DNA of 64,000 nucleotides. It comes from Gemmatimonadota bacterium. GTDB taxonomy: Bacteria; Gemmatimonadota; Gemmatimonadetes; Gemmatimonadales; GWC2-71-9. The position numbers were made by a program, and so were the translations under genes. The stretch covers positions 26,777-90,776 of the forward strand of contig JBDHBX010000015.1 in the NCBI GenBank assembly GCA_039592335.1. The letters run 5' to 3'. Positions 1 to 64,000 of this stretch are shown here, piece after piece (positions within the stretch are counted from its first letter, which is position 1; each line of letters opens with the position of its first letter). The notes beneath the pieces are model-generated. The model ran no database searches. It was not told the DNA's origin and was given only the letters and a program-made list of their open reading frames with translations.

Positions 1-633
1 GACGGGTTCCGGCGTATCGGCCAGGTGGGCCGCCACGACCGCTTGCGCGGTGGGTCCGCGGAACGGCGGCTGGCCCGCGAGCAACTCGTACGCCACGACA
101 CCCACGGCGTAGATGTCAGCCCGGTGATCCACGTTGGGGTCGGCCGTCGCTTGCTCGGGCGCCATGTATGACGGCGTGCCGATCGCCAGGCCCGTGGCCG
201 TCAGCCCCTCGCCGCCGGCCGCGCTCACCGCCTTCGCCACGCCGAAGTCCGCCACCAGCGCATGCCGTCCCGACAGCAACACGTTGTCCGGCTTGATGTC
301 CCGGTGAACCAGTCCGCGCGAGTGCGCGTATGCCAGCGCGTCGACCACCTCGCGCAGAATCCGGATCACCTCGTCGACGGGGAGCGCGCCCTCTCGCGCG
401 ACGCGCGTGCTGAGCGATTCGCCCTCGACGAACGGCATAACGTAGTAGAGCAGACCGTCGGCATCGCCCGAGTCATACACGGGAAGGACGTGGGGATGTT
501 GCAGGGCTGCGGCGATCTCGATCTCCCGCAGGAAGCGGTCGCTCCCCAGGGCGGCCGCGAGCTCCGGGTGCAGCACCTTGATCGCCACCTGCCGGCGGTG
601 TTTGAGATCCTGCGCCAGGAACACCGTGGCCAT
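1..633 (-). CDS. Hanks-type Ser/Thr protein kinase, 5' part only (runs off the left edge); abnormally short N-terminus
   Basis: My translation of the reverse strand from ATG 633-631 gives MATVFLAQDLKHRRQVAIKVL...HRDIKPDNVLL...VADFGVAK...GTPSYMAPEQ. It is absent from the ORF track because no stop lies inside the window. An in-frame TAG at 645-643 sits where the first glycine of the G-loop is expected. Confidence 0.8.
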   Translation of the reverse strand, partial: MATVFLAQDLKHRRQVAIKVLHPELAAALGSDRFLREIEIAAALQHPHVLPVYDSGDADGLLYYVMPFVEGESLSTRVAREGALPVDEVIRILREVVDALAYAHSRGLVHRDIKPDNVLLSGRHALVADFGVAKAVSAAGGEGLTATGLAIGTPSYMAPEQATADPNVDHRADIYAVGVVAYELLAGQPPFRGPTAQAVVAAHLADTPEPV

Positions 634-650
634 GCCACCACTCTACGGGG

Positions 651-2210
651 CTACGAGTCTGCCTGAGGCGCCTCTCTACGTGGAGGATGCTGCAGGGCGT
701 CGAGCGCGGTCTCACGCACGTCCCGGTCGCGGTCGCGCACCAGAGCCTGGAGCATGTCCCGCGCGACCTTCCCGCCCGCCAGCGCCAGGCCCTCGGCCGC
801 CGCCCGGCGCGGGGCGGTGGAGCGTCGCACCGCGAATAACCCACCGGGCTGCACCGCCCGCGCCAGCACCTGGATGGCGGCCGGCGTGCCAATGCGGCCC
901 AGCGCCCGGTAGTACTCGCACAGCACGTCGAGGTCCTGCTCGTTCTCCGCGACCGAAACGAGCGGCATGACCAACGCACCCAAGCGATAGCCGCGCAACG
1001 CTCGGGCAACGGCGGTGCGCACCTCGGGATCCGGATCCCTCAGCACCGTGCGCAGATGAGTGATCGCGGCGGGCGACCCGATCTTGGCCAACGCCACCCC
1101 GGCAGCGTGCCTCACCCGGCGGTCCTCATGCTCCGCGGCCCCGGCCAGCGCCGGCACCGCCTCTGCCACCCCCAACTCCCCCACGAGGTCGGCCGCGTTT
1201 CGGACCACATACCATTCCGGGTGGCTGAGCATGGCTGCCACGACGTCGCCCCCGGACTCAATCTGGCGCAGTGCGTGGAGATACGCCCGCCGCTCCGCGA
1301 AGGTCGGCGCTTCCACCAGCAGGTCGATGAGCACCTGGGTGGCCCGACTGCCCACGCGCCGGACGATCCGCACGACATCCTCCGCAAAGATCTCATCGAA
1401 CAGATACCGCGCGACCTGCTTCACTAATCCCTGGTCGAGCACGCGCTGGAGCGTGATCCCGAACGCGCGCCGCGCGTCCTCGGTGATCGCGGCCTCCTCG
1501 GCATCCAGCAACGCCACCACCGCCTCGATGACTTGCTCGATCTCTTTCTGTTCCACCGCCCTCTTAATGCCCGCCTCGATCGGAGCCAGCGCGTCGACCA
1601 TTCCCGCACCACCCGGCCCGTCTCGCAGCTGGACGACGGCATTGGACACCGAGGTCGCCCGCAGCGGCATGGTGCGCAACATCTCGCTGAAGGTCGCCTC
1701 GCCCGACGTCGTCACGACTCCGGCTACGCCTACGGCGTCGTCCTGGGGAAGCACACCACTGACCTGCAGGGCTTCGGTGATGCGCACTTCGCGGCGCTCC
1801 CGCGCCGCCTCCCCCAGGTCAGTGGGAACGATGGTCACGCCGGAGATCTTGGCGTCACGCATCTGTTGCCCAAGCTCCGCCCCCAGTCGTGACGTGGCAG
1901 GGTCGGGCGCCAGCGCTCGCAGGAACAGCATCAGATCCAGCGCCGGGGCCCTGTGCCCGATGTGAAGCTCGGCGACTCCATGGACCTGCATCTGCTGGAC
2001 GAACAGCGCGATGAACGGCGTCTCGGTGGGAACCCAGAAGCCCTCGACGGTAACCCCCTCCGGCTCGAGACGGACGGTCGTGCTGCCCTTGCTGGCGAGC
2101 TCGGCGAGGCTCCGCAACGTCGCCTTGGTTTCCCGAACCGCGTCGGGATGGCGGCGCAGCAGGTTGAGCATACCGCCCAACAGCACGGCGCACCTGACTT
2201 CGTCACGCAC
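651..2210 (-). CDS. HEAT-repeat (PBS-lyase-like) protein
   Basis: 519-aa ORF. The C-terminal half carries HEAT-like units such as DRRVRHAAGVALAKIGSPAAITHLRTVLRDPDPEVRTAVARAL and DRDVRETALDAL. The N-terminal half is unassigned. Its stop lies 17 nt upstream of the kinase ATG. Confidence 0.75.
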   Translation of the reverse strand: MRDEVRCAVLLGGMLNLLRRHPDAVRETKATLRSLAELASKGSTTVRLEPEGVTVEGFWVPTETPFIALFVQQMQVHGVAELHIGHRAPALDLMLFLRALAPDPATSRLGAELGQQMRDAKISGVTIVPTDLGEAARERREVRITEALQVSGVLPQDDAVGVAGVVTTSGEATFSEMLRTMPLRATSVSNAVVQLRDGPGGAGMVDALAPIEAGIKRAVEQKEIEQVIEAVVALLDAEEAAITEDARRAFGITLQRVLDQGLVKQVARYLFDEIFAEDVVRIVRRVGSRATQVLIDLLVEAPTFAERRAYLHALRQIESGGDVVAAMLSHPEWYVVRNAADLVGELGVAEAVPALAGAAEHEDRRVRHAAGVALAKIGSPAAITHLRTVLRDPDPEVRTAVARALRGYRLGALVMPLVSVAENEQDLDVLCEYYRALGRIGTPAAIQVLARAVQPGGLFAVRRSTAPRRAAAEGLALAGGKVARDMLQALVRDRDRDVRETALDALQHPPRREAPQADS

Positions 2211-2433
2211 GGCTGGCAGCGGCAGACGGGGAAATCCCCGACGGTAACGTTGGGCGCATGGAACGCTACCCCCGGATGGGTACGGGTTGGTTGTCAGTCC
2301 GGCAGAGGCCGGATACCGCTAAGATACCCCTGGTCCCGGTCGCGGCAACGCGGGGGTGCCCCGTGGCGCCGGCCGGCTGGCGCAAACGCGTGCGCACCAT
2401 AGGTTTTGGAACCCTTCACCGACGACGAGCGCC

Positions 2434-2685
2434 ATGCGATCCACCCTCCGATTCGCGCTCCCCATCGCAGCGCCGCCACTCCTCGCCGCCCTCGTGCTGG
2501 CCTACTTCAGCAACCTCTCCAGTAGCATGACGCAGTATGGAACGGGTCCGGCTCCCGTCTTCTTCGGCGCCGGCTACGTCGAGGTCACCGACTGGTGGCG
2601 GCTCGCGTTGGTGGTGAGCGTCGTGAACGCCGTGGTGTGGCTGGGGATCGGCGGGATATGGTGGAAGGTGTTGGGGATGTGGTGA
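2434..2685 (+). pseudogene. C-terminal relic of a DASS/SLC13-type anion:sodium symporter
   Basis: Encodes ...LSSSMTQYGTGPAPVFFGAGYVEVTDWWRLALVVSVVNAVVWLGIGGIWWKVLGMW, the conserved extreme C-terminus of DASS carriers (2-oxoglutarate/malate translocator-like). Only about 225 nt separate it from the divergent gene at 2210, so roughly 400 codons are missing. Confidence 0.65.
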
Positions 2686-2773
2686 CCGCGGGCGGCGCGG
2701 TGAGCCACCTGGCGATTCTCCCGATGCGGGTGCAGATTGGCCGATCCTATGCTCTGGAGGAAGAGGGGGTGCG

Positions 2774-4234
2774 ATGAGGCCGGGTCTGGAGTTCTTGGGA
2801 ACGGAGCTGGTAGAGCGCATCGTCGCGGAGGCGCGGGACCTACTGCGCACCCTGGGTATCGAGATCAACAACCCGGGGCTCCTCTCCGTCCTCGCCGACC
2901 ACGGCGCCGAGGTCGATGCTTCGACGAAACGCGCCCGGCTCACCGACGGTATCATCGACAAGGCACTCGAGACCGCGCCGAGCGGCTTCCGGCTGTATGA
3001 CGTGCCCGGTACCGAGGCCCTCGACCTCTCCGGCAGGAACGTGCACTTCACACCGGGCTCGGCAGCCATCCGCATCCTGGATCACGACGAGCACCATGCA
3101 CGGACGCCGAACACGGCCGATTACATCCGGTACGCCAAGGTCGGCTCGCAGTTGGAGCATATCGCCTCCCAGAGCACAGCGCTCATTCCCGGCGATGTCC
3201 ATCCCAACATCTCCGATAGCTACCGGCTCTTCCTGAGCCTCCTGTTCTGCGACAAACCGGTGGTCACCGGGGCGTTCACCATCGACGCCTTCAACGTGAT
3301 GCGCGACCTGCAGCTCGCCGTGCGCGGGAGCGAGGAGGCACTGGCCGCCAGGCCGCTGGTGATCTTCTCCTGCTGTCCAACCGCACCGCTGCGGTGGAGC
3401 GACGTGACGTCGCAGAACGTGGTGGACTGCGCCCGGTATTCGATTCCGGTGGAGTACGTCTCCATGCCGCTGACCGGGTTCGTGTCGCCGGTTACCCTGG
3501 TCGGCACGCTGGTGCAGCACACGGCGGAAACACTGAGCGGCGTCGTCATCAGCCAGCTCACCAACCCGGGCACGCCTGCCCTGTACGGCGGCTCACCGGC
3601 TGCGTTCGACGTGCGCTACGAAACGACCCCGATGGGCGCGCCTGAAACGATGATGATCGATTGCGCCTACAACGAAATCGGCACCTATCTCGGGCTGCCG
3701 ACGCAGGCGTACATGGCGCTGAGCGACGCCAAGCTGCTCGACACGCAGAGCGGCATCGAGACGTCGATGGGTGCGACCCTCGCAGCACTCAGCGGGATCA
3801 ACAACGTGTCGGGTCCGGGGATGCTCGATTTCGAGAGCTGTCACAGCCTCGAGAAACTCGTGGTGGACAACGAGATCTGCGGCATGGCACTTAGGCTCGT
3901 GCAGGGCATCGAGCCCAAGGAGGACTTCCCCGCGCTGCCACGATTCGAGGAGCTGCTGAAGGAGAACCACCTCCTCATTTCGAAGCACACGCGCCGCTAC
4001 CTGCGCGAGGAGCACCACTTCCCCGGTCCGGTGATCGACCGGGCGAACCGCGCACGCTGGCAGGACGAGGGCGGCACGACGCTCGGCGCCCGCGCGCACA
4101 GCGAGGTCGAGAGGCTGCTCACCGAATACGAAGCCTCCTCTCTCGACCAACATGTCAGGGCACAGATCACCGAACTCATGGCCGCCGAGGCCCGACGCCA
4201 CGGCATGGACACCCTGCCGCACGAGGGCGCATGA
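2774..4234 (+). CDS. MttB-superfamily (trimethylamine methyltransferase-like) methyltransferase, non-pyrrolysine type
   Basis: Uninterrupted 486-aa ORF. Its size, its N-terminus (LGTELVERIVAEARDLLRTLGIEINNPG...) and its position next to a corrinoid protein fit the MttB family. There is no in-frame TAG. Confidence 0.75.
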   Translation: MRPGLEFLGTELVERIVAEARDLLRTLGIEINNPGLLSVLADHGAEVDASTKRARLTDGIIDKALETAPSGFRLYDVPGTEALDLSGRNVHFTPGSAAIRILDHDEHHARTPNTADYIRYAKVGSQLEHIASQSTALIPGDVHPNISDSYRLFLSLLFCDKPVVTGAFTIDAFNVMRDLQLAVRGSEEALAARPLVIFSCCPTAPLRWSDVTSQNVVDCARYSIPVEYVSMPLTGFVSPVTLVGTLVQHTAETLSGVVISQLTNPGTPALYGGSPAAFDVRYETTPMGAPETMMIDCAYNEIGTYLGLPTQAYMALSDAKLLDTQSGIETSMGATLAALSGINNVSGPGMLDFESCHSLEKLVVDNEICGMALRLVQGIEPKEDFPALPRFEELLKENHLLISKHTRRYLREEHHFPGPVIDRANRARWQDEGGTTLGARAHSEVERLLTEYEASSLDQHVRAQITELMAAEARRHGMDTLPHEGA

Positions 4235-4944
4235 CCGGCGTCGTGAGCTTCAGCGCGTCGGACGTGCACCCAGACCGGGAGATCGCCCTGGAGTACCAGG
4301 GTATTCCGCCAGGTCGGGCCGTGCCTCCGCACATCGAGCAACTCTACGACGCCGCGCTCGGACTGCTACTCAAGGCCGTCGAGCCGGTGGCCGTGGTCTC
4401 CGAGATCTCCAAGGACGACTTCGCCGTGGTGTTCGAAGGCGAGGGGAACAATGCACCGAGCACGCCGGTGGGCGACGTCTTTCCGCTCGCCAGCAACCTC
4501 TTCCTGTTCGCCGTGACGCTGGGCGAGCAGGTGAGCGACGTCGTCCGCCGCTGCTTCGAGACGAACGAGTTCGCAGCCGGGAGCATGGTGGATGCGGCCG
4601 CTTCAGTGGCGGCCGACACGGCGGCCGACGTGATCGAACGGCGCATCGCCGAAGAGCTGCGTGCCGACGGAGGAGCCACGGCGTACACGGGCGTCCTGCG
4701 CTACAGCCCGGGATACTGCGGCTGGCACGTCAGCGGGCAGCAGAAGCTGTTCGACTACCTGGGGCCCGGGAAGATCGGCGTCACCCTGGGAGCGAGCTAC
4801 CTGATGCAGCCGCTCAAGTCCGTGTCGGGTGTCGTGATCGCCGCGCCCAAGAAGGTCCACAGTTTTGCGCCCTCATATGACTTCTGCCGGCAGTGTGAGA
4901 CGCGCAGCTGCCGCGAGCGAATTCGCGCGCTGCTCGCCGGGTGA
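4231..4944 (+). CDS. MetH-type reactivation (AdoMet-binding activation) domain protein
   Basis: 237 aa. The stretch ...VLRYSPGYCGWHVSGQQKLFDYLGPGKIGVTLGASYLMQPLKSVSGVVI matches stand-alone 'vitamin B12-dependent methionine synthase activation domain' proteins. It has a C-terminal CRQCETRSC motif and an ATGA overlap with mttB-like gene. Confidence 0.6.
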   Translation: MTGVVSFSASDVHPDREIALEYQGIPPGRAVPPHIEQLYDAALGLLLKAVEPVAVVSEISKDDFAVVFEGEGNNAPSTPVGDVFPLASNLFLFAVTLGEQVSDVVRRCFETNEFAAGSMVDAAASVAADTAADVIERRIAEELRADGGATAYTGVLRYSPGYCGWHVSGQQKLFDYLGPGKIGVTLGASYLMQPLKSVSGVVIAAPKKVHSFAPSYDFCRQCETRSCRERIRALLAG

Positions 4945-4970
4945 GCGGTACGACGATGGGGAGGATGTGA

Positions 4971-5609
4971 ATGAACACGCTGGCCAAGATCGCCAACGGC
5001 GTCATCACCGGTGACGACGAGTTGGTCGGGAAGCTCACGAAACAGCTCATCGGCGAGAAGGCGGCGCCGGCGTCAATCCTGGACGACGGGCTGATCGCCG
5101 GCATGAACGTGGTCGGCGAGCGGTTCAAGAACCACGACATCTTCCTACCCGACGTGCTGCTGGCGGCCAAGGCGATGTACGCCGGCATGGACCAGCTCAA
5201 GCCGCTGCTCTTCGCAGAGGGAGTTCCCTCGATGGGCAAGGTCGTAATCGGTTCGGTGCGTGGGGACCTGCACGACATCGGCAAGAACCTGGTCGGCATC
5301 ATGCTGCAGGGCGCCGGGTTCGACGTGATCGACCTGGGGCGGGACGTCGCACCCGAGCAGATGATCGAGGCGGTGCAGCAGCACGACGCCACGGTGATCG
5401 GCATGTCGGCGTTGCTCACCACCACCATGCCGGTGATGGGGGAAGTCGTGGAGCGGATTCAGAAGGAAGGCCTCACGGGCACAGTGAAGACCATCGTGGG
5501 CGGCGCACCGCTAGACGCAGAGTTCGCGACGGAGATCGGAGCCGATGCGTACGGCTACGACGCCGCCAATGCGGTGGACCGCGTGAAGCAGCTGCTGGGT
5601 AAGGCCTGA
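4971..5609 (+). CDS. Corrinoid (cobalamin-binding) protein, cap plus Rossmann domain
   Basis: 212 aa with DLHDIGKNLV (DxHxxG), MSALLTTT (SxL) and IVGGAP, the classic lower-ligand His-on B12-binding motifs. Confidence 0.85.
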   Translation: MNTLAKIANGVITGDDELVGKLTKQLIGEKAAPASILDDGLIAGMNVVGERFKNHDIFLPDVLLAAKAMYAGMDQLKPLLFAEGVPSMGKVVIGSVRGDLHDIGKNLVGIMLQGAGFDVIDLGRDVAPEQMIEAVQQHDATVIGMSALLTTTMPVMGEVVERIQKEGLTGTVKTIVGGAPLDAEFATEIGADAYGYDAANAVDRVKQLLGKA

Positions 5610-5610
5610 C

Positions 5611-6498
5611 ATGCAGCCGTTCGCCGAGCGGCTCGTTTCGGGAAGGCCTCTCGTGTGCGACGGCGCCACCGGCACCATGCTGATCGAGCGCGGTCTCGAG
5701 CCGGGCCGCCCCCCCGAATCGATGACGCTCTCCCACTCGGACGTGCTCGAGGAGATCGCCCGGCTCTACGCCGAGGCGGGCGCGGATATTGTGGTGGCGA
5801 ACACGTTCGGCGGCTCGCCCCTGCGGCTCGCGCAGTACGAGTTGGACGGCAAGACCCGGGAGATCAACCGGGTGGCGCTCGAGGCAGTGCGGCGCGCCGG
5901 CGCGGACCGCGTGTACGTCGCGGCGTCGTGCGGGCCGAGCGGTGCCTTGCTCGAGCCCTATGGCGACACCGACTCCGGCACCGTCGCTGCCGGCTTCCGC
6001 GAGCAACTCGAGCATCTGTTCGCGGTCGGGCTGGACTGTCTGATCGTCGAGACCATGGTCGATCTCGCGGAGGCGAAGCTGGCGATACAGGCCGCCAAGG
6101 AGATCTCTCCGCACACGCCGGTACTGGCGACCATGACCTTCGACGCCACCCCCAGAGGGTTTTTCACCGTTATGGGTGTGAGCGTCGAGACGGCAGCGTC
6201 CGGGCTGCAGGAGGCCGGGGCCGACGCGGTGGGCTCCAACTGCGGCAACGGTAGCGAGAGCATGGTCGAGATCGCCCGCGCGTTCCGGGCGTGTACCGAC
6301 CTTCCCCTCATAGTCCAGCCCAACGCCGGCCTGCCCGAGGTCCGAGGCGGCATGACCGTCTACGGCGAGACCCCCGAGTTCATGGCCGCCAAGGCCGAGG
6401 AGCTACTCGATATCGGCGTTTCGGTCATCGGCGGCTGCTGCGGCACCACGCCGGAGCACATCAAGGCCGTGCGCGCGACGGTCGACGCCTCCGGCTGA
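5611..6498 (+). CDS. Homocysteine S-methyltransferase domain protein (MetH Hcy-module-like)
   Basis: 295 aa with DGATGTML, NTFGGSP, and GSNCG plus GGCCGTTPEHI (the zinc-ligand cysteine triad of Hcy-binding barrels). It starts 1 nt after the corrinoid gene stop. Confidence 0.8.
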   Translation: MQPFAERLVSGRPLVCDGATGTMLIERGLEPGRPPESMTLSHSDVLEEIARLYAEAGADIVVANTFGGSPLRLAQYELDGKTREINRVALEAVRRAGADRVYVAASCGPSGALLEPYGDTDSGTVAAGFREQLEHLFAVGLDCLIVETMVDLAEAKLAIQAAKEISPHTPVLATMTFDATPRGFFTVMGVSVETAASGLQEAGADAVGSNCGNGSESMVEIARAFRACTDLPLIVQPNAGLPEVRGGMTVYGETPEFMAAKAEELLDIGVSVIGGCCGTTPEHIKAVRATVDASG

Positions 6499-6651
6499 GC
6501 ACCCCGACCCGCGGCCCTTGCGGGATCGGGTCCCGCCGGTAGGATAGTTGCCCTTACCCCCTCCCAAGGAGTCACCCATCGCCGACTCACTTTCACCGCG
6601 CTTGTCCTCGCCCTGCTGACGCCCGTCGCGGCGCAGGCACAGGAGGAGCCA

Positions 6652-7005
6652 ATGGAGCCCGGCACGCTGGTCGTGTCCTACTGGAAGTGCGAGTGGGACG
6701 GGATCGCGACGCTCGTCCAGCGTTACGACTCGCTGTCCAATCCCATCAACCAGGAGCTGGTCAACGAGGGCATGCTGAACGCCGCCGGGATGGCCACGCA
6801 CGACTGGGCCGACGAGTGGAACGTGATCTACTGGTGGGTCGCCACCGACAAGGCGGCGTTCTTCGAGGCCCGCGCGGAGGCAAACCGCCGCTTCAACGAG
6901 CGGAATCCCGACCCCCCATCCGATCCCCCCTTCCTGGAGATCTGCGAGGAGCACAAGGACGGGATCTACAACTACGGGCCGCACACGACGCCGCCAGAGA
7001 TGTAG
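6652..7005 (+). CDS. Hypothetical, probably secreted protein; start codon unresolved
   Basis: 117 aa from the first ATG. The frame stays open for 51 more codons upstream and encodes a Sec-like signal peptide (HRRLTFTALVLALLTPVAAQAQEE). That stretch has no ATG, GTG or TTG. Confidence 0.5.
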   Translation: MEPGTLVVSYWKCEWDGIATLVQRYDSLSNPINQELVNEGMLNAAGMATHDWADEWNVIYWWVATDKAAFFEARAEANRRFNERNPDPPSDPPFLEICEEHKDGIYNYGPHTTPPEM

Positions 7006-7149
7006 CTGGCGCTCCGCGTCGCGCAGCGAGCGCTCGGCTCCGCGCCGGGCGCTCGCAGCTCCTGCGGGGCGTCGGCGACCCCGAAGAATACCCGAACAAG
7101 CGGTGCCTCCAGCGCGGTTCCGGCCGACTACCGCAGTAGGCTGTAAGGC

Positions 7150-7310
7150 TTTAGTTTTGTTGGTCTACATGGCAGAAAGACCCGTGCCGGAGGGAGACAT
7201 CCCACCGGCAGCCCGAACGCGGGGGCATTGCCGCGGAAGATGATGCGCGATCGGCTGGCTCGGCATAGCCGGACTCCGACGAACATCAGCGCACACTCAA
7301 GGAGTACGGC
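7150..7310 (+). promoter_or_regulatory. Long 5' leader of cspA paralog 1, conserved with the leader of paralog 2
   Basis: Blocks GGCAGCCC, AACGCGGGGGCA, TGATGCGCGATCGG, CCGGACTCCGACGA, CATCA and CAAGGAGTACGGCATG recur in the same order upstream of the second csp gene (30033-30180, minus strand). Confidence 0.5.
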
Positions 7311-7523
7311 ATGCGTACGACCGGAACCGTGAAGTGGTTCAACGATGCCAAGGGTTTTGGCTTCCTCACGCGTGACGACGGTGAGAAGGACTGCTTTGTC
7401 CACCACTCGGCCATTCAGGCCGAGGGCTTCAAGTCGCTGAAGGAAGGCGAGCGCGTGGAGTTCGAGGTAGTGCAGGGCGAGAAGGGCCCCGCGGCCCAGA
7501 ACGTAACCAAGCTCGAGGCGTAA
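7311..7523 (+). CDS. csp: Cold-shock protein, CspA family
   Basis: 70 aa: [36 protein letters not shown]... with RNP1 (KGFGF) and RNP2 (VHHS/FVH) motifs. Confidence 0.95.
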
Positions 7524-7617
7524 GCCGAGCCGATCGCAGCGAATACGGGGTCGCCCCGGCCGAATCGAGGCGTCCCCGATTCCTGTTCCGTAGTCAACCG
7601 ATAGGAATGGCGGGATC

Positions 7618-7812
7618 GTGACCGAGATCATTCTGGACGAAAACGACAGTGTGGATTGGGCGCTCAAGGCGTTCCGGCGGAAAGTGCAGCGGTCCGGCAT
7701 CCTGCAGGAGCTGCGGAGCAAGCGCTACTACGTGAAGCCCAGCACGGCCAAGCGGCTCAAGCAGGCGGCCGCACAGCGTCGCCGGCTGCGCGCCAAGCGC
7801 AGACGCCGCTAG
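7618..7812 (+). CDS. rpsU: 30S ribosomal protein bS21
   Basis: GTG start, 64 aa, strongly basic. The stretch ALKAFRRKVQRSGILQELRSKRYYVKPSTAKRLKQAAAQRR fits bS21. Confidence 0.9.
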   Translation: MTEIILDENDSVDWALKAFRRKVQRSGILQELRSKRYYVKPSTAKRLKQAAAQRRRLRAKRRRR

Positions 7813-7820
7813 CAGGCAAG

Positions 7821-7847
7821 ACGCCCGGTCAAGCGCCGGGTGTTTTC
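7821..7847 (+). terminator. Rho-independent terminator after rpsU
   Basis: ACGCCCGG (7821-7828) pairs with CCGGGTGT (7836-7843), including one G-U pair. The loop is TCAAGCG and the stem is followed by TTTC. Confidence 0.55.
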
Positions 7848-7892
7848 AGTTCCGGCCCCACGCCACCCACCGCACGGCTCGACCTCAGGCCA

Positions 7893-8549
<657 letters not shown>

Positions 8550-8567
8550 GCGAGTAAGTTACGTGCC

Positions 8568-9620
8568 ATGACACAGCAGACGACCACCGCCGTTCTCATC
8601 GAGCGCCATGGCCGGCCGGACGTGCTGGTCGAGCGCGAGGTGCCTCTCGCCGATCCGGGCCCGGAGGAGGTGCACCTGCGCGTGCACGCCGCCGGCGTCA
8701 ACTTCGCCGACCTGTTCATGCGGGAGGGGCTGTACGACACGGTGCCGTCCCGGCCCTATAGCCCCGGCTTCGAGGTGGCCGGCGAGGTCGTGCGCGTCGG
8801 TCACAAGGTCCCGACCTGGACGCCCGGCGACCGTGCCGTGGCGCTCATGCGCTACGGCGGCTACGCGCGGGACGTGGTGTTACCTGCCCGGCAACTGTTC
8901 CGCTACCCCGACTCGCTGACTCCCGCCGAGGCCGCGGCCATCCCCGTGGTCTTCCTCACTGCCTGGGTCGCGCTGTTCCACTCGGGGAACGCGCGCGCCG
9001 GTGAGACCGCGCTCGTGCTCGTGGCAGGCGGCGGCGTGGGCTCGGCGGCCGTGCAGCTCGCCGTGCACCACGGCATGCGGGTGATCGGCACCGCCGGGAG
9101 CGAGCGCAAGCGCACGTTCGTAACGGACGAGCTGGGGGCAGAGATCTGCTTCGACTCGCGCGGCGATTGGGAACCGGACGTGCGTGCCCTGGTCGGCGAC
9201 CGCGGCGTCGACCTCGCGCTCGATGCCATGGGCGGCCGCCACACGGCAGCCTGCCGGCGCTTGCTCGCCCCGCTGGGTCGCCTCGTGTTCTACGGACTGA
9301 GTGACGCCATGCCGCGCCTGAAGCGCAGTTGGCTGCGCGCGGCGTGGGCGTGGCTGCGCACCCCGCTCATCCACCCACTCTCCCTCATCCAGCCCAACAT
9401 CGGCGTGTCCGGCATCCACCTGCTGCACCTGCAGAAGCGGGAGGACCTGATGATCCCCGCGCTTCAGGAGATCTACCGTGGCCTCGAAGCCGGGCACTGG
9501 CGGCCGGTGCTCGACCGCACGTTCGGCCTCGACCGTGCCGGTGCGGTGGAGGCGCACCGGTACATCCACGCGCGCAAGAACCTGGGGAAGGTGGTGCTGG
9601 TGAGCAGCAAGGTGGGGTGA
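8568..9620 (+). CDS. NADPH:quinone oxidoreductase-like MDR (zinc-type alcohol dehydrogenase fold)
   Basis: The track ORF starts at 8292, but its first 92 codons are antisense to the hemolysin III gene. ATG 8568 gives MTQQTTTAVLIERHGRPDVLV.... Motifs: HAAGVNFADLFMREGLY and GGGVGSAAVQLA. Confidence 0.8.
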   Translation: MTQQTTTAVLIERHGRPDVLVEREVPLADPGPEEVHLRVHAAGVNFADLFMREGLYDTVPSRPYSPGFEVAGEVVRVGHKVPTWTPGDRAVALMRYGGYARDVVLPARQLFRYPDSLTPAEAAAIPVVFLTAWVALFHSGNARAGETALVLVAGGGVGSAAVQLAVHHGMRVIGTAGSERKRTFVTDELGAEICFDSRGDWEPDVRALVGDRGVDLALDAMGGRHTAACRRLLAPLGRLVFYGLSDAMPRLKRSWLRAAWAWLRTPLIHPLSLIQPNIGVSGIHLLHLQKREDLMIPALQEIYRGLEAGHWRPVLDRTFGLDRAGAVEAHRYIHARKNLGKVVLVSSKVG

Positions 9621-9638
9621 GCGCCGGACGGGGGCCCC

Positions 9639-10097
9639 TCACCGCATCCACATCACCACCAGAACGGCGACGACCGCAAGGACGACGGTCGCCACGACAG
9701 CGGTCACCACCCAGCGGCGACGGCGACGCCGCGTCGGGTATACCCCGGTTCGCTCGATCTCACCCAACCCCAGCACCTCGAAGCCTCTCCGTTGCGCGGG
9801 CGCCGGCTGACCGGTGACGGCCGTCTGGAGCATGTCGCCCATGTCGCGGATGGCGCTCATCGTGACGCGGGCGAGCGACGTGCGCGGTCCCTCGGGTGGC
9901 GGATCGTAGTCGCGCAGCACCTCGTAGGCCTCATTGATGCGCTTGACGTTCTTCTGCGCTTTCTGCTGCAGCCGCTCTGCGTGCGCGAAGCGATCGGGAT
10001 GCCACACCTGAGTGAGGTCGCGGTACGCCTGCTGGATCTCCTCCTTGGAGGAATCTGGCGGCAATCCCAGCACGCGATAAGCGCGGTTCACGTCCAT
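9639..10097 (-). CDS. J-domain (DnaJ-like) protein with C-terminal membrane anchor
   Basis: From ATG 10097: MDVNRAYRVLGLPPDSSKEEIQQAYRDLTQVWHPDRF (HPD motif). It carries an RRRRRR run, then the hydrophobic tail VVTAVVATVVLAVVAVLVVMWM. Confidence 0.75.
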   Translation of the reverse strand: MDVNRAYRVLGLPPDSSKEEIQQAYRDLTQVWHPDRFAHAERLQQKAQKNVKRINEAYEVLRDYDPPPEGPRTSLARVTMSAIRDMGDMLQTAVTGQPAPAQRRGFEVLGLGEIERTGVYPTRRRRRRWVVTAVVATVVLAVVAVLVVMWMR

Positions 10098-10154
10098 GGC
10101 GGGTAGAAGATACGGGCCCGTGACGAGGCCTGGCCAGCGGCGTAGCCTTGTTGC

Positions 10155-11366
10155 ATGCCTCGCCCCGATCCCGCCCCTCGCATCCTCCAAGTCGACGCCG
10201 ACGCGTTCTACGCTCAGGTGGCCCGACTGCTCGACCCCGAGGGAGCGGGTCAGGCCGAGTTGCTCCTGGTAGGCGGCTCACCTCAGGGCCGCGGCGTGGT
10301 CACCTCGGCCTCCTACGCCGCCCGCAAGTACGGTGCACGCTCGGGGATGCCGATGGCCACGGCGCTCAGGCTCTGCCCGGGGGCCACGGTGGTGGGCGTG
10401 CCGCGTCGCGCGTGCAGCGAGAAGTCGCGCGCCATCGTGGCGGTACTGGAGCAGTTCACCCCGGTGGTGGAGCCGGCCTCGATCGACGAGATGTACCTCG
10501 ACCTGACGGGCACCGAGGAGCTGTACAAGAACGAGCCGCTGGAGGCCACCGCGCGCCGCATTCGCCAGGTCGTGCTGGACGAGACGGAGATCGCGGTCTC
10601 GATCGGCGGCGGCACTACCCGCCTCGTGGCCAAGCTCGCTGCCAAGCGGGCCAAGCCGCACCGTACCCCAGGGGCCGCAGGCGTGGTCGTGGTGCCGCCC
10701 GGCCAGGAGGCCGAGTTCCTCGCCACCTTCGATCTGGCCGACATACCTGGCGTGGGGCCGCGCTTCCAGGATCGTCTGCAGGTGTACGGTCTCGTCACCG
10801 TGCGCGACGCCCTGAGGCACGACGAGGCCACGCTGCAGGGCTGGCTCGGGGAGCGCGCCGGCGCGTGGCTGTATTGCAGGATGCGCGGCATTGATCCGAC
10901 GCCCGTGGAAGCGCGCGAGCGGGCCAAGTCCATCAGTCGCGACGAGACCTTCGCCAGAGATATCGACGCCGACCGCGACCTCTCCCGCGAGCTGCTGCGC
11001 CTCGCCGACCGGGCGACCTCCGATCTCCGGAAGCACGGCTGGGCCACACGCACCATCACCGTGCGCATCCGCGATCACGACTTCCGCAACCGGTCCAAGA
11101 GCCTCACGCTCGACGAGCCCGTGATCGCCGACCGTGTGGTCGCCCAGGTTGCCAGGGCGCTGCTCAAGCAGCTGCGCGAAAGGCGCCGCGTGCCTGCCCG
11201 CCTGCTGGGCGTGGCGCTCTCCAACCTGAAGCCCGCCGAGGAGGTGGATCAGCTCTCGCTGTTCGACGAGGGTGGAGAGGAGACGGGCCGCGACCGCGCC
11301 CTCTCGCGTGCCATCGATCAGGTGCGGGAGAAGTTCGGTTACGGTGCCGTGGGGAGGGGTCTCTAG
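10155..11366 (+). CDS. dinB: DNA polymerase IV (Y-family)
   Basis: 403 aa with ILQVDADAFYAQVA, SIDEMYLDLTG and a VSIGGG..LVAKLAAKRAKP pattern typical of DinB. Confidence 0.85.
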   Translation: MPRPDPAPRILQVDADAFYAQVARLLDPEGAGQAELLLVGGSPQGRGVVTSASYAARKYGARSGMPMATALRLCPGATVVGVPRRACSEKSRAIVAVLEQFTPVVEPASIDEMYLDLTGTEELYKNEPLEATARRIRQVVLDETEIAVSIGGGTTRLVAKLAAKRAKPHRTPGAAGVVVVPPGQEAEFLATFDLADIPGVGPRFQDRLQVYGLVTVRDALRHDEATLQGWLGERAGAWLYCRMRGIDPTPVEARERAKSISRDETFARDIDADRDLSRELLRLADRATSDLRKHGWATRTITVRIRDHDFRNRSKSLTLDEPVIADRVVAQVARALLKQLRERRRVPARLLGVALSNLKPAEEVDQLSLFDEGGEETGRDRALSRAIDQVREKFGYGAVGRGL

Positions 11367-11428
11367 CAGCTTGACGTCGGCTTGACGCGGCTCCACGAGC
11401 GTCCGGGCGTCCGGAACGGGAGAACCCC

Positions 11429-12070
11429 ATGCGACGCTCGGCTACCCTGATCATCATCGTTCTCAGCGCCCTCGCGGCCGCCGCCCGCGGCCAGGAAACC
11501 GCCCGCCAGCCCTCCGGGCATCGAGGCACCTCGATCCTGTACGAGACCGCCATCGGCACGCGTCTCAACCAACAGCCCGATCCGGGGGTCGCCGACACGC
11601 GCTGGTTCGCCAACTGGGATCTGGGGTTCATGGCCAACCGCGGCACCTGGGCGTGGGGCGCCACGGTGCTGGCCAATGTGGACGAGGACGGTTCCCGCTG
11701 GGGCATCCGGCCCCGCTACCGGCGGTGGCTCGGCGGCAAGACCGCGCTGGATTTGGGCACCGGCATCCTGCTCGGTGGGGGAACGAACTACGGCGTGCAG
11801 AGCTACCCGGGGCTCACGGGGCTCGTGGCTGTGAGCCACGGCAGCTGGCTCGGCGTGAGCCTGGAGGTGCAGGCCATCCAGACGGCGCACAATGTCGAAT
11901 CCAGCTACTCCAACCCCGTGCTCGGGGAGCAGCGAGTCATCGGTGCCTCCGGCATCGACTGGAGCATCTACCTCGGTTTCCGCCTGAACGGAGTCGGAGC
12001 TCTGGTAGCGAACGCGGCCGAGCTGGTTCTGGGGATCGCAGCGGCCGCGTCGATGGATATGGGGATGTAG
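11429..12070 (+). CDS. Hypothetical secreted, possibly small beta-barrel protein
   Basis: Signal peptide MRRSATLIIIVLSALAAAARGQ. The body is Gly/aromatic-rich with an alternating pattern. No family recognised. Confidence 0.4.
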   Translation: MRRSATLIIIVLSALAAAARGQETARQPSGHRGTSILYETAIGTRLNQQPDPGVADTRWFANWDLGFMANRGTWAWGATVLANVDEDGSRWGIRPRYRRWLGGKTALDLGTGILLGGGTNYGVQSYPGLTGLVAVSHGSWLGVSLEVQAIQTAHNVESSYSNPVLGEQRVIGASGIDWSIYLGFRLNGVGALVANAAELVLGIAAAASMDMGM

Positions 12071-12288
12071 GCGGGTTCCAACCACCACGCGAAGACGCGG
12101 CAGGGCAATGCTCTGTCGCGTCCTCCATTCCCACCCAGCGTTCAGCGCAAGGCTCGCGAATGCCGACCCAGGCATTCGGTATACCAGCCGTGCAACCTCT
12201 CCCCGGGCGTGCCCGTAGTGCGGATGGACACCTTGAATCGCCCCACGCCCCCTTTCGCGGGGCGCGCACACCCAATGGAGTTGGCACG

Positions 12289-13659
12289 ATGATCACGCCT
12301 CGAGCTATGCGCTGGATCGCCTGCGGCGCGCGAGTTGCCATCGCGGTCGTTGCAGTGACACTACTGACCTGCTCCACTCTCGTGGCCCAAGTCGGCCCTC
12401 CCCCCGACGTCCCGGCCGACGCGGCCAAGCGCGCCGAGATCATTGACTCGGTGTGCGCGTCTCTCAACAAGACCTATGTCTTTCCTGACGTCGCCCAGCA
12501 AATGGACGAGTATGTGCGCGCGCAGATGGCCGAGGGCGCCTACGACGACCTCACCACCGTGGCGGAGTTCGCGCAGGCGCTGACTAGAGACCTGCGCTCA
12601 ATCAGCCGCGACCGCCACCTCGGAGTGGTGTACGCTGCTCCGGCCCAGGTCGCGAGCATGAGCGCCGATCGTGACGAGGAAGAGGTCGCGCGGGAACGGC
12701 GGGAGGAATACGCCCGGAGCAACTTCAACTTCAAACGGGTGGAGCTGCTGGAGGGCAACGTGGGTTACTTGCGCTTCGACAGCTTCATGGACGCTGGGTG
12801 GGCCGGCCCCACTGCGGTGGCCGCGATGAACTTCCTGGCCAATGCAGATGCGATCATCTTCGACATGCGGTACAACGGTGGCGGCTCGCCCAGCCTGATC
12901 CAGCTGATCACCACGTATCTGTTCGAGGAATCGATCCACCTCAACAGCTTCTACATCCGCGAGAGCGACAGCACAACGCAATTCTGGACGCTCACCCACG
13001 TACCCGGTGAGCGCATGCCCGACGTCCCCGTCTACGTGCTCACCAGCAACCGCACCTTCTCGGGCGCCGAAGAGTTCACTTACAACCTCAAGAACCTGGA
13101 ACGTGGTACGATCGTGGGCGACACTACCGGCGGCGGCGCGCATCCGACGGCGACCCATGTGTACGAGCACCTCAACGCCGAAGCACACGTTCCGTTTGGA
13201 AGGGCGGTGAATCCCATCACGGGCACCAACTGGGAGGGCGTGGGCGTGATCCCCGACGTCCCCGTGCCTTCCGAGCAGGCCCTGGAAACCGCCCACCTGA
13301 TGGCGCTGCGAGAGCTCAGAGAGGGCGAGACCGACCCGCGCCAGCACTTCGCGCTCGACTGGGCCATCGCCGGCCTGGAGGCGCAGCTCAACCCAGTGAC
13401 GGTGGATCCTGCGGTCCTGGCGTCGTACACCGGGACTTACGGCCCCCGCACGCTCTCGGTGCAGGATGGGCAACTCGTGTACCAGCGCGCGCCCAACGCG
13501 CCCATGACGGCCATTCCCATGGGCGACGCGCTGTTCCGCTTCGAGGAGATCGCGTACTTTCGTCTCGAGGTGGTAGTGGATGACACCGGCACGCCCGTCA
13601 AGCTGGTGGGACACTACGACAGCGGGCAGACCGACGAGTCGCCACGATCGGGTGGGTAA
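12289..13659 (+). CDS. S41-family serine peptidase (C-terminal processing / tricorn-core-like)
   Basis: The track ORF starts at 11653; I trimmed it to ATG 12289, preceded by GGAG. It has a signal/TM segment. IIFDMRYNGGGSP and VLTSNRTFSGAEEFTYNLKNLERGTIVGDTTGGGA fit the S41 catalytic core. Confidence 0.75.
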   Translation: MITPRAMRWIACGARVAIAVVAVTLLTCSTLVAQVGPPPDVPADAAKRAEIIDSVCASLNKTYVFPDVAQQMDEYVRAQMAEGAYDDLTTVAEFAQALTRDLRSISRDRHLGVVYAAPAQVASMSADRDEEEVARERREEYARSNFNFKRVELLEGNVGYLRFDSFMDAGWAGPTAVAAMNFLANADAIIFDMRYNGGGSPSLIQLITTYLFEESIHLNSFYIRESDSTTQFWTLTHVPGERMPDVPVYVLTSNRTFSGAEEFTYNLKNLERGTIVGDTTGGGAHPTATHVYEHLNAEAHVPFGRAVNPITGTNWEGVGVIPDVPVPSEQALETAHLMALRELREGETDPRQHFALDWAIAGLEAQLNPVTVDPAVLASYTGTYGPRTLSVQDGQLVYQRAPNAPMTAIPMGDALFRFEEIAYFRLEVVVDDTGTPVKLVGHYDSGQTDESPRSGG

Positions 13660-13683
13660 CGCAGGCCGCATGCTTGAAATCAC

Positions 13684-13705
13684 AAGGGCCCCGTGAGGGG
13701 CCCTT
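13684..13705. terminator. GC-rich hairpin between convergent genes
   Basis: AAGGGCCCC-GTGA-GGGGCCCTT, a perfect 9-bp stem. The T-tracts on both sides are weak. Confidence 0.45.
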
Positions 13706-13761
13706 CGTGTAGATTCGCAGCCATGCCCGAGCTCCCCGACGTCGTCGTGTATTGCGACGCA

Positions 13762-14904
13762 CTAGGGGATCACCAATACTCCAACCGTCCCGCCGAACTC
13801 GTCTTGCTCCGCGCGCATCCCTCGGGGGACGATCCAGTCGCCTCCGTCGACACGGACGTTCAGGCGATGAACGCCCGGTGGAATGGCCACGGTGATCACG
13901 AAGTCCTCCGCACCGGTTCGCTCGAGGGTCAGCGGCACCCAATCGGTGAAGTCCCCCATCAGCTCAATCTTGGCGGCCCCGGGCGCGTAGACCCGCAGCC
14001 GAACCGTTTCGTCCTGCCGGGGATCCACCTCGAGCCGGGCTGCGACCGCGCTTCCCCCCTCGGGCTCCTCGCCGTACGCGCGCGCCAGGGCCTCGCTCAC
14101 CACCGCCGGCGGCGCGCGACGCACTGACGAGGTGCTCACGCGCACGCCAATGCTGGCGTAACTGGCCGCGAGAATCCCGCGCACCGGATCGGACGGGTAC
14201 GTCCCCCCGCCGAGTTCCGCGGCGAGGCGGCGCGACACGGGCACGTGTATCAGAACCTCTCCGTAGAGGCCCTCGTCAACATTGCCGGTCCACGTGCGGA
14301 GCCCACCGCGGTAGCGGAGCTCGAAATCCCGCAGCTCGAGGTCGATGCTCCCTTCGACATCGAGGTACACGAGGTTGCCGAACCACGTACGCGTTGCACT
14401 TGCCCCGAACGTCACGGATTGTTGCACCATCCAACCGCCGAGGGAGATCTCGACGGGGGTATCGGAGTCACCACCCACGAAGGACCGGCCCGTCACACCG
14501 CCGAACCACGCGCCCACACGCCGGCCTGCGAGGTGCAATCGTCCGCGGAGCAGCACGTGCCCGTACCGCTCCGTGGCGGTGTAGGCGGCCAGTCCGGCCG
14601 AGCCCGATAGCTCCGCACGCAACAGTCCGCCGACCGAAGTGAGCCACCCCCCGGCTGCAGAGCCCTGCAGCACCGAGTTGCCGCTTTCGAACACGACCCA
14701 ACTCACCTGCCCGCCCAGCGAGAGGCCGGGCCGTGCGAACTGAACGGTGGGAACGAGGTAAAACGCGGCGCTCGGGAGGAAGCCGTCGTAATCCACGTAC
14801 GACACGCCCCCCTCGAGCGCCCCGGTGGTCTGCGCCGAGAGGCCCGACGCCCAGCAGATACACCACGCGAATGCCGCGACGGTGGCCGACCCGCGCCGCG
14901 TCAC
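13762..14904 (-). CDS. Secreted protein: beta-barrel-like N-domain plus C-terminal CBM48 / AMPK-glycogen-binding-like E-set domain
   Basis: Has a signal peptide. The C-terminus VRLRVYAPGAAKIELMGDFTDWVPLTLERTG...PPGVHRLNVRVDGGDWIVP matches the GxFNxW...PxGxYxYxFxVDGxW pattern. Confidence 0.6.
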   Translation of the reverse strand: MTRRGSATVAAFAWCICWASGLSAQTTGALEGGVSYVDYDGFLPSAAFYLVPTVQFARPGLSLGGQVSWVVFESGNSVLQGSAAGGWLTSVGGLLRAELSGSAGLAAYTATERYGHVLLRGRLHLAGRRVGAWFGGVTGRSFVGGDSDTPVEISLGGWMVQQSVTFGASATRTWFGNLVYLDVEGSIDLELRDFELRYRGGLRTWTGNVDEGLYGEVLIHVPVSRRLAAELGGGTYPSDPVRGILAASYASIGVRVSTSSVRRAPPAVVSEALARAYGEEPEGGSAVAARLEVDPRQDETVRLRVYAPGAAKIELMGDFTDWVPLTLERTGAEDFVITVAIPPGVHRLNVRVDGGDWIVPRGMRAEQDEFGGTVGVLVIP

Positions 14905-14919
14905 GCGCGTGGACCGGCC

Positions 14920-15591
14920 TTAGGGCTTCCTCTCACGCTGGCGCTGCCCGCCCGGCGAGAAATCAAGCTGGTCGGTCGCACCCGCCCCGAGTGCCTCGGC
15001 GGCGGCGCTCGACTCGAGCCGTACCCCAAGCGCCGCAACGGGCGTAGCGCCCAGCGCGATATCGCGCTCCACGCTCCGCCGAAACGCAACGTACTCCGCG
15101 TCGTCCACGACGTCTGCGAGCGCCAGTACCGCCGCCACCGCCGTGTCGGATGGCACCCCAACCGCCACGAGGTCGGCGAGCACCGCGGCCGCCACCGTGA
15201 GGGATTCTTCACCACGTAGCTCCCTGAGGCGCGTCAGGTCATTGGGCGACGCCCCCGCCCGCAGCGCGCTCGCCCCGGCCACGATCTCCGCCGCCGAGGA
15301 TAGCCCACCCATGGCGTCCCGTGCCAGCCCCAACTCCCCGTGCAGGCGTCGGATCGCGGCCACGATCCGCTCGCCCTCCGCGCCCTTGCTGGCGCCCTCG
15401 AGCGCGCGGTCCACGAGCGGCTCGGTGGGCAGCCGCGCCGCGCGCGCCGAATCCAGGATGGCCTCCACCTGCGCTCGCTGCGGCTGCGAGAGCACCGCAA
15501 GGCGCGGCTCCTGGCTCGAGGCAGGACGCGGCGCGACCACCAGCATTGCAGCGAAGAGCACCCAAGCAGCGCGACGTTGTGGGTTCATCAT
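14920..15591 (-). CDS. Hypothetical secreted Ala-rich protein
   Basis: Signal peptide MMNPQRRAAWVLFAAMLVVAPRPASSQ. ATGA overlap with the upstream anti-sigma gene. No family recognised. Confidence 0.45.
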   Translation of the reverse strand: MMNPQRRAAWVLFAAMLVVAPRPASSQEPRLAVLSQPQRAQVEAILDSARAARLPTEPLVDRALEGASKGAEGERIVAAIRRLHGELGLARDAMGGLSSAAEIVAGASALRAGASPNDLTRLRELRGEESLTVAAAVLADLVAVGVPSDTAVAAVLALADVVDDAEYVAFRRSVERDIALGATPVAALGVRLESSAAAEALGAGATDQLDFSPGGQRQRERKP

Positions 15592-16148
15592 CCCCTCACA
15601 GTCACGACCGAGTTCGGCCGCCCGAAGTCGTCATCCAGGGCCGGCGGCGTGGACGGATCCCGCACCCACTCGGTGCCATCCACCAGGAAGCCGTAGCGGT
15701 AGCGTCCGGGCGGGAGCGGCACGGTCACCGTCCACATGCCATCTCCCGACGCCTGACGCAGGGGCGTCGCGGTAGCAACCCAGTCGTTGAAGTCCCCCAC
15801 GACCGTCACCATCGATGCGCCGGGCGCGACCAGCACAAACTGCACGGTAGCCGCCTCGAGCACCTCCGTGGGCGCAGCGGTGTCCTCCACCCACGCAGCG
15901 CCCCAGCGCCCCATGAGGAGCAGCGCGGCGAGCGCGGCGGCCGCCGCCAGCCCACCGAGCGGACTCACAGTCACGGTGCGTCCGCGCCGCAGCCACTCCC
16001 ATGCCGACCACCAGCGTCGCGCTCCGACCCGCGGCGCCGGGGCCCGCTCGACCTCCTCCATGACGCGGCGATCCAGGCCGGGATCCAGCCGCACCGACTC
16101 CCGGAGCGTCTCGATCGCACGATCGATCAGGGGGTCGCGCTCATCCAT
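15588..16148 (-). CDS. Putative single-pass anti-sigma factor with extracytoplasmic CBM48-like domain
   Basis: Start ATG 16148 overlaps the sigma gene stop by 8 nt. TM segment LGGLAAAAALAALLLM. C-terminus VQFVLVAPGASMVTVVGDFNDWVATATPLRQ..PPGRYRYGFLVDGTEWVRDP. Confidence 0.6.
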   Translation of the reverse strand: MDERDPLIDRAIETLRESVRLDPGLDRRVMEEVERAPAPRVGARRWWSAWEWLRRGRTVTVSPLGGLAAAAALAALLLMGRWGAAWVEDTAAPTEVLEAATVQFVLVAPGASMVTVVGDFNDWVATATPLRQASGDGMWTVTVPLPPGRYRYGFLVDGTEWVRDPSTPPALDDDFGRPNSVVTVRG

Positions 16149-16689
16149 GTAGCTCCTCCGACAGGAGATGACGCAACTCCTCGCGCGCGCGGGCGACACG
16201 CATCTTCAGTGCCGACACCCCCGCGCCCGTGAGCTCACTCATCTCCTCGTAACTCAGCTCCTCGACGTACTTCAGGACGAACGCCTCTCGCTGCTCCGTC
16301 GTGAGTTGTGCGAGGGCCCACGCGATCGCGTCACGCCAAGCGGTGTCGGCCGCGGTGTGCCCCACTGACGCGCGCTCCACGGCCGCCTCCTCTAACACTA
16401 CCGTCCGTTCGCGCCGCGCGCGTTGCGCCCCGATGGTGCGGCAGCGGTTCACCAGAATGGCGAACAGCCACGCCCCGAACCGCTCGGGCGGCACACAGCG
16501 GACGAGCGAGCGGTAGCCGCGCACAAATGCGTCCTGCACCGCCTCCTCGGCGTCTGCCGCGTTGCCCAGCATGCGCACCGCGTACCGTCCGAGACGGTCG
16601 CGGTAACGGGCCACGAGGCCGGCGTAGGCTCCCGTGTCACCACCCAGCACACGCCGCACCAGGGCGGCGTCGCTTTCCGTCCTCACCAC
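16141..16689 (-). CDS. ECF-type RNA polymerase sigma-70 factor
   Basis: Region 2 (DAEEAVQDAFVRGY..., FGAWLFAILVNRCR) and region 4 (FVLKYVEELSYEEMSELTGAGVSALKMRVARAR). The GTG start at 16689 is chosen by homology and is uncertain. Confidence 0.8.
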   Translation of the reverse strand: MVRTESDAALVRRVLGGDTGAYAGLVARYRDRLGRYAVRMLGNAADAEEAVQDAFVRGYRSLVRCVPPERFGAWLFAILVNRCRTIGAQRARRERTVVLEEAAVERASVGHTAADTAWRDAIAWALAQLTTEQREAFVLKYVEELSYEEMSELTGAGVSALKMRVARAREELRHLLSEELHG

Positions 16690-16880
16690 GAATACCCGCG
16701 CACGGGGACTCGGGTCACCACCACACCTCCTGACGCCTGTGACGCGGGCGCCGTGCACCGGGTATGCGCAATACAACGGGCACCAACGGCTCGGCCGATG
16801 ATGGAAGTGTAGGGCGCTCGATCCACGACGTCCACGCATTCCGCGGCGGCGCCGGGGCCCGGCGCACCCAGGAGGCGCCT

Positions 16881-18377
16881 ATGCACCCGATTTGGTCAAT
16901 CATCCGTCGCGCCTTCGCCGCCCTCCCTCCGCTGCTCGTGCTGCCGACCGTGGCGACCGCGCAGTTCATCGCGCTGAAGACCCTCCCCGTGGCGACCGGA
17001 GACCAGTTCATGATCTTCCCGTCGGAGAACGTGGGCATGGGCAACGTCTCCATCGCGCTCGACGACGCGCTGCTCGACCCGTTCGTGAACCCCGCCAAGA
17101 CCAGCCGGCTCACCCGATCGCTCGTGTTCGCCACACCCACGTTCTACAGCATCTCCAACAACGCGGGCAATGCCAGGTCCCTCCCCGCCGGTGCCCTGTT
17201 CAACGGCAAGGGCTGGTTCGGCGGCGGCGTGGTGGCGCTGCAGCAGCTGGAGCGGCAGGAGTTCTTCGGGCCGGTGCCTTTCTGCTGCGGACCGGAGAAT
17301 CTCCTGAGCGAGCGCTCGGCCACCAACAAATACGCATACCTCAACTTCGGCCGCCTGTTCCCTGTGGGCCTCGCGCTCGCGGGGAGCGCGTTCTACGCCG
17401 ACCTCAGCGCGGTGGACGGTGTGGAGCACCTCTACGCCGGGGCGGTGGGCATCGATCAGTGGGGCGGCATGGCCGATTTCCGGATCGGGCTCACCAAGGA
17501 GTGGGCCGGCGGCCGCGTGGCCGAGGCGGTGATCCTGCACAACCGGTTCGACATGGACCACGACGTGGCCTACATCGACTGGGTGCTCGTGGACTCGGTG
17601 CAGTGGCCGGAGTGGCGGCCCGAGACTCGCACGCAGCACAACCGCGACGTGACGCGCACCTGGGGTCTGCATCTGGGCTACGTACAGCCCATCGGGACGA
17701 ACGGGTGGCGGGTCGGCGGGATTCTCACCGCCAACCTGAAGTCGCATCCCAAGATCCCCAGCTACGTGCTGGAATACGTCCCCGAGGAGCCCCCCAAGGA
17801 TCCCGGCAACAGCAGCGCCTTCGACATCGGGGTGGGGTTCTCACGGACGACGGAGCAGACGACGTTCGGGATCGACCTGGTGTACCAGCCGGCGTTCAGC
17901 GACACGTGGGCGGAGGCCGATTCGGCAACCGAGACGGTGCAAGGTGACACCATCCCCGCGGGAGGCAAGCTCATCGAGAACACGTTCCGCTTCGGCAATG
18001 CCTTCCTCGGGCTTGGCGTAACCCAACGGGTGGGCGTCGCCGCTTTTCAGCTCGGCCTCCAAGTGCGAGCCTACGACTATCACCTCGACCAGTGGAACAA
18101 CGTGGAGGAAACGAGCCGGCGACAAGACGAGCAGTGGATGGAATGGGCCCCGAGCTGGGGCGTCAGCGTCCGCCTCACCGGACTCGAGCTGCGGTACCGG
18201 GGGCGGGTCACCAGCGGCACCGGCCGCCCCGGTGTGGCGCGCGACCAAGTCTTCGGCGCCGGACAGCTCGACTTTGCCCCGGGAAGCGACATCGTGTGGG
18301 CGCCGGATGCGCCCCTCACACTGCAGGACGCCACCGTGACGACACACCAAGTGTCAGTATCAGTACCGATCAAGTAG
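16881..18377 (+). CDS. Hypothetical outer-membrane beta-barrel-like protein
   Basis: Trimmed to ATG 16881, after GGAGG. Signal peptide ...LLVLPTVATAQ. Alternating aromatic/Gly strands and a C-terminal beta-strand. Divergent from the ECF operon. Confidence 0.5.
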   Translation: MHPIWSIIRRAFAALPPLLVLPTVATAQFIALKTLPVATGDQFMIFPSENVGMGNVSIALDDALLDPFVNPAKTSRLTRSLVFATPTFYSISNNAGNARSLPAGALFNGKGWFGGGVVALQQLERQEFFGPVPFCCGPENLLSERSATNKYAYLNFGRLFPVGLALAGSAFYADLSAVDGVEHLYAGAVGIDQWGGMADFRIGLTKEWAGGRVAEAVILHNRFDMDHDVAYIDWVLVDSVQWPEWRPETRTQHNRDVTRTWGLHLGYVQPIGTNGWRVGGILTANLKSHPKIPSYVLEYVPEEPPKDPGNSSAFDIGVGFSRTTEQTTFGIDLVYQPAFSDTWAEADSATETVQGDTIPAGGKLIENTFRFGNAFLGLGVTQRVGVAAFQLGLQVRAYDYHLDQWNNVEETSRRQDEQWMEWAPSWGVSVRLTGLELRYRGRVTSGTGRPGVARDQVFGAGQLDFAPGSDIVWAPDAPLTLQDATVTTHQVSVSVPIK

Positions 18378-18402
18378 CGCCGCTCCAGGGCAACGGCGCA
18401 CG

Positions 18403-18445
18403 ACGCGGCAGCGTCCCGGAGATGGGCGCTGCCGCGTTCGGTTTC
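18403..18445 (+). terminator. Hairpin terminator candidate after the OM-like gene
   Basis: ACGCGGCAGCG (18403-18413) pairs perfectly with CGCTGCCGCGT (18427-18437), followed by TCGGTTTC. Confidence 0.45.
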
Positions 18446-18454
18446 AGGCTGTGG

Positions 18455-19075
18455 CTACTGCCGCTGGTACGTCGGACGCAGGTCCCGGGTGATCTCGTAG
18501 ACCAGCGGATCCACAAGGCCGCCGTACGCATCCTTGGGATCCCGCCCGCCAAAGGAGGGAATCCCGCCGTCGAACGCTATCTCCCCGACCATCGCGGTGC
18601 CTTCAGCCGACCGGCTCCACACGGTCGCTCCCGATTCCGTGGAAAGCAGCCGCACCGAGATCGAGAGGTCCACATCGGCACCCACCCGGGGAATGCCACT
18701 GATCGAGGCACTGGGCTTCACGTTGGACACCACCAAGTGACCCACGAACACGAGGGGCACGCCGTGGTCCTCGCCGATGAACCGCGCCTCGGCCGGACCA
18801 TAGCGCGTCCGTCCGGTCTCATCGAGCAACCACGTCATCTCACCCAGCTCGAGCACCTCGATGCTCTGCGCGGCGAGCATCTCCTCGACGAACCGCTGGG
18901 TGGCGAACTCGTGGAGCGTGCCCCTGGCGTTTTCGACCGTGAACGTCACGAGGGCCACGCGCTCGTACGGCACGAGATCGAGCCGGGGCGGCACCAGGAC
19001 CCTGGTGCCACCGCCGCACGCGGCCAAAGCGGTGAGGAGGAGTGTCGTGATTGAGGTACGGAGATGGGCACGCAT
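18455..19075 (-). CDS. Hypothetical lipoprotein
   Basis: From ATG 19075: MRAHLRTSITTLLLTALAAC, with lipobox LAAC. No family recognised. Confidence 0.55.
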   Translation of the reverse strand: MRAHLRTSITTLLLTALAACGGGTRVLVPPRLDLVPYERVALVTFTVENARGTLHEFATQRFVEEMLAAQSIEVLELGEMTWLLDETGRTRYGPAEARFIGEDHGVPLVFVGHLVVSNVKPSASISGIPRVGADVDLSISVRLLSTESGATVWSRSAEGTAMVGEIAFDGGIPSFGGRDPKDAYGGLVDPLVYEITRDLRPTYQRQ

Positions 19076-19238
19076 GAGGCACACTCTCCGGTCAGAAGTC
19101 GTGGGATCAGTTGTGGACGGCACCAGAATAGGGAATGCCGGCCCGCCGGGCCAGCGTCGCGAAAACGAGGGATGGAGAGTGAAGAGAGGCTGGGCGGGCT
19201 AGGTCGACCGTCCGCAACCGCTGCCGTACCGGCTTCGT

Positions 19239-20000
19239 TTACCGCGGCGCAACCACCTCCGGCGTCCCCGACACCTGCACCGAGTGTTGGCTCGGGTTCA
19301 GCGGCTCGCACAGGACGTGCCCGTAGGCAAGGATACCGCGCTGCGGAATCCAGTAATCGCGGAGGTGCGCCTGGGGGTCGACCGATCCCATTGGGCCCAG
19401 ATCCTCACCGCGAATGCTCGCCCTACTGTCGGATACCATCCACAGCCGGAACGGGTTGTTGAGGAAACGTTGACCATTGGGGTAATGGCCGATCAGACCG
19501 ATCCTGCCCGACCCGAGCAGGTGAGTCCCCACCCAAGACATCAATCGCAGTACGTGCGGGCTGTGCCACAGCGTCCTGGGCATGTAGCGCGCCGTCAGGT
19601 TCATCAGACGCGTGGTCCACGTGGCCCTGAACTGCACCTCCCAATCGATCTCCGCCGCCGGCACGGACACCGACACACTGGCCGGTCCCGTCCAGTGCAG
19701 CTCGATCTCCGCCACCAGCGCCTCCTTCAGCTCGCTGCCGAAGTAGCGGGCGCACGACCGGGCCGGCTCCCCATCCGAATAGAACGTCCACTCACCGGCA
19801 GGTGTGCGGTGCCACACACAGGTGTAGCCCCCGAAGGCCGTCTCCGGAAAACGCCGGAGGGCCAGAATGTGGCCATTGGCGAACGGCAGACCCATGATCC
19901 CATAGCCAGCAAACGACTCCACGTCACTGGACGGGAGCCGGGCATAGCGCTCGAGCGCCCGGGCCACTTCGCGTGGCGGCTGTGTCTTGATCAGTCCCAT
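19239..20000 (-). CDS. Hypothetical protein
   Basis: 253-aa ORF with protein-like composition. No motif recognised. Confidence 0.45.
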   Translation of the reverse strand: MGLIKTQPPREVARALERYARLPSSDVESFAGYGIMGLPFANGHILALRRFPETAFGGYTCVWHRTPAGEWTFYSDGEPARSCARYFGSELKEALVAEIELHWTGPASVSVSVPAAEIDWEVQFRATWTTRLMNLTARYMPRTLWHSPHVLRLMSWVGTHLLGSGRIGLIGHYPNGQRFLNNPFRLWMVSDSRASIRGEDLGPMGSVDPQAHLRDYWIPQRGILAYGHVLCEPLNPSQHSVQVSGTPEVVAPR

Positions 20001-20058
20001 ATCGTCATCCCCTCTACCCTGCTATGCGCAGACCGGCTCCGAGACCGGACATGCCTCC

Positions 20059-23000
20059 CTACCCCCTGGCCCGCGCCGCCGCCCGCCGGGCCTCGGGCGC
20101 ATCGGCCCCCAAATGAGCGGTGATCACCCTGAGCCCCTCGTCCAGGAACCACTGGGTTTCGGGCTCTCCCGAACGGCCCTGCGCCCGCAGCGCCGCCCCC
20201 CGAAGGCTCATTACCTCTCCGTGGCGCCAGTGCCCGGCGGGCAGCTCGGCCAGGTTCCGCTCGGCCTCGCGCAGCACCGCGTCGGCAGGCTCCGCCAGTC
20301 CCATTGTGAGGTACGCCTCGCCCAGGCACTGTAGCGTGTAGCCGATCCTGGGATGCGGCTCCGGCAGCTTCGCCCGCTCGGCGGCCAACACATCCCGCAG
20401 TAACGCGACGGCCTCGTCGGCCCTTCCCCGCCGCAGCAGCACCGCGGCCTGGTCACGCCGCACCTGCAGCACGTAGCGGTGGTTCTCGCGCAGCCGCTCC
20501 CCGGCAACGGCCTGGGCCTCATCGAGCAGACGCTCCGCCTCGGCGAGGCGTCCGCGGCGCAGCGCCACACCCGCCATTCGCTGCCGCGCGAGCATGCCGT
20601 AGATGCTCGCCGGTCCCGAGAGGCGCTGGTTCATGGCCACGGCAGAGTCCAGGAACACGCCCGCCCCGCGCAGTCGGCCAGTCTCCACCAATGGATCGGC
20701 CGAGCGAATCAGCGAGATGACGATCCCCGGGTGATCCCCGGCGTGACGCTCTCGCTTGGCCGCCAGCGCCGTGTCGAAGCGCGCCGACGCCTCGGCGAAG
20801 CGTCCCATTTCGAGCTCGATCGTGGCGAGCGCCTCCCGCAGCGTAGTGGAGGTCACATGCTCGGGTCCAAGTTTACCGTTCGCCCGCTCGAGCCCGGCCC
20901 TCAGGATCGGCTCCGCCGCGCCGTAACGGCCGAGCCCCGAGAGCAGCAGCCCCCACTGCGCCATCGCCTCGATCACGTCGGGGTGATCGTCCTCGTACAG
21001 CGCGACACGCATGTCGTAACCCCCCTTGACCAGCGGCTCGGCCGAGGCGTACTGCTCGCGCAGCCGACGGATCATGCCCACGTTGAGGAGCGCCGATGCC
21101 GCCAAGGGATGCGGCCGCGCAGCGTCGTACCCCTCGAGCGTGGACACGAACAGCGCCTCCGCCTCGTCGAACGCGCCCTGGTCGTGGTAGGTCGCTGCTA
21201 GCCCCAACAGCGTCGCCGCCACGGTGACCTCGCTGCCGGGCAGCGCGCGCTGGCCGTCGACCGCGGCCTGGAACAACCCCGCCGCATCATCGTAGTGACC
21301 CGCGCTTCGCAGCTCGAACGCCAGGCTCGCCTGCGTCGCCGCCAACAGCGAGTCCGGCCCGGCGAGTGCGTCCTCCCGAATTGCGATCGCCCGGCGGAAT
21401 TGCTCAATCGCTTCCTCTCGCCTGCCCTCCGCGGCGAGGAGCTCCCCCAGCCGGCTCGCGCTCTCCGAGACCTCGAGGCTTGCGGTGCCGTAGTACTCCT
21501 CGCGCAGCACGAGGGAGCGCAGCACCGTTTCCTCCGCCCGCTCGAGCAGGCCGAGGTGCTCGTACACCCGTGCCACCTCGAGCAGCATTGCCGACTGCAC
21601 GTCGGGCTGGTCGGCTAGCTCGTCCATGACGCGCTGGATGCCCCGATCGAGGATCTGCCGCGCGCTGATCGAGTCGCCCAGCGCCTCGTTGGGATCGGTG
21701 AGACGGAAGACCTCGACCATCATTCCCGCGACGCGCGCCGCACGGTCGCGCTGCACCGAGGCGATGGCCGCCTGCTCGGCAGCCTCGCGCGCCTGCCAGG
21801 TGGTCGCCACGAGACCGCCGCCGAGGGAGAACACGATCGCAGCGGCCGCGCCCATCATCACCCGATGCCGCGCCACAAACTTGCGGGTGCGGTACAGCGC
21901 CGAGTCGCCCCGCGCGTCCACCGGGTCGCCATCGAGGTGCCGTTCCACGTCGCTCGCGATCTGCTCGGCCGAGGCGTAGCGCCGCGCCGGCTCCTTGCGC
22001 AGCGCCATGCACACGATGTTGTCCACGTCGCCGCGCAGCCGGCGGCGGAGGTAATTCGCGCGCGTGCGATACGCGAACCGGTGCGCCTCGCTTTCCCCTC
22101 CGCTGCCGCCCATGAGGTGTGCGCGGGGGTCGCCGTCGAGCTGCGCCTGCCCATCGCGCTTCGTGGTGCCACCCGTGGGCTGCGCTAGCTTGGGCGGAAC
22201 CACCGCCGCGCTCGGCCTCGGCGCCTCCTCTTCCAGGATGATCCGCTCCCAGTCGTACGGCGCGCGACTGGCCAGCTGGAACGGAACGCGCCCCGTGAGC
22301 AGCTCGAACAGAACCACGCCAAGCCCGTACACATCGGTGGCCGTGGTGATCAGATCGCCCTGTACCTGCTCGGGGCTCGCGTACTCCGGGGTCATGAGCC
22401 GGAGGCCAGTACGGGTCAGCGGCGCGGAGTGACCCAGGGCGGCGGGGTCGAGCATCTTGGCGATCCCGAAATCCAGCAGCTTCACAACCCCCTCGTCGGT
22501 CACGAGGATGTTGGAGGGCTTGAGGTCGCGGTGGACTACAAGATTGCGGTGGGCGTAGTGCACCGCGCGGGCCACGGTGCAGAACAGGCGCAGGCGGTCG
22601 TCGACGTTGAGCCGATGCTTGTCGCAGTACTCGTCGATCGGCAGGCCGTCCACATGCTCCATCACGAGGTACTGGCGACCGTCCTCCGTGATGCCACCGT
22701 CCAACAGGCGCGCGACGTGCGGGTGATCGAGCGAGGCGAGGATGCGCCGCTCGGCCTCGAAGCGGCGGTGCAGCTCGTCCATCCCGGGACCACCTGGGAT
22801 CACCTTCACCGCGACCTTGCGGCGGAACGCGGCATCGTCGGACTCGGCCAGGTACACCACGCCCATGCCGCCGCGCCCCACTTCCGAGATGATGCAGTAC
22901 CGCCCGATGCGCTCGCCCACCGACGACTCGCGCACCGCGTTGGCCGCCGCGGCGGTGGGATCGCTCTCCAGCACCCCCTCGGCGCGGTCATGGGCCGCGA

Positions 23001-23136
23001 GCAACGCCCCGACTTCGGCGCGCAGCTCCGCATCGTCCGCGCAGAAGCGGTCGAGCAGCTTGGCGCGATCGCTCACCTCGCGCTCGAGCGCCTCCTCGAA
23101 GAGGGCTTCGACCTGCCGGCGGCGCTCAGGCTTCAT
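20059..23136 (-). CDS. Ser/Thr protein kinase with TM segment and long TPR region
   Basis: Start ATG 23136 forms an ATGA overlap with the sigma gene stop. Motifs: GRGGMGVVYLA, VAVKVI, HRDLKPSNILV, DFGIAK, TPEYASPEQ. About 600 aa of TPR-like repeats follow. Confidence 0.85.
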   Translation of the reverse strand: MKPERRRQVEALFEEALEREVSDRAKLLDRFCADDAELRAEVGALLAAHDRAEGVLESDPTAAAANAVRESSVGERIGRYCIISEVGRGGMGVVYLAESDDAAFRRKVAVKVIPGGPGMDELHRRFEAERRILASLDHPHVARLLDGGITEDGRQYLVMEHVDGLPIDEYCDKHRLNVDDRLRLFCTVARAVHYAHRNLVVHRDLKPSNILVTDEGVVKLLDFGIAKMLDPAALGHSAPLTRTGLRLMTPEYASPEQVQGDLITTATDVYGLGVVLFELLTGRVPFQLASRAPYDWERIILEEEAPRPSAAVVPPKLAQPTGGTTKRDGQAQLDGDPRAHLMGGSGGESEAHRFAYRTRANYLRRRLRGDVDNIVCMALRKEPARRYASAEQIASDVERHLDGDPVDARGDSALYRTRKFVARHRVMMGAAAAIVFSLGGGLVATTWQAREAAEQAAIASVQRDRAARVAGMMVEVFRLTDPNEALGDSISARQILDRGIQRVMDELADQPDVQSAMLLEVARVYEHLGLLERAEETVLRSLVLREEYYGTASLEVSESASRLGELLAAEGRREEAIEQFRRAIAIREDALAGPDSLLAATQASLAFELRSAGHYDDAAGLFQAAVDGQRALPGSEVTVAATLLGLAATYHDQGAFDEAEALFVSTLEGYDAARPHPLAASALLNVGMIRRLREQYASAEPLVKGGYDMRVALYEDDHPDVIEAMAQWGLLLSGLGRYGAAEPILRAGLERANGKLGPEHVTSTTLREALATIELEMGRFAEASARFDTALAAKRERHAGDHPGIVISLIRSADPLVETGRLRGAGVFLDSAVAMNQRLSGPASIYGMLARQRMAGVALRRGRLAEAERLLDEAQAVAGERLRENHRYVLQVRRDQAAVLLRRGRADEAVALLRDVLAAERAKLPEPHPRIGYTLQCLGEAYLTMGLAEPADAVLREAERNLAELPAGHWRHGEVMSLRGAALRAQGRSGEPETQWFLDEGLRVITAHLGADAPEARRAAARARG

Positions 23137-23720
23137 GCCTCGGGGGGTGCGCCTTCGGGATAGAGCGTCTTGTAGAGCCAGGCGCGGGCTTTCACCCAGT
23201 CGCGGCGGACCGTGCGGTCGGTGACGCCCAGGACCTCCGCGATCTCCTTCTCCTCCATACCGCCGAAGAACCGGTACTCCACTACCTGGCGCTGCCGGGG
23301 ATCCAATTCCTCGAGCGCGGCATCGAGCGCCAGCATCTCGTCGGGCTTGAACTCCAGGGCGTCGTCGCCCTCGCCCAGGGTGGTGCGCACCCATTCCCCT
23401 TCCCGCTTGAGGGCCTTCTTGCGGCGGGCGTGATCCACCAGGACCTGTCGCATGGCGCGGGACGCGATGGCAAGGAAGTGTGCCCGGTCGGCGGCGGCCG
23501 CCGCTCCGCCACCCGCGAGCTTGAGATAGGCCTCGTGCACCAGCTCCGTGGGACGCAGGGTGTGACCCGCGCGCTCCACGCCCAGCCTGCGACGGGCCAC
23601 ATGGCGTAGCTCGTCGTAGACCAGGGGCATGAGCTGGTCGAGGGCTTGGGAGTCACCGGCACGGGCGGCGTCGAGCAGCCGCGTCACGTCACCGGGAGGC
23701 CCGGCTTCTCCCGCTTGCAT
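23133..23720 (-). CDS. ECF sigma factor of the kinase-associated type (TIGR02999-like)
   Basis: DVTRLLDAARAGDSQALDQLMPLVYDELRHVARRRL...HTLRPTELVHEAYLKL...HFLAIASRAMRQVLVDHARRKKALKR, and region 4 FFGGMEEKEIAEVLGVTDRTVRRDWVKARAWL. Confidence 0.85.
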   Translation of the reverse strand: MQAGEAGPPGDVTRLLDAARAGDSQALDQLMPLVYDELRHVARRRLGVERAGHTLRPTELVHEAYLKLAGGGAAAAADRAHFLAIASRAMRQVLVDHARRKKALKREGEWVRTTLGEGDDALEFKPDEMLALDAALEELDPRQRQVVEYRFFGGMEEKEIAEVLGVTDRTVRRDWVKARAWLYKTLYPEGAPPEA

Positions 23721-23835
23721 CGTCGTGTAACCTCGCTCGGAGACTCGGGTGCCTAGCCGAGCAGACCTGTCGGGAAGGGCATAACATACCTGGGGCCGGT
23801 GCCCGATGCGAGAGCCGCGGGGCCCTCCCGCTCAC

Positions 23836-24072
23836 TCAGGCCGCCAGGGGTTGGGCCGGGCGCCCCGCGCAGTACAGGCACTCCGCTTCATCGCAGTGCC
23901 GCTCCAGCCAGCGGTTGCACGCCGGACAGAACAGCGCCAGGTGCGCGAGGCTGAACACGATCTGCGTATCGCAGTCCTGGCACTGGGCATCCTGCGCGAC
24001 CCAGCCCGCCACAGTGCGCGAGCCGATCGTCACGGTGTCGTCGTCGCGGTTCTCGATGACCTGCAGTGGCAT
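23836..24072 (-). CDS. Small Cys-rich zinc-ribbon-like protein
   Basis: 78 aa with CQDC..(14)..CPAC plus CDEAECLYC. No family recognised. Confidence 0.4.
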   Translation of the reverse strand: MPLQVIENRDDDTVTIGSRTVAGWVAQDAQCQDCDTQIVFSLAHLALFCPACNRWLERHCDEAECLYCAGRPAQPLAA

Positions 24073-24147
24073 GGCTCCCCCCCAAGAAGCCCTTCGCTAG
24101 GTGATGCGCAGTTAGGGGGGAAGAGCGGACAGGCGCCGGTCACTGCC

Positions 24148-24480
24148 TCAGTTGTACACCAGAAGGGCGTGATGTCGGCACCCTGTGCAGTGCACCTCCT
24201 GCATGCGGGTGCCCTCGTGGGTCTCCGCCGGGCCGAGCATCAGGTTGCCGTCGCACACGGGGCAGGCTGCCTCGAGGTTGGGACGGAGCACCATTTCGCG
24301 GATCAGCAGCCCCTCGGCCACCGAGAACTGCTGCGCCAGCGGACGGCGACGGTCCTGCTTGCGGCGGCGGTCGTGATCGCCAGACCGGGTCTTGCGGCGC
24401 CGGTCCTGCCCGGATCGGCGGTCGATGCCCGAGCGGAGGTCTGCGAGGAAGCGCCGGACTCCGTCGTCAGAAAGGGGCAT
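24148..24480 (-). CDS. Small protein with four DRR(R) repeats and a C-terminal zinc ribbon
   Basis: 110 aa with IDRRSGQDRRRKTRSGDHDRRRKQDRRR followed by CPVC..(22)..CTGC. Confidence 0.4.
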   Translation of the reverse strand: MPLSDDGVRRFLADLRSGIDRRSGQDRRRKTRSGDHDRRRKQDRRRPLAQQFSVAEGLLIREMVLRPNLEAACPVCDGNLMLGPAETHEGTRMQEVHCTGCRHHALLVYN

Positions 24481-24560
24481 GGGCCTCTCTCATGCTGCCG
24501 AGAATCACCCGCAAGCGTACGCCCAGGGAGCGGGCCCGGCAAGGTGGGCGGTGGCGCCCC

Positions 24561-25565
24561 CTAGAACACCCCCTCCCGCACCTGCCCCCTCTTGAGTCCC
24601 TTCCTGAGCGCGACCACGTCATCCACCTCGACCGACTCGTTGTCGGGGAGCGGCACGTCACCCTTCTCCTTGCCCAGGTGGGCCACGCTCTTGAGCTTCT
24701 CGAGAATGCTGGAGCCCTCGAGCGCCTTCGACCCTTCCGAGTAGTAGTCGAACCACGGAATACCGGCGCTCTGATACTCCTTTGCCGTGGGCGGCACGGT
24801 GGGGGGGGCGCTCCCGGTGATCGCGCGCCACGTCATCGAGTTGGCGATGTGCACGAAGCAGCGCGCGCGGTGGCGCGTATCCCAATCCTCGAGACGGTAG
24901 GGATCGTCGTAGATCTCCTGCCGCATGCGCCCGCCCGGGGCGAGGCCCATGTCGTACCCCGCGCCGGTCACGTGGAGCGCCATGTCTGCCGCGAACACCG
25001 AGCGGGCCAGCACCGCGCTGCGCGACCGCATCCGCTCGTACGCCTCCGCCTTCATGGGAAAGACCTCAATCTGCAACCCGCCGTACTCGGGCTCGCCGGT
25101 GATTTGCTCCTCGGCGCTGTACCCGCTGCCCAGCGGCATCGCCACGAACTGGCGGATGATCCCCTTCTCCACGCAGTAGCCGTCGAGCCACGGCTGCTCG
25201 GGCACCGCCATGTAATCCTGCGGATCGCGGTGGAGCCCGTCGCTCCATCCCTCACCGGTCACCGCGTTGATCTTCCCGGCCGCCACCTTCACCGCAAACG
25301 GAAAGTCGCCGCCGAAGTTGAGCCACAGCGCCTCCGACTGGTACATGGGGAGCGTCACGCCGCCGTGCTCGATCCATGGCCGCGGCACGCGCGAGGCGAA
25401 GTCGTCCACGTGGCGAATCGGGAACCGTCCCAACCCGGCCGGCAGCGGGTACTCCCGGTCGTCGTCGGGAATGCGCAGCGTGCGCTGGAAGTCGATGCGC
25501 ATCTCTGCCCGGTTGTGGACTTCGGGCAGTGAGATGACCAATCGGTCGTGACGAAGCTCGATCAT
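24561..25565 (-). CDS. Conserved-looking protein of unknown function
   Basis: Start ATG 25565 lies 5 nt after GGGGGAGG. 334 aa with RIPDDDREYPLPAGLGRFPIRHVDDF, LPMYQSEALWLNF and IRQFVAMPLGSGYSAEEQITG. I could not assign a family. Confidence 0.55.
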   Translation of the reverse strand: MIELRHDRLVISLPEVHNRAEMRIDFQRTLRIPDDDREYPLPAGLGRFPIRHVDDFASRVPRPWIEHGGVTLPMYQSEALWLNFGGDFPFAVKVAAGKINAVTGEGWSDGLHRDPQDYMAVPEQPWLDGYCVEKGIIRQFVAMPLGSGYSAEEQITGEPEYGGLQIEVFPMKAEAYERMRSRSAVLARSVFAADMALHVTGAGYDMGLAPGGRMRQEIYDDPYRLEDWDTRHRARCFVHIANSMTWRAITGSAPPTVPPTAKEYQSAGIPWFDYYSEGSKALEGSSILEKLKSVAHLGKEKGDVPLPDNESVEVDDVVALRKGLKRGQVREGVF

Positions 25566-25610
25566 GTTTCCTCCCCCGTGCAAGTGAGGCTACCACGCGG
25601 GTGGGACACC

Positions 25611-25967
25611 TCACCAGGTCCCGTCGCGCACCTCACGCACGATTCTGAGCACGGCATGGTCCGGCATGTCCTTGAGCTGCCGGATCGCCGCGGCGAACAG
25701 TTCGGGCCGCTTGCGAATCGCCTCCTGCAAGTCGGACGACACCTTCCCGGCCAGCGCCAACAGCACGTCCGCATCCTCACGCAGCTCCCGCGCCAGCGCC
25801 ACGATCTTGGCCTCAGAGGGTGGAGGCGCCTCACCACGCTCTACCTTGCTCAGGAACGAGGGCTCGACCCCGATCCGCGCGGCCACTTGGCGCACGGAAA
25901 ACGTTGCGTCGCTTTGCCTTAGCGCCTCACGCCGGTCGCGGACATAGGTGCCGAAGGTGTCGGTCAT
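25611..25967 (-). CDS. XRE-family helix-turn-helix transcriptional regulator
   Basis: 118 aa with FSVRQVAARIGVEPSFLSKVERGEAPPPS (HTH_3 pattern). Confidence 0.75.
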   Translation of the reverse strand: MTDTFGTYVRDRREALRQSDATFSVRQVAARIGVEPSFLSKVERGEAPPPSEAKIVALARELREDADVLLALAGKVSSDLQEAIRKRPELFAAAIRQLKDMPDHAVLRIVREVRDGTW

Positions 25968-25979
25968 GACGTATACTAT

Positions 25980-25993
25980 GTACTACTTAGTAC
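25980..25993. promoter_or_regulatory. AT-rich inverted repeat (candidate XRE operator) in divergent promoter region
   Basis: GTACTA-CT-TAGTAC lies 13 nt upstream of the XRE start codon, next to a GTATAC palindrome. It sits in a locally AT-rich 40-nt patch of an otherwise GC-rich window. Confidence 0.4.
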
Positions 25994-26072
25994 ACGGTTT
26001 GTCAACTCACCTCGCCCCTTGTGGACCCGCGATAGGCGACCAAGGTTATCCCCTCCCCCGGAGGAGGTCCTC

Positions 26073-26633
26073 ATGGTCCCCATCATGTCGCTGTGGATCC
26101 CGATTCTGCTGTCGGCGGTGATCGTATTCGTCGTCAGCTCCATCATCCACATGCTGCTGCCGTACCACCGCAAGGACTTCGGCAAAGTGCCCTCGGAGGA
26201 TCGGGTGATGGATGCGCTGCGGCCCTTCAACATCCCTCCCGGGGAGTATGTCCTCCCCAACGCGGGCAGCCCCGAGGCCATGAAGTCACCAGAGTTCATC
26301 GAGAAAGCCAACAGGGGGCCGGTGGCGTTCATCAACATCCAGCCCAATGGCATCCCGGGGATGGGTAAGAGCCTGGTACAGTGGTTCGTCTACTGCGCCG
26401 CGGTGAGCTTCTTCGCGGCCTACATTGCCGGACGCGCGCTCGAGCCCGGCGTGCAGTACCTGTCGGTGTTCCGGTTCGTGGGCGCGACCGCATTCATCGG
26501 CTACGCCGTAGCGCTGTGGCAGAACTCGATCTGGTATAGGCGACCCTGGAGCACGACGCTCAAGTCGACCTTCGACGGCCTCGTGTATGCGCTCTTCACC
26601 GCGGGGACGTTCGGCTGGCTGTGGCCCGGGTAG
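26073..26633 (+). CDS. Hypothetical membrane protein
   Basis: ATG 26073 follows GGAGGAGG. It has an N-terminal TM (LWIPILLSAVIVFVVSSIIHML) and about 3 further TM segments. No family recognised. Confidence 0.5.
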   Translation: MVPIMSLWIPILLSAVIVFVVSSIIHMLLPYHRKDFGKVPSEDRVMDALRPFNIPPGEYVLPNAGSPEAMKSPEFIEKANRGPVAFINIQPNGIPGMGKSLVQWFVYCAAVSFFAAYIAGRALEPGVQYLSVFRFVGATAFIGYAVALWQNSIWYRRPWSTTLKSTFDGLVYALFTAGTFGWLWPG

Positions 26634-26688
26634 CGACCGGCAACACGGCCCAGACGGACCCCATCAAGCAGACGCGAGGCGACACAGA

Positions 26689-26952
26689 GTGAGATCAGAC
26701 GCCACGACGGTGGACCAGTACCTATCCTCGCTGCCGGAACACCGACGCGCAGCCATCGCGACGGTGCGGCAGATCATCCTCGAGCATCTCCCCCGAGGCT
26801 ACGAGGAGGCCATGAACTGGGGGATGATCGCCTATCAGGTACCGCTCGAGACCTATCCCGACACTTACAACGGCCAGCCTCTCATGTACGCGGCACTGGC
26901 CTCCCAGAAGGACCACATGGCCGTGTACCTCACCGGCATCTACATGAGTTGA
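26689..26952 (+). CDS. DUF1801 / YdhG-like protein, apparently C-terminally truncated
   Basis: GTG 26689 gives TVDQYLSSLPEHRRAAIATVRQIILEHLPRGYEEAMNWGMIAYQVP...AALASQKDHMAVYLTGIYMS*. From memory, related proteins continue for about 50-60 more residues. Confidence 0.45.
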   Translation: MRSDATTVDQYLSSLPEHRRAAIATVRQIILEHLPRGYEEAMNWGMIAYQVPLETYPDTYNGQPLMYAALASQKDHMAVYLTGIYMS

Positions 26953-26977
26953 AGAAGACCAAGCAGAGGAGATAGCC

Positions 26978-27790
26978 ATGAACGCCGCGCCCCGTCTCAT
27001 GATACCCGGCCTGCTGCTCGCAGCGAGCGTGTCCGCCCCGCCGGCCGCCGCCCAATCGGCCCAGAACGTACTGCGCACCGCCTTCGAGACCTACGAGGGG
27101 CGTGTGGCCGGAATCGAGAACTACACCGTGGTGCAGGAGACCATGGGGGTTCGGGTCGAGAACTACTTCGAGAAGACCCTGGTGGACGGCCGCCCCGTAT
27201 TCCGGACACCGGATGAGGCGGACGAAGGTACGGGCGATTACTACTCAAAGCTCGACCGCCACGGGCAGCACGCGCGCCTGGACGGGCGGGAAACGGTGCA
27301 GAGCGAGGACTGCTACGTGCTGGTGTTCGACGACCTGAGCCAGATCCAGCTCGACGAGGGATTCGAGCCGGAACAGGGGGACTTTCACCCGCGGAAGGGG
27401 ATCTTCCTGATCGATACCGACGACTACGTCGTGCGCAGGATGACGCTCGAGGGAGAGTACGAGCACGAGGGCACGACGCACCCCAGCACCATGGTCGTGC
27501 ACATGCAGGATTACCGCACCGTGGACGGCATGCCCTATCCGTTCCGGACTGTCGTCACGGTGGAGGGTCTCCCACCCAGCGGGATGTCCGAGCAGGACCT
27601 CCAAGAGGCGCGCGAGTCCTATGCGGAGCTCCAGAAGCAGATGGAGCAGATGTCGGACCAGCAGCGGGCCATGATGGAGCAGATGATGAAGCCGCAGCTG
27701 GAGCAGATGGAGCGGATGCTCCAAGCGGGCCAGATGGAGTTCTCCATGGAGGTGAAGGAGCTGCGAGTCAACACGGGCCCGCCGGAGTAG
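26978..27790 (+). CDS. Secreted protein with Met/Gln-rich C-terminal repeat region
   Basis: Signal peptide ...LLAASVSAPPAAAQ. C-terminus QKQMEQMSDQQRAMMEQMMKPQLEQMERMLQAGQMEFSM. Confidence 0.5.
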   Translation: MNAAPRLMIPGLLLAASVSAPPAAAQSAQNVLRTAFETYEGRVAGIENYTVVQETMGVRVENYFEKTLVDGRPVFRTPDEADEGTGDYYSKLDRHGQHARLDGRETVQSEDCYVLVFDDLSQIQLDEGFEPEQGDFHPRKGIFLIDTDDYVVRRMTLEGEYEHEGTTHPSTMVVHMQDYRTVDGMPYPFRTVVTVEGLPPSGMSEQDLQEARESYAELQKQMEQMSDQQRAMMEQMMKPQLEQMERMLQAGQMEFSMEVKELRVNTGPPE

Positions 27791-27928
27791 GGCGGCTCCG
27801 GCCTGACCGGGGCGTCACGCCGCGCCCTGAGAGCCGCTAGCGGCGCAGCTCCCCGAGCCACTCCTCGATGGTATCGAGGCATTCCGGCGGGACCGACGGC
27901 GACTCTGACGAAAGAGGGGGAGACACCG

Positions 27929-29716
27929 TTATACGTCCCTCGCCTCCCGCTTCCCCTCCAAGCGGTCACCGATCTCCTCGCCTACCTTGCGCGCCGCTTC
28001 CAGATCGACCGTCAGCTCGTCGAGCGTGGCGGCGCCGGCGCGCAGGCGCAGCAGATCGAGCCGCAGCGTCTCGAGCGCGGCCACCGCCGTGGCGAGGCGG
28101 GCGGCGGCATCGGGGTCGTCACCCCGCTCACGCAGGCCCAGCGCGTCGGCCTCGAGCCGCGCAGCTAACGCCGGGACGTCGCCCAGCCGCCGCCGCTCCT
28201 CCTCAGGCAACCCCTCAAATAGGTCCTCCAACGCCCGACCCAGCGCGACCTCGGTGCGCTCGCCCACCGTCGGAAGCGGCTCCACCCGCGCCTCGAGCCC
28301 CACACTGCCTAACCGGAAGATCCCGCGACCCAGCCGTCCGTGCAGCAGCTTCCCGAACAGCTTCGCGCCACCGAGTCGCTCCCACAGTCGTCGCGCCGTG
28401 ATGAGAGGGGCCCCAATGGTGACGGCGGTGCCGACGGTGACGGCCAGGTCGGCGTTCCCCAACATGCCCCAGATGCCGAGGGCGGTTGCGCCCGCACCGA
28501 GCCCCGCGGTGAGCCACGTCCCCACACCGCTCGGTCGCGTGGGTTCCTCCTCCTCAGTGGCCCTGCGCTCCTCGAGGGTGAGCGCCGCCCGCAGCGCACG
28601 ATGGTCGTAGCCCTCCAGCAGCAGATCACGCGCCATCCCGACGAGCCGGCCGACCCGTGCGCCGGAGAGCCCGGTGAGCAGCACTATCGCGATGATCTCC
28701 AATGCGCTGACGATCCCGAGCCAGTTACCCTCGATCAGCTTGACGATCTCGAGCGCGAGCAGCGCCCCTGCCAGGCCCGCCAGGTAGCCGCCCGCCTCCG
28801 AGCCCACGACGTACGCCTCGCGCGCGAACCGCTCGAGCGGCGCCGGCACGCGGACGAGGGCCCCGCGCGCCGCGGCGATCTCGTGCGCCAGCTCTTCCGC
28901 CGAGCCGAAGCGGTCGGCGGGATCCTTCACCAAGCAGCGGTCGATCGCGGCGGCGAAGCGCCGCGGCAGTCGCGGCGCGAGCGAGGCAAGGGGGGGCGCC
29001 GGCTCCGCGGCATGCTTACCCAAGAGGCCGACGACGGTCGACGCCTCGAATGGCGGCCGGCCGGTCGCCGCGAAGAATCCCGTGGCGCCGAGCGAGTACA
29101 CGTCGCTGCGGGCGTCGACCGGCTCTCCCGCTGCCTGCTCGGGGCTCATGTACTGCGGCGTGCCCACCACCGATCCCGCGCCGGGGGTATCGCCAGCGCT
29201 AGCCACATGCGCGATCCCGAAATCCGTCACTAGCGCGCGACCGCCGTCGTGCTCGAGCATCACGTTGTCAGGCTTCACGTCGCGGTGCACCACGCCGCGG
29301 CCGTGCGCGTGCCCCAGCGCCCAACCGACCTCCTGGACCAGGCGCATGACCTCGCTCGCCGGCAGCGGGCCACCGCGCCGCACGCGCTGGCCGAGAGTCT
29401 CCCCGTCCACCAAGCTCATCACGAAGAAGACGAGGCCGTCGGCTTCCTCGACCGAGTGGATCGGCACGATGTTGGGGTGGGCAAGCCCAGCCGCCATGCG
29501 CGCCTCCTGCAGGAAGCGTTGGCGCAGGGGCGGGACGGCGGCGAGCTCGAACGGCAGCAGCTTGATAGCCACTAGGCGATCGAGCGCCACGTCGCGTGCC
29601 AGGAACACCACGCCCATCCCGCCACGACCCAGTTCACGATCGAGCGAGAAGCGGCCCCGCACCGCCTGCTGCAGTGCAAGGAACTCGGGGTTGGGTGCGG
29701 TCGGGTCGCGGCTCAT
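27929..29716 (-). CDS. Ser/Thr protein kinase with membrane-spanning and coiled-coil C-terminal region
   Basis: Motifs: GRGGMGVVFLARD, VAIKLL, HRDVKPDNVML, VTDFGIA, GTPQYMSPEQ. Several hydrophobic segments follow the kinase domain. Confidence 0.85.
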   Translation of the reverse strand: MSRDPTAPNPEFLALQQAVRGRFSLDRELGRGGMGVVFLARDVALDRLVAIKLLPFELAAVPPLRQRFLQEARMAAGLAHPNIVPIHSVEEADGLVFFVMSLVDGETLGQRVRRGGPLPASEVMRLVQEVGWALGHAHGRGVVHRDVKPDNVMLEHDGGRALVTDFGIAHVASAGDTPGAGSVVGTPQYMSPEQAAGEPVDARSDVYSLGATGFFAATGRPPFEASTVVGLLGKHAAEPAPPLASLAPRLPRRFAAAIDRCLVKDPADRFGSAEELAHEIAAARGALVRVPAPLERFAREAYVVGSEAGGYLAGLAGALLALEIVKLIEGNWLGIVSALEIIAIVLLTGLSGARVGRLVGMARDLLLEGYDHRALRAALTLEERRATEEEEPTRPSGVGTWLTAGLGAGATALGIWGMLGNADLAVTVGTAVTIGAPLITARRLWERLGGAKLFGKLLHGRLGRGIFRLGSVGLEARVEPLPTVGERTEVALGRALEDLFEGLPEEERRRLGDVPALAARLEADALGLRERGDDPDAAARLATAVAALETLRLDLLRLRAGAATLDELTVDLEAARKVGEEIGDRLEGKREARDV

Positions 29717-29748
29717 GATCTGAGGGGGAGTTTCCCCTCCGGGGCGCC

Positions 29749-29793
29749 TAAACGCAAACGGGGCCGCCGCGACACTGAGTCGGGCGGCCCCGT
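29749..29793 (-). terminator. Rho-independent terminator of csp paralog 2
   Basis: On the minus strand, ACGGGGCCGCC and GGCGGCCCCGT form a perfect 11-bp stem, followed by TTTGCGTTT. Confidence 0.6.
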
Positions 29794-29819
29794 CTTCCTA
29801 CCGTCAGCGATGCTTCGCT

Positions 29820-30032
29820 TTACGCCTCGACCTTGGTCACGTTCTCAGCCGCCGGGCCCTTCTGACCCTGCACGACGTCGAACTCGACGCGCTCGCCCTC
29901 ACGCAGGGACTTGAAGCCCTCGCCCTGAATGGCGGAGTGATGGACGAAACAGTCCTTCTCGCCGTCCTCACGCGTGATGAAGCCGAAGCCCTTGCTGTCG
30001 TTGAACCACTTGACGGTTCCGGTGGTACGCAT
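29820..30032 (-). CDS. csp: Cold-shock protein, CspA family (paralog 2)
   Basis: 70 aa; 61 of 70 residues are identical to the 7311-7523 product. Confidence 0.95.
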
Positions 30033-30180
30033 GCCGTACTCCTTGTTGTGTTGTGTTGATGGTCGTCGGAGTCCGGTTTCCCGTACCTACCGATCGCGCA
30101 TCAGCTAACCGCGGTCATTGCCCCCGCGTTGGGCTGCCAGTGAGGACCGTCCTGGGACTGCCCCTTCCCGGCGTGGATAC
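30033..30180 (-). promoter_or_regulatory. Long 5' leader of cspA paralog 2 (conserved with paralog 1)
   Basis: Shows the same ordered sequence blocks as 7150-7310 and ends in CAAGGAGTACGGCATG. Confidence 0.5.
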
Positions 30181-30182
30181 CA

Positions 30183-30215
30183 ATGAAAAAGGGGATCCGC
30201 GGCTTGCCAGATCCC
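30183..30215 (-). terminator. Rho-independent terminator downstream of the 30319-32883 kinase gene
   Basis: On the minus strand, GGGGATC and GATCCCC form the stem, followed by TTTTTCATT. A second hairpin (GCGTGCC/GGCACGC) lies at about 30241-30265. Confidence 0.55.
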
Positions 30216-30318
30216 CCTTTCACAGTGTTCTCCGGTGCCTCGCGTGCCAAACCGGGCACGCCTGTCGCTGCGGACAAAATAGCCCTATCCAGAGGATTAG
30301 GGAAGTACCAGCCTGGAA

Positions 30319-32883
30319 CTAGTCCTTCGGCCGCACGAACTCGCGGAACGCCGGATGATCCCACAGGGGCTCGAGGTCAGGGTCTCGATGCAACGCTAGG
30401 GTGACTGTTCGGCCCGCAGCATAGGCCTCCCGCAACAGCACCATAGCGCGCTCCGGCTCCCCGAGCAGCGACGCCACGCAGGCCTGCCAGTACGGCTCCC
30501 GCCCGAAGTCGTACCTATGGGCGAGCTGCGCGAGCCCGCTACTCAACCTGAGCGCCGCTTCCCGGTCGCCGCGCCGCGCCGCCAGCGCGGCGAGGTAGCC
30601 CGGGTAGTTAGGATCCCCCGGGAACTCCTCGGCCAGGTCCTCGAACACCTCCTCCGCATCATCCCACTGCTCCGCCAGGTAGTGCGCGTTCCCCAACATG
30701 AACCGGGGAAAGCGGCCCGCCGCCTCTTCCGTAGGTCGCGACCGGTACCACGCCACGGCCCGCTCGGCGGCCCGCAGCGACGCGTCGCGATGACCATGCG
30801 CGCGCAGTTCGGCGCTGGCGTTCAGCATAACGCCGCCCGCTGTCCACTCGGGCTGGGCCGGGTAGTCGAGGCTCTGCTGGAGACGCTCCTCGACCTCGGC
30901 CACGCGGCCCAGCGCTGCGAGCGCTCGCACCTCATGTTCGAGCACACCCAGAAAGGTCGGATACTCGTCGCGTGCCTCGCGCGCTGCGCGTAGCTCCCGG
31001 CGATGGTCCCCCAGCATATGATGCGCGGCCGTGAGCATGTCCCACGATATCTGTACGAGCCCGTCCCAGCCCCGCGTCCGCAGCGCCGGTACGTACCACC
31101 CACTGGCATCCTCGAGCACGTCGAGAGTCTCCTGGGGGCGATTCACCCACAGCGCCTGCATCGCGTTGTCGAGTGGCGTCTCCGGCATCTGCCGAGCGGC
31201 CTCCAGCGCGCCCATCCGATCACCGGCGAACGCAGCCAGGTGCAGGTCCAGCCTCGCCTCGGCGAACCGGGTGAGGCCCGCACGGCGCTGATGCGCCAGG
31301 AGACTGAGCGTGTCGGCCAAGGCGACATCTCCGACCCGAGCAGCCGAGTTGCTCGCCAGGATGAGCGCTGCCGTGAACGTGGTGTCGATCTCGGCCGCCT
31401 CGAGAAACAGGCTCAACGCTACGGGAACGTCCTGTCCCCGGCCGGCGTCGAACGCCCGGTTGTAGATGTCCTGCCCCTCCACAAACGCGCGATACGCCTC
31501 CAACGGCGGCGGCTGCTGCGACGGGCTCTGGTAGTCCGCGATACGTCCATCCAGCGTAGCGGCCAGGGCGTTCACGACGCGGCGGCGCAGCTCCTCCACC
31601 GCCCCGAGCGGCTCCACCGCCGTCCCGCGCACCGGCGCGATACTCAGGAGGACGCGCTCGCGCCGCGCGTCAGTGACGTTGGCCTCGAACTGCAGAGAGT
31701 CACCGAAGCGGTAGAACGCCCCGGTGACGACCGTCCCCGACGCCGTCGCCTCCCCTAATTGCCTCGCTGTCGCGCCGCCGCCCCACATAATGGCCTCCGG
31801 CGGCACCACCTCGATGACCTCTACTTCGAGCAAACCGCGCGTGATCCAGTCGCTCGCCAGCCGCCCCACGGCATCCAACGTCGAGTCGTCCGTCCGGTTC
31901 TCCAGCGCGGCGACCAGCACGCGTCGCCGGTTCAACTCCCCGCCCCCGCCAGGGAGCAGCAGCGCGACGGCTACCACTATCGCGACCACGGCAGCGAGGG
32001 CCGCCGCAATCAATCCGCGGCGTCGGGCAGGCCGCCCCACCTGCACCGCCTCCGGCGCCACCAGCGCCCTGGCGAACTCGCCCGCCGTGGCGAAGCGCTG
32101 CGAGCGCTCCTTGACCAGGGAGCGATGAATCACTGCGGCCACGGGCTCGGGGATCTCGGGTCGCAACTCGGTGAGGCGGCGCGGCTCGTTGTGGAGATGC
32201 TGGTTCAGGACCTTCCGCGCACTGTCACCCGTGAACGGCGGCCGCCCAGTGAGCAGCTCGTAGAGCACACAGCCCAGACTGTAGACGTCGCTCCGCCCGT
32301 CGATGTCGTCCTCACCGGCCACCTGCTCCGGGCTCATGTAGTCGGGGGTGCCCGGCGTCAGCCCGGTTCCCGTCAGCCGGTCGTCACCCTCATTCTGCGA
32401 CGCACGTGCAATACCGAAGTCGGCCAGCAGCGGCAGCCCCGCCTCGAGCAGAATGTTCTCCGGCTTGATGTCGCGGTGGATAACGCCACGCACGTGCGCA
32501 TACTCCAGCGCGTCGGCGATCTCCGCTCCGAGCCGCAGGCCCTCTTCGACCGGCAATCGCTTGTCCCGGCGCACGCGGCCGCGCAGCGACTCGCCCTCCA
32601 CGCACGGCATGACGTAGTACAGCTGCCCATCCGCGTCACCGGAGTCGTACAGCTGCAGGATGTGAGGATGGCGGAACTGCGCGGTGATCTCGATCTCGCG
32701 CAAGAACCGTTTGGGGCCGAGCGCCGTGGCGTACTCCGGCCGCAGGACCTTGATCGCCACCTTGCGGTGATGCTTGAGGTCTTCGGCCCGATACACCGTG
32801 CCCATCGCGCCGCCGCCGATGCGCTCCTCGATTCGGTAGCGGTCGGCGAGGCTGACCTGCAGGCGGTTCAACTCATCCGTCAA
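30319..32883 (-). CDS. Ser/Thr protein kinase with TM segment and TPR-like C-terminal domain
   Basis: Motifs: MTDELNRLQVSLADRYRIEERIGGGAMGTVYRAED, VAIKVL, HRDIKPENILL, LADFGIA, GTPDYMSPEQ. Confidence 0.85.
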   Translation of the reverse strand: MTDELNRLQVSLADRYRIEERIGGGAMGTVYRAEDLKHHRKVAIKVLRPEYATALGPKRFLREIEITAQFRHPHILQLYDSGDADGQLYYVMPCVEGESLRGRVRRDKRLPVEEGLRLGAEIADALEYAHVRGVIHRDIKPENILLEAGLPLLADFGIARASQNEGDDRLTGTGLTPGTPDYMSPEQVAGEDDIDGRSDVYSLGCVLYELLTGRPPFTGDSARKVLNQHLHNEPRRLTELRPEIPEPVAAVIHRSLVKERSQRFATAGEFARALVAPEAVQVGRPARRRGLIAAALAAVVAIVVAVALLLPGGGGELNRRRVLVAALENRTDDSTLDAVGRLASDWITRGLLEVEVIEVVPPEAIMWGGGATARQLGEATASGTVVTGAFYRFGDSLQFEANVTDARRERVLLSIAPVRGTAVEPLGAVEELRRRVVNALAATLDGRIADYQSPSQQPPPLEAYRAFVEGQDIYNRAFDAGRGQDVPVALSLFLEAAEIDTTFTAALILASNSAARVGDVALADTLSLLAHQRRAGLTRFAEARLDLHLAAFAGDRMGALEAARQMPETPLDNAMQALWVNRPQETLDVLEDASGWYVPALRTRGWDGLVQISWDMLTAAHHMLGDHRRELRAAREARDEYPTFLGVLEHEVRALAALGRVAEVEERLQQSLDYPAQPEWTAGGVMLNASAELRAHGHRDASLRAAERAVAWYRSRPTEEAAGRFPRFMLGNAHYLAEQWDDAEEVFEDLAEEFPGDPNYPGYLAALAARRGDREAALRLSSGLAQLAHRYDFGREPYWQACVASLLGEPERAMVLLREAYAAGRTVTLALHRDPDLEPLWDHPAFREFVRPKD

Positions 32884-32950
32884 CGGACGGCTCCGGCGGA
32901 TTGCACTGCCAAGGTATTAAGAGGGACTTGGGGGGGCCAGTTGGTCAGGC

Positions 32951-32987
32951 ACAAGAAAAGGGCGACGGGCTCTCACCCGCCGCCCTT
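32951..32987 (-). terminator. Rho-independent terminator of the dienelactone hydrolase gene
   Basis: On the minus strand, AAGGGCGGCGGG-TGAGAG-CCCGTCGCCCTT forms a 12-bp stem with one mismatch, followed by TTCTTGTG. Confidence 0.6.
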
Positions 32988-33004
32988 CGATACTGTCGCG
33001 TTCC

Positions 33005-33829
33005 CTAACTCAGCACCCGCCCCAGATACGCCAGCAGCCGCTCCCACGCGTTCTGCGCCGGCGCCTCGCGCAGCTCGCGGTCCCCATCGACCCGCAGCCA
33101 GAAGCCGTGGTTCACGGCGTCGTAGACGTGGATGTCGTTGTCGATCCCGATCGAGTCGAGCGCCGCCGCGAACCGCTCGACTTGCTCCGGCGGAATGCCC
33201 CGGTCCATCTCGGCGAAGGTGCCGTACACGGGATGATCCATCCGGGCCAGCTCCGCCGGATCCTCGATCAGCGAGCCGTAGAAGATGGCGGTGCCGTCGT
33301 GGTGCTCGCCGCCCAGCGCGTAGCTCAACGCGATGCCGCCGCCGAAGCACCAGCCCATGACACCCACCTTGCCAGTGACATCCTCCCGCTCGCGCAGGAA
33401 CCGCTGCGCCGCGTCGAGGTTGGTGATCACGGCCGGCATGTTGCCGCGCGCCTCCTGCACCAGCGCCATGTTCTCGTCGCGGTTGGCGCCGGTGCGTCCC
33501 GCATACAGATCGGCGGCGAGCGCGACGTATCCCTGCTCCGCGAACGCGTCCGCGACCTGGCGCACGCGATCGGTCAGGCCGTTCCACTCATGGATGAGGA
33601 TGAGCGCCGGGAACGGCCCCTCCCCTTCGGGCACGGCCAGGTAGCCGGTCGTCGCCGCGTCGCCGGCCACGTAGTTGGCGGTCTCTCCCTGCGGCGGCGG
33701 TGCCTCGCCGAGGATGGCGGCGGGAATGGAAGTCGTGACTTCCTGCTCGGTCTGCTGGGCTGCCTCACTCGTACAGGCGGTCGGCAGCACGATCGAGGCG
33801 AACAGCAGCGTAGCGACTGGTCGGGCCAT
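33005..33829 (-). CDS. Dienelactone hydrolase family protein (secreted)
   Basis: Has a signal peptide. Motifs: ALILIHEWNGLTDRVRQVADAFAEQGYVALAADLY and GVMGWCFGGG (nucleophile elbow). Confidence 0.8.
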   Translation of the reverse strand: MARPVATLLFASIVLPTACTSEAAQQTEQEVTTSIPAAILGEAPPPQGETANYVAGDAATTGYLAVPEGEGPFPALILIHEWNGLTDRVRQVADAFAEQGYVALAADLYAGRTGANRDENMALVQEARGNMPAVITNLDAAQRFLREREDVTGKVGVMGWCFGGGIALSYALGGEHHDGTAIFYGSLIEDPAELARMDHPVYGTFAEMDRGIPPEQVERFAAALDSIGIDNDIHVYDAVNHGFWLRVDGDRELREAPAQNAWERLLAYLGRVLS

Positions 33830-34027
33830 CGGAATCCCCCTATCACGGCCGGGCGTCGGTGTGGCGCCAAAGGGGACTAAGCTAGTCGGATTCGGCGGGT
33901 TTCGTCACCCAGCAGCAATTCCAGGCCCCGCCAGGTAGGCCGCCCAGTGAGGCCTGTCACGGTAGGCGAGGCACGCGCATGAGACCTTAAGGGAGCGTTC
34001 TGATCCGACTTTCCTTGGGAGGCTCAC

Positions 34028-34483
34028 ATGAGATGCGCACGCGTCCTGACGCTCTTGCTGAGTGTGCTGGTCGTCACGTCCTGCTCCGACGGGCTGAGTG
34101 CGGCCCGTGACCTGAGTGGCCTCTGGCTCGGCACCAGCCCTAACGGGGCGCTCTACGCGGACAACGTCGCGAACCCCAACTGCGAGTACGAGGCCGACGT
34201 CCGGATCACCCTCATCCAGGATGGCACGGCCCTCACGGGCTCGTTCAACCTGACGGTGCGGAGGTCAACCAAGCTGCTCCAAACCAGCCTGCCGTGCGTG
34301 CCCGTGGGCGCATCCTCGAATCAGGCCCTGTTCGGCAGCGTGAGCGGCTCGAGCGTGGAGTTCGGGCTCGCCGACTTGATCACGTCTTTCAGCGGGACCT
34401 TCACCTCCGACATCCTGAGCGGCGACATCACCTCATCCTCGAGCACCGGCATCGCCGGCACGCTCACGGCCAATCGGGACTAG
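34028..34483 (+). CDS. Hypothetical lipoprotein
   Basis: MRCARVLTLLLSVLVVTSC with a lipobox. 151 aa. No family recognised. Confidence 0.5.
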   Translation: MRCARVLTLLLSVLVVTSCSDGLSAARDLSGLWLGTSPNGALYADNVANPNCEYEADVRITLIQDGTALTGSFNLTVRRSTKLLQTSLPCVPVGASSNQALFGSVSGSSVEFGLADLITSFSGTFTSDILSGDITSSSSTGIAGTLTANRD

Positions 34484-34507
34484 GCACCATTCTGTAGCCA
34501 CAAAGTC

Positions 34508-34542
34508 GAGCGCCCGGCCCCGTGCCGGGCGCTCGCTCGTTT
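34508..34542 (+). terminator. Hairpin terminator candidate
   Basis: GAGCGCCCGGC-CCCGT-GCCGGGCGCTC, a perfect 11-bp stem, followed by GCTCGTTTC. Confidence 0.45.
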
Positions 34543-34652
34543 CACCGTACACCCCTTCTACCCAGCCGTCCCGCGCGGTATTCTCCTCCCGGCGCCGACC
34601 TGCGGCCCCGCGACCCAACTCGCACTTCCAGGCTCATTCGAGGTCCAAGACG

Positions 34653-36269
34653 ATGCTCGCACGTCTCTCGCTCGCTCTCGTCGCCGCCGTCGCGCTCGCG
34701 GCCGCGGCCTGCACACCCGACCCGGCGCAGCGCATCACCGCCGACGGCATCTTGGCCGACGTCGAGGTCCTCTCGGCCGACAGCATGGAGGGCCGCGCCC
34801 CCAGCACGCCCGGTGAGGCCCGGGCGGTCGCGTACATCGCGCAGCGCTTCGAGCAGATCGGCCTCGAGCCGGTGGGCGACCGCTTCATGCTCCCGGTCGA
34901 GCTGGTCGGCATGCGCAAGAACGCCGAGCGCTCCTCGCTCACGCTCCGCAGGGGGCGCAGCACCCTGCCGCTGGAGAACGACCAGAACGTGACCTTCTGG
35001 TCCACTGCGGAGAGGGAGACCGTCAATCTCCGCAACGTGCCGATCGTGTTCGTGGGTTACGGGGTCGAGGCGCCCGAGCACGACTGGGACGACCTCAAGG
35101 GTCAGGACATGCGGGGCAAGGTCCTGCTCTTCCTCAACAACGACCCGCCGGTCGAGGAGAACGGTGAAGAGCTGTTCGGCGGCCCCGCACGCACCTACTA
35201 CGGGCGCTGGACCTACAAGTTCGAGCAGGCCCAGAAGCACGGCGCCGCCGGTGCCATCGTGATCCACACGACGGAATCGGCGAGCTACGGGTTCAGCGTG
35301 ATCGGCAATACTGGCTCTCGCCGGATCTGGCAGCGCACCTATCAACTCGACTTGCTCTCCTGGATCGACTCGACGCTGTCGGAGCGCATCGCGTCCTCGA
35401 TGGGCACGGATCTCGCAGGCCTGTTCGCCATGGCGGCGCGGCGCGACTTCCGGCCGCGCGATACGGGCTACCGCGTGACCGCGCACATCGAGACGGCCAT
35501 CGAGCGGGTCGAGGCCTACAACGTGGCCGGCGTGCTGCGCGGGAGCGACCCCGCGCTCGCGGATCAGCATCTCGTCTTTACCGCGCACCACGACCACCTC
35601 GGTGTGAACCCCAACGTCGAGGGTGACGACAAGATCTTCAACGGCGCGCAGGACAACGCGCTGGGAACCGCGGCGATCCTGGCCGCCGCCGAGGCGTTCG
35701 CGGCCGCCGGCCCGCGGCGCTCGGTGATGTTCGTGGCGGTGACGGCGGAGGAGGGCGGCCTGCTCGGCAGCAGCGCGTTCGTGGCGAACCCGCCCATCCC
35801 GCGCGCGCAGATCGTCGCCAACTTCAACGTGGACTCGCCACAGTCGCTCGGCGTGACCCGCGACGCCGCCGCGATCGGGATCGATATGAGCAGCCTGGGG
35901 AGTGTGTTCGCGGAGGTGGCCGAGGCGAATGGGCTGCGGCCGGCGGGCGACCCCAACCCGAATGCGGGCAGCTTCTACCGCTCCGACCAGGTCAGCTTCG
36001 CCAAGGCCGGGATCCCGGCGCTCTACCTGCAGCGGGGCAAGGACTTTGTGGAGCCCTTGGGGTTCGACGCCGATTCCTTCCGGCTGGCGCACTACCACCA
36101 GGTGAGCGACGAGATCCCGCCGCAGTGGAACCTCGCGGGCACGGCGCGCGACGTGCGCATCCTGTTCGAGGCAGCGTTGCGTGTGGCCGACGCAGACGAG
36201 CAACCGCGCTGGGTACCGGGAAATGAGTTCGAGGAGGAGTGGAAGGAACTGTACGGGCTGGAGCCGTAG
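34653..36269 (+). CDS. M28-family metallopeptidase (aminopeptidase-like) with PA domain
   Basis: Has a signal peptide. Motifs: YNVAGVLRGSDP, VFTAHHDHLG, NGAQDNALGTAAILAAAEAF, FVAVTAEEGGLLGS. Confidence 0.8.
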   Translation: MLARLSLALVAAVALAAAACTPDPAQRITADGILADVEVLSADSMEGRAPSTPGEARAVAYIAQRFEQIGLEPVGDRFMLPVELVGMRKNAERSSLTLRRGRSTLPLENDQNVTFWSTAERETVNLRNVPIVFVGYGVEAPEHDWDDLKGQDMRGKVLLFLNNDPPVEENGEELFGGPARTYYGRWTYKFEQAQKHGAAGAIVIHTTESASYGFSVIGNTGSRRIWQRTYQLDLLSWIDSTLSERIASSMGTDLAGLFAMAARRDFRPRDTGYRVTAHIETAIERVEAYNVAGVLRGSDPALADQHLVFTAHHDHLGVNPNVEGDDKIFNGAQDNALGTAAILAAAEAFAAAGPRRSVMFVAVTAEEGGLLGSSAFVANPPIPRAQIVANFNVDSPQSLGVTRDAAAIGIDMSSLGSVFAEVAEANGLRPAGDPNPNAGSFYRSDQVSFAKAGIPALYLQRGKDFVEPLGFDADSFRLAHYHQVSDEIPPQWNLAGTARDVRILFEAALRVADADEQPRWVPGNEFEEEWKELYGLEP

Positions 36270-36306
36270 CAGAGCGCACAGCGGCCACCCACCACCCCGC
36301 ATAGTG

Positions 36307-36336
36307 AAAGGCGGCTCTACGGAGCCGCCTTTTGCG
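36307..36336. terminator. Bidirectional rho-independent terminator
   Basis: AAAGGCGGCTC-TACG-GAGCCGCCTTT, a perfect 11-bp stem, flanked by an A-run and a T-run. It lies between convergent genes. Confidence 0.65.
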
Positions 36337-36348
36337 AACCGCTGGCCG

Positions 36349-36888
36349 CTAGCGCTCCTCCGCCACCGTCCCCAACCGCTGCTCCACGACCGGCCGCACG
36401 CGCGTCATGCCGCCCAGCTCGGCGAGCCTGAGGGCCTCGGCGGGATCGATGTCCTGGTACTCGGCGAGCCACGCCCCCCACAGCCCTGCGACCCGATTCC
36501 CCGAGCCGCAGTGCAGCAGCATGCGGCCCTCGCCGCTCTCCATGACCTCGGCAAAGGCTGCGACCTGCTCGTCGCTGATCGCCTCCACCGGGCCGGGCAT
36601 CGGGATGTTCACGAATCGCATGCCGAGCTGCTCGACCAGGCCAGCCTCGTCCCAGTCGATCTCGTCCGGCGCCCGCGTGGAGACGATGGTCTCGTACCCC
36701 TGGGCGGCGAGGTACTCGAGCACCTGCTGAGAGGGCTGGCTCCCGATCACGACGTTCCCGACCTCGGCACAGTTCCTCAGACCCTCGATCGTGCACGGCG
36801 TCGGGTCGGCGATGACGGTCTCGCTCGCCCGGTCCGCGCAGGCAAGCAGCGTGACCAGGGCCAGCAATGTCAGTATTCCGGTGCGCAT
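36349..36888 (-). CDS. DUF442-type CX5R phosphatase-fold / sulfur-transferase-like lipoprotein
   Basis: From ATG 36888: MRTGILTLLALVTLLAC with a lipobox. Contains HCGSGNRV (CX5R P-loop). Confidence 0.65.
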   Translation of the reverse strand: MRTGILTLLALVTLLACADRASETVIADPTPCTIEGLRNCAEVGNVVIGSQPSQQVLEYLAAQGYETIVSTRAPDEIDWDEAGLVEQLGMRFVNIPMPGPVEAISDEQVAAFAEVMESGEGRMLLHCGSGNRVAGLWGAWLAEYQDIDPAEALRLAELGGMTRVRPVVEQRLGTVAEER

Positions 36889-36998
36889 CAACGTTCGCCT
36901 CGTTTCGTTGGGTGGGATGTCAGTCGGGGCAAGATCGCCCATACACACATGGATCGAAAGCCCCCGAAAACACTGGGGAAAACCCCCAAATCGGAGCG

Positions 36999-37014
36999 TC
37001 GCGAGATCTCGCGA
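36999..37014. promoter_or_regulatory. Perfect 16-bp palindrome TCGCGAGATCTCGCGA
   Basis: Read directly. It lies 35 nt downstream of the stop of the AAA+ regulator gene and about 110 nt upstream of the DUF442 gene start. Confidence 0.4.
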
Positions 37015-37023
37015 ATTCACTCA

Positions 37024-37043
37024 CGATATCTCGCGACATATCG
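37024..37043. promoter_or_regulatory. Second inverted repeat CGATAT-CTCGCGAC-ATATCG sharing the ATCTCGCGA core
   Basis: Read directly. ATCTCGCGA occurs at 37006-37014 and again at 37027-37035. Confidence 0.35.
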
Positions 37044-37048
37044 TTCTT

Positions 37049-39001
<1,953 letters not shown>

Positions 39002-39168
39002 GTGTTGCAGCTCGGAGAGGCCTCCGAGGTTGGGCACGGAAGGGCAAGTGTGAAATTGCGGTCCGCGGAACGGCGTCGCAAGCCGATGCCCACAATACGC
39101 CCTCCCCCGGGCCCGACCGCTATCTTTTGAGGAGTCCACCCCGACCCCACCCCCTCAGGATCCGGCCA

Positions 39169-41898
39169 ATGGCACGCAGAGTCCTCGCACTGATCATCCT
39201 GCTGGCGGTCTTGCTCCTCGTCGTGAGCGGCCTGCCGGCGCTCATCCGCCTTGTCGCGGACTGGTACTGGTTCAAAGCCGTCCAATTCGAGTCGGTGTTC
39301 TTCACCGCGCTGTGGACGAAGCTCGGCGTCGGGGTCGTAGTGGGGCTCATCGTGTTCGCCTTCCTGGCCCTCAACCTGCGCCTCACCCAGCGTGGACTGA
39401 TCCCCGACGGGGTGCTCGCCAGCATCAGCACCAGCTTGCCGCGGGTAGACCCCACGCGGCTGCTGCGCATCCTGGTGTGGCCGGTGGCGCTGCTGTTCGG
39501 GCTGCTGTTCGGCGCGGCGGCCTCCGGAGCGTGGCTCACGCTCCTGCAGTTCCGTCACGGGACGCCGTTCGGCGTAGCGGATCCGGTGTTCGGGCGGGAC
39601 GTCAGCTACTACGTGTTCACGCTGCCCGCGATCGCCGTGGTCATCGGGCTGCTGATCACGGTGACGGTGATGGCGCTCGCCCTGACGGCGGGCCTCTACT
39701 TCGTGCGGCGCGACCTGGTGATTCACGGCCGGCGCGTGATGATCGAGCGGACGGCCGAGCTGCATCTCGCCGTGCTGATCGCGCTGCTGTTCGTCGGCAC
39801 TGCCGTGAGCGTTTGGCTCGTGCGCATCCCCTCGCTGCTCTACTCGACGACGGGCCCGTTGCTCGGGGCGAGCTACAGCGACCTGGCCGTGCAGGTCCCG
39901 GTGCTGCGGATCTCGGCCCTGGTGGCGCTGCTCGGGGCGGCGTTCGTGCTCGTCGGGACGCGCAACCGCCACGTCGTGCGCAACACCGCGATCGCCGTGC
40001 TGGCGTACATCGGCGTGGGTATCCTGGGCGCCATCGCCTCGTCGGCGATCCAGCGCCTGATGGTGCTCCCTAACGAGCTGGTGAAGGAAGCCCCACAGCT
40101 CGAGCACCACATCGCTGCCACGCGCAGCGCATGGGGGATCGACGAGGTCACGATCCGCGACCTGACCGGGGAGTCGGGGCTCACGCTCGCCGACATCGAG
40201 GCCAATCGCGGCACCATCGAGAACGTGCGGCTGTGGGACCGGGAGCCGCTGTTGCAGACGTTCGGGCAGCTGCAGGAGATCCGCACCTACTACGACTTCG
40301 TCTCGGTGGACGACGACCGCTACTGGATAGACGGGCAGTACCGCCAGGTGCTGCTCTCGCCGCGGGAGCTGAACACGGCGTCGCTCCCCACGCGCACGTT
40401 CATCAACGAGCGGCTCACCTTCACCCACGGCATGGGGCTCACGCTGAGCCCGGTGAACGCCATCACGCAGCAGGGTCTGCCAGTCCTGTTCATCAAGGAC
40501 CTGCCGCCCGCGTCGGACGTCTCACTCGAGGTCACGCGCCCCGGCATCTACTACGGCGAGATGTCGAGCGACTACGTGTTCGTGAACACGGGACAGGAGG
40601 AGTTCGACTACCCGTCGGACGAGGGGAACGTGTTTTCGAAGTACGAGGGCACGGGCGGCGTGCCGGTGTCGTCGCTGCTACGCCGCGCGATCCTCAGCGC
40701 GCACTTCGGATCCATGAAGATCCTATTCTCGCAGGACATCACGGGCGGAAGCCGCGCGCTGTACCACCGCAACGTCCGGTTGCGGGCGGCCAAGGCGCTC
40801 CCCTTCCTGCGGTGGGACAGCGATCCCTACCTCGTGATCACCGATGCGGGGCAGCTCAAGTGGATCCTGGACGCCTACACCACGAGCGCGCGCTACCCCT
40901 ACTCGCAGCGGCTGAGCGATGGCACCAACTACATGCGCAACAGCGTGAAGGTCGTGATCGACGCGTACGACGGCGATATCAAGGCTTATGTGGCCGATCC
41001 CGACGACCCGCTGATCCAGACGTTTGGCAAGATCTTCGACGGGATCTTTCTGCCGATCGACGAGATGCCCGCTGACGTGCGGGCGCACGTACGCTACCCC
41101 GAAGACCTGTTCAGCGTGCAGACCACGCTGTACACGACATATCACATGAGCGAGCCGGCGGTGTTCTACCACCGGGAGGACCAGTGGCAGATCCCCACGC
41201 TAGCGCGGGGCGAGGAGGGGCGCGACCGCTTCCTGCGGCACATCATCCTGAAGCTGCCGGGGGAGACGCAGGAGGAATACATCATCATGGCGCCGTTCAC
41301 GCCGCGGGGGAAAGACAACCTCTCGGCCTGGATGGTCGCCCGCAACGACGGGGAGCGCTACGGGGAGATCGTGGTGTACCGTTTCCCGCGGCAGAGCCTG
41401 GTGTTCGGGCCGACGCAGGTCGTGAACCGCATCAACCAGGACACCGAGATATCGCGGCAGGTTTCGCTGTGGGATCAGCGCGGCTCACAGGTGATCCGCG
41501 GGAACCTGCTCGTCATACCCATCGAGGAGTCGCTCGTCTTCGTGCAGGCGCTCTACCTGCGCGCGGAGGGCGGGCGCATTCCCGAACTCAAGCGCGTGAT
41601 CGTGGCGTACGAGAACCAGGTGGTAATGGAGGAGACGCTGGAGCGGGGACTCGCGCGGCTGTTCGGCGGGATGCCGGCCGGCGAGATTCGACCCGCCCTG
41701 CCGGTCGCGGCCGCCGCTGCGACTCCAGAAGCTGCGCCCGCGACGGCCAGCGTCGCAGAGCTGATCCAGCAGGCCGGGCAGCACTACGAGGCTGCCATAC
41801 AGGCGCAGCGCCAGGGCGACTGGACGCGCTACGGAGAGGAGATGCGCATGGTGGGCGAGCTGCTCAGGCGGTTGGAGGAGGTGGCGGGAGGGGGGTAG
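39169..41898 (+). CDS. UPF0182 family large membrane protein
   Basis: Trimmed to ATG 39169. N-terminus MARRVLALIILLAVLLLVV...LVADWYWFKAVQFESVFFT, multiple TM segments and a large C-terminal soluble part, as in UPF0182. Confidence 0.8.
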   Translation: MARRVLALIILLAVLLLVVSGLPALIRLVADWYWFKAVQFESVFFTALWTKLGVGVVVGLIVFAFLALNLRLTQRGLIPDGVLASISTSLPRVDPTRLLRILVWPVALLFGLLFGAAASGAWLTLLQFRHGTPFGVADPVFGRDVSYYVFTLPAIAVVIGLLITVTVMALALTAGLYFVRRDLVIHGRRVMIERTAELHLAVLIALLFVGTAVSVWLVRIPSLLYSTTGPLLGASYSDLAVQVPVLRISALVALLGAAFVLVGTRNRHVVRNTAIAVLAYIGVGILGAIASSAIQRLMVLPNELVKEAPQLEHHIAATRSAWGIDEVTIRDLTGESGLTLADIEANRGTIENVRLWDREPLLQTFGQLQEIRTYYDFVSVDDDRYWIDGQYRQVLLSPRELNTASLPTRTFINERLTFTHGMGLTLSPVNAITQQGLPVLFIKDLPPASDVSLEVTRPGIYYGEMSSDYVFVNTGQEEFDYPSDEGNVFSKYEGTGGVPVSSLLRRAILSAHFGSMKILFSQDITGGSRALYHRNVRLRAAKALPFLRWDSDPYLVITDAGQLKWILDAYTTSARYPYSQRLSDGTNYMRNSVKVVIDAYDGDIKAYVADPDDPLIQTFGKIFDGIFLPIDEMPADVRAHVRYPEDLFSVQTTLYTTYHMSEPAVFYHREDQWQIPTLARGEEGRDRFLRHIILKLPGETQEEYIIMAPFTPRGKDNLSAWMVARNDGERYGEIVVYRFPRQSLVFGPTQVVNRINQDTEISRQVSLWDQRGSQVIRGNLLVIPIEESLVFVQALYLRAEGGRIPELKRVIVAYENQVVMEETLERGLARLFGGMPAGEIRPALPVAAAAATPEAAPATASVAELIQQAGQHYEAAIQAQRQGDWTRYGEEMRMVGELLRRLEEVAGGG

Positions 41899-41959
41899 GA
41901 GAAATGGCCGCCATCGGCCCACTTCCCCTTCGACTCCCCGCGGCGCGGGCGGGGGATTC

Positions 41960-42667
41960 CTAGTTGGCCAGGCGTTGGAGGTAGCGCTCGAGGCGACCTT
42001 GGGGGGCGTGCGCCGCCGGTCCCAGGTAGTCCGCCGACGCAGCCTGCAGGCTGTCCCGCAACAGCTCGATCCGCTCGGCGGCCCGGCGGTAGAGCACGGA
42101 TAGCGCGAGGCTGTATCCCTCGACCAGGCGGGCCGTCTCCGACAGCATCGTCGCTCCAAAGTCGAGGTAGGCCCGGATCATCCCTCTCCCACCACGTCGT
42201 TCGACGTGCTGCGGAAAGCAGCCACTCCACCACAGGGCCAGTGCCCCACAGCGCGACGCTCGCTCGGCACGCACCCTGCTGCCCGCCGGGAGCCCGACCA
42301 CCGCCCGCCACCACGCCGCGATACCGCGCTCCCCCGTGCGTCCCACCTCGGTCGCCGTGGTGCGCAGGAACGCCAGGGGTATGCTGGCCGTGAAGTCGGC
42401 CAGCGGGATGTCTTGCTCGCCCCGGGCGCGCAACTCGGCCCGCACCGGCACGTACCACAGCAGCGTCAGCGGCAGTGCCGCCGGCGCTCCGCCGTAGCCG
42501 CGCACGGCCTCCAGGGCCTCCCGCGCATCCAGCAGTTCGTGCACCGCACCCGCCTCCAGGGCGCGGGCCGCACTGCGGCCCGCCTCGGCGTCGCCCCGGT
42601 GGATGGCGGCCACCAGTCGCGTGAGGTCCTCGCGTCTCAGCGAGCGATGCACGGTCGGTTGAATCAT
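41960..42667 (-). CDS. Hypothetical protein
   Basis: 235-aa ORF, Ala/Arg/Leu-rich and helical-looking. No family recognised. Confidence 0.4.
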   Translation of the reverse strand: MIQPTVHRSLRREDLTRLVAAIHRGDAEAGRSAARALEAGAVHELLDAREALEAVRGYGGAPAALPLTLLWYVPVRAELRARGEQDIPLADFTASIPLAFLRTTATEVGRTGERGIAAWWRAVVGLPAGSRVRAERASRCGALALWWSGCFPQHVERRGGRGMIRAYLDFGATMLSETARLVEGYSLALSVLYRRAAERIELLRDSLQAASADYLGPAAHAPQGRLERYLQRLAN

Positions 42668-42967
42668 CTACACTCCTCTCGCCCGTAAGCGCCGGATGCG
42701 CTGCGGGCCTCTCTTACTAGAGTCGCGATGAAACCACCGAGAAGAAGTGACTGGTGTCACCCGCAACGTGGTGTGGGCCACGTCACGTTGTTCACGTCAA
42801 GCACCGTTGCCGTCGTTGACCATTACCCAAGATTGGGCTGCACGCACGGCTCGAGGAACCAGAGGCCGTGGCTGCGGGCACTGGCTCCAACGGCTGCCCC
42901 TCCCGCCCTGTCTGGCCCCCGCGACCCCCGCCTCATACCTTGCACCAGACCCAACCGAGATCGCTCA

Positions 42968-44914
42968 GTGACCGACCTTCTGGACCGCCTCAAGACTGCG
43001 CTCGCCGACCGCTACCGCCTCAAGCGGGAGCTGGGTGGCGGTGGGATTGCGGTGGTGTATCTCGCCCACGACCAGCGGCTCGACCGCCCCGCCCTTCCCA
43101 AGGTGATCCGTCCCGACCTGGCCGCGTCCCTTGAGGCCGAGCGGTTTCTCCGGGAGGTAGAGGCAGCGGCGAAGCTGACGCATCCCAACATCCTCGCCCC
43201 GTACGACTGCGGGAATGCGGGCGGTCTGCTCTACTACGTCATGCCGTTCGTGAAGGGCGAGCCGCTGCGTCGGCGGCTGGGGCGGGAGCCCCGGCTGTCC
43301 ATCGAGGAGGCCCTAGAGATCGCGCGCCAGGTGGCGGCGGCGCTGGACCACGCGCACCGCCAAGGGATCGTGCATCGCGACATCAGGCCCGAGAACATCC
43401 TGCTGCCGGAGGGCCGGGCGATGGTGACCGAGTTCGGGATCGTTCGGGCCCTGAGGCTGGCAGCGGGAGCGCGACTCACCGAGACCGGCGTCTCGAGGAG
43501 CAAGCCCTACTACATGAGTCCGGAGCAGGTGTTGGGCGACGAGGTCGATGCGCGCTCGGACCTGTACTCGCTCGGCGCAACGCTGTTCGAGGTGGTGACG
43601 GGCGAGAAACCGTTCGAGGGAGAGACAGCCCAGCAGATCGTGGCGCAGCATCTTGCGAATCCGGTGCGCGAGCCCCGGGAATTGGCGCCCAACGTTCCAG
43701 CTTGGGTGTCCGGTGTGATCGTGCGCTGCCTCCAGAAGGCGCCAGAGGATCGGCTTCAGAGTGCCGCCGAGATGTTGGAGGCGCTCGATGCCGGGGCAGC
43801 GGCGCCGGAATCCTCCGCTGCAGGACCGGCAGCGGCGGACGAGCTCGGGGCTCTCGAGGTCGTCCAGGGAGCCGGCTGGGACTTCGACGAGCTGGTCACA
43901 CCCGAGGTGAAACCACCACCGCAGCCCGTCTATGACGTCGATGCCGTCGAGGAAAGCCCGCGCGCGCCGGAGCCCGCACCTCCAACAGCGGGGCCGATCA
44001 CGACGGGCGGCGACCTGGTATCGGGAGCCTGGTTCGACACGGATCAAGCAGAGTCCATGGTGACGCCGGCGCCCGAGCCGGTGGTCGAGAGAGCCGAGCC
44101 ATCGGAACTTGTGATTCTGGGCGATGAGGCTGAATCGGATGTCGCGGCTTGGACAGGTGATGTAGCTGAAACAGAGGCGCCCACCAAGGCCAAACTGGTC
44201 GCGAAGGCCTCCCGGGTCCCGCCATGGCTGAGGCAACTCTACGACTGGGGCCCGGAGCTGCTGGTGCGGCTCGCTCGGCAGCGCGAGACGTGGTACTTCG
44301 CCGCGAAGGGCATCGGAGTGGTTCTCGGGGTGGTGCTCCTTTCGCTAGCCGTGAAGAGCGTCTTCTTTCGCCCGTCCACCGTGCACTACCAGTTCATCAG
44401 CAACGAACTCGTGGAGCCCGTCGACATATTGATGGACGGGCAGACGGTGCACAGACTCGAGCCCGGGCTACGAGACTCTGTGATTCTGCCGAGGGATCGA
44501 CCGGTCGGGGTATCGTGGCGGCTCGTCCGCCCACGGCAGGGCAGCCAGGAAATGGGTGAGGAGTTCGAGGTGTTGTTGTCGAGCGGAGCGGGACGGCGCG
44601 AGGACGCACGCTGGACGATCACGGGCGTCACTCTCGATCGAGCCATGTTCGCACCGCGGATCACGAACCGCACCGACCGCGACCTCGTGGCACTGATCAA
44701 CCGTGGGACGTCAGCAGAACAGCGGTGCAACTGTGTCATCCCGGCCGCCAGCGAAGACGTGCACATCGGGTATTATCCGCTGCTCGAGAACTCGACGATT
44801 CGGTTCTTCGACGCGCAGCGGGCCTATCGCGGACAGTTTCAGGAAATCGGCGACATCTCCGCGCGAGTAGATACGCTCTCGGGTTCGGTCGGCGTCACCA
44901 TCGAGAGGTTCTAG
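42968..44914 (+). CDS. Degenerate Hanks-type kinase (probable pseudokinase) with TM and C-terminal extracytoplasmic domain
   Basis: The GTG 42968 start gives VTDLLDRLKTALADRYRLKRELGGGGIAVVY, parallel to the other kinases here. It has ALPKVI for VAIKVL, HRDIRPEN for HRDIKPEN and TEFGIV for xDFGIA. Confidence 0.75.
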   Translation: MTDLLDRLKTALADRYRLKRELGGGGIAVVYLAHDQRLDRPALPKVIRPDLAASLEAERFLREVEAAAKLTHPNILAPYDCGNAGGLLYYVMPFVKGEPLRRRLGREPRLSIEEALEIARQVAAALDHAHRQGIVHRDIRPENILLPEGRAMVTEFGIVRALRLAAGARLTETGVSRSKPYYMSPEQVLGDEVDARSDLYSLGATLFEVVTGEKPFEGETAQQIVAQHLANPVREPRELAPNVPAWVSGVIVRCLQKAPEDRLQSAAEMLEALDAGAAAPESSAAGPAAADELGALEVVQGAGWDFDELVTPEVKPPPQPVYDVDAVEESPRAPEPAPPTAGPITTGGDLVSGAWFDTDQAESMVTPAPEPVVERAEPSELVILGDEAESDVAAWTGDVAETEAPTKAKLVAKASRVPPWLRQLYDWGPELLVRLARQRETWYFAAKGIGVVLGVVLLSLAVKSVFFRPSTVHYQFISNELVEPVDILMDGQTVHRLEPGLRDSVILPRDRPVGVSWRLVRPRQGSQEMGEEFEVLLSSGAGRREDARWTITGVTLDRAMFAPRITNRTDRDLVALINRGTSAEQRCNCVIPAASEDVHIGYYPLLENSTIRFFDAQRAYRGQFQEIGDISARVDTLSGSVGVTIERF

Positions 44915-45030
44915 CTTCGCCCATACTCAGGGCAGCGACTTGACCGCAAGAGGTGACTGCTCTATTGGTCTGTGAGGTCGGACGCCCCGCATGCGCGGGG
45001 CGCTACACGGAAAGGGGCACCTAACTCCTC

Positions 45031-45594
45031 ATGCACGTCATCCTGCTCGGACCTCCCGGATCCGGCACGGGCACACAGGGGACGATCCTCGCCCAGCGGC
45101 TCGGCGTTCCCAAGATCACGACCGGCGATCTCCTGCGCGACGCCGTCCAGGCGGACACCCCGCTGGGCCGCGATGCAAAGCGGTCCATGGATCGGGGAGA
45201 GTTGGTGTCAAACAAGATCATCTTGAGCCTCATCAAGGAGCAGGTGACGTCCCCGGCGGCCGCACGGGGGATCGTCATGGACAGCTTCCCGCGCACCGTC
45301 CGACAAGCGGAGGCTGTGAACGTCATGCTGATGGAGCAGGGGGAGCGGCTAAAGCGGGTCCTGCTGTTCGATGTGCCGGAGGAGGAACTCCTTCGACGCT
45401 TGGTCACCAGGGCGTCCGCGGACGGGCGCAGCGACGCCACGCCCGATGCGATTCAACGCAGGCTCGAGGCGTACCGGGAGTCCACGGCGCCGCTGGTCGG
45501 GTATTACCGCGAGATGGAGATCTTGACGATCGTCAGCGGCACCGGCACCGAGGAGGAGATCGCCGAGCGGGTGAAGGAGGTGTTGGGGGCCTGA
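45031..45594 (+). CDS. adk: Adenylate kinase family protein, short-LID type, with P-loop Lys replaced by Thr
   Basis: MHVILLGPPGSGTGTQG..ITTGDLLR..MDSFPRT..GRSDATPDAIQRRLEAY..APLVGYY. Codon 13 is ACG (45067-45069), where GxPGxGKGT normally has Lys. Confidence 0.75.
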   Translation: MHVILLGPPGSGTGTQGTILAQRLGVPKITTGDLLRDAVQADTPLGRDAKRSMDRGELVSNKIILSLIKEQVTSPAAARGIVMDSFPRTVRQAEAVNVMLMEQGERLKRVLLFDVPEEELLRRLVTRASADGRSDATPDAIQRRLEAYRESTAPLVGYYREMEILTIVSGTGTEEEIAERVKEVLGA

Positions 45595-45603
45595 GGCCTT
45601 GCC

Positions 45604-45626
45604 GCGCCCGGCGCGAGACCGGGCGC
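45604..45626 (+). terminator. Hairpin after the adk-like gene
   Basis: GCGCCCGG-CGCGAGA-CCGGGCGC, a perfect 8-bp stem with no clear T-tract. Confidence 0.35.
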
Positions 45627-45766
45627 ATCACCCGCCGTCGTCGTAGACGAAATTCAACATCACAATGCCGAATATGCCCACCACCAAGAGAGCACCCCCT
45701 GCGTGCTCCGGGTGGGCGTCGCCGCCCTTGCTCGCGGTAAGGCAAAACGGAGAGTGGAGGCTTCCA

Positions 45767-45955
45767 ATGAGGCAAGAGTACGCATCAGTCGCCTACGTCA
45801 ACTTTCTCTTCGGCATCTTCTGTGCGTATTGGGCACAGGTTACTGGCCGCAGCGCCTGGCTCTGGTTCTTCATGGGCCTGCTGTTTGGCCCGATCACGGG
45901 CATCGTTCTGGCATCGAAGAACTCCGACGATCTGAAGCGGTCGAGGGCTGCCTGA
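45767..45955 (+). CDS. Small two-TM membrane protein
   Basis: ATG 45767 follows GGAGAGTGGAGG. 62 aa with YVNFLFGIFCAYWAQV and WLWFFMGLLFGPITGIVLA. Confidence 0.4.
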   Translation: MRQEYASVAYVNFLFGIFCAYWAQVTGRSAWLWFFMGLLFGPITGIVLASKNSDDLKRSRAA

Positions 45956-46045
45956 TCGGTTTCGCAGCCTTGCAGCACCGTGGCTCCCCTGACATGCTAG
46001 AGTTGGGACAGCTAACGGGATGCAGGTAGGACGGGAGCCCATTCG

Positions 46046-47029
46046 ATGCCAGCCAACCTCACACCGGCGTACAGGGAGGCCGAGGCCAAGTTCCGCAGCG
46101 CGGTGACGCGGGAGGAAAGAATCGCGTGCCTGGAGGAGATGCTCCGGGTGATCCCCAAGCACAAAGGGACGGACAAGCTCCAGGCCGATCTGCGCTCCCG
46201 CCTGTCGAAGCTCAAGCGCGAACCGAAGAAGAAGGGCGCCGCCCGGAGAGACAGTCACCGAGTTCCGAGAGAGGGAGCCGGGCAGGTGGTGCTGGTGGGT
46301 CCCCCAAACGCCGGGAAGTCGAGTCTCGTGGCCTCCCTCACGCATGCCAAGCCCGAGGTCGCCAGCTACCCCCTCACCACTCGGGAAGCCACCCCGGGGA
46401 TGATGCCCTTCGAGGACATCGCCTTCCAGCTCGTGGATCTACCCGCGCTGTGCGAGGAGCACGTAGAGCCCTGGGTCTACGATCTGGTGCGCGCCGGGGA
46501 TCTGGTGTGGCTCGTGGTCTCCATCGAGCACCCGCTCGTCGGCCTCGACCTTGAAATGGAGCTTCTGGCGCAGAAGGCCATCACGCTCTATCCAGCGGGG
46601 ACCGGTGCGCCAACGGAGACGCGGCCGGGATGGCTCCATAAACCCACCTTGCTGGTCGTCACCGGAATGGACCGAGACGGCTCGGAGGGGGATCTGGCGG
46701 CGCTCGAGGAGTTGCTGGAGATCCCGTGGCCCACGGTGCCCGTGTGTTCCGTTGCGGGCACGGGGTTGGAGGAGTTGGCAAAACGCACCTTCGAGGCTCT
46801 GGAGATCATCCGGATCTACGCCAAGGAGCCCAAGAAGGACGCGGACCGCGACCGACCCTTCACCCTGAGGAAGGGCGCCACCGTCGGGGACTTGGCCCGG
46901 ACCATCCACAAGGACATCGCCGACGGATTCAAGTTCGCCCGCGTGTGGGGACCCAGCGCGTTTGACGGTCAGTCGGTGAAGGCGGCGCACGTCCTGGAGG
47001 AAGGGGACGTGGTGGAGATCCACTGGTGA
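46046..47029 (+). CDS. DRG/Rbg-like Obg-family GTPase with C-terminal TGS domain; deviant G3 and G4
   Basis: G1 GPPNAGKSSL and G2 YPLTT. G3 reads DLPA, not DxPG. G4 reads TGMD, not NKxD. TGS region: RIYAKEPKK..PFTLRKGATVGDLARTIHKDIADGFKFARVWG. Confidence 0.75.
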   Translation: MPANLTPAYREAEAKFRSAVTREERIACLEEMLRVIPKHKGTDKLQADLRSRLSKLKREPKKKGAARRDSHRVPREGAGQVVLVGPPNAGKSSLVASLTHAKPEVASYPLTTREATPGMMPFEDIAFQLVDLPALCEEHVEPWVYDLVRAGDLVWLVVSIEHPLVGLDLEMELLAQKAITLYPAGTGAPTETRPGWLHKPTLLVVTGMDRDGSEGDLAALEELLEIPWPTVPVCSVAGTGLEELAKRTFEALEIIRIYAKEPKKDADRDRPFTLRKGATVGDLARTIHKDIADGFKFARVWGPSAFDGQSVKAAHVLEEGDVVEIHW

Positions 47030-47141
47030 GGCTCAGCCGATCGTCTTCTCCGGGGGCGGGAGCTCACCAAGGTAGAGCAATTCCAGTATCGAGCCGATTT
47101 CGGGAATCATGAAGTAGGCGAACTCGGCCGCGTCAGGCCCG

Positions 47142-47420
47142 CTATCGAAACATCTCCGGGTTTATCTCCAGGGAGATCTCGGAGATCCTGTCCGCCGGCA
47201 GTCCGGCTCGCTGGGCGTGCTCTCGAATGGCCTCTGGGTTGGGAGCGTCGTACTCGCAGTAGATCTTGCCCTCGGCCTCGGAGACGTAGCTTCTGACCCA
47301 GACGACGCCGGTCATCCCGGCGAGCACTTCGTTGGATTTCCGACCCGCGCCTGCGAGCTGCTCCGGGGTGAGCGAACCGACGTCGCGCTCGATGATGTAT
47401 CTAGGCACTCGTTCCTCCAA
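47142..47420 (-). CDS. DUF4242 family small protein
   Basis: 92 aa with RYIIERDVG..., VVWVRSYVSEAEGKIYCEYDAPNPEAIREHAQRAGLPADRI. Confidence 0.7.
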   Translation of the reverse strand: MEERVPRYIIERDVGSLTPEQLAGAGRKSNEVLAGMTGVVWVRSYVSEAEGKIYCEYDAPNPEAIREHAQRAGLPADRISEISLEINPEMFR

Positions 47421-47455
47421 TCAGCGGCTGTGGTTCGCGGTACTGCCGGTCGGCG

Positions 47456-50400
47456 CTACAGTCGTTCGCACGCCGCCGTCAGTTTCTCGTCCGCGCATTC
47501 ATCGGCAATCTTGCGGGCCTGGCCCGCGAAGTCGAGGGCCCGATCCCACTGATCGCGAGACGCCTCGACCTGCGCGATGCGGAACAGCATCCATCCCTCG
47601 CCATCCCGGTCCTCGAGATCCTTCCGTAGCTGGAGCGAGGCTTCGTATTGCACGAGCGCTTCGTTGGGCTTCCCGATCGCCGCGTACACGTCACCCATCG
47701 TCGCGAGCGAGTGGCCCTCGAGACTCCGCTGCCTCGTTTGGCGGTTGGTTTCCAACGCCTCGTGAAGCGGCTCCAGGGCCTCCTCGAATCGACGGCCGTC
47801 TCGGAGGACCGCGCCGATGCTGTTCAGCACGAGTCCGACATGGACCTGATCGCCACGGTCACGGAAGATCTCCAGTGCGCGCTCGTAGCATGCGAGTGCC
47901 TCGGCGTTGTCCCCCTGCTCCCAACGAATCACGCCGAGTGTATTGAGCAGGTTCCCCTGCTTGGGCGCATCGTCGAGCTCGACGGCCAGGTGCAGCGCAT
48001 CCTGGTACAAGGCGATGACCGCGGCCGCGTCGGTCCCGGTCCGCCGCGTGAGCCGGGCGACGCCTTCCACCGCTTCCATCTCACCGGGCAGATTCTCCCT
48101 GCCCTTCCTTAGAGCCCGCACCTTGCGCCATTCGGTGATCGCGGCTCCGGAATCTCGGAGCTCCTGCTCGTAGATCTCCGCCAGCCGCTGTCGCGTGTCG
48201 CCTTCCAGCGAACGCTCACCCATTCGCTCGAAAACCTCGGCCTTCTCGCGGATGTACGGGAGCGCTTCCCTTGGCCGCCCGAGCGCCAAGAGCAACTCGC
48301 TGAGTCCATGCAGTCCCTGCGTCAGTCCAGTAGCGTACTGGATCTCGCGCATCCGCCGCACCACGTCCTCGTAGATGCGGATGGCCTCCTCCGAGTTGCC
48401 CTGTAGGTGTGTTATGGCTGCCATGGCCGTCAACGTGAACGACGTTTGCCCAACCAGGCGGTGGCGATCCAGGATCGCGAGCCCTTTCTGCAGGTACTCC
48501 ATCGCCTTGTCCAACTCACCCCGCTCGCGATGGATTCCGGCCGCCATGAAGAGGGCGAAATGTGCTCCCACCTCGAGTTTCCCCTCTTGGAAGAGCTGCA
48601 CGGCCTCCTCGTAATGGCGGAGGGCCTCATCGGTTCGTGCAGCGCCCTTCAGGACCGTGCCGAGGTTGTTGAGGTCCTGCGCCACCGCCTCCCAGTCCTT
48701 CCGCTCGCGGTCGATGGCGAGTGCGGCCTCCGCGGCGGCGATGGCCGGCTCGAACTCTCCCTCGTGCCATCCGACAAACCCCATGCTCCGCAGCGCGTTT
48801 CGCTCCCCGACGCGATCCGACAGGGCTCGCCAAATCTCGAGCGAGTTGTCGAGCGCTTCCCGGGCCTCTGCAAACTGCCCGAGTAGCGTGAGAAGATCAC
48901 CCTGCCTGATATATGTCTCGGCGAGTTGACGATCATGCGTTCCCGGTTCGGCCAGCGACAGAAGCTCGTCGATAATCGTGCGCTGTTGATCCCGGTTCCC
49001 CACTGTCTCACACGCTCGCTCCCACGCGAGGAGCACGTCGATCTCTACCTTCCGACGTTCGTCGCTCTCCTCAAGCTTCATGACCCAGCGGTGCACGTTC
49101 TCCAGCATCCGCGACTGATGCGCGAACAGACTCAGATCGCACGCTTTCTCCGCCGCGCGACGCCCATATCGCACGGCCGCGGGCCATCGCTCGGCGATGC
49201 TGAAGTGGTGCGCGAAGATATCCGGTTGCTCTGCGGCGCGATCCGCTTGTACCTCTTCGAGGACCTCGCCAACCAGACCGTGCAACTTCTTACGCTGGTG
49301 CTGCACGAGACTCTCGTACGCCGCTTCCTGCGTGAGCGCATGTTTGAAACGGTATGCCGCCTCCGGGAGTACCCGGACCTGCTGGATCATCCCCAACGAC
49401 TTGAGCGCTTCGAGCGAAGACGGGAGCGCAGTCGCATCGGGAAGTGCCCGCTCGAGAATGTCGCGCGCGAACTCGCGGCCAACCACGGAGGCGAGGCGCA
49501 GGACCTCCCGTGCTTCGGGATCCACCCGATCCAGCCGACTGCGGAGCACTGCCTGCACGGTGTCGGGCAGCTGCAGCGTCTCCACACTCCCCGTCAGGGT
49601 CATCGTCCCCTCCTCCTCCCTGAGCAGGCCCTCCTCCCGCATGGCGTGGCACAGCTCTTCGAGGAAGAAGGGGTTGCCTGCCGTCCGTTCGTGCAGATGC
49701 TGGCCGAGATCGTCCGCGATGCGATCAACCTTCAGGCCCGAGCAGATGACGGCAATCGAAGAAGAAGGCTCGAGCGGACCCAGGCGGATCGTCGTGTGGT
49801 GGTCCACCTGGCCGAGGTCGGGGATTCCCTGCGGACGAGCGGTCACCACAACAAGCAGCGGGTGGGCCACTGCGATGCCCGCCAGTTGCTTGAGCGTCTC
49901 ACGCGACGCCCCATCGGCCCAGTGCCAATCTTCCAGCAGCATGACCACCGGCCGCTGCCTAGACGCCACGGTGAACACGGCCGCGAGTCCCTCCGACATC
50001 GCCAGGCGAAGGTCCTCGCCTTTGAGGTGCTCGAGAGACGCATGCTCCTCGGATTGAATCGAGAGCAGGTGAAGATAGATGGGAATGAAGTCACCGAGAT
50101 CCGGATCGACTGCCCGAATGGCATCAACGACCGATTCCGCCTGGTGCTCGACCCCGTCTCGCAGACCGAGAACGTGCCGCAGTGCCTCGATGAACGGGAG
50201 ATACGGGGTAGTCGCCCCTAACGACTCGCACCGTCCTTCGATGACGTGCACGGCGGCGGGGTCCAAGGTGTGCAGGAACTCGTAACGCAAGCGACTCTTC
50301 CCGACACCAGCGTCGCCCACGACCGACACGACCTGGCCCTCCCCGGTGAGGGATCGCTCGAGACAGCTCTGCAGCGTCCCCATCTGGGCGTCTCGTCCCG

Positions 50401-52117
50401 CGAAACGTGTGAGTCCGTTGCGTTCGGCGCCCTCGAGCCGTGTGCGCACTCCCGACTCTCCGACCACGCGGTGAGGCGTGATCACGGACCCGCCCCCACT
50501 GACCGCAAAGGAACTGAGGGGTTCGGTGGTGAAGAATGGCACCAACAGCCGCTCCGTGTCGGCACTCACGAGCACGTGGTTGGCGGCGGCGTGCTCAGTG
50601 AGCCTGGCGGCAACGCGTACGGCGTCCCCGGCCAGCGCGAATCGCTGGCCCTGGTGACGACTCGGCCGGGCCACCACGAAGCCTGTGCTGATCCCGGTCC
50701 GCACGCCGAGGGCGGATCCCGTCGCATCCCGCAGCTCGTCATTCACGGCTGCGACATACTGCTGGAGCTGGAGCGCCGCGCGCACCGCCCGGTGTGCGTC
50801 GTCCTCGTGTGCCAGGGGCACACCGAAGATCGCCTCCAGCTCCTCGCCGGCAGCACCATTCAACACACCACCGTGTTTGCCCACGATCGCCTCCGCGGCC
50901 AAATGGATGCGATCCATGACGCGCTCGAGGTCGTCGGCATCCAGGTGCTCGACCAGCATCGCATACCCTTCGACGGACGAGTGGAGCACCGTGGCATGCC
51001 GTCGCTCGCTGTCGGTCAAGGGCGGTTCGGGACTCGCGCCCACCACCCCAGGCACCATATCCTGCGGCGCCATCGTGGCGCCCGGTTTCGCGCCCGGCTC
51101 GGACGACTGGCCACAACGGCCGCAGAAGGCCACATCCGGTGCCACAGCGGCACCACAGCTCCCGCACACCTTCTCCAGTGCAGAGCCGCAGCCATCACAG
51201 AAGCGGTGCCCGCAGGGGTTGTCCCGCTCACAACTGGGACAGGAGACCGACAGGACGGCCCCGCCGGCCGAGGGAGCTGGCGCCGCGGCAGACGTGAGTG
51301 CTGCAGCAAATTCCGATGCCGACGCGAACCGATCGGTGGGGGCTTTGGCAAGCGCCTTGGCCACGGCTTGCTCCACGTGGAGCGGCACCCCACTCCGCGC
51401 CGCGCCGATGGGCGCCGGTTCCTGCGTGAGCACCTTGGCAATGACCGCTTGCACGGTGGGCCCCGTGTGGGGGGGAGCGCCGGTCAGTAGCTCGTACAAC
51501 ACGGAGCCCAGCGCGTAGATGTCGCTCGCCGCACCCAAAGACTCGTCTCCGACCGCCTGCTCCGGACTCATGTACTGCGGAGTTCCGACCAGGAGGCCCG
51601 TTGCGGTGAGGCGCTCCTCGTCCACGCCGCTCACCGCCAACGCGATGCCGAAGTCGGTGACGAACACCTGCCCATCACGCAGCAGGATGTTGGCGGGCTT
51701 GATGTCCCGATGGATGACCCCATGCCGGTGGGCGTAGTCGAGCGCCGATGCAATCGCCACCGCATACCCAACGGCCTCATCCACCGCGACCTGCTTTTCC
51801 CCGTCCATCCGCTGCCGCAGCGATTCGCCCTCAACAAACGGCATGACGTAGAAGAGGAGACCGTCGGCTTCCCCCGAATCGAAGAGCGGCAGAATGTTGG
51901 GGTGCTGCAGGTTCGCCGTGACGCGGATCTCGCTGAGAAACCGTTCGGCACCGATTGCGGCCGCGAGGTCGGGGAGGAGCACCTTGAGCGCGACGGGGCG
52001 GTCGTGCTTCAGGTCTCGGGCCAGATACACGATGGCCATGCCGCCACGCCCCACCACGTGCTGCACGGCGTAGCGGTCCGCCACCGCGGTGGCGAGACGC
52101 TCAGTTAGATCGGTCAT
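47456..52117 (-). CDS. 1553-aa multidomain protein: Ser/Thr kinase, double zinc ribbon, degenerate class III cyclase-homology domain, P-loop (AAA_16/STAND-like) NTPase, TPR array
   Basis: Kinase motifs are canonical (aa 1-270). Zinc ribbon CPSCERDNPCGHRFCDGCGS..CGSCGAAV..FCGRCG at aa 293-337. CHD-like aa 370-545. Walker A GDAGVGKS near aa 600. TPR-like repeats run to the C-terminus. Confidence 0.85.
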   Translation of the reverse strand: MTDLTERLATAVADRYAVQHVVGRGGMAIVYLARDLKHDRPVALKVLLPDLAAAIGAERFLSEIRVTANLQHPNILPLFDSGEADGLLFYVMPFVEGESLRQRMDGEKQVAVDEAVGYAVAIASALDYAHRHGVIHRDIKPANILLRDGQVFVTDFGIALAVSGVDEERLTATGLLVGTPQYMSPEQAVGDESLGAASDIYALGSVLYELLTGAPPHTGPTVQAVIAKVLTQEPAPIGAARSGVPLHVEQAVAKALAKAPTDRFASASEFAAALTSAAAPAPSAGGAVLSVSCPSCERDNPCGHRFCDGCGSALEKVCGSCGAAVAPDVAFCGRCGQSSEPGAKPGATMAPQDMVPGVVGASPEPPLTDSERRHATVLHSSVEGYAMLVEHLDADDLERVMDRIHLAAEAIVGKHGGVLNGAAGEELEAIFGVPLAHEDDAHRAVRAALQLQQYVAAVNDELRDATGSALGVRTGISTGFVVARPSRHQGQRFALAGDAVRVAARLTEHAAANHVLVSADTERLLVPFFTTEPLSSFAVSGGGSVITPHRVVGESGVRTRLEGAERNGLTRFAGRDAQMGTLQSCLERSLTGEGQVVSVVGDAGVGKSRLRYEFLHTLDPAAVHVIEGRCESLGATTPYLPFIEALRHVLGLRDGVEHQAESVVDAIRAVDPDLGDFIPIYLHLLSIQSEEHASLEHLKGEDLRLAMSEGLAAVFTVASRQRPVVMLLEDWHWADGASRETLKQLAGIAVAHPLLVVVTARPQGIPDLGQVDHHTTIRLGPLEPSSSIAVICSGLKVDRIADDLGQHLHERTAGNPFFLEELCHAMREEGLLREEEGTMTLTGSVETLQLPDTVQAVLRSRLDRVDPEAREVLRLASVVGREFARDILERALPDATALPSSLEALKSLGMIQQVRVLPEAAYRFKHALTQEAAYESLVQHQRKKLHGLVGEVLEEVQADRAAEQPDIFAHHFSIAERWPAAVRYGRRAAEKACDLSLFAHQSRMLENVHRWVMKLEESDERRKVEIDVLLAWERACETVGNRDQQRTIIDELLSLAEPGTHDRQLAETYIRQGDLLTLLGQFAEAREALDNSLEIWRALSDRVGERNALRSMGFVGWHEGEFEPAIAAAEAALAIDRERKDWEAVAQDLNNLGTVLKGAARTDEALRHYEEAVQLFQEGKLEVGAHFALFMAAGIHRERGELDKAMEYLQKGLAILDRHRLVGQTSFTLTAMAAITHLQGNSEEAIRIYEDVVRRMREIQYATGLTQGLHGLSELLLALGRPREALPYIREKAEVFERMGERSLEGDTRQRLAEIYEQELRDSGAAITEWRKVRALRKGRENLPGEMEAVEGVARLTRRTGTDAAAVIALYQDALHLAVELDDAPKQGNLLNTLGVIRWEQGDNAEALACYERALEIFRDRGDQVHVGLVLNSIGAVLRDGRRFEEALEPLHEALETNRQTRQRSLEGHSLATMGDVYAAIGKPNEALVQYEASLQLRKDLEDRDGEGWMLFRIAQVEASRDQWDRALDFAGQARKIADECADEKLTAACERL

Positions 52118-52313
52118 GGGGTTCTTCCAGGGCGGATCCGCAAGCCGAGTAATTTAGTCTGATTTCGGGCGTTGGGAAGCTCCAGCATGGGCCGCGTCAC
52201 TCGGGCCTACAAGGCGGCGGCGCGGCTCCCGCTCCTTAAGCTCTTGTCATTACTTGTCTTGCCTGGTCCGTGTCCGCCCCGGTGGGCGCCCGGGCGGTTC
52301 GAGCATTCAGGAC

Positions 52314-53078
52314 CTACCTTCTGCGGATCTTCCCCAGCGCTTCGCTGGCGGCCCTTCGGACCTTGACGTCAGAATCGTCCTGAGCCTGGAGCAACGCGTC
52401 GAGGGCTCGAGGGTCTCCCAGCTCCCCTAGCCCGATGGCGGCGTGCATCCGCATGAGGGCGCTCGGGTCCTGCAGCGCATCCAGGAGCGGCTCCAACGCA
52501 CGCGAGTCGCCCGACAGCCCCAAACCGTGGGCGGCGTGGGCTCGAACCTCTTCGATGTCACGGCCGTGCATGGTCTCCAGCAGCACATCGTAGGACCGAG
52601 GATCCCCCAGCTGGCCCAGCGCAACGGCGGCATGCTCCCGCACCCGTGGATCCGGATCGTTCCGCATCACTTCGGCGAGCGGGTCGCTCGCCCGCGCGTC
52701 TCCCAGCAAGCCGAGGGCGGCGCAGGCGTGCTCGCGGACGTCGGCATCCCGATCATTGCGAATGACTTCGATGAGAGGGGGTACGGCGCGCCGGTCGCCC
52801 AGCCGCCCCAGGGCGGTGGCCGCGTGCTCCCGCATGTCCGGATCTTCCATCTTGAGCATGCGGAGCAGCGTTTCCAGGTCGTTCGCGACGCCCCGCAGTC
52901 TCGCAGCCTCGACTGCACGCGCGATCTCGGCCGACGATAGCGGTTGGCCCGCAGGTGCAACGGCGCCCCTCCCGGGGCTGAAGGCCAGCTGCGACAATAC
53001 CAGTGCAACGCCGGCCAGAGTGACAGTGGCGTGATTCGACATGGTCGGTTCCCCCCTGTCCTTCATCGGTCGTCTCAC
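52314..53078 (-). CDS. HEAT-repeat (PBS-lyase-like) protein, about six tandem units
   Basis: Units of about 31 aa, such as DPDMREHAATALGRLGDRRAVPPLIEVIRN / DRDADVREHACAALGLLGDARASDPLAEVMRN. N-terminal signal-like segment. The start could be one of several Met codons (53078-53054). Confidence 0.8.
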   Translation of the reverse strand: MRRPMKDRGEPTMSNHATVTLAGVALVLSQLAFSPGRGAVAPAGQPLSSAEIARAVEAARLRGVANDLETLLRMLKMEDPDMREHAATALGRLGDRRAVPPLIEVIRNDRDADVREHACAALGLLGDARASDPLAEVMRNDPDPRVREHAAVALGQLGDPRSYDVLLETMHGRDIEEVRAHAAHGLGLSGDSRALEPLLDALQDPSALMRMHAAIGLGELGDPRALDALLQAQDDSDVKVRRAASEALGKIRRR

Positions 53079-53500
53079 TGAGTACGATGCGATGAGGCGG
53101 GGAATCGTTGCAGCGGGACGTACCGGGGGACACCTCCATCCACCGTAACGAGGCGGCTCACGTGTATCCCTCCTGTTCGCGCTACGGCGTGGTCACGAGC
53201 TCTCACCCGCGCGTGGCTCCAGCGCTTTGGGTTCCTCCCCCCGCTGCTGCGTGAGCATGCGCTCGGTGAAGTCGAGACGCTCGTGGTAGTCCTCAAGCAG
53301 TTGGGCCTGGTCCGTTGCGAACTCCGATAGCTGCTCGACACGCTGCTCTCACCCTCGCATTCACTACGAGAGGGGCGAGAGAGCGGTTTCCGCCTCGCGC
53401 CGCCACGGCGTAGGTGGTGACCGGCGTCACATTCGCGCGCTCCAGCAGGGCAGATCTTCTTGTCCCCTAACTCTTCACACGCCGAAGCAGTCGCCAGCGG

Positions 53501-55459
53501 GTGCCTCTCGTGCCAGTACCAGCCATCGCCATTCACGGATCAGGGGACCGCTCGGAAATCGCGCGAGCCGTCGACGGCAACTTTAAAGATTCCACCCTGT
53601 ACGACCGGGTGGTCACCCTGGCCTTCGACTGGGGCACGGTAACTCCCGAGTCGAGCTACAAGGGAGCCCACGACCTGTACCGCTTCCTCAAGCGGCACGC
53701 CGCCAATATCGGGGCGGCGTCCCGCGTGGGGCTGGACTTCGGACTCCACTCCCTCGAACGGTTGGTGGGCGCCTTGCAGGTCCAAGTGCATCGGCTGCTC
53801 CAGGCGGTGCTGTCGGCGCTGGTGGCGATGCTGTTCGCCACGCTGGTGGCCAAACTCGTGGTCCTGGCGCCGGCGGCGTGGCTCGGTCTGCCTACGATCA
53901 CGCTCTCACCCATGCGGTGGCTGGCCACGGCCGTGAGCTGGACGCAGGTCGCGCTTGCCGCCGGGATCACGCTATTGATCGCGCTCGCCGGGTTGCGCCT
54001 GCTGCTCACCATGTCCGCGCGGCCGGTCGCCGTCACGTTTCGCAGCATCGTCCTCCTGTTGCTGCAGCCGGTGCTGGTCATCACGCTCGGCGCCTTCGCT
54101 GCAGCGTGGTGGCTGCTGTTGGCAATCTTCACCTTCCTCGTTGTCTTGTCGTATTTCGCTGCAGGCGTCGCCGCGGCGTTGCTCTGGGCCGGTGCTCTCG
54201 CTGCCGTGATCACGCTACGCATGCTCTGGGCGCGCGGATCACTGCCCGGGCCACTCAAAGTGGCGCTCGAAGCCTTCCGGTACCTCGGTGAGCCACGGTA
54301 CCGGGAACGAATCCAGCAGGCTTTGGACAAGGCGATCGTGCAGGCGCGGACACGCATCGGCAACGAGCAGGACTTCGTGCTGGTCGCCCAGGGCATCGGA
54401 ACGGTGATCGCCCTCGATTCCGTCTCGCACTCGCGCGTCTGGAGAAAGACAGATCGCGTGCTGCTCGTGACGATGGGCTCGCCGCTCAGGCGGTGGTTCC
54501 TGACGCTCTATCCAGGTACCCTCTTCCCCGAGCGCATGGAGAGCGTGGTCGACTTCGTCGTGCGACGCCTGAGCGAGCTTCGGTGGGTCAACATCTACCG
54601 CCCGTGGGATTACCTGGGCGCCGCGCTCGACCTGAAGCCCTTTAGCGGGCGGGACATAACGACGGGGATCGGCCAGCAGCGCTTCTTCGGTCATACCGAC
54701 TATTGGCGCGATATTGACGCCCGAAGAACGTTCCAGCACGGCCTGCTCCGGCTCAAGAACGTGAAGCCGCGTCCCGTGGCGCGGAGGGAGTCGGTTCACG
54801 AGCTGCCCAAACCGCGAGGCGCCGCCGAATTCCGCATCCCCGCGCTCGCGCGCACACTGCTCAGGACCGGGGTGGTGCTCGCCACCGTCGGATGGATGCT
54901 CTGGTGGGTGGCGACGGGCTCCGGCGTGCTCGTGTCGGGGGTCGAGGGCCCGTCCGAACTGCTCGAGCGGCGGGGCGTCGTGGTCGAAGCCGCTGTCACC
55001 CATCGCCGCGAAACCGTGGAGAATAACCTGGGTGTGACGTACGTGGACCACTGGGTGTTCGCGTTCAGGGATTCGAGCGGGGTGGCGCGGCGCCTCAAGG
55101 TCGAGCGCGACGCTAGCGATGCCCACCTCGGTATTGCCCCCCCCGGCTTCGACCCCCGCACGCTCACCCGCCGGATCCGCGCCGCGTGCAGCGACACCTG
55201 GCCCCCGGATTGGTGGCCGATGGGAAACGTGCAGGCAAGCTGCACCCTGGAGGGCGTCCGGCTGCGGTACTACACGGGAGACCTGGCCGTGCTCGACCTT
55301 CCGGACTTCCAGCCGCGGCGGTTCGGGAGAGAGCCGGTCCGGGGATGGACTGAGGCCGGTGTCGCTGCGGCCATGCTCTCGGTGCTGGTCCTGATTCCCT
55401 TTGTGCTGGGACTCAGGGTGTTCGGCGTGCTCCTCGGACTTAGTCGTGTTCCCTCCTGA
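53501..55459 (+). CDS. Large polytopic membrane protein with an alpha/beta-hydrolase-like scaffold (nucleophile apparently absent)
   Basis: GTG start, 652 aa. It has 5-6 TM segments at aa 100-260 and 2 near the C-terminus. FVLVAQGIGTVIALDS stands where GHSxG would be, followed by NIYRPWDYLG and FFGHTDYW. The family call is tentative. Confidence 0.5.
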   Translation: MPLVPVPAIAIHGSGDRSEIARAVDGNFKDSTLYDRVVTLAFDWGTVTPESSYKGAHDLYRFLKRHAANIGAASRVGLDFGLHSLERLVGALQVQVHRLLQAVLSALVAMLFATLVAKLVVLAPAAWLGLPTITLSPMRWLATAVSWTQVALAAGITLLIALAGLRLLLTMSARPVAVTFRSIVLLLLQPVLVITLGAFAAAWWLLLAIFTFLVVLSYFAAGVAAALLWAGALAAVITLRMLWARGSLPGPLKVALEAFRYLGEPRYRERIQQALDKAIVQARTRIGNEQDFVLVAQGIGTVIALDSVSHSRVWRKTDRVLLVTMGSPLRRWFLTLYPGTLFPERMESVVDFVVRRLSELRWVNIYRPWDYLGAALDLKPFSGRDITTGIGQQRFFGHTDYWRDIDARRTFQHGLLRLKNVKPRPVARRESVHELPKPRGAAEFRIPALARTLLRTGVVLATVGWMLWWVATGSGVLVSGVEGPSELLERRGVVVEAAVTHRRETVENNLGVTYVDHWVFAFRDSSGVARRLKVERDASDAHLGIAPPGFDPRTLTRRIRAACSDTWPPDWWPMGNVQASCTLEGVRLRYYTGDLAVLDLPDFQPRRFGREPVRGWTEAGVAAAMLSVLVLIPFVLGLRVFGVLLGLSRVPS

Positions 55460-55521
55460 AGACAACAGCGCCCGGCACTGGGCCGGGCGCTCGATGTCAG
55501 ACTGCTGCTACCTCGCGCTCA

Positions 55522-56016
55522 TTACCGCATAGAGTAGGAGCCCTCCCACACACCCAAGTTTCCTTCCTCGAACGGCGCGGTCACCCGCCATGTGCCGGTG
55601 CCTGTGATGCCAGCGAACTTCCCGAATCCCGCGAAATACCCGAAGCTGCCGCACAGAGTGGGGCAGTCCGCCGTGCCCGCCGTGTCCATACGCCACCAGA
55701 AGGAGGCGCCGTCACCGTCGACGTCCTTGCCGTAGCAGGAGCCACTGGCAGCCACGGGATTGCCGTCGGCGGACATCAGGAATTGCCCAACACAGTCCGC
55801 GGTCTGGTTGTTGAGCGGATGGTCCGGATCGTCCGCGAAGGTGACCTGATGGTAGTGGTTCACGTCGATGCTGCGCCCGTCCGGCAATTCGGTGGTCTGC
55901 GTGGAGATGTTGCGCGTGCCGAATCGGCCTGTGGCCGTGCCCGACTGCTGGGCCACCAGCGCCGTGGGGGCGCCCAGGAGCAGAATCAAGCTCGCGCAAA
56001 TGCGTCGTTGCTGCAT
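55522..56016 (-). CDS. Hypothetical secreted protein
   Basis: From ATG 56016: MQQRRICASLILLLGAPTALVAQQ signal peptide. Cys-containing, Gly-rich body. Confidence 0.45.
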   Translation of the reverse strand: MQQRRICASLILLLGAPTALVAQQSGTATGRFGTRNISTQTTELPDGRSIDVNHYHQVTFADDPDHPLNNQTADCVGQFLMSADGNPVAASGSCYGKDVDGDGASFWWRMDTAGTADCPTLCGSFGYFAGFGKFAGITGTGTWRVTAPFEEGNLGVWEGSYSMR

Positions 56017-56294
56017 ATCCGACCTCCGGCGTGTGGTGAGTGTCGATGTCCAATGAGGCCGTTGAGTGAGCCCTGCGGACACCTTATCAGATGAAGCGTG
56101 TGTCAGGCGGGCGCCCGACCGATGGCCGGCAGGGTATTGCGGAAAGACCAGCGTCCGTGCAGCGAGGGCGCCGTTCGCCAGCAAGGCCTACTCGTCAACG
56201 GCGGAGCGGGAGGAACATCCGCCAATTTCGATCGGGCATACTGCTTCCCGAAGGATGGTCTGTCAAGGAATGGTTACCCTGGTCAACGGATACG

Positions 56295-56588
56295 TCAGGC
56301 GACTCTGAAGATCTCGCGCTTCCCGCCGGTCACGTGTTCGGTGTACCCGCTCATCGCCTCCCCCAAACCGGGGTTCTTGGCGCGCCCTTCGAGGATGTCG
56401 AAGTAGGTGCTCACCGAATCCACTTCCATCTCCACCGCGACGGTCCACGTGGTCGCGACAGCGTCCGGCAAGACGCGGAGGTTCTTGGGCCCCATGGCCT
56501 CGAAATGTGGGATCGCGGCCTTGAGCTTCTCGATCAGCTGCTTACCCTGGCCGGGTTTCGCGTACATGGTGTTCCGGATTACGTACAT
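56295..56588 (-). CDS. Small ferredoxin-fold (Dabb/ABM-like) protein, tentative
   Basis: 97 aa with a beta-alpha-beta-like pattern. It is the last gene of the HK / receiver-flavoprotein string. Confidence 0.35.
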   Translation of the reverse strand: MYVIRNTMYAKPGQGKQLIEKLKAAIPHFEAMGPKNLRVLPDAVATTWTVAVEMEVDSVSTYFDILEGRAKNPGLGEAMSGYTEHVTGGKREIFRVA

Positions 56589-56650
56589 CGTGGTCCTCCG
56601 TGACTATCCGTGGGAGCGACGTGAAGAGGTGACACGGCCGCGGTGCAGGG

Positions 56651-58384
56651 TCAGGTGGAATTCAAGTACAAATGGACGTACATGACTGCCATGGATCCCT
56701 CCCCCACCGCGGAGGCGACTCGTTTCACGGATCCGTGGCGAACGTCACCGGCCACGAAGACACCGGGGAGGCTCGTCTCCAGCATGTAGGGGGTGTGACT
56801 CACCGGAGTCTCCAACTTCGTACCAGCAGCAAGCCAACCCGAGGAACGTCTGGGCGCCCTAGGGGAGGGCGTATCGTGCAACACCCGCGCCGCGGCGGCC
56901 GCCTGCGCCTCCGGTCCCGACAAAATGAAGCCGTGCTCGTCACGCGCCACCGTGTCCCCCAGCCACTCGGTGTGCGGCACCGCACCGATGAAGATGAAGA
57001 GCCCGCTTGCCGGAACGGTCTTCGTCGACTTCCCGCCCTCGCTTGACAGCACGAGCTGCTCGAGCCGGTCATCACCCTTCACCTCGCGCACCTCGGTCTC
57101 GGTCCACACCGCGATGCAGTCTGTCCCACCAATCTGGTCGATGAGGTATTGAGACATCGTCTTGGAAAGTGACTTGCCTCGCACCAGCATCGTGACGCTG
57201 TTGGCAAACCTCGAGAAATACATCGCGGCCTGTCCCGCCGAATTCGCCCCGCCGATGATGTACACGTCCTTTCCCCGTACCGACTCCCCTTCCCCCATCG
57301 CGGCACCGTAGTACACTCCGGCGCCGCTCAGACGTTGAACGCCTTCAGCCTGGAGCTGCCGATACGAGACGCCGGTCGCGATGACAACTGCCCGGCAGTG
57401 CAGCTCGTTGCCATCGCTCAGCCGTACCGTACGCGTCGGGCCGTCGGCCTCGAAACCCACGACCTCCTGGGCCGTGAGAATCTCCGCGCCGAAACGACGC
57501 GCTTGCGTCACGGCCCGGCGAGCGAGCTCAGCGCCTGACAATCCCGTGGGGAACCCGAGGTAGTTCTCGATTCGCGAACTCATTCCAGCCTGCCCCCCGG
57601 CGGCCTGGCGCTCGACCACCAACGTGCGCAGACCCTCTGAAGCACCGTACACGGCTGCCGCCAGTCCGGCGGGTCCCGCTCCCACGATGATCAGGTCGTA
57701 CAGCGGCCTGTCGGCGATCGTCTGCAACCCAGCACGCTGGGCGATCTCGCGATTGTCCGGTTTGCAGAGCACGGCCCCGTCGGGAAAGAACAGACAGGGC
57801 AACTCCGGCTTGGCCATGCCGGTCCCCTCGATCAGCTGCCGGGCCTCGTCGCTCATTTCCACATCGAGCCAGAGATACGGAATGTTGTTTCTCGCGAGGA
57901 ACTCCTTCACCTGATGGGACGCCGGCGCCCACTGGTTGCCCACGACGCGAATGCCTTCGAAGACCGGCCGGTACGCGGCCTGCCAATCCTCCAGGAGATC
58001 GCTCACTACGGGGTACAGCTTCTCGTCGGGTGGATCCCACGGCTTGAGCAGGTAGTAGTCGAGGTCCACGTCGTTGATGGCCTTGATGGCGGCCTCGGTA
58101 TCCGCATAGGCCGTCAACAGCACTCTCTTCGCATCCGGGAAGAGCTCGACGGTCTGCCCGAGAAACTCCACGCCCGTCATTTCCGGCATGCGCTGATCGG
58201 CCAAAAAGAGCGCCACCGTGTCGCTCCGCCGCTTCAACGCGTCCGCAGCGTTCAGGGCCTCTTGGCCCGACGTGGCTTTGACGATCCGATAATCCGGTCG
58301 GTACTGCCGCCGCAAATCGCGTTCGATGGCGTTGCAGACCTGCGGGTCATCGTCCACCGTCATGATGACCGGCTCCGACATCAC
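56651..58384 (-). CDS. Response-regulator receiver fused to a thioredoxin-reductase-like FAD/NAD(P) oxidoreductase lacking the CxxC disulfide
   Basis: Receiver: IMTVDDDP...LFLADQRMPEMTG...LLTAYAD. Flavoprotein: LIIVGAGPAGLAAAVYGASEGL, IIGGANSAGQAAMY. GVYYGAAMGEG stands where TrxR has CATCDG. Confidence 0.8.
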   Translation of the reverse strand: MMSEPVIMTVDDDPQVCNAIERDLRRQYRPDYRIVKATSGQEALNAADALKRRSDTVALFLADQRMPEMTGVEFLGQTVELFPDAKRVLLTAYADTEAAIKAINDVDLDYYLLKPWDPPDEKLYPVVSDLLEDWQAAYRPVFEGIRVVGNQWAPASHQVKEFLARNNIPYLWLDVEMSDEARQLIEGTGMAKPELPCLFFPDGAVLCKPDNREIAQRAGLQTIADRPLYDLIIVGAGPAGLAAAVYGASEGLRTLVVERQAAGGQAGMSSRIENYLGFPTGLSGAELARRAVTQARRFGAEILTAQEVVGFEADGPTRTVRLSDGNELHCRAVVIATGVSYRQLQAEGVQRLSGAGVYYGAAMGEGESVRGKDVYIIGGANSAGQAAMYFSRFANSVTMLVRGKSLSKTMSQYLIDQIGGTDCIAVWTETEVREVKGDDRLEQLVLSSEGGKSTKTVPASGLFIFIGAVPHTEWLGDTVARDEHGFILSGPEAQAAAAARVLHDTPSPRAPRRSSGWLAAGTKLETPVSHTPYMLETSLPGVFVAGDVRHGSVKRVASAVGEGSMAVMYVHLYLNST

Positions 58385-58399
58385 TAATCTCCTTGGGCT

Positions 58400-59968
58400 T
58401 TAGGCCGTCTGCTCGCGATTGGCTTTCAGAGGAAGCCTGACCTCGAAGCAGGTTTCTCCCGGTTTCGAGCGGACCTCGATCTCTCCCTTGTGCTGTTGCA
58501 CGACGATGCTGTGGCTGATGTTGAGCCCCAGACCCGTACCCTCCCCGGGTGGCTTCGTCGTGAAAAAGGGGTCGAACACCTTGGTCTGTACGTCCTGTGG
58601 AATCCCCGGGCCGTCATCCGTGATCCGAACGACCGCCCATGGATCCCTTCTGGAGGTCTCGAGAGTCAACGTACCCTGGCCCTGCATCGCGCCGATCGCG
58701 TTGTCGACGATGTTCGTCCACACCTGATTCAACTCGCTCCCCACCGCCTGGATCCGCGGCAGATCGGTGTCGAACTTCCGGCGAATCGTCACACCTTGTT
58801 TGAGTTTGCCACGGAGCATGACCAGCGTGTCGTTCAGTCCCTCGTGAACGTCCACGGCCTGGACGGGCGCCTGATCGAGGTACGTGTAGGACTTGAGCGC
58901 CTTGACGATCTCGGATATCCGTCCCGCTCCCTCGCGAACCTCGGACATCAGTGCCTGCGTCGCGTACGTACTCGTGACCGACGCCAGCACCGTCGCCAGC
59001 CGGTCATCACCCAACCGCTCTGCCATCTCGGCCAGCTCGTTCTCGGTCACGCCGATCGTCACAAGCGTCGGCGCAAAATGCCAAGGCTCGGCTACGCCGT
59101 GCCCTTCCAGCCACCCTTCGATCTCGCCTTCCAGGTCGCTGCGCGTCAGCGGATCCAGATCCACCGGATCCCGGATCCGCTCTCTGGCGAGCGCTTGGAG
59201 GTCCTCCAGGACGCGAGCCTGCTCCTCGCTCAGATCCGCTTCGCCCAGCCGGCGCTCGGCCCGCGCGAGCCGCTCCAGCTCCTCGCGCAGCTGCTCCGCA
59301 CCTCGTTGCGCGGCGGCGGCGGGATTGTTGAGTTCGTGGGCCATCCCGGCGCTGAGTCGTCCGAGCGTGGCGAGCTTTTCGCTCTGCCGGAGCGTGATCT
59401 CCTGCTGCAGGTACGCCGTCTCAAGATCGCGCATCTTCTTTTGCTCCCACAACAGGTAGACCTTGTCGTGGAAGATCTCGGAGGCCAGGGTCAAGAACTT
59501 CACGTCCAGCTCGTTGAATGAACTCCGCACTTTGCTGTAGAGCAGCATGCTCTTGAGCCTGCCGGTGCCGAAGCGCGGGCAGACGTATATCTGCGCGATG
59601 GTGGGCTTGCGGAATTGCTCGGGAAGCACCTGCTTTGCGCTCTCGAGCTCTTCTGCATCGAGGAAGCGCGACTTTCTCCCCTTCCACAGATCCAGCTCGA
59701 TACTGCACAGCTGATCGACCGGTATCTGGTCCACGGTCGCCCGACCCCGAAAGCCATCCACGACGATGGCAACCCGCTGCCCGGCGGTGTGCGAGCCATC
59801 GGGCTCGAGGCTGAAATAGCGCCACGAGAAGACGTCCGCGACATACTTCAAGCGGCGCGCGAGAAGCTCGCCCACCTGAGCGATGTCCGCGGAGGCGTTG
59901 ATTTCGCTCGATAGCTCGAAGAGCGCCTCGTATCGTGAGAGCGTCGAGAGCGCGCCTTCAGTGGCCAC
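58400..59968 (-). CDS. Sensor histidine kinase with N-terminal GAF-like sensory region
   Basis: H-box LSAGMAHELNNPAAAA, N-box VWTNIVDNAIGAM, G-boxes DDGPGIP and GEGTGLGLNIS. No obvious TM segment. Confidence 0.85.
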   Translation of the reverse strand: MATEGALSTLSRYEALFELSSEINASADIAQVGELLARRLKYVADVFSWRYFSLEPDGSHTAGQRVAIVVDGFRGRATVDQIPVDQLCSIELDLWKGRKSRFLDAEELESAKQVLPEQFRKPTIAQIYVCPRFGTGRLKSMLLYSKVRSSFNELDVKFLTLASEIFHDKVYLLWEQKKMRDLETAYLQQEITLRQSEKLATLGRLSAGMAHELNNPAAAAQRGAEQLREELERLARAERRLGEADLSEEQARVLEDLQALARERIRDPVDLDPLTRSDLEGEIEGWLEGHGVAEPWHFAPTLVTIGVTENELAEMAERLGDDRLATVLASVTSTYATQALMSEVREGAGRISEIVKALKSYTYLDQAPVQAVDVHEGLNDTLVMLRGKLKQGVTIRRKFDTDLPRIQAVGSELNQVWTNIVDNAIGAMQGQGTLTLETSRRDPWAVVRITDDGPGIPQDVQTKVFDPFFTTKPPGEGTGLGLNISHSIVVQQHKGEIEVRSKPGETCFEVRLPLKANREQTA

Positions 59969-60037
59969 GAGACGGAGTCACCCCGGGTTTCCGGAGGCCG
60001 TCGACCGGCCGGCAGGAAACCCCGTTGGGGAGGTGGG

Positions 60038-60610
60038 TTACGAGGCTTCGGGAGGGTACGGTGCCTCCCACGGAATGTCGTACGCGTCGGTCACGCTGTT
60101 CATCATGACCGCGAAGTACCCGACGGCCAGTAACTCATCGATTTCGCCTTCCGAGAATCCAGCGTCCCGCAGCTCCTCTTCCAGTTCGAAATCGTCACCG
60201 GCAACGCTCTTCGGCTCCAGGGCAGCTCGGGAAACAACGTCCAGCGCCACCTGATATGAGGCTGGGAGCTTGGCGAGCGCCTGACCTTCCGACAGAGCCT
60301 TCAAGTCGTCGTAATTCAACGTTGAATCCAGACTACATGCGGCGTGCGCATGCAGGGACGTACAGTATTCGTTCCCTGCATTGATCGAAATACGAAAGAG
60401 AATCAACTCCTTCAGCAGTGCTGGAATCTCCCCTTCGACGAGAGTGTTCTTGAGCATCGACCATACCGCGCGGAGAACGTGCTGATTGTTCCCCAGGGCC
60501 TTGAAGACGTTCAGCACATCCTGGCTTCCCATCGTTTCCATGATTTCGTCGTAGATGGCCTGCACCTCGGGAGGCGCGGCATCGTACTCAACGACGGTCG
60601 CTCGCTTCAT
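60038..60610 (-). CDS. Carboxymuconolactone decarboxylase / AhpD-like family protein
   Basis: 190 aa with ELILFRISINAGNEYCTSLHAHAA (CMD-type CxxxH core). Confidence 0.7.
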   Translation of the reverse strand: MKRATVVEYDAAPPEVQAIYDEIMETMGSQDVLNVFKALGNNQHVLRAVWSMLKNTLVEGEIPALLKELILFRISINAGNEYCTSLHAHAACSLDSTLNYDDLKALSEGQALAKLPASYQVALDVVSRAALEPKSVAGDDFELEEELRDAGFSEGEIDELLAVGYFAVMMNSVTDAYDIPWEAPYPPEAS

Positions 60611-60729
60611 GATGCTCTCCAGATACTGGTCGCCTAAACCGCTTCAATCCGACGGGACGTCGGTGCGCTGTCCGTCCAACGACTCCGCGCAGCACCGCGC
60701 CCCCGCCCGACGCGGTACCGCCGGTGCCG

Positions 60730-61308
60730 CTAATTGCTCGAGAACGACTCGAGCGGAATCATCAAGTGCGCGTAGGGCGTCTCCGGCCACATGATCCAGG
60801 GTCCCCCGTTGTACGGATCCGTGGACACCCCCTCGAGCATCTCGGCGTCAGGCACGAGAACCATGAGGTGCGGCCCCAGGCCCTGGACCCAATCCCCCGC
60901 CGACGTGGGTTCGGTCGCGTAGGGATTCGTGTTGCTGACCGGCGTGTCGCCTTGGAGCATGTAGGCGATGCCTACGGTCGTGTACGTCGGCTTCGTCTGG
61001 CCGACATACGCCTGGAGGAAGTTGAGCCACGGCTCGTTCACGCACCACGGATCATTCCCGGGCGTGTTGGGCCGGTCCGGCAGGCAGGTCCAGCCGTTGG
61101 TTCCTTCCCGCACGGTCTCGAGGCTCCAGTTCATTACCGTCGCGTGCTTACTCACCGTGGCGGGACCGGCGCTCTCGGCGCTCGCGATCACGTCCTGCTG
61201 GGCGAGCGCAGTGGCAGGGAGCAACAGAGCCAAAGCGGCGCCAGTGAGAAGGGTGGATACTCGTCGCTTCGCGGCGGCGAGGTGGGCGCGTCGTATGGTG
61301 CTGACCAT
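60730..61308 (-). CDS. Hypothetical secreted protein
   Basis: From ATG 61308; signal peptide ...LLLPATALAQQ. No family recognised. Confidence 0.45.
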   Translation of the reverse strand: MVSTIRRAHLAAAKRRVSTLLTGAALALLLPATALAQQDVIASAESAGPATVSKHATVMNWSLETVREGTNGWTCLPDRPNTPGNDPWCVNEPWLNFLQAYVGQTKPTYTTVGIAYMLQGDTPVSNTNPYATEPTSAGDWVQGLGPHLMVLVPDAEMLEGVSTDPYNGGPWIMWPETPYAHLMIPLESFSSN

Positions 61309-61615
61309 TGATGTCTCCTCGGGAGGATGGACAATGAACCACGGCGACTCGGCGGCGCTTGCGTGATCGGAGCGAACACACGGGCGGGGCGTGTCGGACC
61401 GACCACGGCTGCGCAGTCGGCACCGTGGGCCAACCGGGTATTGTAACACGTCGCTCCCGAAAACGCGAACGTAAGAGTCGGAATTTGATTGCGCTGGTTA
61501 AGCATGGCGCGGGGGACACGGGCCGACTGCGCTGGGGGCGGCCACAGCACGCGGTATCTCACGCAACCGTATATTCTCGCATGTTCGTTGCGGCGCGTCG
61601 CGGCGAGGTGCGTTA

Positions 61616-62008
61616 ATGGCAGATGGCAGCGAGAAGAAGCGCAAGGTCACCAAGGACGAAGCAACGTCGAGGCGTAGGCCAAGGGTCCCTGGCCCGCACC
61701 ACAACGTCTATGTCATCCTGCTGGACAGGGAAGTGCTCGAGCACAGGCGGTTTCGCGACGCCAACCCCGATCACAACCCCGTGAAGCCGTGTGTATACGT
61801 GGGCATGACGGGCAAGCCGCCCGAGGAGCGCTTCATAGACCATCAGCGCGGTTACAAGTCCAACACCTTCGTCTACAAGTACGGCGTGAGGCTCTTGCCC
61901 AGGCAATTCGAGCGCTTGAACCCCATGACATACAGGGAGGCGGTTGCCGAGGAGAAGCGGCTCGCCAGCCGCCTACGCAGAGAGGGCTACGCCGTGTGGC
62001 AGGCGTAA
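61616..62008 (+). CDS. Small basic protein with GIY-YIG-like core, tentative
   Basis: 130 aa with a Lys/Arg-rich N-terminus. NVYVILLD ... CVYVGMTGKPPEERFIDHQRG ... E..LASRLRREGYAVW resembles GIY...YIG...R...E spacing, with a long insert. Confidence 0.4.
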   Translation: MADGSEKKRKVTKDEATSRRRPRVPGPHHNVYVILLDREVLEHRRFRDANPDHNPVKPCVYVGMTGKPPEERFIDHQRGYKSNTFVYKYGVRLLPRQFERLNPMTYREAVAEEKRLASRLRREGYAVWQA

Positions 62009-62127
62009 CCTGCTAGGTCTCCGGAGGAAAGCCCCGAACGCCACGTGACGCTCGGGGCTTGTTGAACGGCGGCGCGGGTGCCACGGTCGTGAACAGGCGC
62101 CGGCGCCGCGACCCACGCCTGCCGTGG

Positions 62128-62565
62128 CTATTGGGTACGCGTCCCCTGCTGTCGGCCGCGAAGTACCGAATCGGGTTCGGTGGTCTGATAGCGTGCCACG
62201 AACGTGCCGGCCAGGTCGCCGTCTTGCAGGCGGACCACGCTCCGCGTCGAGACCATCACGCCTTCGCGCAATGCGCTCTCGTAGGGCCCGACATCCACCA
62301 TGATGCTATCTCCTTCGACGGCGATCACCCGTGCAGGAATGGGTTCTCTGCCAACGAAGGTGACTGTCCAACCCTCGGTGTTGTCAGTCGCGACCATCTC
62401 GTACGTGACGAGGGCGCTGTCTCCAGTCTCCGGCAATGCTTGCATCGACCACACCCCTGCGACATCCGCGAGCGATATCGTAGGGGTCTCCATCGCGGCC
62501 TGCTCGTCGGACGGGGCGCAGCAGAGCAGAAGGGCCGCGCAGCAGAGTACGGCTGAGCGTTTCAT
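62128..62565 (-). CDS. Hypothetical lipoprotein
   Basis: From ATG 62565: MKRSAVLCCAALLLCC (lipobox-like). 145 aa. Confidence 0.45.
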   Translation of the reverse strand: MKRSAVLCCAALLLCCAPSDEQAAMETPTISLADVAGVWSMQALPETGDSALVTYEMVATDNTEGWTVTFVGREPIPARVIAVEGDSIMVDVGPYESALREGVMVSTRSVVRLQDGDLAGTFVARYQTTEPDSVLRGRQQGTRTQ

Positions 62566-62681
62566 GGAATCCTCCCGTCTCAGTTCACTTTGCACGTGCT
62601 TCAGGGGTTTTGAATGTGATGATAAGCTACACCCCGTCGGCAGTCCGCGCGAGTGACGAAGATGCATCCGCTGCCGGGCGC

Positions 62682-63209
62682 TCACGGCCAAAAGGCGACC
62701 GAGACCTGTAGTGCGGCCCCCTCGGACCCGGGCACCATACTCACGCGGAGCTGGTCGAGCGGGACCTCCTCCCACCGGTCGGTCTTGATGAGGGCGCCAA
62801 CACCCGCTCCGAACAACCCTCCGGCGAGAACGCCGATGCCGGCTCCCGCCATGACCACTCCCCCGTCGACGGTACACCACGCGTTCTCGCACACGATGAC
62901 CGCCGTCACCGCGCCGATGACGGCGCCAGCACCGATTCCGATGGCTGCACCCGTCCGCGCGTGTCCACCCCGTCCCCGGTACACATCGAGCCGCGTCACC
63001 GAGGTCAGGGGGCAGTACATCGTGGAATCGGCAACGGCTGTCAGCGTGTCACCGCGCAGCGCCTGGAACGTCGCCGACCGCTTCTCGATGCCGAGCTCGG
63101 GTGCCCACACACGCACGCGTGCCCCCGGTTCGAGCGATGGGACCTGGGCTGTCACGGAGCTGGACAGCGCGACCAGCGGGACGCTCAGGAGACAGATGAC
63201 GGCGCGCAT
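62682..63209 (-). CDS. Secreted protein with glycine-zipper membrane segment
   Basis: From ATG 63209: MRAVICLLSVPLVALSSSVTAQ. Glycine-zipper stretch GAAIGIGAGAVIGAVTAV...AGAGIGVLAGGLFGAGVGAL. Confidence 0.5.
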   Translation of the reverse strand: MRAVICLLSVPLVALSSSVTAQVPSLEPGARVRVWAPELGIEKRSATFQALRGDTLTAVADSTMYCPLTSVTRLDVYRGRGGHARTGAAIGIGAGAVIGAVTAVIVCENAWCTVDGGVVMAGAGIGVLAGGLFGAGVGALIKTDRWEEVPLDQLRVSMVPGSEGAALQVSVAFWP

Positions 63210-63287
63210 GGCAGAGTTAGGCAGCAGCCCAACGAGCGGCACACGATTGGCTTGGCGGCCCATAGCCTGTCCCTCCGGGCAGAGCGT

Positions 63288-64000
63288 CTACGTGATCAGG
63301 TCAAGGAGCTGCACCACCACATCGGCCACGACCAACAAGGTGAGCATGTCCGGTTCCGTGCCGTCGACCAGATCGGGCTTCACGAGCACCTCACCGCTCC
63401 CCCTGGTGCCCGAGTAGCTGAGCTCTGCAAAAGCTACCAGTCTACCCTCGCGCTCAAAGGCGAAGTAGCGCTCGCCGGTGAAGCTGCCTCCGTACTCGAC
63501 ACGCAACGGGGTGCCGTTGACGACGATCGCGAAGCGGATCTCGCTGCCGAGGGCAGACCACGAAGCCGTCACATGCCCGGTCTGTCGCCCGTCCTCATGA
63601 ATCCAGAAGGTGACCGGCGACACCAGCGCGGCGGTCTCTTCCGATACGCCTTCGGAGACCTCCAGCGCGCTTCGCATCACCGCCGTCTCACCCGAGATCT
63701 CATAGGTCCGGCCGTTCGAATGGTCTACCAGGACCAACGTGTGTCTTTGGGAGTCGTAGCCAAAGGCAAGCTGGGCCGATGCATCCCACGTGATGTCCAT
63801 CATCCGCTCGGCAGCGGATCCCGTCTCCTGCTGGGTTGACGTGAACGAGTACTTGCGGGTGGCGTGGACATTGGCCGGCTTGTGAACCGTCAGCTCGATC
63901 TTGCTGGCGGTTTCCGGAAAGGTGGGGTCATCCGCAAAGCGCTTCGTCTTGAGGCTGGTGCACGCGCCCATTGTGAGGGCGATGCCGACGAGCACCGGGA
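63288..64000 (-). CDS. Hypothetical lipoprotein, 5' end probably beyond the right edge
   Basis: ...LVGIALTMGAC lipobox. The frame is still open at 64000, so the n-region and start probably lie outside the window. Confidence 0.45.
   Translation of the reverse strand, partial: PVLVGIALTMGACTSLKTKRFADDPTFPETASKIELTVHKPANVHATRKYSFTSTQQETGSAAERMMDITWDASAQLAFGYDSQRHTLVLVDHSNGRTYEISGETAVMRSALEVSEGVSEETAALVSPVTFWIHEDGRQTGHVTASWSALGSEIRFAIVVNGTPLRVEYGGSFTGERYFAFEREGRLVAFAELSYSGTRGSGEVLVKPDLVDGTEPDMLTLLVVADVVVQLLDLIT

Follow-up and report, generated by a model that had tools for sequence, protein, structure and literature searches.

A predicted cobalamin-dependent methionine synthase made of separate proteins, with an MttB-superfamily methyltransferase in place of the folate barrel

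Can a cobalamin-dependent methionine synthase be assembled from separate proteins, with an MttB-superfamily methyltransferase standing where MetH has its folate barrel? The question is raised by four adjacent genes in a stretch of 64,000 nucleotides (the window, meaning the whole stretch of DNA that was analysed). An initial annotation had described four ORFs on the + strand (2774-6498), with a 4-nt ATGA overlap at 4231-4234 followed by a 26-nt gap and a 1-nt gap. The ORFs and their packing were found as described (Table 1). In a profile HMM check of the four proteins every Pfam score exceeded gathering, and each of the four module assignments made earlier held. The motifs DLHDIGKN, SALLTTT, GSNCG and GGCCG were all found in the translations. 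At a probability of about 0.6, we read the cassette as a cobalamin-dependent methionine synthase that is complete in itself and follows the plan of a three-component methylotrophic methyltransferase system.

Table 1. Features of the four-gene cassette, with positions counted from the first nucleotide of the window
Feature	Position	Strand	Length or basis	Pfam match
MT1, non-pyrrolysine MttB-superfamily methyltransferase	2774-4234	+	486 aa	MTTB
Codon 316 (CTG, Leu), at the site of the UAG/pyrrolysine codon in true MttB	3719-3721	+	alignment	
Stand-alone MetH-type activation (reactivation) protein	4231-4944	+	237 aa	Met_synt_B12
Corrinoid (cobalamin-binding) protein	4971-5609	+	212 aa	B12-binding_2 + B12-binding
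MT2, MetH-type homocysteine (Hcy) S-methyltransferase	5611-6498	+	295 aa	S-methyl_trans

Relatives were surveyed for the same four-gene order. Of 61 informative loci, 51 showed the identical order, and these came from at least 12 phyla. Lineages with the conserved order included Gemmatimonadota, Phycisphaerae/Planctomycetota, Zixibacteria, Ignavibacteria, WOR-3, Stahlbacteria, Cloacimonadota, Fermentibacteria, Marinimicrobia, Eisenbacteria, TA06 and Krumholzibacteriia. Because the order recurs in this fraction of loci and in many phyla, the arrangement of the four genes is far beyond chance. Median approximate intergenic gaps were 9, 37 and 11 nt. The partners remained together in four rearranged loci (L086, L092, L093 and L094) at 47-63% MttB identity, the association of MttB with its partners holding down to 47% identity and through four different gene orders. 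Ten of the informative loci have the MttB and corrinoid genes without an adjacent Hcy gene, without an adjacent activation gene, or without either. When locus ORFs were clustered all-vs-all, no further shared neighbour emerged besides the cassette genes, and a Pfam scan of flanking ORFs found none of the best 25 of 136 families in more than 3 of 117 ORFs. No SAM, B12 or methionine-linked riboswitch tying the operon to methionine regulation was found. The cassette is real and widespread among uncultured bacteria, and its conserved synteny strongly supports a functional unit in which MttB, corrinoid and Hcy proteins act in series with a MetH-type activation protein.

MT2 was matched by S-methyl_trans (PF02574) with 218.7 bits over profile positions 1-283 of 283. 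Its predicted zinc cysteines are C211, C275 and C276; these residues and the GSNCG, GGCCG, DGA.GT and ETM motifs were conserved in 55 MT2 orthologues. The nearest solved relative was the Hcy domain of T. maritima MetH (1q7m, 174 bits, vs 55 for BHMT and 45 for MmuM), which bears out the earlier assignment of MT2 as a Hcy S-methyltransferase rather than a pterin barrel. This domain, to which MT2 is far closer than to BHMT and MmuM, accepts methyl groups from methylcobalamin; BHMT and MmuM are direct transferases. These scores weigh against a direct, cobalamin-independent transferase (BHMT, Bmt or MmuM type, using betaine, DMSP or S-methylmethionine) merely co-located with an MttB-corrinoid demethylase, a reading that we regard as highly improbable. 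A precedent is P. inhibens Bmt, the Hcy module of a split MetH, which used DMSP and betaine directly to make methionine in vitro (PMC12366255). MT2 also scores 208 bits with the NCBIfam BHMT model PRK07534, but this lies under the model's cutoff of 338. In addition, the gap between the corrinoid and Hcy genes is a single nucleotide here and has a median of ~11 nt in 51 loci, and gaps this short argue for coupled function.

The corrinoid protein was matched by B12-binding_2 (PF02607) at 74.8 bits and by B12-binding (PF02310) at 96.9 bits. Its architecture is that of a helical cap followed by a Rossmann domain, with the His-on motif DLHDIG, SALLTTT and GG; DLHDIG, SALLTTT and GGAP were conserved in 72 orthologues. 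Against solved structures it scored 197 bits with 1y80, 148 bits with MttC and 102 bits with the MetH B12 domain. Among NCBIfam models, MtgC_2 (203 bits) and pyl_corrinoid (189.5 bits) scored best, each under its cutoff. As the protein does not reach the equivalog cutoffs set for MtgC and MtbC, it was placed in no named subfamily. It was classed as a methylotroph-type protein (MttC/MtgC) with predicted base-off/His-on cobalamin binding. Corrinoid proteins of the MttC/MtgC type dock onto MttB-family barrels (PMC9842639).

MT1 was matched by MTTB (PF06253) with 253.6 bits against a cutoff of 25, over residues 3-471 and profile positions 29-494 of 500. This near full-length match above gathering places the protein in the MttB family, as proposed. 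Its relatives in GTDB species genomes numbered 590, and the best 80 of 590 shared 68-84% identity and came from many phyla. The nearest solved chains were MttB (7xcl, 203 bits) and then MtgB (9yce/2qne, 173 bits); homology to 7xcl and 9yce suggests a TIM barrel with a C-terminal dimerisation extension. M. barkeri MttB/MttC (7XCL, 7XCN) is thus the system with the best-scoring solved MT1 homologue; its M249 equals M231 of MT1, and its corrinoid protein is of the same type. In the HMMER alignment to 7xcl, however, Pyl334 stands opposite L316, for which direct reading of the sequence gave the codon CTG, in agreement with the reported absence of an in-frame amber codon, and L316 was invariant among 25 orthologues. 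A sub-threshold match to Rfam PYLIS_3 begins exactly at codon 316 (3719). The pyrrolysine-activating residues G110-T111 and Y364 of MttB correspond to S96-A97 and S346 in MT1, and the acceptor in M. barkeri is CoM, reached via MtbA. The TIGR02369 equivalog score was 359.7 bits, under the cutoff of 525. A true trimethylamine methyltransferase MttB was rejected on these three grounds (Leu316, the replaced activating residues and the TIGR02369 score).

A glycine-betaine-like donor had been suggested for MT1. Mutagenesis and a structure with bound ligand define the betaine-binding tetrad of MtgB as Y97, R312, H348 and F356 (PMC13080624). Every characterised enzyme of the superfamily that acts on acidic quaternary amines has R312. 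The tetrad was mapped onto MT1 using a pairwise HMMER alignment and a MAFFT alignment of 104 sequences. MT1 has S96 and an invariant Q311 at the first two positions, a gap without any basic residue close by at the third, and an invariant E354 at the fourth, the H348 position lying in a lower-confidence stretch. The comparison discriminates, because a genuine MtgB-like signature was still recognisable in another protein of the same MAFFT alignment, P0381, at ~29% identity. The AF2 model of MT1 (mean pLDDT 61, and <50 over residues 272-429) was too poor for 3D pocket inspection, so the pocket mapping rests on sequence alignments. As all four betaine-binding residues of MtgB are missing, a betaine-like donor is disfavoured, and at the level of these alignments the same absence rules out MT1 as an MtgB glycine betaine:corrinoid methyltransferase. 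The donor is most likely neither glycine betaine nor another carboxylated quaternary amine. Our best guess is a non-carboxylated methylammonium compound (TMA, DMA or choline-type) or another small methyl compound. The clade-specific pocket signature of the MttB protein, as read from the alignments, is new here. Non-pyrrolysine MT1 proteins of the same superfamily, each with a cognate corrinoid protein of the same family, are found in MtgB/MtgC/MtgA of Desulfitobacterium hafniense and MtpB/MtcB/MtyB/MthB of Eubacterium limosum. Those systems differ in using THF as acceptor via a pterin methyltransferase, in being reactivated by RamA, and in binding acidic quaternary amines through the conserved R312, where MT1 of the window has an invariant Gln.

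A pocket with neither the pyrrolysine nor the quaternary-amine residues is also what might be expected if the MttB homologue bound an endogenous donor, e.g. 5-methyl-tetrahydrofolate, and the cassette were a housekeeping split MetH with a non-homologous TIM barrel. The lack of a linked transporter would fit a housekeeping enzyme with an intracellular substrate, and across phyla MttB has a median identity of 73%, vs 50-65% for its partners. Some Desulfobacterota, Spirochaetota and Zixibacteria MAGs have been reported as mttB+ without metH (PMC12484752). On the other side, in sister clades the partners of this MttB type are acceptors of the MtaA/URO-D type, and the layout resembles that of methylotrophs. 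To our knowledge, no member of the MttB superfamily binds folate. Electryoneota MAGs that have the cassette encode a canonical full MetH as well (PMC9324843), and a housekeeping cassette would be redundant beside it. We consider an endogenous donor quite improbable.

The route as such is not new, contrary to what had been supposed. The same four-gene cluster was described in Electryoneota MAGs together with the same hypothesis of corrinoid-dependent methionine synthesis, with the donor left unspecified, and was reported to occur in diverse bacteria (Williams et al., 2022, Environ Microbiol, PMC9324843). A related MtgBCDE hub was demonstrated genetically in 2025. In the literature the cassette itself figures as an in-silico proposal, and its catalytic function is a predicted one. 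The Electryoneota cluster has the same four components, and its MttB clade is separate from MtgB and closer to MttB (PMC9324843). It was treated in one in-silico paragraph, in other phyla and without residue-level analysis, whereas the window supplies a Gemmatimonadota-like instance.

In the genetic study, MtgB (MttB-family), MtgC (corrinoid) and MtgE (Hcy module) share one cobalamin hub (Mausz et al., 2025, PNAS, PMC12478193). MtgBCDE of Ruegeria pomeroyi, Phaeobacter inhibens and Sinorhizobium meliloti (split MetH; Price et al., 2018) resembles the window cassette in leading to methionine through separate MttB-family MT1, corrinoid and Hcy proteins. It differs in five respects. The pterin module MtgD is essential there, whereas none is linked in the window cassette. 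Reactivation is assigned to RamA and DUF1638, where the cassette has a MetH/TM0269-type activation protein. Glycine betaine is the substrate assigned to MtgB, whereas MT1 of the window is without the betaine-binding tetrad. MtgC is reported as CmuA-related, whereas the window corrinoid protein has 1Y80 and MttC as its nearest matches. Ruegeria has its genes at scattered places, and the window has them in one tight operon. The cassette encodes analogues of MtgB, MtgC and MtgE; MtgD, RamA and DUF1638 were found neither in the cluster nor in its flanks.

The cassette could still be the clustered part of an MtgBCDE-like hub, its corrinoid protein shared with an unlinked THF methyltransferase and its main flux running catabolically from donor to CH3-THF or from CH3-THF to methionine. 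Direct transfer from donor to Hcy would then be one branch only, and the system would not be folate-independent. We hold this to be unlikely. It gains from R. pomeroyi, where mtgB, mtgC, mtgD and mtgE lie apart and both reactions draw on MtgC (PMC12478193), and from the canonical MetH beside the cassette in Electryoneota MAGs, which implies folate C1 metabolism there (PMC9324843). In L094 a URO-D-type second methyltransferase adjoins the cassette, so one corrinoid protein may serve several acceptors. Against a shared hub, no pterin-binding gene appeared in the locus clustering, in the best 25 of 136 flank families (117 ORFs) or in window ORFs of at least 235 aa, and the Hcy module was the consistently linked acceptor through the four gene orders. 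Nor were genes for further catabolism of the demethylated product found in the flank surveys (locus clustering; best 25 of 136 families).

As the initial annotation had pointed out, no pterin methyltransferase or RamA partner was found in the cluster, and this extended to the scanned window ORFs of at least 235 aa and to genes recurring in the flanks. Canonical or split MetH was rejected, with no PF00809 barrel in the cassette, in the scanned window ORFs of at least 235 aa or in the flank surveys. The suggested folate independence goes further than this result: it is deduced from the missing pterin gene, but an unlinked pterin module, as in Ruegeria, may be encoded elsewhere in the genome and could use the same corrinoid protein.

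Met_synt_B12 (PF02965) matched the activation protein with 41.2 bits against a cutoff of 25, over profile positions 125-251 only. Its AF2 model (pLDDT 92.7) was searched with Foldseek. The top match was 1j6r (TM0269; probability 1.0, E = 3e-12), with a TM-score of 0.80 (target-normalised) or 0.67 (query-normalised), followed by the MetH activation domains 1msk, 6bm5, 8ssd and 2o2k. The MetH activation-domain fold of the 237-aa protein was thereby confirmed for the predicted model. Thermotoga maritima MetH (TM0268) and TM0269 (1Q7M, 1J6R) are the closest solved relatives of MT2 and the activation protein, and there too the activation domain acts in trans. The Hcy, folate and B12 modules of T. 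maritima are fused and the donor is CH3-THF, whereas the window modules are separate and MttB replaces the folate barrel. The activation protein has an invariant SPGYCGW motif and a C-terminal CX2CX4C; in the alignment, TM0269 has Gly at window C163 and stops before the CX2CX4C tail. The four invariant cysteines, also new here, are a candidate metal site (Fe-S or zinc).

MetH-style reductive remethylation had been proposed for the cassette. RxxxGY was reportedly identified by Dixon and co-workers in 1996 as the AdoMet-binding motif of E. coli MetH. In the window protein it reads R157-YSP-G161-Y162; across orthologues G and Y were invariant and Arg was present in 59 of 75 only. The proposal is upheld as far as the presence of a MetH-type activation protein goes, while AdoMet dependence is deduced by analogy and the motif Arg varies.

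From the module identities we infer the following cycle for the proposed methionine synthase. MT1 would move a methyl group from a small methylated donor to the Co(I) corrinoid of the 212-aa carrier. MT2 would activate Hcy at its zinc site and take the methyl group from CH3-Co(III), giving methionine. Cofactor occasionally oxidised to Co(II) would be restored by the TM0269-like activation protein, presumably by reductive methylation with AdoMet, by analogy with MetH. Electrons may enter via the four invariant cysteines of that protein.

A decayed DASS transporter had been noted directly upstream of the cassette, and this was substantiated. The ORF at 2356-2685 matches the DASS profile at its C-terminal end only (positions 377-472 of 472). 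Comparison with a 94%-identical relative carrying an intact 470-aa DASS gene placed an internal deletion of ~1.1 kb in the window.

The four-gene cassette is a chimera, since its homocysteine (Hcy) S-methyltransferase module and its activation protein (Act) are of the MetH (Thermotoga-like) type, and its MttB-type methyltransferase (MT1) and corrinoid carrier (Cor) are of the methylamine-methyltransferase type. The four plus-strand ORFs of the initial annotation were present exactly at the coordinates it gave, each of its module identities was borne out by profile searches, and the motifs that it quoted were found in the translations (see table). The genes are tightly packed: the first two overlap by 4 nt (ATGA), and gaps of 26 nt and 1 nt follow. 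Their GC content (0.65-0.69) is like that of the surroundings. The fourth protein had been read as an Hcy module and not as a pterin barrel, and its top solved relative was indeed the Hcy domain of T. maritima MetH (174 bits; BHMT, 55 bits; MmuM, 45 bits). Cor matched 1Y80 (197 bits), MttC (148 bits) and the MetH B12 domain (102 bits), and by its sequence it is of the methylotroph type. A search for riboswitches or leaders (SAM, B12 or other) that would place the operon under methionine or cobalamin control was negative for window 2100-7400 at E values up to 1, and for eight related loci at the gathering score. A consensus scan gave no promoter-like sites, and terminator-like sites were no more frequent than in shuffled controls.

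Window coordinates of the cassette genes and of the remnant upstream of them
Feature	Position	Strand	Length	Evidence
MttB homologue (MT1)	2774-4234	+		ORF; Pfam MTTB, 253.6 bits
Activation protein (Act)	4231-4944	+		ORF; Met_synt_B12, 41.2 bits
Corrinoid protein (Cor)	4971-5609	+		ORF; B12-binding_2 plus B12-binding
Hcy S-methyltransferase	5611-6498	+		ORF; S-methyl_trans, 218.7 bits, full profile
DASS remnant ORF	2356-2685 (within 2174-2815)		109 aa	Comparison with related locus L002

In agreement with the initial annotation, the MttB homologue contains no amber codon; Leu316 (CTG, 3719-3721) stands opposite Pyl334 of the M. barkeri protein. The homologue has also lost the residues that activate Pyl in true MttB (G110-T111, Y364), so Pyl-type TMA chemistry is judged impossible from the residues at these positions. 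The Rfam model PYLIS_3 ('pyrrolysine insertion sequence mttB') gave a full-length match whose start coincides with the Leu codon in place of the Pyl UAG (window 3719-3818, plus strand). Its 24.9 bits fall short of the gathering score (38), which is exceeded in two relatives, L044 (8948-9045) and L001 (10946-11045), with 48.5 and 40.3 bits. Since the ORFs are uninterrupted, and the model was built from mttB coding sequence, the match probably reflects homology of the coding sequences, and would mislead Pyl annotation as a false positive.

Glycine betaine is bound in MtgB by Y97 and F356 (cation-pi) and by R312 and H348 (carboxylate), as found by mutagenesis and in a ligand-bound structure, and R312 is kept in all characterised superfamily members acting on acidic quaternary amines (Picking et al., 2026, PMC13080624). 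At Y97, F356, R312 and H348 the window MttB has S96, E354, Q311 and a gap, respectively. Among 25 orthologues, Q311 and E354 do not vary and S96 is kept in 24. Alignment confidence was high at three of the four positions, with no basic residue near the fourth. The same mapping was obtained with 104 MttB cluster representatives; this alignment still picks out the MtgB-like Y/R/Y pattern at ~29% identity (representative P0381), and gives S96, Q/H311, Y313, D/E352, F353 and E354 as the signature of the window MttB clade. Going by this signature, the window protein is a member of a large uncharacterised clade. Its AlphaFold2 model (input of 25 orthologues, all at least 72% identical; homologous crystal structures exist) had a pLDDT of 61, with the C-terminal half of the barrel poor (residues 272-429, pLDDT <50), and the pocket reading thus rests on sequence alignments. 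With these replacements at the betaine-binding positions, the betaine-like donor put forward in the initial annotation is disfavoured. As a guess, the acidic pocket would suit a substrate that is cationic and lacks a carboxylate.

The predicted structure of Act had a pLDDT of 92.7. Its top structural match was the stand-alone T. maritima protein TM0269 (1j6r; probability 1.0, TM-score 0.80 on the target and 0.67 on the query), with MetH activation domains (E. coli, T. thermophilus, human) next. The motif SPGYCGW shows no variation. RxxxGY is complete in the window protein, but its Arg is kept in only 59/75 orthologues. Four cysteines are invariant in the 75 orthologues: C163, directly after the GY of the AdoMet motif, and C219, C222 and C227, which form a C-terminal CX2CX4C. 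This CX2CX4C was found in 120/120 database homologues and in divergent cassettes. TM0269, in contrast, has Gly at the C163 position and ends before the C-terminal motif in the alignment. We infer that the four cysteines are a candidate metal site, Fe-S or zinc.

A scan of GTDB (one genome per species) yielded 590 relatives of the window MttB. The best 80 of the 590 are 68-84% identical, all from MAGs, and represent 12 or more phyla, most of them uncultured, from soils, sediments, lakes, digesters and the ocean; they include Gemmatimonadota (closest), Phycisphaerae/Planctomycetota, Zixibacteria, Ignavibacteria, WOR-3, Stahlbacteria, Cloacimonadota, Fermentibacteria, Marinimicrobia, Eisenbacteria, TA06 and Krumholzibacteriia. 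No cultured carrier was found among the hits and cluster members, which were all from metagenomes or MAGs. The four-gene order noted in the initial annotation is conserved: MttB-Act-Cor-Hcy was kept, with tight spacing, in 51 of the 61 loci with enough downstream sequence. The other layouts were MttB-Cor only (4), MttB-Cor-Hcy (2), MttB-Act-Cor (2) and MttB-Act only (2). MttB is better conserved than its partners (median identity to the window 73%, against 50% for Act, 65% for Cor and 61% for Hcy).

All-versus-all clustering of locus ORFs gave no further shared neighbour beside the cassette. A Pfam scan of the 117 nearest flanking ORFs returned 136 families; among the best 25 of the 136, none occurred in more than 3 of the 117 ORFs, and none was a pterin methyltransferase, MTHFR, RamA, a betaine transporter or a dimethylglycine/sarcosine enzyme. 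As clues to the donor (transporters, regulators, enzymes for dimethylglycine, sarcosine or DMA), the flanks thus held nothing recurrent in the clustering or in these 25 families.

More distant MttB relatives retain these partners in a different gene order. The layout is Hcy-Act-MttB in L086 (MttB 47% identical), Cor-Hcy-MttB in L092 (63%) and L093 (56%), and MttB-Act-Hcy-x-Cor(-)-URO-D in L094 (47%), a locus flanked by SusC/SusD-type genes. Because linkage outlasts these rearrangements, it is strong evidence that the cassette proteins function jointly. An Hcy module that works by itself, like Bmt or BHMT (comparison case in PMC12366255), is considered very improbable. An archaeal-looking sister clade has Cor-MttB paired with a URO-D/MtaA-type methyltransferase instead of Hcy. 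Sister-clade MttB genes with 46-47% identity adjoin such methyltransferases in L090 and L091 (representative P0252) and in L094 (P0391); L091 reads Cor-MttB-nitroreductase-URO-D in an archaeal-looking context with Trm56, and in L094 the URO-D gene accompanies a complete Hcy-linked cassette. MttB-Cor is thus a constant core with an exchangeable acceptor module, which suggests that a single MttB-Cor pair can supply different acceptors.

Exactly these four genes were described in Ca. Electryoneota by Williams et al. (2022, PMC9324843), who noted their presence in diverse bacteria and proposed corrinoid-dependent methionine synthesis with an unknown donor. The initial annotation stands in outline; its likely donor does not, the betaine residues being lost, and its idea is not original, since this paper already has the same cluster and hypothesis. 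The same MAGs carry canonical MetH (Williams et al., 2022, PMC9324843). We consider it improbable that the MttB barrel binds CH3-THF or another endogenous donor and that the cassette is a housekeeping split MetH. No biochemical or genetic study of this MttB clade was found in a literature search. Genetics in Ruegeria has placed the MttB-family MtgB, corrinoid MtgC, pterin MtgD and Hcy MtgE in one hub, whose reactivation is attributed to RamA and DUF1638 (Mausz et al., 2025, PMC12478193). Unlike MtgBCDE, the cassette is a tight operon without a linked pterin module, carries an activation protein of MetH type that bears a Cys4 motif, and draws its MttB from a different clade without the betaine site and its corrinoid protein from a different lineage. 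Relative to the characterised systems it is a widespread, uncharacterised variant. An MtgBCDE-like hub that additionally uses an unlinked pterin methyltransferase is considered unlikely. Within the window, no MetH, MetE, pterin methyltransferase, MTHFR or RamA was present among 20 further ORFs, all at least 235 aa, scanned outside the cassette region.

The preferred reading, given a probability of about 0.6, is a flow from donor through MttB, Cor and the Hcy module to methionine, with repair by Act. MttB would transfer the donor methyl to the Co(I)-corrinoid protein, giving CH3-Co(III); the methyl would then pass to Zn-activated Hcy on the MetH-type module, yielding methionine, and the activation protein would restore oxidised Co(II). 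The analysis demonstrates what the modules are, their motifs, their linkage and the loss of the betaine residues; from these we infer the direction of flow and the donor class, as well as AdoMet dependence and the entry of electrons. A more far-reaching version is tentative and on the doubtful side: the MttB clade would be a pyrrolysine-independent methyltransferase for a donor class new to the superfamily, held by a clade-specific acidic and polar pocket (Q/H311, D/E352, E354); the cassette would be a truly folate-independent, B12-dependent methionine synthase, the main or only one in many MetH-less lineages (many uncultured FCB-group and Planctomycetota); and repair would use a new Fe-S form of the MetH activation domain. 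Its donor might be TMA or DMA in protonated form, a non-carboxylated amine of the choline type, or even an endogenous carrier of methyl groups.

Should the proposed flow hold, an environmental or endogenous methyl compound enters the methionine/SAM cycle directly through B12, which would mean a large unrecognised cobalamin demand and a new entry point for methyl groups. Such mttB-type genes are routinely labelled 'trimethylamine methyltransferase' and serve as markers of TMA or betaine use, and those of the window type are widely mis-annotated in this way. For MAGs of Desulfobacterota, Spirochaetota and Zixibacteria, one paper proposes that MttB supplies the methyl group for mercury methylation (PMC12484752). 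Four Zixibacteria MAG loci examined (L044, L064, L077, L081) carry the Hcy-linked, non-Pyl cassette, so MttB-based inferences on TMA or betaine use or on mercury methylation may be wrong for this clade.

The decayed DASS transporter reported upstream was confirmed as the tail of a DASS gene that is intact (470 aa) in L002, 94% identical. Relative to L002, the window has an internal deletion of ~1.1 kb with a junction near 2455-2468, leaving ~16 N-terminal and ~98 C-terminal codons; contigs of the source population itself are annotated with this truncation too. Only L002-L005, the closest relatives, have the intact gene linked; together with the deletion in the window, this rules out DASS as a conserved cassette partner. 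Between the Hcy and cold-shock genes lies a 117-aa ORF (6652-7005, plus strand; GC3 0.94, strong coding) with no Pfam or NCBIfam match. The spacer is 812 nt in the window against 215 nt in L002, which places this ORF within a ~600-nt insertion specific to the window's lineage.

The 20 scanned ORFs encode Ser/Thr kinases, TPR or HEAT proteins, peptidases, UPF0182 and a two-component pair. The 64 kb contain five Ser/Thr protein kinase genes (20059-23394, 27929-29716, 30319-32883, 42728-44914 and 47456-52117), one encoding a 1553-aa protein with kinase, double zinc ribbon, adenylate/guanylate cyclase, AAA_16 ATPase and TPR repeats. On the minus strand (56651-58384 and 58400-59968), a response-regulator receiver fused to a pyridine-nucleotide-disulphide oxidoreductase is encoded directly downstream of an HATPase_c (histidine-kinase-type ATPase) gene.

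What the first reader, a model, noticed from the sequence alone, without database searches (positions are those of the whole stretch)
23836..25967. XRE-headed string of unassignable proteins: a 334-aa protein plus two zinc-ribbon mini-proteins
The minus-strand series is: XRE regulator (25611-25967), a 45-nt gap, a 334-aa protein with distinctive motifs, an 80-nt gap, a 110-aa protein, a 75-nt gap, and a 78-aa Cys-rich protein. The 334-aa protein has RIPDDDREYPLPAGLGRFP, LPMYQSEALWLNF, IRQFVAMPLGSGY and IPWFDYY, but I recognise no enzyme signature. The 110-aa protein carries four DRR(R) repeats and then CPVC...CTGC. The 78-aa protein carries CQDC...CPAC. None of the three downstream genes matches a family I can name. 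A dedicated repressor with an AT-rich operator heads the string. Among the loci here, this is the most likely to encode a function with no description at all.
Basis: inference. Interest (0 to 1): 0.55.

Follow-up and report, generated by a model that had tools for sequence, protein, structure and literature searches.

The report
Conserved repressor plus unknown-protein gene pair
The four-gene "string" is really a two-gene cassette: a small DNA-binding repressor and a 334-residue protein from a very large, undescribed family. The pair recurs with its promoter and operator across many bacterial phyla, while the two small cysteine-rich genes are local neighbours.

Summary
The interpretation needs re-cutting.

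- **Conserved unit.** It is XRE (25611-25967) plus P334 (24561-25565). XRE lies directly upstream on the same strand in 78 of 80 species genomes from many phyla.
- **Regulation.** The pair carries a conserved TTGACA promoter, a three-half-site operator and a mostly leaderless start.
- **The mini-proteins.** P110 and P78 occur only in the closest Gemmatimonadota relatives and can be separated from the pair.
- **P334.** It has no Pfam, NCBIfam, PADLOC, PHROG or PDB-sequence match. A confident model (pLDDT 86.6) has no PDB fold match. The family spans thousands of clusters. Protist members carry ubiquitin, one also a RING finger; giant viruses hold structural relatives. A proteobacterial clade pairs it with a signal-less astacin-like protease.
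- **Shared tail.** XRE ends in VRDGxW, mimicking the family's own C-terminal tail (here VREGxF).

Most likely this is an autorepressed regulator-plus-effector cassette whose release involves the shared tail. The biochemical activity is unknown.

The parts
25971..26005 (-). Promoter and operator of the cassette. The -35 TTGACA is at 26005-26000, followed by a 17-nt spacer and a -10-like TACATA at 25982-25977. The operator GTGTACTAAGTAGTACA is at 25995-25979, with a third half-site TAGTATAC at 25978-25971. The ATG lies 9 nt after the -10, so the mRNA is near-leaderless.
   Evidence: Sequence read. The 17-mer is unique in the window. The same -35 / GTGTA(C/G)T..GTAGTA(C/T)A / TACTACAC architecture appears in 70 assessable loci from many phyla, mostly 7-12 nt from the start codon. 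The simple promoter scanner did not call it because the -10 lacks a T at position 6.
25611..25967 (-). XRE-family repressor of 118 aa: an N-terminal HTH, a helical C-terminal region and an invariant C-terminal tail ...VREVRDGTW.
   Evidence: HTH_31 1.5e-9 and HTH_3 2.3e-6. PADLOC capH HMM 8.3e-11 over residues 10-112. Directly upstream of P334 in 78/80 genomes at 58-94% identity. Tail V[RK]DGxW at the C-terminus in 74/75. D115, G116 and W118 are invariant down to 40% identity.
24561..25565 (-). P334, the 334-aa payload protein of an undescribed family. It has two beta-rich domains (about 1-183 and 204-329) joined by a disordered variable linker (184-203). The C-terminal tail is ...QVREGVF.
   Evidence: No family or PDB match. 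Model pLDDT 86.6, pTM 0.86. No PDB fold match: best E 0.05, TM at most 0.2. At least 7,994 90%-identity clusters in each of two clades. 3,861 50%-identity clusters. At least 588 species genomes.
24148..24480 (-). P110, a lineage-specific neighbour that is not part of the conserved cassette. It has DRR repeats and a CxxC...CxxC C-terminus.
   Evidence: Found only in L007, L008 and L009 (81-86% identity). dN/dS 0.20-0.25. Separated from P334 by an opposite-strand ORF in L009. Only sub-threshold zinc-ribbon hits.
23836..24072 (-). P78, a lineage-specific Cys-rich small protein. It travels with the downstream ECF sigma/kinase pair rather than with XRE-P334.
   Evidence: Found only in L009 (83% identity), again directly upstream of the ECF sigma gene. 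Absent in L007 and L008, where the sigma/kinase pair is also absent. dN/dS 0.40 from one comparison. phrog_4875 (unknown function) 3.9e-5.
20059..23720 (-). Downstream ECF sigma factor (23133-23720) and Ser/Thr kinase with TPR repeats (20059-23136). This is context, not part of the cassette.
   Evidence: ORFs. Pfam labels Sigma70_ECF and Pkinase/TPR on the identical contig L005.

Best explanation
The functional unit is a self-contained, horizontally spread two-gene cassette.

Shown. An XRE-family repressor gene and P334 sit 7-121 nt apart (median 30; two loci at 412 and 599 nt) on one strand. They lie behind a sigma-70-type promoter whose spacer, -10 and start region are covered by a conserved operator of two direct half-sites and one inverted half-site. 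In most genomes the XRE mRNA is leaderless or nearly so. P334 belongs to an old, very large, undescribed family with two beta-rich domains and a disordered linker. XRE carries at its extreme C-terminus a copy of the family's own tail motif (hydrophobic-x-[DE]-G-x-[WF]-COOH).

Inferred. XRE oligomers sit on the operator and keep both genes nearly off. The shared tail is the release or coupling device. Either it docks into a site on P334, so that XRE competes with P334's own tail, or it is read by one host factor such as an AAA+ protease, as with the Trp-ended tail of HipB. Loss or capture of XRE then gives a burst of P334, which is the effector. Its biochemical activity is not known. Contexts elsewhere place the family among regulated stress or conflict effectors, and they suggest that the linker between its two domains is a control point. 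Those contexts are a signal-less astacin-like protease partner, ubiquitin inserted in the linker, RING, UBA, ZZ, VWA and kinase/FGE-sulfatase fusions, and replacement of XRE by a PafBC-like WYL pair.

P110 and P78 are neighbours specific to this Gemmatimonadota lineage.
For: - **Pair conservation.** XRE is directly upstream on the same strand in 78/80 species loci. No other gene family recurs. The pairing persists down to 38-51% P334 identity in cultured Euzebya pacifica and Bosea sp. RAC05 and in 8 of 16 IMG/VR loci.
- **Promoter and operator.** They are conserved across phyla and unique in the window. The half-site changes together with the HTH in Euzebya and Bosea, to TGTTCA/TGAACA.
- **Purifying selection.** dN/dS is 0.06-0.16.
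- **Tails.** XRE has V[RK]DGxW at the C-terminus in 74/75. P334 has VREGx[FW] in 51/80 strictly and 62/80 loosely. The tail is also present in family members without an XRE: Streptomyces, Mycolicibacterium and viral contigs. XRE and P334 share no wider homology.
- **Repressor resemblance.** XRE matches the capH model over its full length.
- **Regulator swap.** In L079 a WYL-WCX (HTH_PafC) pair replaces XRE.
- **Other contexts.** Astacin+PPC is adjacent in all three gene contexts examined, five loci. Ubiquitin, RING, ZZ/UBA, VWA, kinase+FGE-sulfatase, Sel1 and DUF932 fusions occur. Giant-virus relatives exist.
- **Precedent.** HipB is an XRE-family antitoxin with a disordered 16-residue tail ending in a conserved Trp, and that tail is required for Lon degradation (PMC3376134).
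Against: - No experiment or complex prediction supports tail docking or tail-dependent proteolysis.
- The tail occurs in family members that have no XRE. Its primary role is therefore intrinsic to P334 and need not involve XRE.
- P334 is unusually conserved for a conflict or toxin gene: 56-70% identity across phyla and about 46% to protists. That fits a constrained housekeeping-like activity better.
- The family is rare on plasmids (6 records) and phages (2 records) and has no PADLOC hit.
- The regulator swap rests on a single locus.
- The window holds no second operator, so nothing is known about a wider regulon.
- No sigma-70 promoter was called by the generic scanner.
Confidence: 0.5

Rival explanations
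1. Type II toxin-antitoxin module of the HipBA kind. P334 is a growth-arresting toxin. XRE is its labile antitoxin and co-repressor, neutralising it through the C-terminal tail.
For: Antitoxin-first two-gene operon, a small HTH protein and an operator over the promoter. Patchy, cross-phylum distribution in varying genomic contexts. HipB precedent for a Trp-ended degron tail.
Against: Intact P334 homologues exist without any adjacent XRE: L072, L079, the actinobacterial members and the whole astacin-linked clade. The family is therefore not intrinsically lethal. Sequence conservation is far above that usual for toxins. There is no match to any toxin family and none in PADLOC.
Confidence: 0.17
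2. P334 is the sensor or anti-repressor rather than the payload. On sensing a signal it captures the XRE tail and lifts repression of an XRE regulon located elsewhere in the genome.
For: XRE carries a copy of the P334-family tail. Both proteins are strongly conserved and their divergence is correlated (r = 0.67).
Against: Only one operator copy occurs in 64 kb. No conserved third gene lies near the pair. The family functions without XRE in many lineages.
Confidence: 0.13
3. P334 is an ordinary but unannotated housekeeping or stress enzyme that happens to have a local XRE autoregulator. The shared tail is a convergent stability signal of no regulatory meaning.
For: Very strong purifying selection and conservation. 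Stable synteny within the close Gemmatimonadota relatives. Rare on mobile elements.
Against: Identity ranking is not congruent with phylum, implying horizontal transfer. The partner varies between clades: XRE, astacin-like protease or WYL pair. Domain fusions are typical of signalling or conflict proteins. The six-residue tail of XRE is invariant down to 40% identity.
Confidence: 0.15
4. One reading: XRE, P334, P110 and P78 form one four-gene operon with a single undescribed function.
For: Same strand, short gaps and no predicted terminator between them in this window. All four are present in L009.
Against: P110 and P78 are absent from 77 and 79 of the 80 species loci. In L009 an opposite-strand ORF splits the string. 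P78 co-occurs with the ECF sigma/kinase pair.
Confidence: 0.05

Closest known systems
HipB-HipA (type II toxin-antitoxin, E. coli)
   Same: An XRE-family HTH protein is encoded first. It autorepresses the operon through operators at the promoter. It ends in a tail with a conserved terminal Trp, and that tail controls its stability (PMC3376134).
   Different: The partner is not a HipA kinase and has no match to any Pfam family. The partner itself carries the same tail motif. P334 homologues occur without any XRE. Toxicity is untested.
CapH-CapP, and the related DdrO-IrrE and ImmR-ImmA repressor/protease pairs
   Same: XRE matches the PADLOC capH model over its full length at 8.3e-11. It is a small HTH protein with a helical C-terminal region, as CapH has for oligomerisation (bioRxiv 10.1101/2022.04.27.489752).
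   Different: No CapP/IrrE-type metallopeptidase is adjacent. P334 has no HExxH motif and no peptidase match. The pair is co-directional and self-contained rather than sitting upstream of a defence operon.
WYL-WCX regulators (PafBC, CapW, BrxR)
   Same: In L079 a PafBC-like WYL-WCX pair occupies the position that XRE holds elsewhere, directly upstream of the P334 homologue.
   Different: This is a single locus, and no WYL protein occurs in the window.
Protease-partnered effectors such as bacterial gasdermins
   Same: One large clade of the family is adjacent to a signal-less (probably cytoplasmic) astacin-like metallopeptidase. The family has a disordered inter-domain linker. In two protists that linker carries an inserted ubiquitin.
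   Different: There is no fold or sequence similarity to gasdermins or any PDB entry. Cleavage is not shown. The window's cassette has no protease.

Membership tests
XRE / HTH_31 transcriptional regulators (for the 118-aa protein) | Helix-turn-helix domain matching Pfam HTH_31 or HTH_3 above the gathering score | tested here: met
   HTH_31 38.4 bits (cut-off 27) and HTH_3 28.0 bits (cut-off 23).
CapH-CapP regulator pair | HTH protein resembling CapH over its full length | tested here: met
   PADLOC capH 8.3e-11, residues 10-112 against profile positions 8-93 of 103. Euzebya homologue 2.9e-8. No PDB sequence hit at E<0.01.
CapH-CapP regulator pair | Adjacent CapP/IrrE-type zinc metallopeptidase that cleaves the repressor | tested here: not met
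   The only recurrent neighbour is P334. P334 has no peptidase match and no HExxH motif.
CapH-CapP regulator pair | Located upstream of a known immune operon | tested here: not met
   No PADLOC hit for P334, P110 or P78 below E 0.05, and no conserved downstream genes.
Type II toxin-antitoxin system | Two adjacent co-directional genes with the small DNA-binding antitoxin first and an operator at the promoter | tested here: met
Type II toxin-antitoxin system | The toxin gene does not persist without its antitoxin | tested here: not met
   Intact homologues lacking an adjacent XRE: L072, L079, Streptomyces, Mycolicibacterium and the astacin-linked clade.
Type II toxin-antitoxin system | The toxin arrests growth and the antitoxin neutralises it by direct binding | not testable with these tools
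   Needs expression assays and binding or complex data.
Any described protein family or fold (for P334) | Significant match to Pfam, NCBIfam, PADLOC, PHROGs, PDB sequences or PDB structures | tested here: not met
   Zero hits. Foldseek against the PDB with a pLDDT 86.6 model gave a best E of 0.05 and TM at most 0.2. The only structural relatives are uncharacterised giant-virus proteins. AlphaFold DB was not available.
Zinc-ribbon families (for P110 and P78) | Match above the curated threshold to a zinc-ribbon model | tested here: not met
   All hits are below cut-off. A2L_zn_ribbon 14.6 bits against 22.9. ECs_2282_CxxC 18 against 37. Ribosomal_S27e 18.9 against 24.5. The CxxC pairs are visible in the sequence, but metal binding is untested.

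The most novel reading that the evidence does not exclude
The P334 family is an ancient, structurally new module that reads or uses a C-terminal hydrophobic-x-[DE]-G-x-[WF] tail. In bacteria a dedicated repressor has copied that tail, so that effector and repressor compete for one site in a tail-mimicry switch. Protists and possibly giant viruses wired the same module to ubiquitin, RING, UBA and ZZ domains, and one bacterial clade wired it to an astacin-like protease. This would point to a previously unrecognised link to regulated proteolysis shared by bacteria, protists and giant viruses.
Probability: 0.2. Interest if true: 0.8.

Novelty: new variant of a known kind. Interest (0 to 1): 0.62.

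Why it matters
A family with thousands of sequence clusters has no name, no Pfam model and no solved relative. It spans at least a dozen bacterial phyla, plus one MAG labelled archaeal, two protist transcriptomes and giant viruses. Here it comes with unusually clean handles for experiment:

- a fixed partner repressor;
- an operator conserved across phyla;
- a leaderless start;
- a six-residue tail shared by both proteins;
- two cultured hosts that carry the pair, Euzebya pacifica DY32-46 and Bosea sp. RAC05.

Working out what P334 does would annotate thousands of genes at once. It could also explain why eukaryotic and giant-virus versions are fused to ubiquitin-system domains.

Tried and rejected
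1. **Quartet as a unit.** Rejected by tblastn over 80 species loci and by ORF clustering.
2. **P334 as a CapP/IrrE-like protease.** It has no HExxH motif and no peptidase hit.
3. **P334 as a 2-oxoglutarate/Fe oxygenase**, via the H52-x-D54...H239 triad. H52 and D54 are not conserved in distant or eukaryotic homologues.
4. **Cys236 as a catalytic residue.** It is replaced by Phe or Val in distant homologues.
5. **Gasdermin-like or any known fold.** No Foldseek PDB match with either model.
6. **Homology between XRE and P334 beyond the tail.** hhalign probability was 0.4%.
7. **Tail motif exclusive to XRE-linked members.** Rejected: it also occurs in XRE-less actinobacterial and viral-contig members.
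8. **Mobile-element cargo.** Only 6 plasmid and 2 phage records carry it, plus 16 IMG/VR contigs of mixed nature.
9. **Literature.** Searches for a description of the family found none. These were keyword searches only.
10. **Calls that failed.** Two Pfam calls failed on coordinates. The apparent 733-aa fusion in L034 is a stop codon followed by an integrase-like ORF.
Full report
**1. Observation**

- XRE passes the Pfam thresholds for HTH_31 and HTH_3.
- P334, P110 and P78 reach no curated threshold in Pfam, NCBIfam, PADLOC or PHROGs. P110 and P78 give only sub-threshold zinc-ribbon-like hits.
- Coding signals are good: GC3 is 0.82-0.90.
- dN/dS against close relatives is 0.09-0.11 for XRE, 0.06-0.16 for P334 and 0.20-0.25 for P110. 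For P78 it is 0.40, from a single comparison.
- The window comes from a Gemmatimonadota metagenome-assembled genome. Identical contigs are in JGI samples, and relatives 92-95% identical are labelled Gemmatimonadota.

**2. What the conserved unit is**

It has 3,861 representatives at 50% identity with E<=0.001. Phyla include Gemmatimonadota, Planctomycetota, Verrucomicrobiota, Myxococcota, Acidobacteriota and Krumholzibacteriota.

In the best 80 species loci:
- A homologue of the window's XRE lies directly upstream on the same strand in 78 loci, at 58-94% identity. The gap is 7-121 nt in 75 of 77 loci (median 30), with two outliers at 412 and 599 nt.
- P110 appears in only three loci and P78 in one, all with P334 at least 85% identical.
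- Clustering all flanking ORFs found no other recurrent neighbour. The remaining clusters are overlapping-frame shadows of the two genes.
- In L009 an opposite-strand 815-aa ORF lies between P334 and P110. P78 remains directly upstream of the ECF sigma gene.
- In L007 and L008, P110 follows P334, but P78 and the sigma/kinase pair are absent.

The unit is therefore the pair, and the string of four is a local juxtaposition. The pairing extends to distant members. Examples are cultured Euzebya pacifica (P334 51% identical) and Bosea sp. RAC05 (38%), both annotated 'helix-turn-helix transcriptional regulator' plus 'hypothetical protein'. It also holds in 8 of 16 IMG/VR contigs.

**3. Regulatory region**

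Upstream of XRE the window reads TTGACA (26005-26000), a 17-nt spacer and TACATA (25982-25977). The ATG follows 9 nt later.

The spacer, the -10 and the start region carry GTGTACTAAGTAGTACA (25995-25979) plus TAGTATAC. This 17-mer is unique in the window.

The same layout recurs in 70 loci across phyla:
- The order is -35, then GTGTA(C/G)T(A/G)nGTAGTA(C/T)A, then (T/C)A(C/G)TACAC.
- This amounts to two direct half-sites and one inverted half-site. Many loci contain the 18-bp palindrome GTGTAGTATATACTACAC.
- In most loci the start codon lies 7-12 nt after the 17-mer, implying a leaderless or near-leaderless mRNA.
- About a dozen loci have a longer leader with a Shine-Dalgarno sequence.

In Euzebya and Bosea the half-site is TGTTCA/TGAACA instead, so the operator has changed along with the HTH. 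Autorepression is inferred from this architecture and has not been demonstrated. The generic promoter scan did not call the site.

**4. The P334 protein**

A first model from close homologues was weak (pLDDT 65). An alignment combining two clades gave pLDDT 86.6 and pTM 0.86. It shows two beta-rich parts joined by a disordered linker (184-203), with a flexible last five residues.
- Foldseek against the PDB found nothing significant (best E 0.05, TM at most 0.2).
- A family profile found no PDB sequence.
- Against predicted viral structures, the model matched uncharacterised giant-virus proteins: Harvfovirus at E 6.5e-23 with TMq 0.68, and a Hyperionvirus 'ubiquitin-like domain-containing protein' at 3.9e-9. 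RING-domain giant-virus proteins matched only above E 0.009.

Fused and eukaryotic relatives:
- An Entosiphon protein has the order ubiquitin, N-part, a ubiquitin-like tail ending RLRGG, C-part, RING.
- A Clastostelium protein has a complete ubiquitin inserted in the linker, just before the conserved MG(I/L)AAGG strand.
- Another representative carries ZZ and UBA domains.
- Bacterial fusions include VWA, Ser/Thr kinase plus FGE-sulfatase, Sel1 repeats and DUF932.

A second large clade has at least 7,997 clusters (Proteobacteria, Desulfobacterota and others). It lacks XRE. In all three gene contexts examined (five loci) it is adjacent to an astacin+PPC metallopeptidase without a signal peptide. 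Actinobacterial members have neither partner. UniRef calls some members 'integral membrane protein'; I saw no obvious membrane-spanning segment, and this was not computed.

**5. The shared tail**

- XRE ends in V[RK]DGxW-COOH in 74 of 75 loci. D, G and W are invariant down to 40% identity.
- P334 ends in VREGx[FW] in 51 of 80 loci, or 62 of 80 by a looser pattern.
- Euzebya has VADGDW and VTDGTW. Bosea has IDEGEW and VSEGVI.
- Outside the two gene families, about 5 of roughly 3,000 flanking ORFs end in [DE]Gx[FW].
- The two proteins share no wider homology.

The tail is also present in family members that have no XRE. Examples are Streptomyces (PVGDGDW), Mycolicibacterium (PVTDGSW) and several viral-contig members (VRDGKW, VKDGSW). 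Only the astacin-linked clade lacks it. The tail is therefore an intrinsic feature of the family, and the repressor carries a copy of it.

HipB offers a precedent. It is an XRE-family antitoxin with a disordered 16-residue tail ending in a conserved Trp, and that tail is required for Lon degradation (PMC3376134).

**6. Mechanism**

Shown:
- a conserved co-directional pair;
- a conserved operator over the promoter;
- strong purifying selection;
- the tail shared between repressor and payload.

Inferred:
- XRE autorepresses the operon.
- The tail couples XRE to P334, either by docking on P334 in competition with P334's own tail, or through a common reader such as a protease.
- Release of XRE gives a burst of P334, which is the effector.

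Three lines of evidence favour a regulated stress or conflict effector over a plain housekeeping enzyme:
- the capH-like profile match (CapH described in bioRxiv 10.1101/2022.04.27.489752);
- one locus where a PafBC-like WYL-WCX pair replaces XRE;
- the protease, ubiquitin, VWA and kinase/FGE-sulfatase contexts.

Identity ranking also does not follow phylum, which indicates horizontal transfer.

Against this:
- The family is very strongly conserved: 56-70% across phyla and about 46% to protists.
- It is rare on plasmids and phages.
- It is absent from PADLOC.

A strict toxin-antitoxin reading is weakened by intact XRE-less homologues.

**7. Comparison with known systems and novelty**

The regulatory logic resembles HipBA and CapH-type repressors. 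However, the defining partners (HipA kinase, CapP peptidase) are absent, so the pair is not a member of either system.

P334 belongs to no described family or solved fold. I found no paper describing it in keyword searches.

I rate the cassette a new variant of a known kind: a repressor-plus-effector operon. Its payload is genuinely undescribed, and the tail copied from payload to repressor is an unusual feature. Its biochemical function remains unknown.

Noticed in passing
window 20059-23720 (minus strand); also L009 5956-8867: An ECF sigma factor (Sigma70_ECF) overlaps by 4 nt a 1025-aa Ser/Thr kinase with TPR repeats. P78 sits directly upstream of this pair both here and in L009, so P78 may belong to that module.
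   Followed up: partly
L079 3909-6972: In one Gemmatimonadota genome the P334 homologue lacks both XRE and the tail. It follows a PafB/PafC-like pair of WYL-WCX regulators whose last gene abuts it.
   Followed up: partly
L095/L096 1-7087: The P334-homologue plus astacin pair lies next to contractile-injection-system genes (Tail_P2_I, DUF4815, eCIS_core). It could be cargo or coincidence.
   Followed up: no
L034 6001-8200: The P334 homologue ends at ...QVREG followed by a stop. An integrase-like ORF starts immediately after, suggesting that a mobile element inserted at the gene's 3' end.
   Followed up: no
L114 3025-3117 and L115 3041-3133: In Euzebya and Bosea the operator half-site is TGTTCA/TGAACA instead of GTGTAGTA/TACTACAC, while the TTGACA -35 and the short leader are kept. 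The operator and the HTH appear to have co-evolved.
   Followed up: partly
L108 2963-6951; L110, L111; L113: Distant P334 homologues on IMG/VR contigs lie near a phage terminase gpA (L108), downstream of PD-(D/E)XK nucleases (L110, L111), and next to a 1073-aa FGE-sulfatase-domain protein (L113).
   Followed up: partly
BFVD entry A0A1P8DIG7: An 88-residue viral protein is 46% identical to an 84-column stretch of P334 (TM 0.76 on the target). It may be a stand-alone fragment of the family in a virus.
   Followed up: no
window 24148-24480 (P110): The N-terminal half is a run of DRR(R)-containing repeats (IDRRSGQDRRRKTRSGDHDRRRKQDRRR). It is conserved in three relatives but matches no family, and its function is unknown.
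   Followed up: partly

Follow-up and report, generated by a model that had tools for sequence, protein, structure and literature searches.

Which part of a protein that joins a Ser/Thr kinase, a cyclase-like domain, and a P-loop NTPase in one chain carries the output, and what does the small gene behind it contribute? These questions are raised by a locus in the window that we analyzed, a 64,000-nucleotide stretch of a Gemmatimonadota contig (JBDHBX010000015.1, positions 26,777 to 90,776). The minus strand carries a complete gene for a 1553-aa protein (47456..52117; stop codon 47456-47458), a single uninterrupted ORF with an ATG start and a coding-type GC3 of 0.79. An identical protein (100% identity) is present in public data, and 46 intact, full-length orthologs of 1358-1542 aa were found in GTDB genomes. 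An earlier note, made from the sequence alone, had read positions 47142-52117 as one 1553-aa protein with kinase, zinc-ribbon, pseudo-cyclase, P-loop, and TPR regions, and had allowed that frameshifts might split it. The protein is real, and the intact ORF, the identical public protein, and the Pfam domain order (Pkinase 16-232, DZR 293-336, Guanylate_cyc 374-545, AAA_16 571-757, and TPR families at ~1060-1500) agree with this architecture; the span, however, covers two genes, the second being a DUF4242 gene. A sequence scan of the 1553-aa protein found no TM-like segment.

The N-terminus is a Hanks-type Ser/Thr kinase domain (aa 1-285; 51263..52117, minus strand) that matches Pkinase (E 5e-44, 151 bits) and the PknB-type NCBIfam model NF033483 (293 bits). 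It had been described as fully canonical, and every motif from the G-loop to the APE was indeed found, with the G-loop GRGGMA, K45, E63, D138 of HRD, N143, D155 of DFG, and SPE; the PknB-like activation loop carries T171/T173. The catalytic residues are invariant in 46/46 orthologs, and from its sequence the domain is predicted to be active. The double zinc ribbon that follows (aa 293-337; 51107..51241, minus strand), recognized at the same residues by the earlier note, contains four CxxC pairs and matches PF12773 (E 2e-8). A double zinc ribbon (DZR) is the usual N-terminus of non-kinase relatives, in which it precedes the cyclase-homology domain (CHD), AAA_16, and TPR regions. Within the kinase clade it is full only in the window protein, L011, and L070, partial in L013 and L084, and absent from the rest (0 Cys, 0-23 aa linker). 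We infer that it is a relic of a DZR-cyclase ancestor, lost in most family members.

The class III CHD (aa 356-565; 50423..51052, minus strand) is degenerate. It is recognized by PF00211 (E 5e-13; 49.6 bits against a cut-off of 21.9) and by phmmer against solved cyclases (E 1e-14), and its AF2 model (pLDDT 87.7) matches CyaB, Cya2, and RhGC with Foldseek TM values of 0.85-0.90. Residue-by-residue alignment to the solved cyclases 6sir, 5oyh, and 2w01 bore out three substitutions that had been named before: the first metal Asp is Ser381 (VLHSS vs VFFSD), the second metal Asp is Glu425 (GEE vs GDA), and the transition-state Asn is Arg501 (GDAVR vs GDTVN), with the Arg of the Asn...Arg pair kept as R505. 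The substrate-specifying pair is also gone (Gly421 at the Lys/Glu position and Ala494 at the Asp/Cys position), and Ser540 stands in place of the KGK-motif Lys that binds triphosphate. Hence the metal Asp pair, the Asn/Arg pair, the substrate pair, and the triphosphate Lys, by which the catalytic competence of a class III cyclase is judged, are none of them intact.

This loss extends across the family. The first metal Asp is kept in 0/52 kinase-linked genome loci, as is the Asn, and the only canonical CHD among 53 loci is that of L018, which is kinase-less. All kinase-fused representatives have a degenerate CHD (42/42), and in a protein search the catalytic residues were lost in 12/12 kinase-fused matches and canonical (D-x-D-x-N-R) in ~90% of the non-kinase matches. 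The non-kinase matches provide the unbiased comparison, since the search pattern that yielded the canonical-cyclase control set included the FSD motif, which makes the canonical state of that set partly a matter of construction. More broadly, every CHD with another output domain fused in front of it is degenerate. The decay is selective: F379, D381, T386, D498, N501, and K540 are among the 12 canonical-invariant positions that have gone, and 16 structural positions are kept. Conservation in profiles across the 46 orthologs, preferred to dN/dS because synonymous sites are probably saturated at these distances, is 0.53 for the CHD versus 0.63 for the kinase. With catalytic positions substituted and hypervariable family-wide, and kinase and Walker motifs invariant, it is very unlikely that the CHD produces cNMP, as the earlier note had argued. 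Proteins in this clade that are auto-annotated 'class 3 adenylate cyclase' are likewise predicted not to be cyclases, and such annotations call for caution. The structural, dimerizing, or regulatory role that the note had offered instead would fit the modelled fold and the retained structural motifs. Because CHDs are obligate head-to-tail dimers, the degenerate domain (psiCHD) probably still dimerizes.

One version of a regulatory role would make the psiCHD a ligand-sensing or allosteric domain, whose degenerate pocket at the dimer interface binds a small molecule, such as a nucleotide, cNMP, or bicarbonate, and which gates the kinase, in the manner of the forskolin/regulatory site of pseudo-heterodimeric cyclases. 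Retention of an acidic residue at the second metal position (Glu425 here; D/E in 45/53 loci) and of Arg505 (44/53) makes a nucleotide- or ligand-binding regulatory role possible, and it would also be in keeping with a domain that is gap-free and under constraint in all members, with conserved ERR and HEDD motifs. However, the domain has lost the first metal Asp along with the beta1 Phe and Thr, the Asn, and the triphosphate Lys; the lost positions are hypervariable and not re-fixed to a new consensus, which argues against a conserved new binding site; and most of the retained residues look structural, because they are also conserved in canonical relatives. We consider a ligand-gated psiCHD unlikely and favor a structural adaptor, in which case the dead cyclase would be a clear case of a pseudoenzyme kept as a connection between domains.

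Behind the psiCHD lies a STAND-type NTPase module (NOD; aa 566-1030; 49028..50422, minus strand) and then a TPR sensor region (TPR*; aa 1031-1553; 47459..49027, minus strand). The Walker A sequence GDAGVGKS that had been pointed out lies at aa 601-608 within the AAA_16 match (90.9 bits, E 2e-25), and is accompanied by a Walker B, LLEDWHWAD (core LLEDW, 727-731), and by GNPFF and FKH motifs; the Walker A and B motifs are invariant in 59/59. The TPR region, about 520 aa and not the ~550 aa first estimated, matches TPR_12 (E 1e-44) and TPR_MalT (66 bits), and its type is found in 1108 representatives at E<=1e-30. At the sequence level the NOD is not similar to any solved NOD: searches of the PDB with the single sequence and with a 22-sequence profile gave nothing beyond P-loop noise, and a fold search was used for this reason. 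The NOD model matches the STAND-TPR protein PH0952 (PDB 6mfv; Foldseek E 3e-10 over 510 columns), and the STAND architecture of a Walker core, helical/winged-helix arms, and a C-terminal repeat sensor is present. The suggestion that one polypeptide could join phosphorylation to STAND-type oligomerization is consistent with this model-based match. MalT and the AfsR/SARP-NOD-TPR regulators likewise combine a NOD with a TPR sensor, and the window protein may by analogy follow the same logic, an N-terminal output under nucleotide-dependent oligomerization. Where the MalT/AfsR type has a DNA-binding domain, the window protein has a Hanks kinase as output, with a vestigial cyclase interposed; a BTAD-fused sibling of the window family, comparable with the AfsR/SARP regulators, does exist. 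In the case of MalT, control also comes from small partner proteins.

A small partner is encoded directly downstream. The DUF4242 gene (47142..47408, minus strand; GTG start at 47408, stop codon 47142-47144) specifies an 88-aa product that matches PF14026 (98.7 bits against a gathering score of 28.5, E 2e-28). A Shine-Dalgarno GGAGGA read from the sequence (47413..47418, minus strand) ends 5 nt before the GTG, within a 47-nt intergenic spacer. The distance of 35 nt given earlier is correct for the mechanical ORF start, but the true start is likely GTG 47408, which gives 88 aa as in all orthologs. The promoter/terminator scan of 46900-53700 returned nothing above expectation, and no terminator-like site was found between the two genes. 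DUF4242 lies directly downstream in 7/7 loci inspected gene by gene and, as far as the sequence allows, in each of the 80 genome loci; the gap between the two genes is ~25 nt (median). It is exactly 88 aa, without indels, in 87 copies, with 70-93% identity across orthologous loci, a mean column identity of 84%, and a universal cluster of C51/H64/E52/E63/K48/Y50. In a control set of 80 loci, DUF4242 was found in 9/9 evaluable loci with TPR* and in 0/~60 evaluable loci without it, and the control loci that have it are only those with a homologous TPR (284-399 bits vs <=28 bits). It also follows the kinase-less L018, a BTAD-psiCHD protein, and a tandem-CHD protein. DUF4242 is therefore an obligate partner of the 1553-aa family, beyond a mere neighbor, and follows the specific NOD-TPR sensor whatever the output. 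Adjacency fits several roles equally: it could be an input, an inhibitor, a chaperone, or a substrate.

Nickel binding was considered and rejected for this protein. It shares PF14026 with SCO4226 (PDB 4oi3; alignment E 3e-7), a ferredoxin-like dimer fold, and its score of 36.3 for NF033706, the SCO4226 family of nickel-binding proteins, lies below the cut-off of 125. The five Streptomyces-conserved Ni ligands of SCO4226 (H23, D43, S46, E74, and H76; PMC4186839) are G, S, E, R, and S in the partner, so that 0/5 are kept, and the partner has one His only. The linkage described here provides a first functional context for one DUF4242 subfamily, of which the sole studied relative is a weak nickel binder; ~2,600 sequence clusters were found.

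The substrate role can be stated more specifically: DUF4242 would be a dedicated kinase substrate and output, a small phospho-relay protein and not an input, comparable with GarA/OdhI for PknG. The tight operonic linkage speaks for this reading, as do the invariant S40, S43, and Y50 and a conservation far higher than that of the kinase protein, which would be expected of a protein contacting conserved downstream targets. It is improbable nonetheless, given that the same subfamily is equally linked to kinase-less cyclase or BTAD-output versions, and that the only positions conserved specifically in kinase-linked copies, I49 and E77, are neither Ser nor Thr.

The relatives of the family suggest how the kinase-fused form arose. 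DZR/SAM/hydrolase-class III cyclase-AAA_16-TPR proteins of ~1100 aa are widespread, annotated 'adenylate/guanylate cyclase domain-containing protein' or 'AAA family ATPase', and the DZR-cyclases among them share the DZR-CHD-NOD(-TPR) core at 40-47% identity over 650 aa; a subset have the same TPR type and a DUF4242 partner. They keep D-x-D-x-N-R and for that reason are presumably real cyclases, whereas the window protein has an additional N-terminal kinase and, judging by these residues, a catalytically dead CHD. We take mycobacterial Rv0386-type cyclase-ATPase fusions to be their studied relatives. Intact DZR-cyclase, tandem-cyclase, and BTAD (SARP-like) N-termini are also found in front of the NOD-TPR and DUF4242 pair. 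Our trees are neighbor-joining trees without bootstrap. In the one for the NOD, all kinase-fused members fall into a single clade, and those that retain the DZR group on the same sub-branch. Within this clade, the subclade of the window protein has a kinase domain that differs in origin from those of the other members, so the history is more complex than a single fusion.

On balance, we judge it somewhat probable that the 1553-aa protein is a soluble cytoplasmic STAND-type switch with a kinase output, in which the former cyclase serves as a structural adaptor and DUF4242 as a small obligate co-sensor or regulator. The ancestor would have been a DZR-cyclase-NOD-TPR sensor producing cNMP; a kinase fused to its N-terminus would have taken over as output, and the cyclase would have lost catalysis and been retained as an adaptor between the NOD and the new output. 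In the present-day protein, the TPR sensor, together with or controlled by a DUF4242 dimer, would keep the NOD ADP-bound and off, with DUF4242 possibly acting as a ligand-binding co-sensor or inhibitor. A signal would then permit nucleotide exchange and NOD oligomerization, which would bring kinase domains together for trans-autophosphorylation of T171/T173 in the activation loop, and the activated kinase would phosphorylate downstream targets.

More tentatively, DUF4242 and NOD-TPR* might constitute a previously unrecognized two-component cytoplasmic receptor, in which the DUF4242 dimer is a ligand- or redox-sensing subunit read by the TPR. Its core would have repeatedly exchanged its output among cNMP synthesis, phosphorylation, and SARP-type transcription activation, on each occasion leaving the former cyclase behind as a pseudoenzyme adaptor. 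Although this generalization is doubtful, it would, if true, make the family a natural series in which to study the coupling of STAND receptors to their various effectors. The rewiring of sensor cores to different outputs has so far mostly been inferred from distant comparisons, and this family offers close relatives in which the same NOD-TPR sensor, with its small partner, is joined to a cyclase, a kinase, or a BTAD output. It also gives a concrete handle on Ser/Thr-kinase signaling in Gemmatimonadota, a soil phylum rich in kinases and little studied, where hundreds of genomes carry the two-gene unit. The searchable literature on DUF4242/SCO4226, TIGR03903, pseudo-cyclases, and STAND-kinase-cyclase proteins yielded no description of the module. 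PknG-type kinases also combine a soluble Hanks kinase with a Cys4 zinc module, in their case a rubredoxin, and TPRs, but they lack a NOD or CHD, and their domain order differs. The partner logic of PknG (GlnH/GlnX, GarA) is unrelated to that of the window system.

A STAND NTPase with a TPR sensor and an enzymatic N-terminal effector is, by analogy, also the logic of Avs and other bacterial NLR-type conflict systems, in which case a phage protein might be what the TPR senses, with the kinase serving as effector of abortive infection. Orthologous loci have different flanking genes, and the kinase domain matches PADLOC kinase models such as PD-T4-6 and mad6. These matches, however, are limited to the generic kinase domain (aa 8-289), and PADLOC gave no match for the NOD or DUF4242. 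The neighbors are housekeeping or metabolic genes and not defense islands, the module is found in hundreds of species of one phylum, and the extreme conservation of DUF4242 is unlike that of fast-evolving defense components; we rejected an anti-phage function as very unlikely.

Least probable, and likewise rejected, is an accessory role in TOMM (thiazole/oxazole-modified microcin) or other RiPP biosynthesis: the highest-scoring NCBIfam model, TIGR03903 (TOMM system kinase/cyclase fusion protein; E 4e-134), has the kinase-CHD-NTPase order in common with the window protein, but the 449 bits fall far below the curated cut-off of 705.75, and the ORFs scanned at 38974-59968 include no cyclodehydratase, YcaO, dehydrogenase, or precursor genes, nor were any TOMM genes found among ten further large window ORFs or in the 7 orthologous loci. 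Profile positions 283-939 align with aa 370-1029, and the TIGR03903 definition, unlike the window system, includes neither a C-terminal TPR nor a DUF4242 partner. When plasmids were searched by tblastn for TOMM kinase/cyclase proteins annotated as such, all the matches, at 31-33% identity, carried generic cyclase/AAA ATPase annotations.

Finally, a HEAT-repeat ORF (52314..53078, minus strand) lies 196 nt upstream of the 1553-aa gene, and the earlier note had grouped it with the other two genes. A gene-by-gene inspection of seven orthologous loci found it in none of them, and we rejected it as a member of the unit (conserved in 0/7). A hairpin after its stop codon is no better than shuffled sequence (z -0.9). 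The HEAT-repeat protein itself has a hydrophobic N-terminus, a feature that suggests export.

The gene at 47456..52117 (minus strand) is a single uninterrupted ORF with an ATG start and coding-type codon-position GC, encoding a protein of 1553 aa. Pfam domains in this one ORF comprise a kinase (Pkinase, aa 16–232), a double zinc ribbon (DZR, aa 293–336), a class III cyclase-homology domain (CHD; Guanylate_cyc, aa 374–545), an NTPase (AAA_16, aa 571–757) and many TPR families (~aa 1060 to 1500), bearing out the earlier note's description of a kinase, zinc-ribbon, CHD, Walker-A NTPase and TPR fusion. By sequence reading, the kinase domain has a complete Hanks motif set, and the NTPase carries Walker A (GDAGVGKS) and Walker B (LLEDW) motifs; no TM-like segments were found in the protein. 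Below, NOD denotes the AAA_16/STAND NTPase module (aa 566–1030) and TPR* the TPR sensor region of this type (aa 1031–1553). Public data contain an identical protein, annotated only generically, and the closest homologues come from Gemmatimonadota/Gemmatimonadales MAGs.

Alignment of the CHD to the solved cyclases 6sir, 5oyh and 2w01 places Ser381 at the first metal Asp, Glu425 at the second and Arg501 at the catalytic Asn, as the earlier note had claimed. Absent from that note are the residues at the two substrate-specifying positions, Gly421 and Ala494, and the replacement of the triphosphate-binding Lys of the KGK motif by Ser540. R505 is the sole survivor of the Asn...Arg pair. The central proposal, that this domain is a pseudo-cyclase, has good comparative support from the family-wide loss of CHD catalytic residues. 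Searching with the CHD-NOD segment returned thousands of ~1100-aa proteins with CHD-AAA_16-TPR and DZR, SAM or alpha/beta-hydrolase N-termini. When six catalytic positions were compared in 121 aligned CHDs from this search, almost all non-kinase members read D-[Q/K]-D-G-N-R, and 12/12 kinase-fused members were degenerate. A second set was retrieved from GTDB species genomes through the neighbouring DUF4242 gene, independently of the CHD. Here the kinase-linked CHDs retained neither the first metal Asp (0/52) nor the Asn (0/52), with scattered residues (T, A, R, G, V, S and others) at the lost positions, and the 1 canonical domain among 53 tabulated CHDs belonged to a kinase-less locus (L018). 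In the same proteins, all kinase catalytic residues were invariant (46/46) and Walker A/B essentially so (59/59). All 42 kinase-fused cluster representatives in a 1.84-billion-protein library were likewise degenerate at the CHD. As judged from these sequences, CHD decay is a family trait correlated with kinase fusion.

This loss is selective. Among positions that canonical relatives conserve at 90% or more, the kinase clade has lost 12, several of them in catalytic motifs (beta1 F-x-D and Thr, GD...N and the KGK Lys), and has kept 16 others, including ERR, FG, HED and several Gly. The CHD is gap-free in 46 full-length orthologues and almost as well conserved as the kinase domain, and an AlphaFold2 model of aa 355–1050 (pLDDT 87.7) matches CyaB, Cya2 and RhGC with TM scores of 0.85–0.90. 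Together, the selective loss, gap-free retention and fold match argue that the domain (hereafter psiCHD) is a maintained pseudoenzyme and not a decaying remnant. Such a systematic conversion of a cyclase into a pseudoenzyme adaptor appears new.

The gene's most constant neighbour is the DUF4242 gene at 47142–47408 (minus strand). Its adjacency, proposed earlier with a gap of 35 nt, was borne out, but the spacer is 47 nt with the likely start, a GTG at 47408, 5 nt past GGAGGA, which gives a product of 88 aa. An 88-aa SCO4226-like gene lies directly downstream at 7/7 loci with orthologues (45–79% identity), and all other neighbours vary among these loci. The suggested association with the upstream HEAT-repeat gene (52314..53078, minus strand), whose end lies 196 nt away, did not hold: HEAT genes occur in 0/7 orthologous loci. 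A search with the DUF4242 alignment against one genome per GTDB species gave 322 relatives, the best 80 of which are 68–92% identical and mostly from Gemmatimonadota. Where these 80 loci include enough upstream DNA, a same-strand kinase-CHD-NOD-TPR gene ends just upstream of DUF4242 with few exceptions, at a median spacer of ~25 nt (46 intact cases). One exception is L018 (Desulfobacterales), where the protein has a DZR, a canonical CHD (DEDKNR), AAA_16 and TPR without a kinase; another is L083, on the Gemmatimonadota chromosome CP070792.1, where a truncated NOD-TPR remnant precedes an intact DUF4242 gene. At L083 (6008–7390 and 7212–9986), no kinase, CHD or Walker A region is left in the remnant, which adjoins a multihaem cytochrome gene. 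Each of the 87 partner proteins has precisely 88 aa, without indels, and they share invariant P2, Y4, E7, R8, W37, S40, S43, G47, K48, Y50, C51, E52, E63, H64, E81, P84, M86 and F87. An obligate DUF4242 partner, as these genomes indicate it, appears new.

The partner gene is tied to the sensor rather than to the kinase. In a control set of 80 metagenomic loci encoding non-kinase DZR-CHD-NOD proteins, DUF4242 lies directly downstream in 9, exactly those whose C-terminal TPR is homologous to that of the window protein (284–399 bits); at a tenth TPR*-homologous locus the sequence stops 101 nt after the gene. The other control loci score at most 28 bits against this TPR and have no DUF4242 downstream. 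The DUF4242-linked controls have DZR N-termini and CHD signatures of DKDGNR (L103 among others) or DQDGIR. Searching all representatives with the TPR region alone revealed further N-termini on the same sensor: BTAD (SARP-like) in P0365, a tandem CHD in P0439, and an alpha/beta-hydrolase plus kinase in P0388, with the CHDs of P0365 and P0388 both degenerate. SCO4226-like genes follow P0365 (34 nt) and P0439 (19 nt). Because DUF4242 tracks TPR* across N-termini, NOD-TPR* together with DUF4242 forms the constant unit, and the output at the N-terminus can be swapped. That DUF4242 stays linked to a single TPR type under four kinds of output likewise appears new. By residue signatures, a CHD that serves as sole output is intact, and one with another output fused in front is degenerate.

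Individual loci add detail. The DQDGIR signature, found in L106, L112, L117, L118, L120, P0398 and P0432 of the DUF4242-linked DZR-cyclases, keeps both metal Asp residues with Ile for the transition-state Asn, and may mark an intermediate or altered-chemistry cyclase state. At L169, the gene for P0365 (BTAD-psiCHD-AAA_16-TPR*, 3001–7722, plus strand), a sibling of the window protein with a transcription-factor output, stands between two DUF4242 genes, one of 88 aa downstream (7756–8022, plus) and one of 83 aa divergent upstream (1643–1894, minus). The SCO4226-like protein on the P0439 contig (JGI 3300050046) has 196 aa, about twice the usual length, and is possibly a duplicated DUF4242. Several Streptomyces SCO4226 homologues were at one time labelled 'guanylate cyclase' in NCBI (PMC4186839, Figure 2 legend), which may be an annotation echo of DUF4242-cyclase gene linkage.

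In a neighbour-joining tree of the NOD (like the kinase-domain tree, without bootstrap values), all kinase-fused members fall in one clade, apart from cyclase-type DUF4242-linked and other DZR-type proteins. A relic DZR is kept by a minority of this clade, and its retainers (the window protein, L011, L013, L070 and L084) share one sub-branch. This topology fits a history in which a kinase was added before a DZR-CHD-NOD-TPR* ancestor, after which cyclase catalysis would have been lost, and the DZR in most lineages. The kinase-domain tree is incongruent with the NOD tree, which nests the window subclade inside the family. The kinases of the window (51263–52117), L011 and L013 are 62–71% identical to those of kinase-Tricorn/PD40 proteins (P0015–P0035), which are abundant in Gemmatimonadota, and only ~42% identical to other kinase domains of their own family, which suggests a later kinase-domain replacement in this subclade. 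Gene calls at L003, L005, L006 and L007 break the orthologue into two to four successive genes on one strand, kinase-CHD-AAA_16 followed by parts of the TPR region. Frameshift errors or recent pseudogenisation most likely explain this, rather than genuinely split genes, and the window copy is intact. An ECF sigma factor gene, not seen in the window, immediately precedes the kinase-psiCHD-STAND gene at L006 (4493–4996) and L007 (1015–1614, 3562–4128; contig, also L085, labelled Acidobacteriota), and kinase-sigma pairing may exist in these lineages.

Among named families, TIGR03903 (TOMM system kinase/cyclase fusion) comes closest, but the protein scores 449 against a cut-off of 705.75, and its gene context also departs from the definition, with no TOMM/RiPP genes among the window neighbours. 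Matches to PADLOC defence models are confined to the generic kinase domain. The NOD has no match to solved structures by sequence; its fold matches the STAND-TPR protein 6mfv. The partner protein belongs to PF14026, shared with SCO4226, yet keeps 0/5 Streptomyces-conserved Ni ligands and falls short of the equivalog score, so it is not an SCO4226-type nickel binder. In the literature searched, which excluded most subscription journals, we found no description of the kinase-psiCHD-STAND family, its DUF4242 pairing or the output-swap series. In architecture, the protein varies on STAND signalling proteins that are already known, and it is present in databases but unstudied.

What is observed is the domain make-up, the state of the motifs, the fold, the conserved pairing of the two genes and the pattern of output exchange; the mechanism draws on knowledge of STAND proteins (MalT, AfsR, PH0952/6mfv, Apaf-1-type), class III cyclases and PknB-type kinases. 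Class III cyclases are obligate dimers, and dimerisation with trans-autophosphorylation activates PknB-type kinases. By analogy, the TPR sensor would control nucleotide exchange in the NOD, with DUF4242 as co-sensor or regulator; oligomerisation would then cluster the kinase domains, which would autophosphorylate (T171/T173) and pass the signal onward. The psiCHD would remain as a dimeric adaptor: the NOD would once have driven the cyclase through it and would now use it to position the kinase. Overall, we lean slightly towards this reading of a TPR/DUF4242-controlled STAND switch with kinase output and a psiCHD adaptor. The psiCHD may instead hold a regulatory ligand site, as the broad retention of Glu425 and Arg505 would allow, but this is less likely than our main reading. 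Also less likely than the main reading is that DUF4242 serves as the kinase substrate, since versions without a kinase have this partner too, and it has no Ser or Thr specific to the kinase clade.

In the window, the neighbours of the 1553-aa gene look like ordinary chromosomal genes (another Ser/Thr kinase, adenylate kinase, TGS-domain GTPase, UPF0182, sigma-54 activator, peptidases). A 153-aa ORF without a Pfam match (53075–53536, minus) overlaps the upstream end of the HEAT ORF by 4 nt. Beside the HEAT gene, a 652-aa ORF (53501–55459, plus), also lacking a Pfam match, has many strongly hydrophobic windows and probably encodes a polytopic membrane protein. The genome is unusually rich in kinases, with four further Hanks-type kinase genes in the same 64 kb (20059–23394, 27929–29716 and 30319–32883, minus; 42728–44914, plus), one encoding a 1111-aa kinase-TPR fusion. 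Finally, a fusion of a response-regulator receiver, a glutaredoxin-like segment and a pyridine-nucleotide-disulphide oxidoreductase (56651–58384, minus) comes immediately after the gene for a 522-aa HATPase_c protein (58400–59968, minus), the N-terminus of which matches no Pfam family, and the two could form a redox-linked two-component pair.
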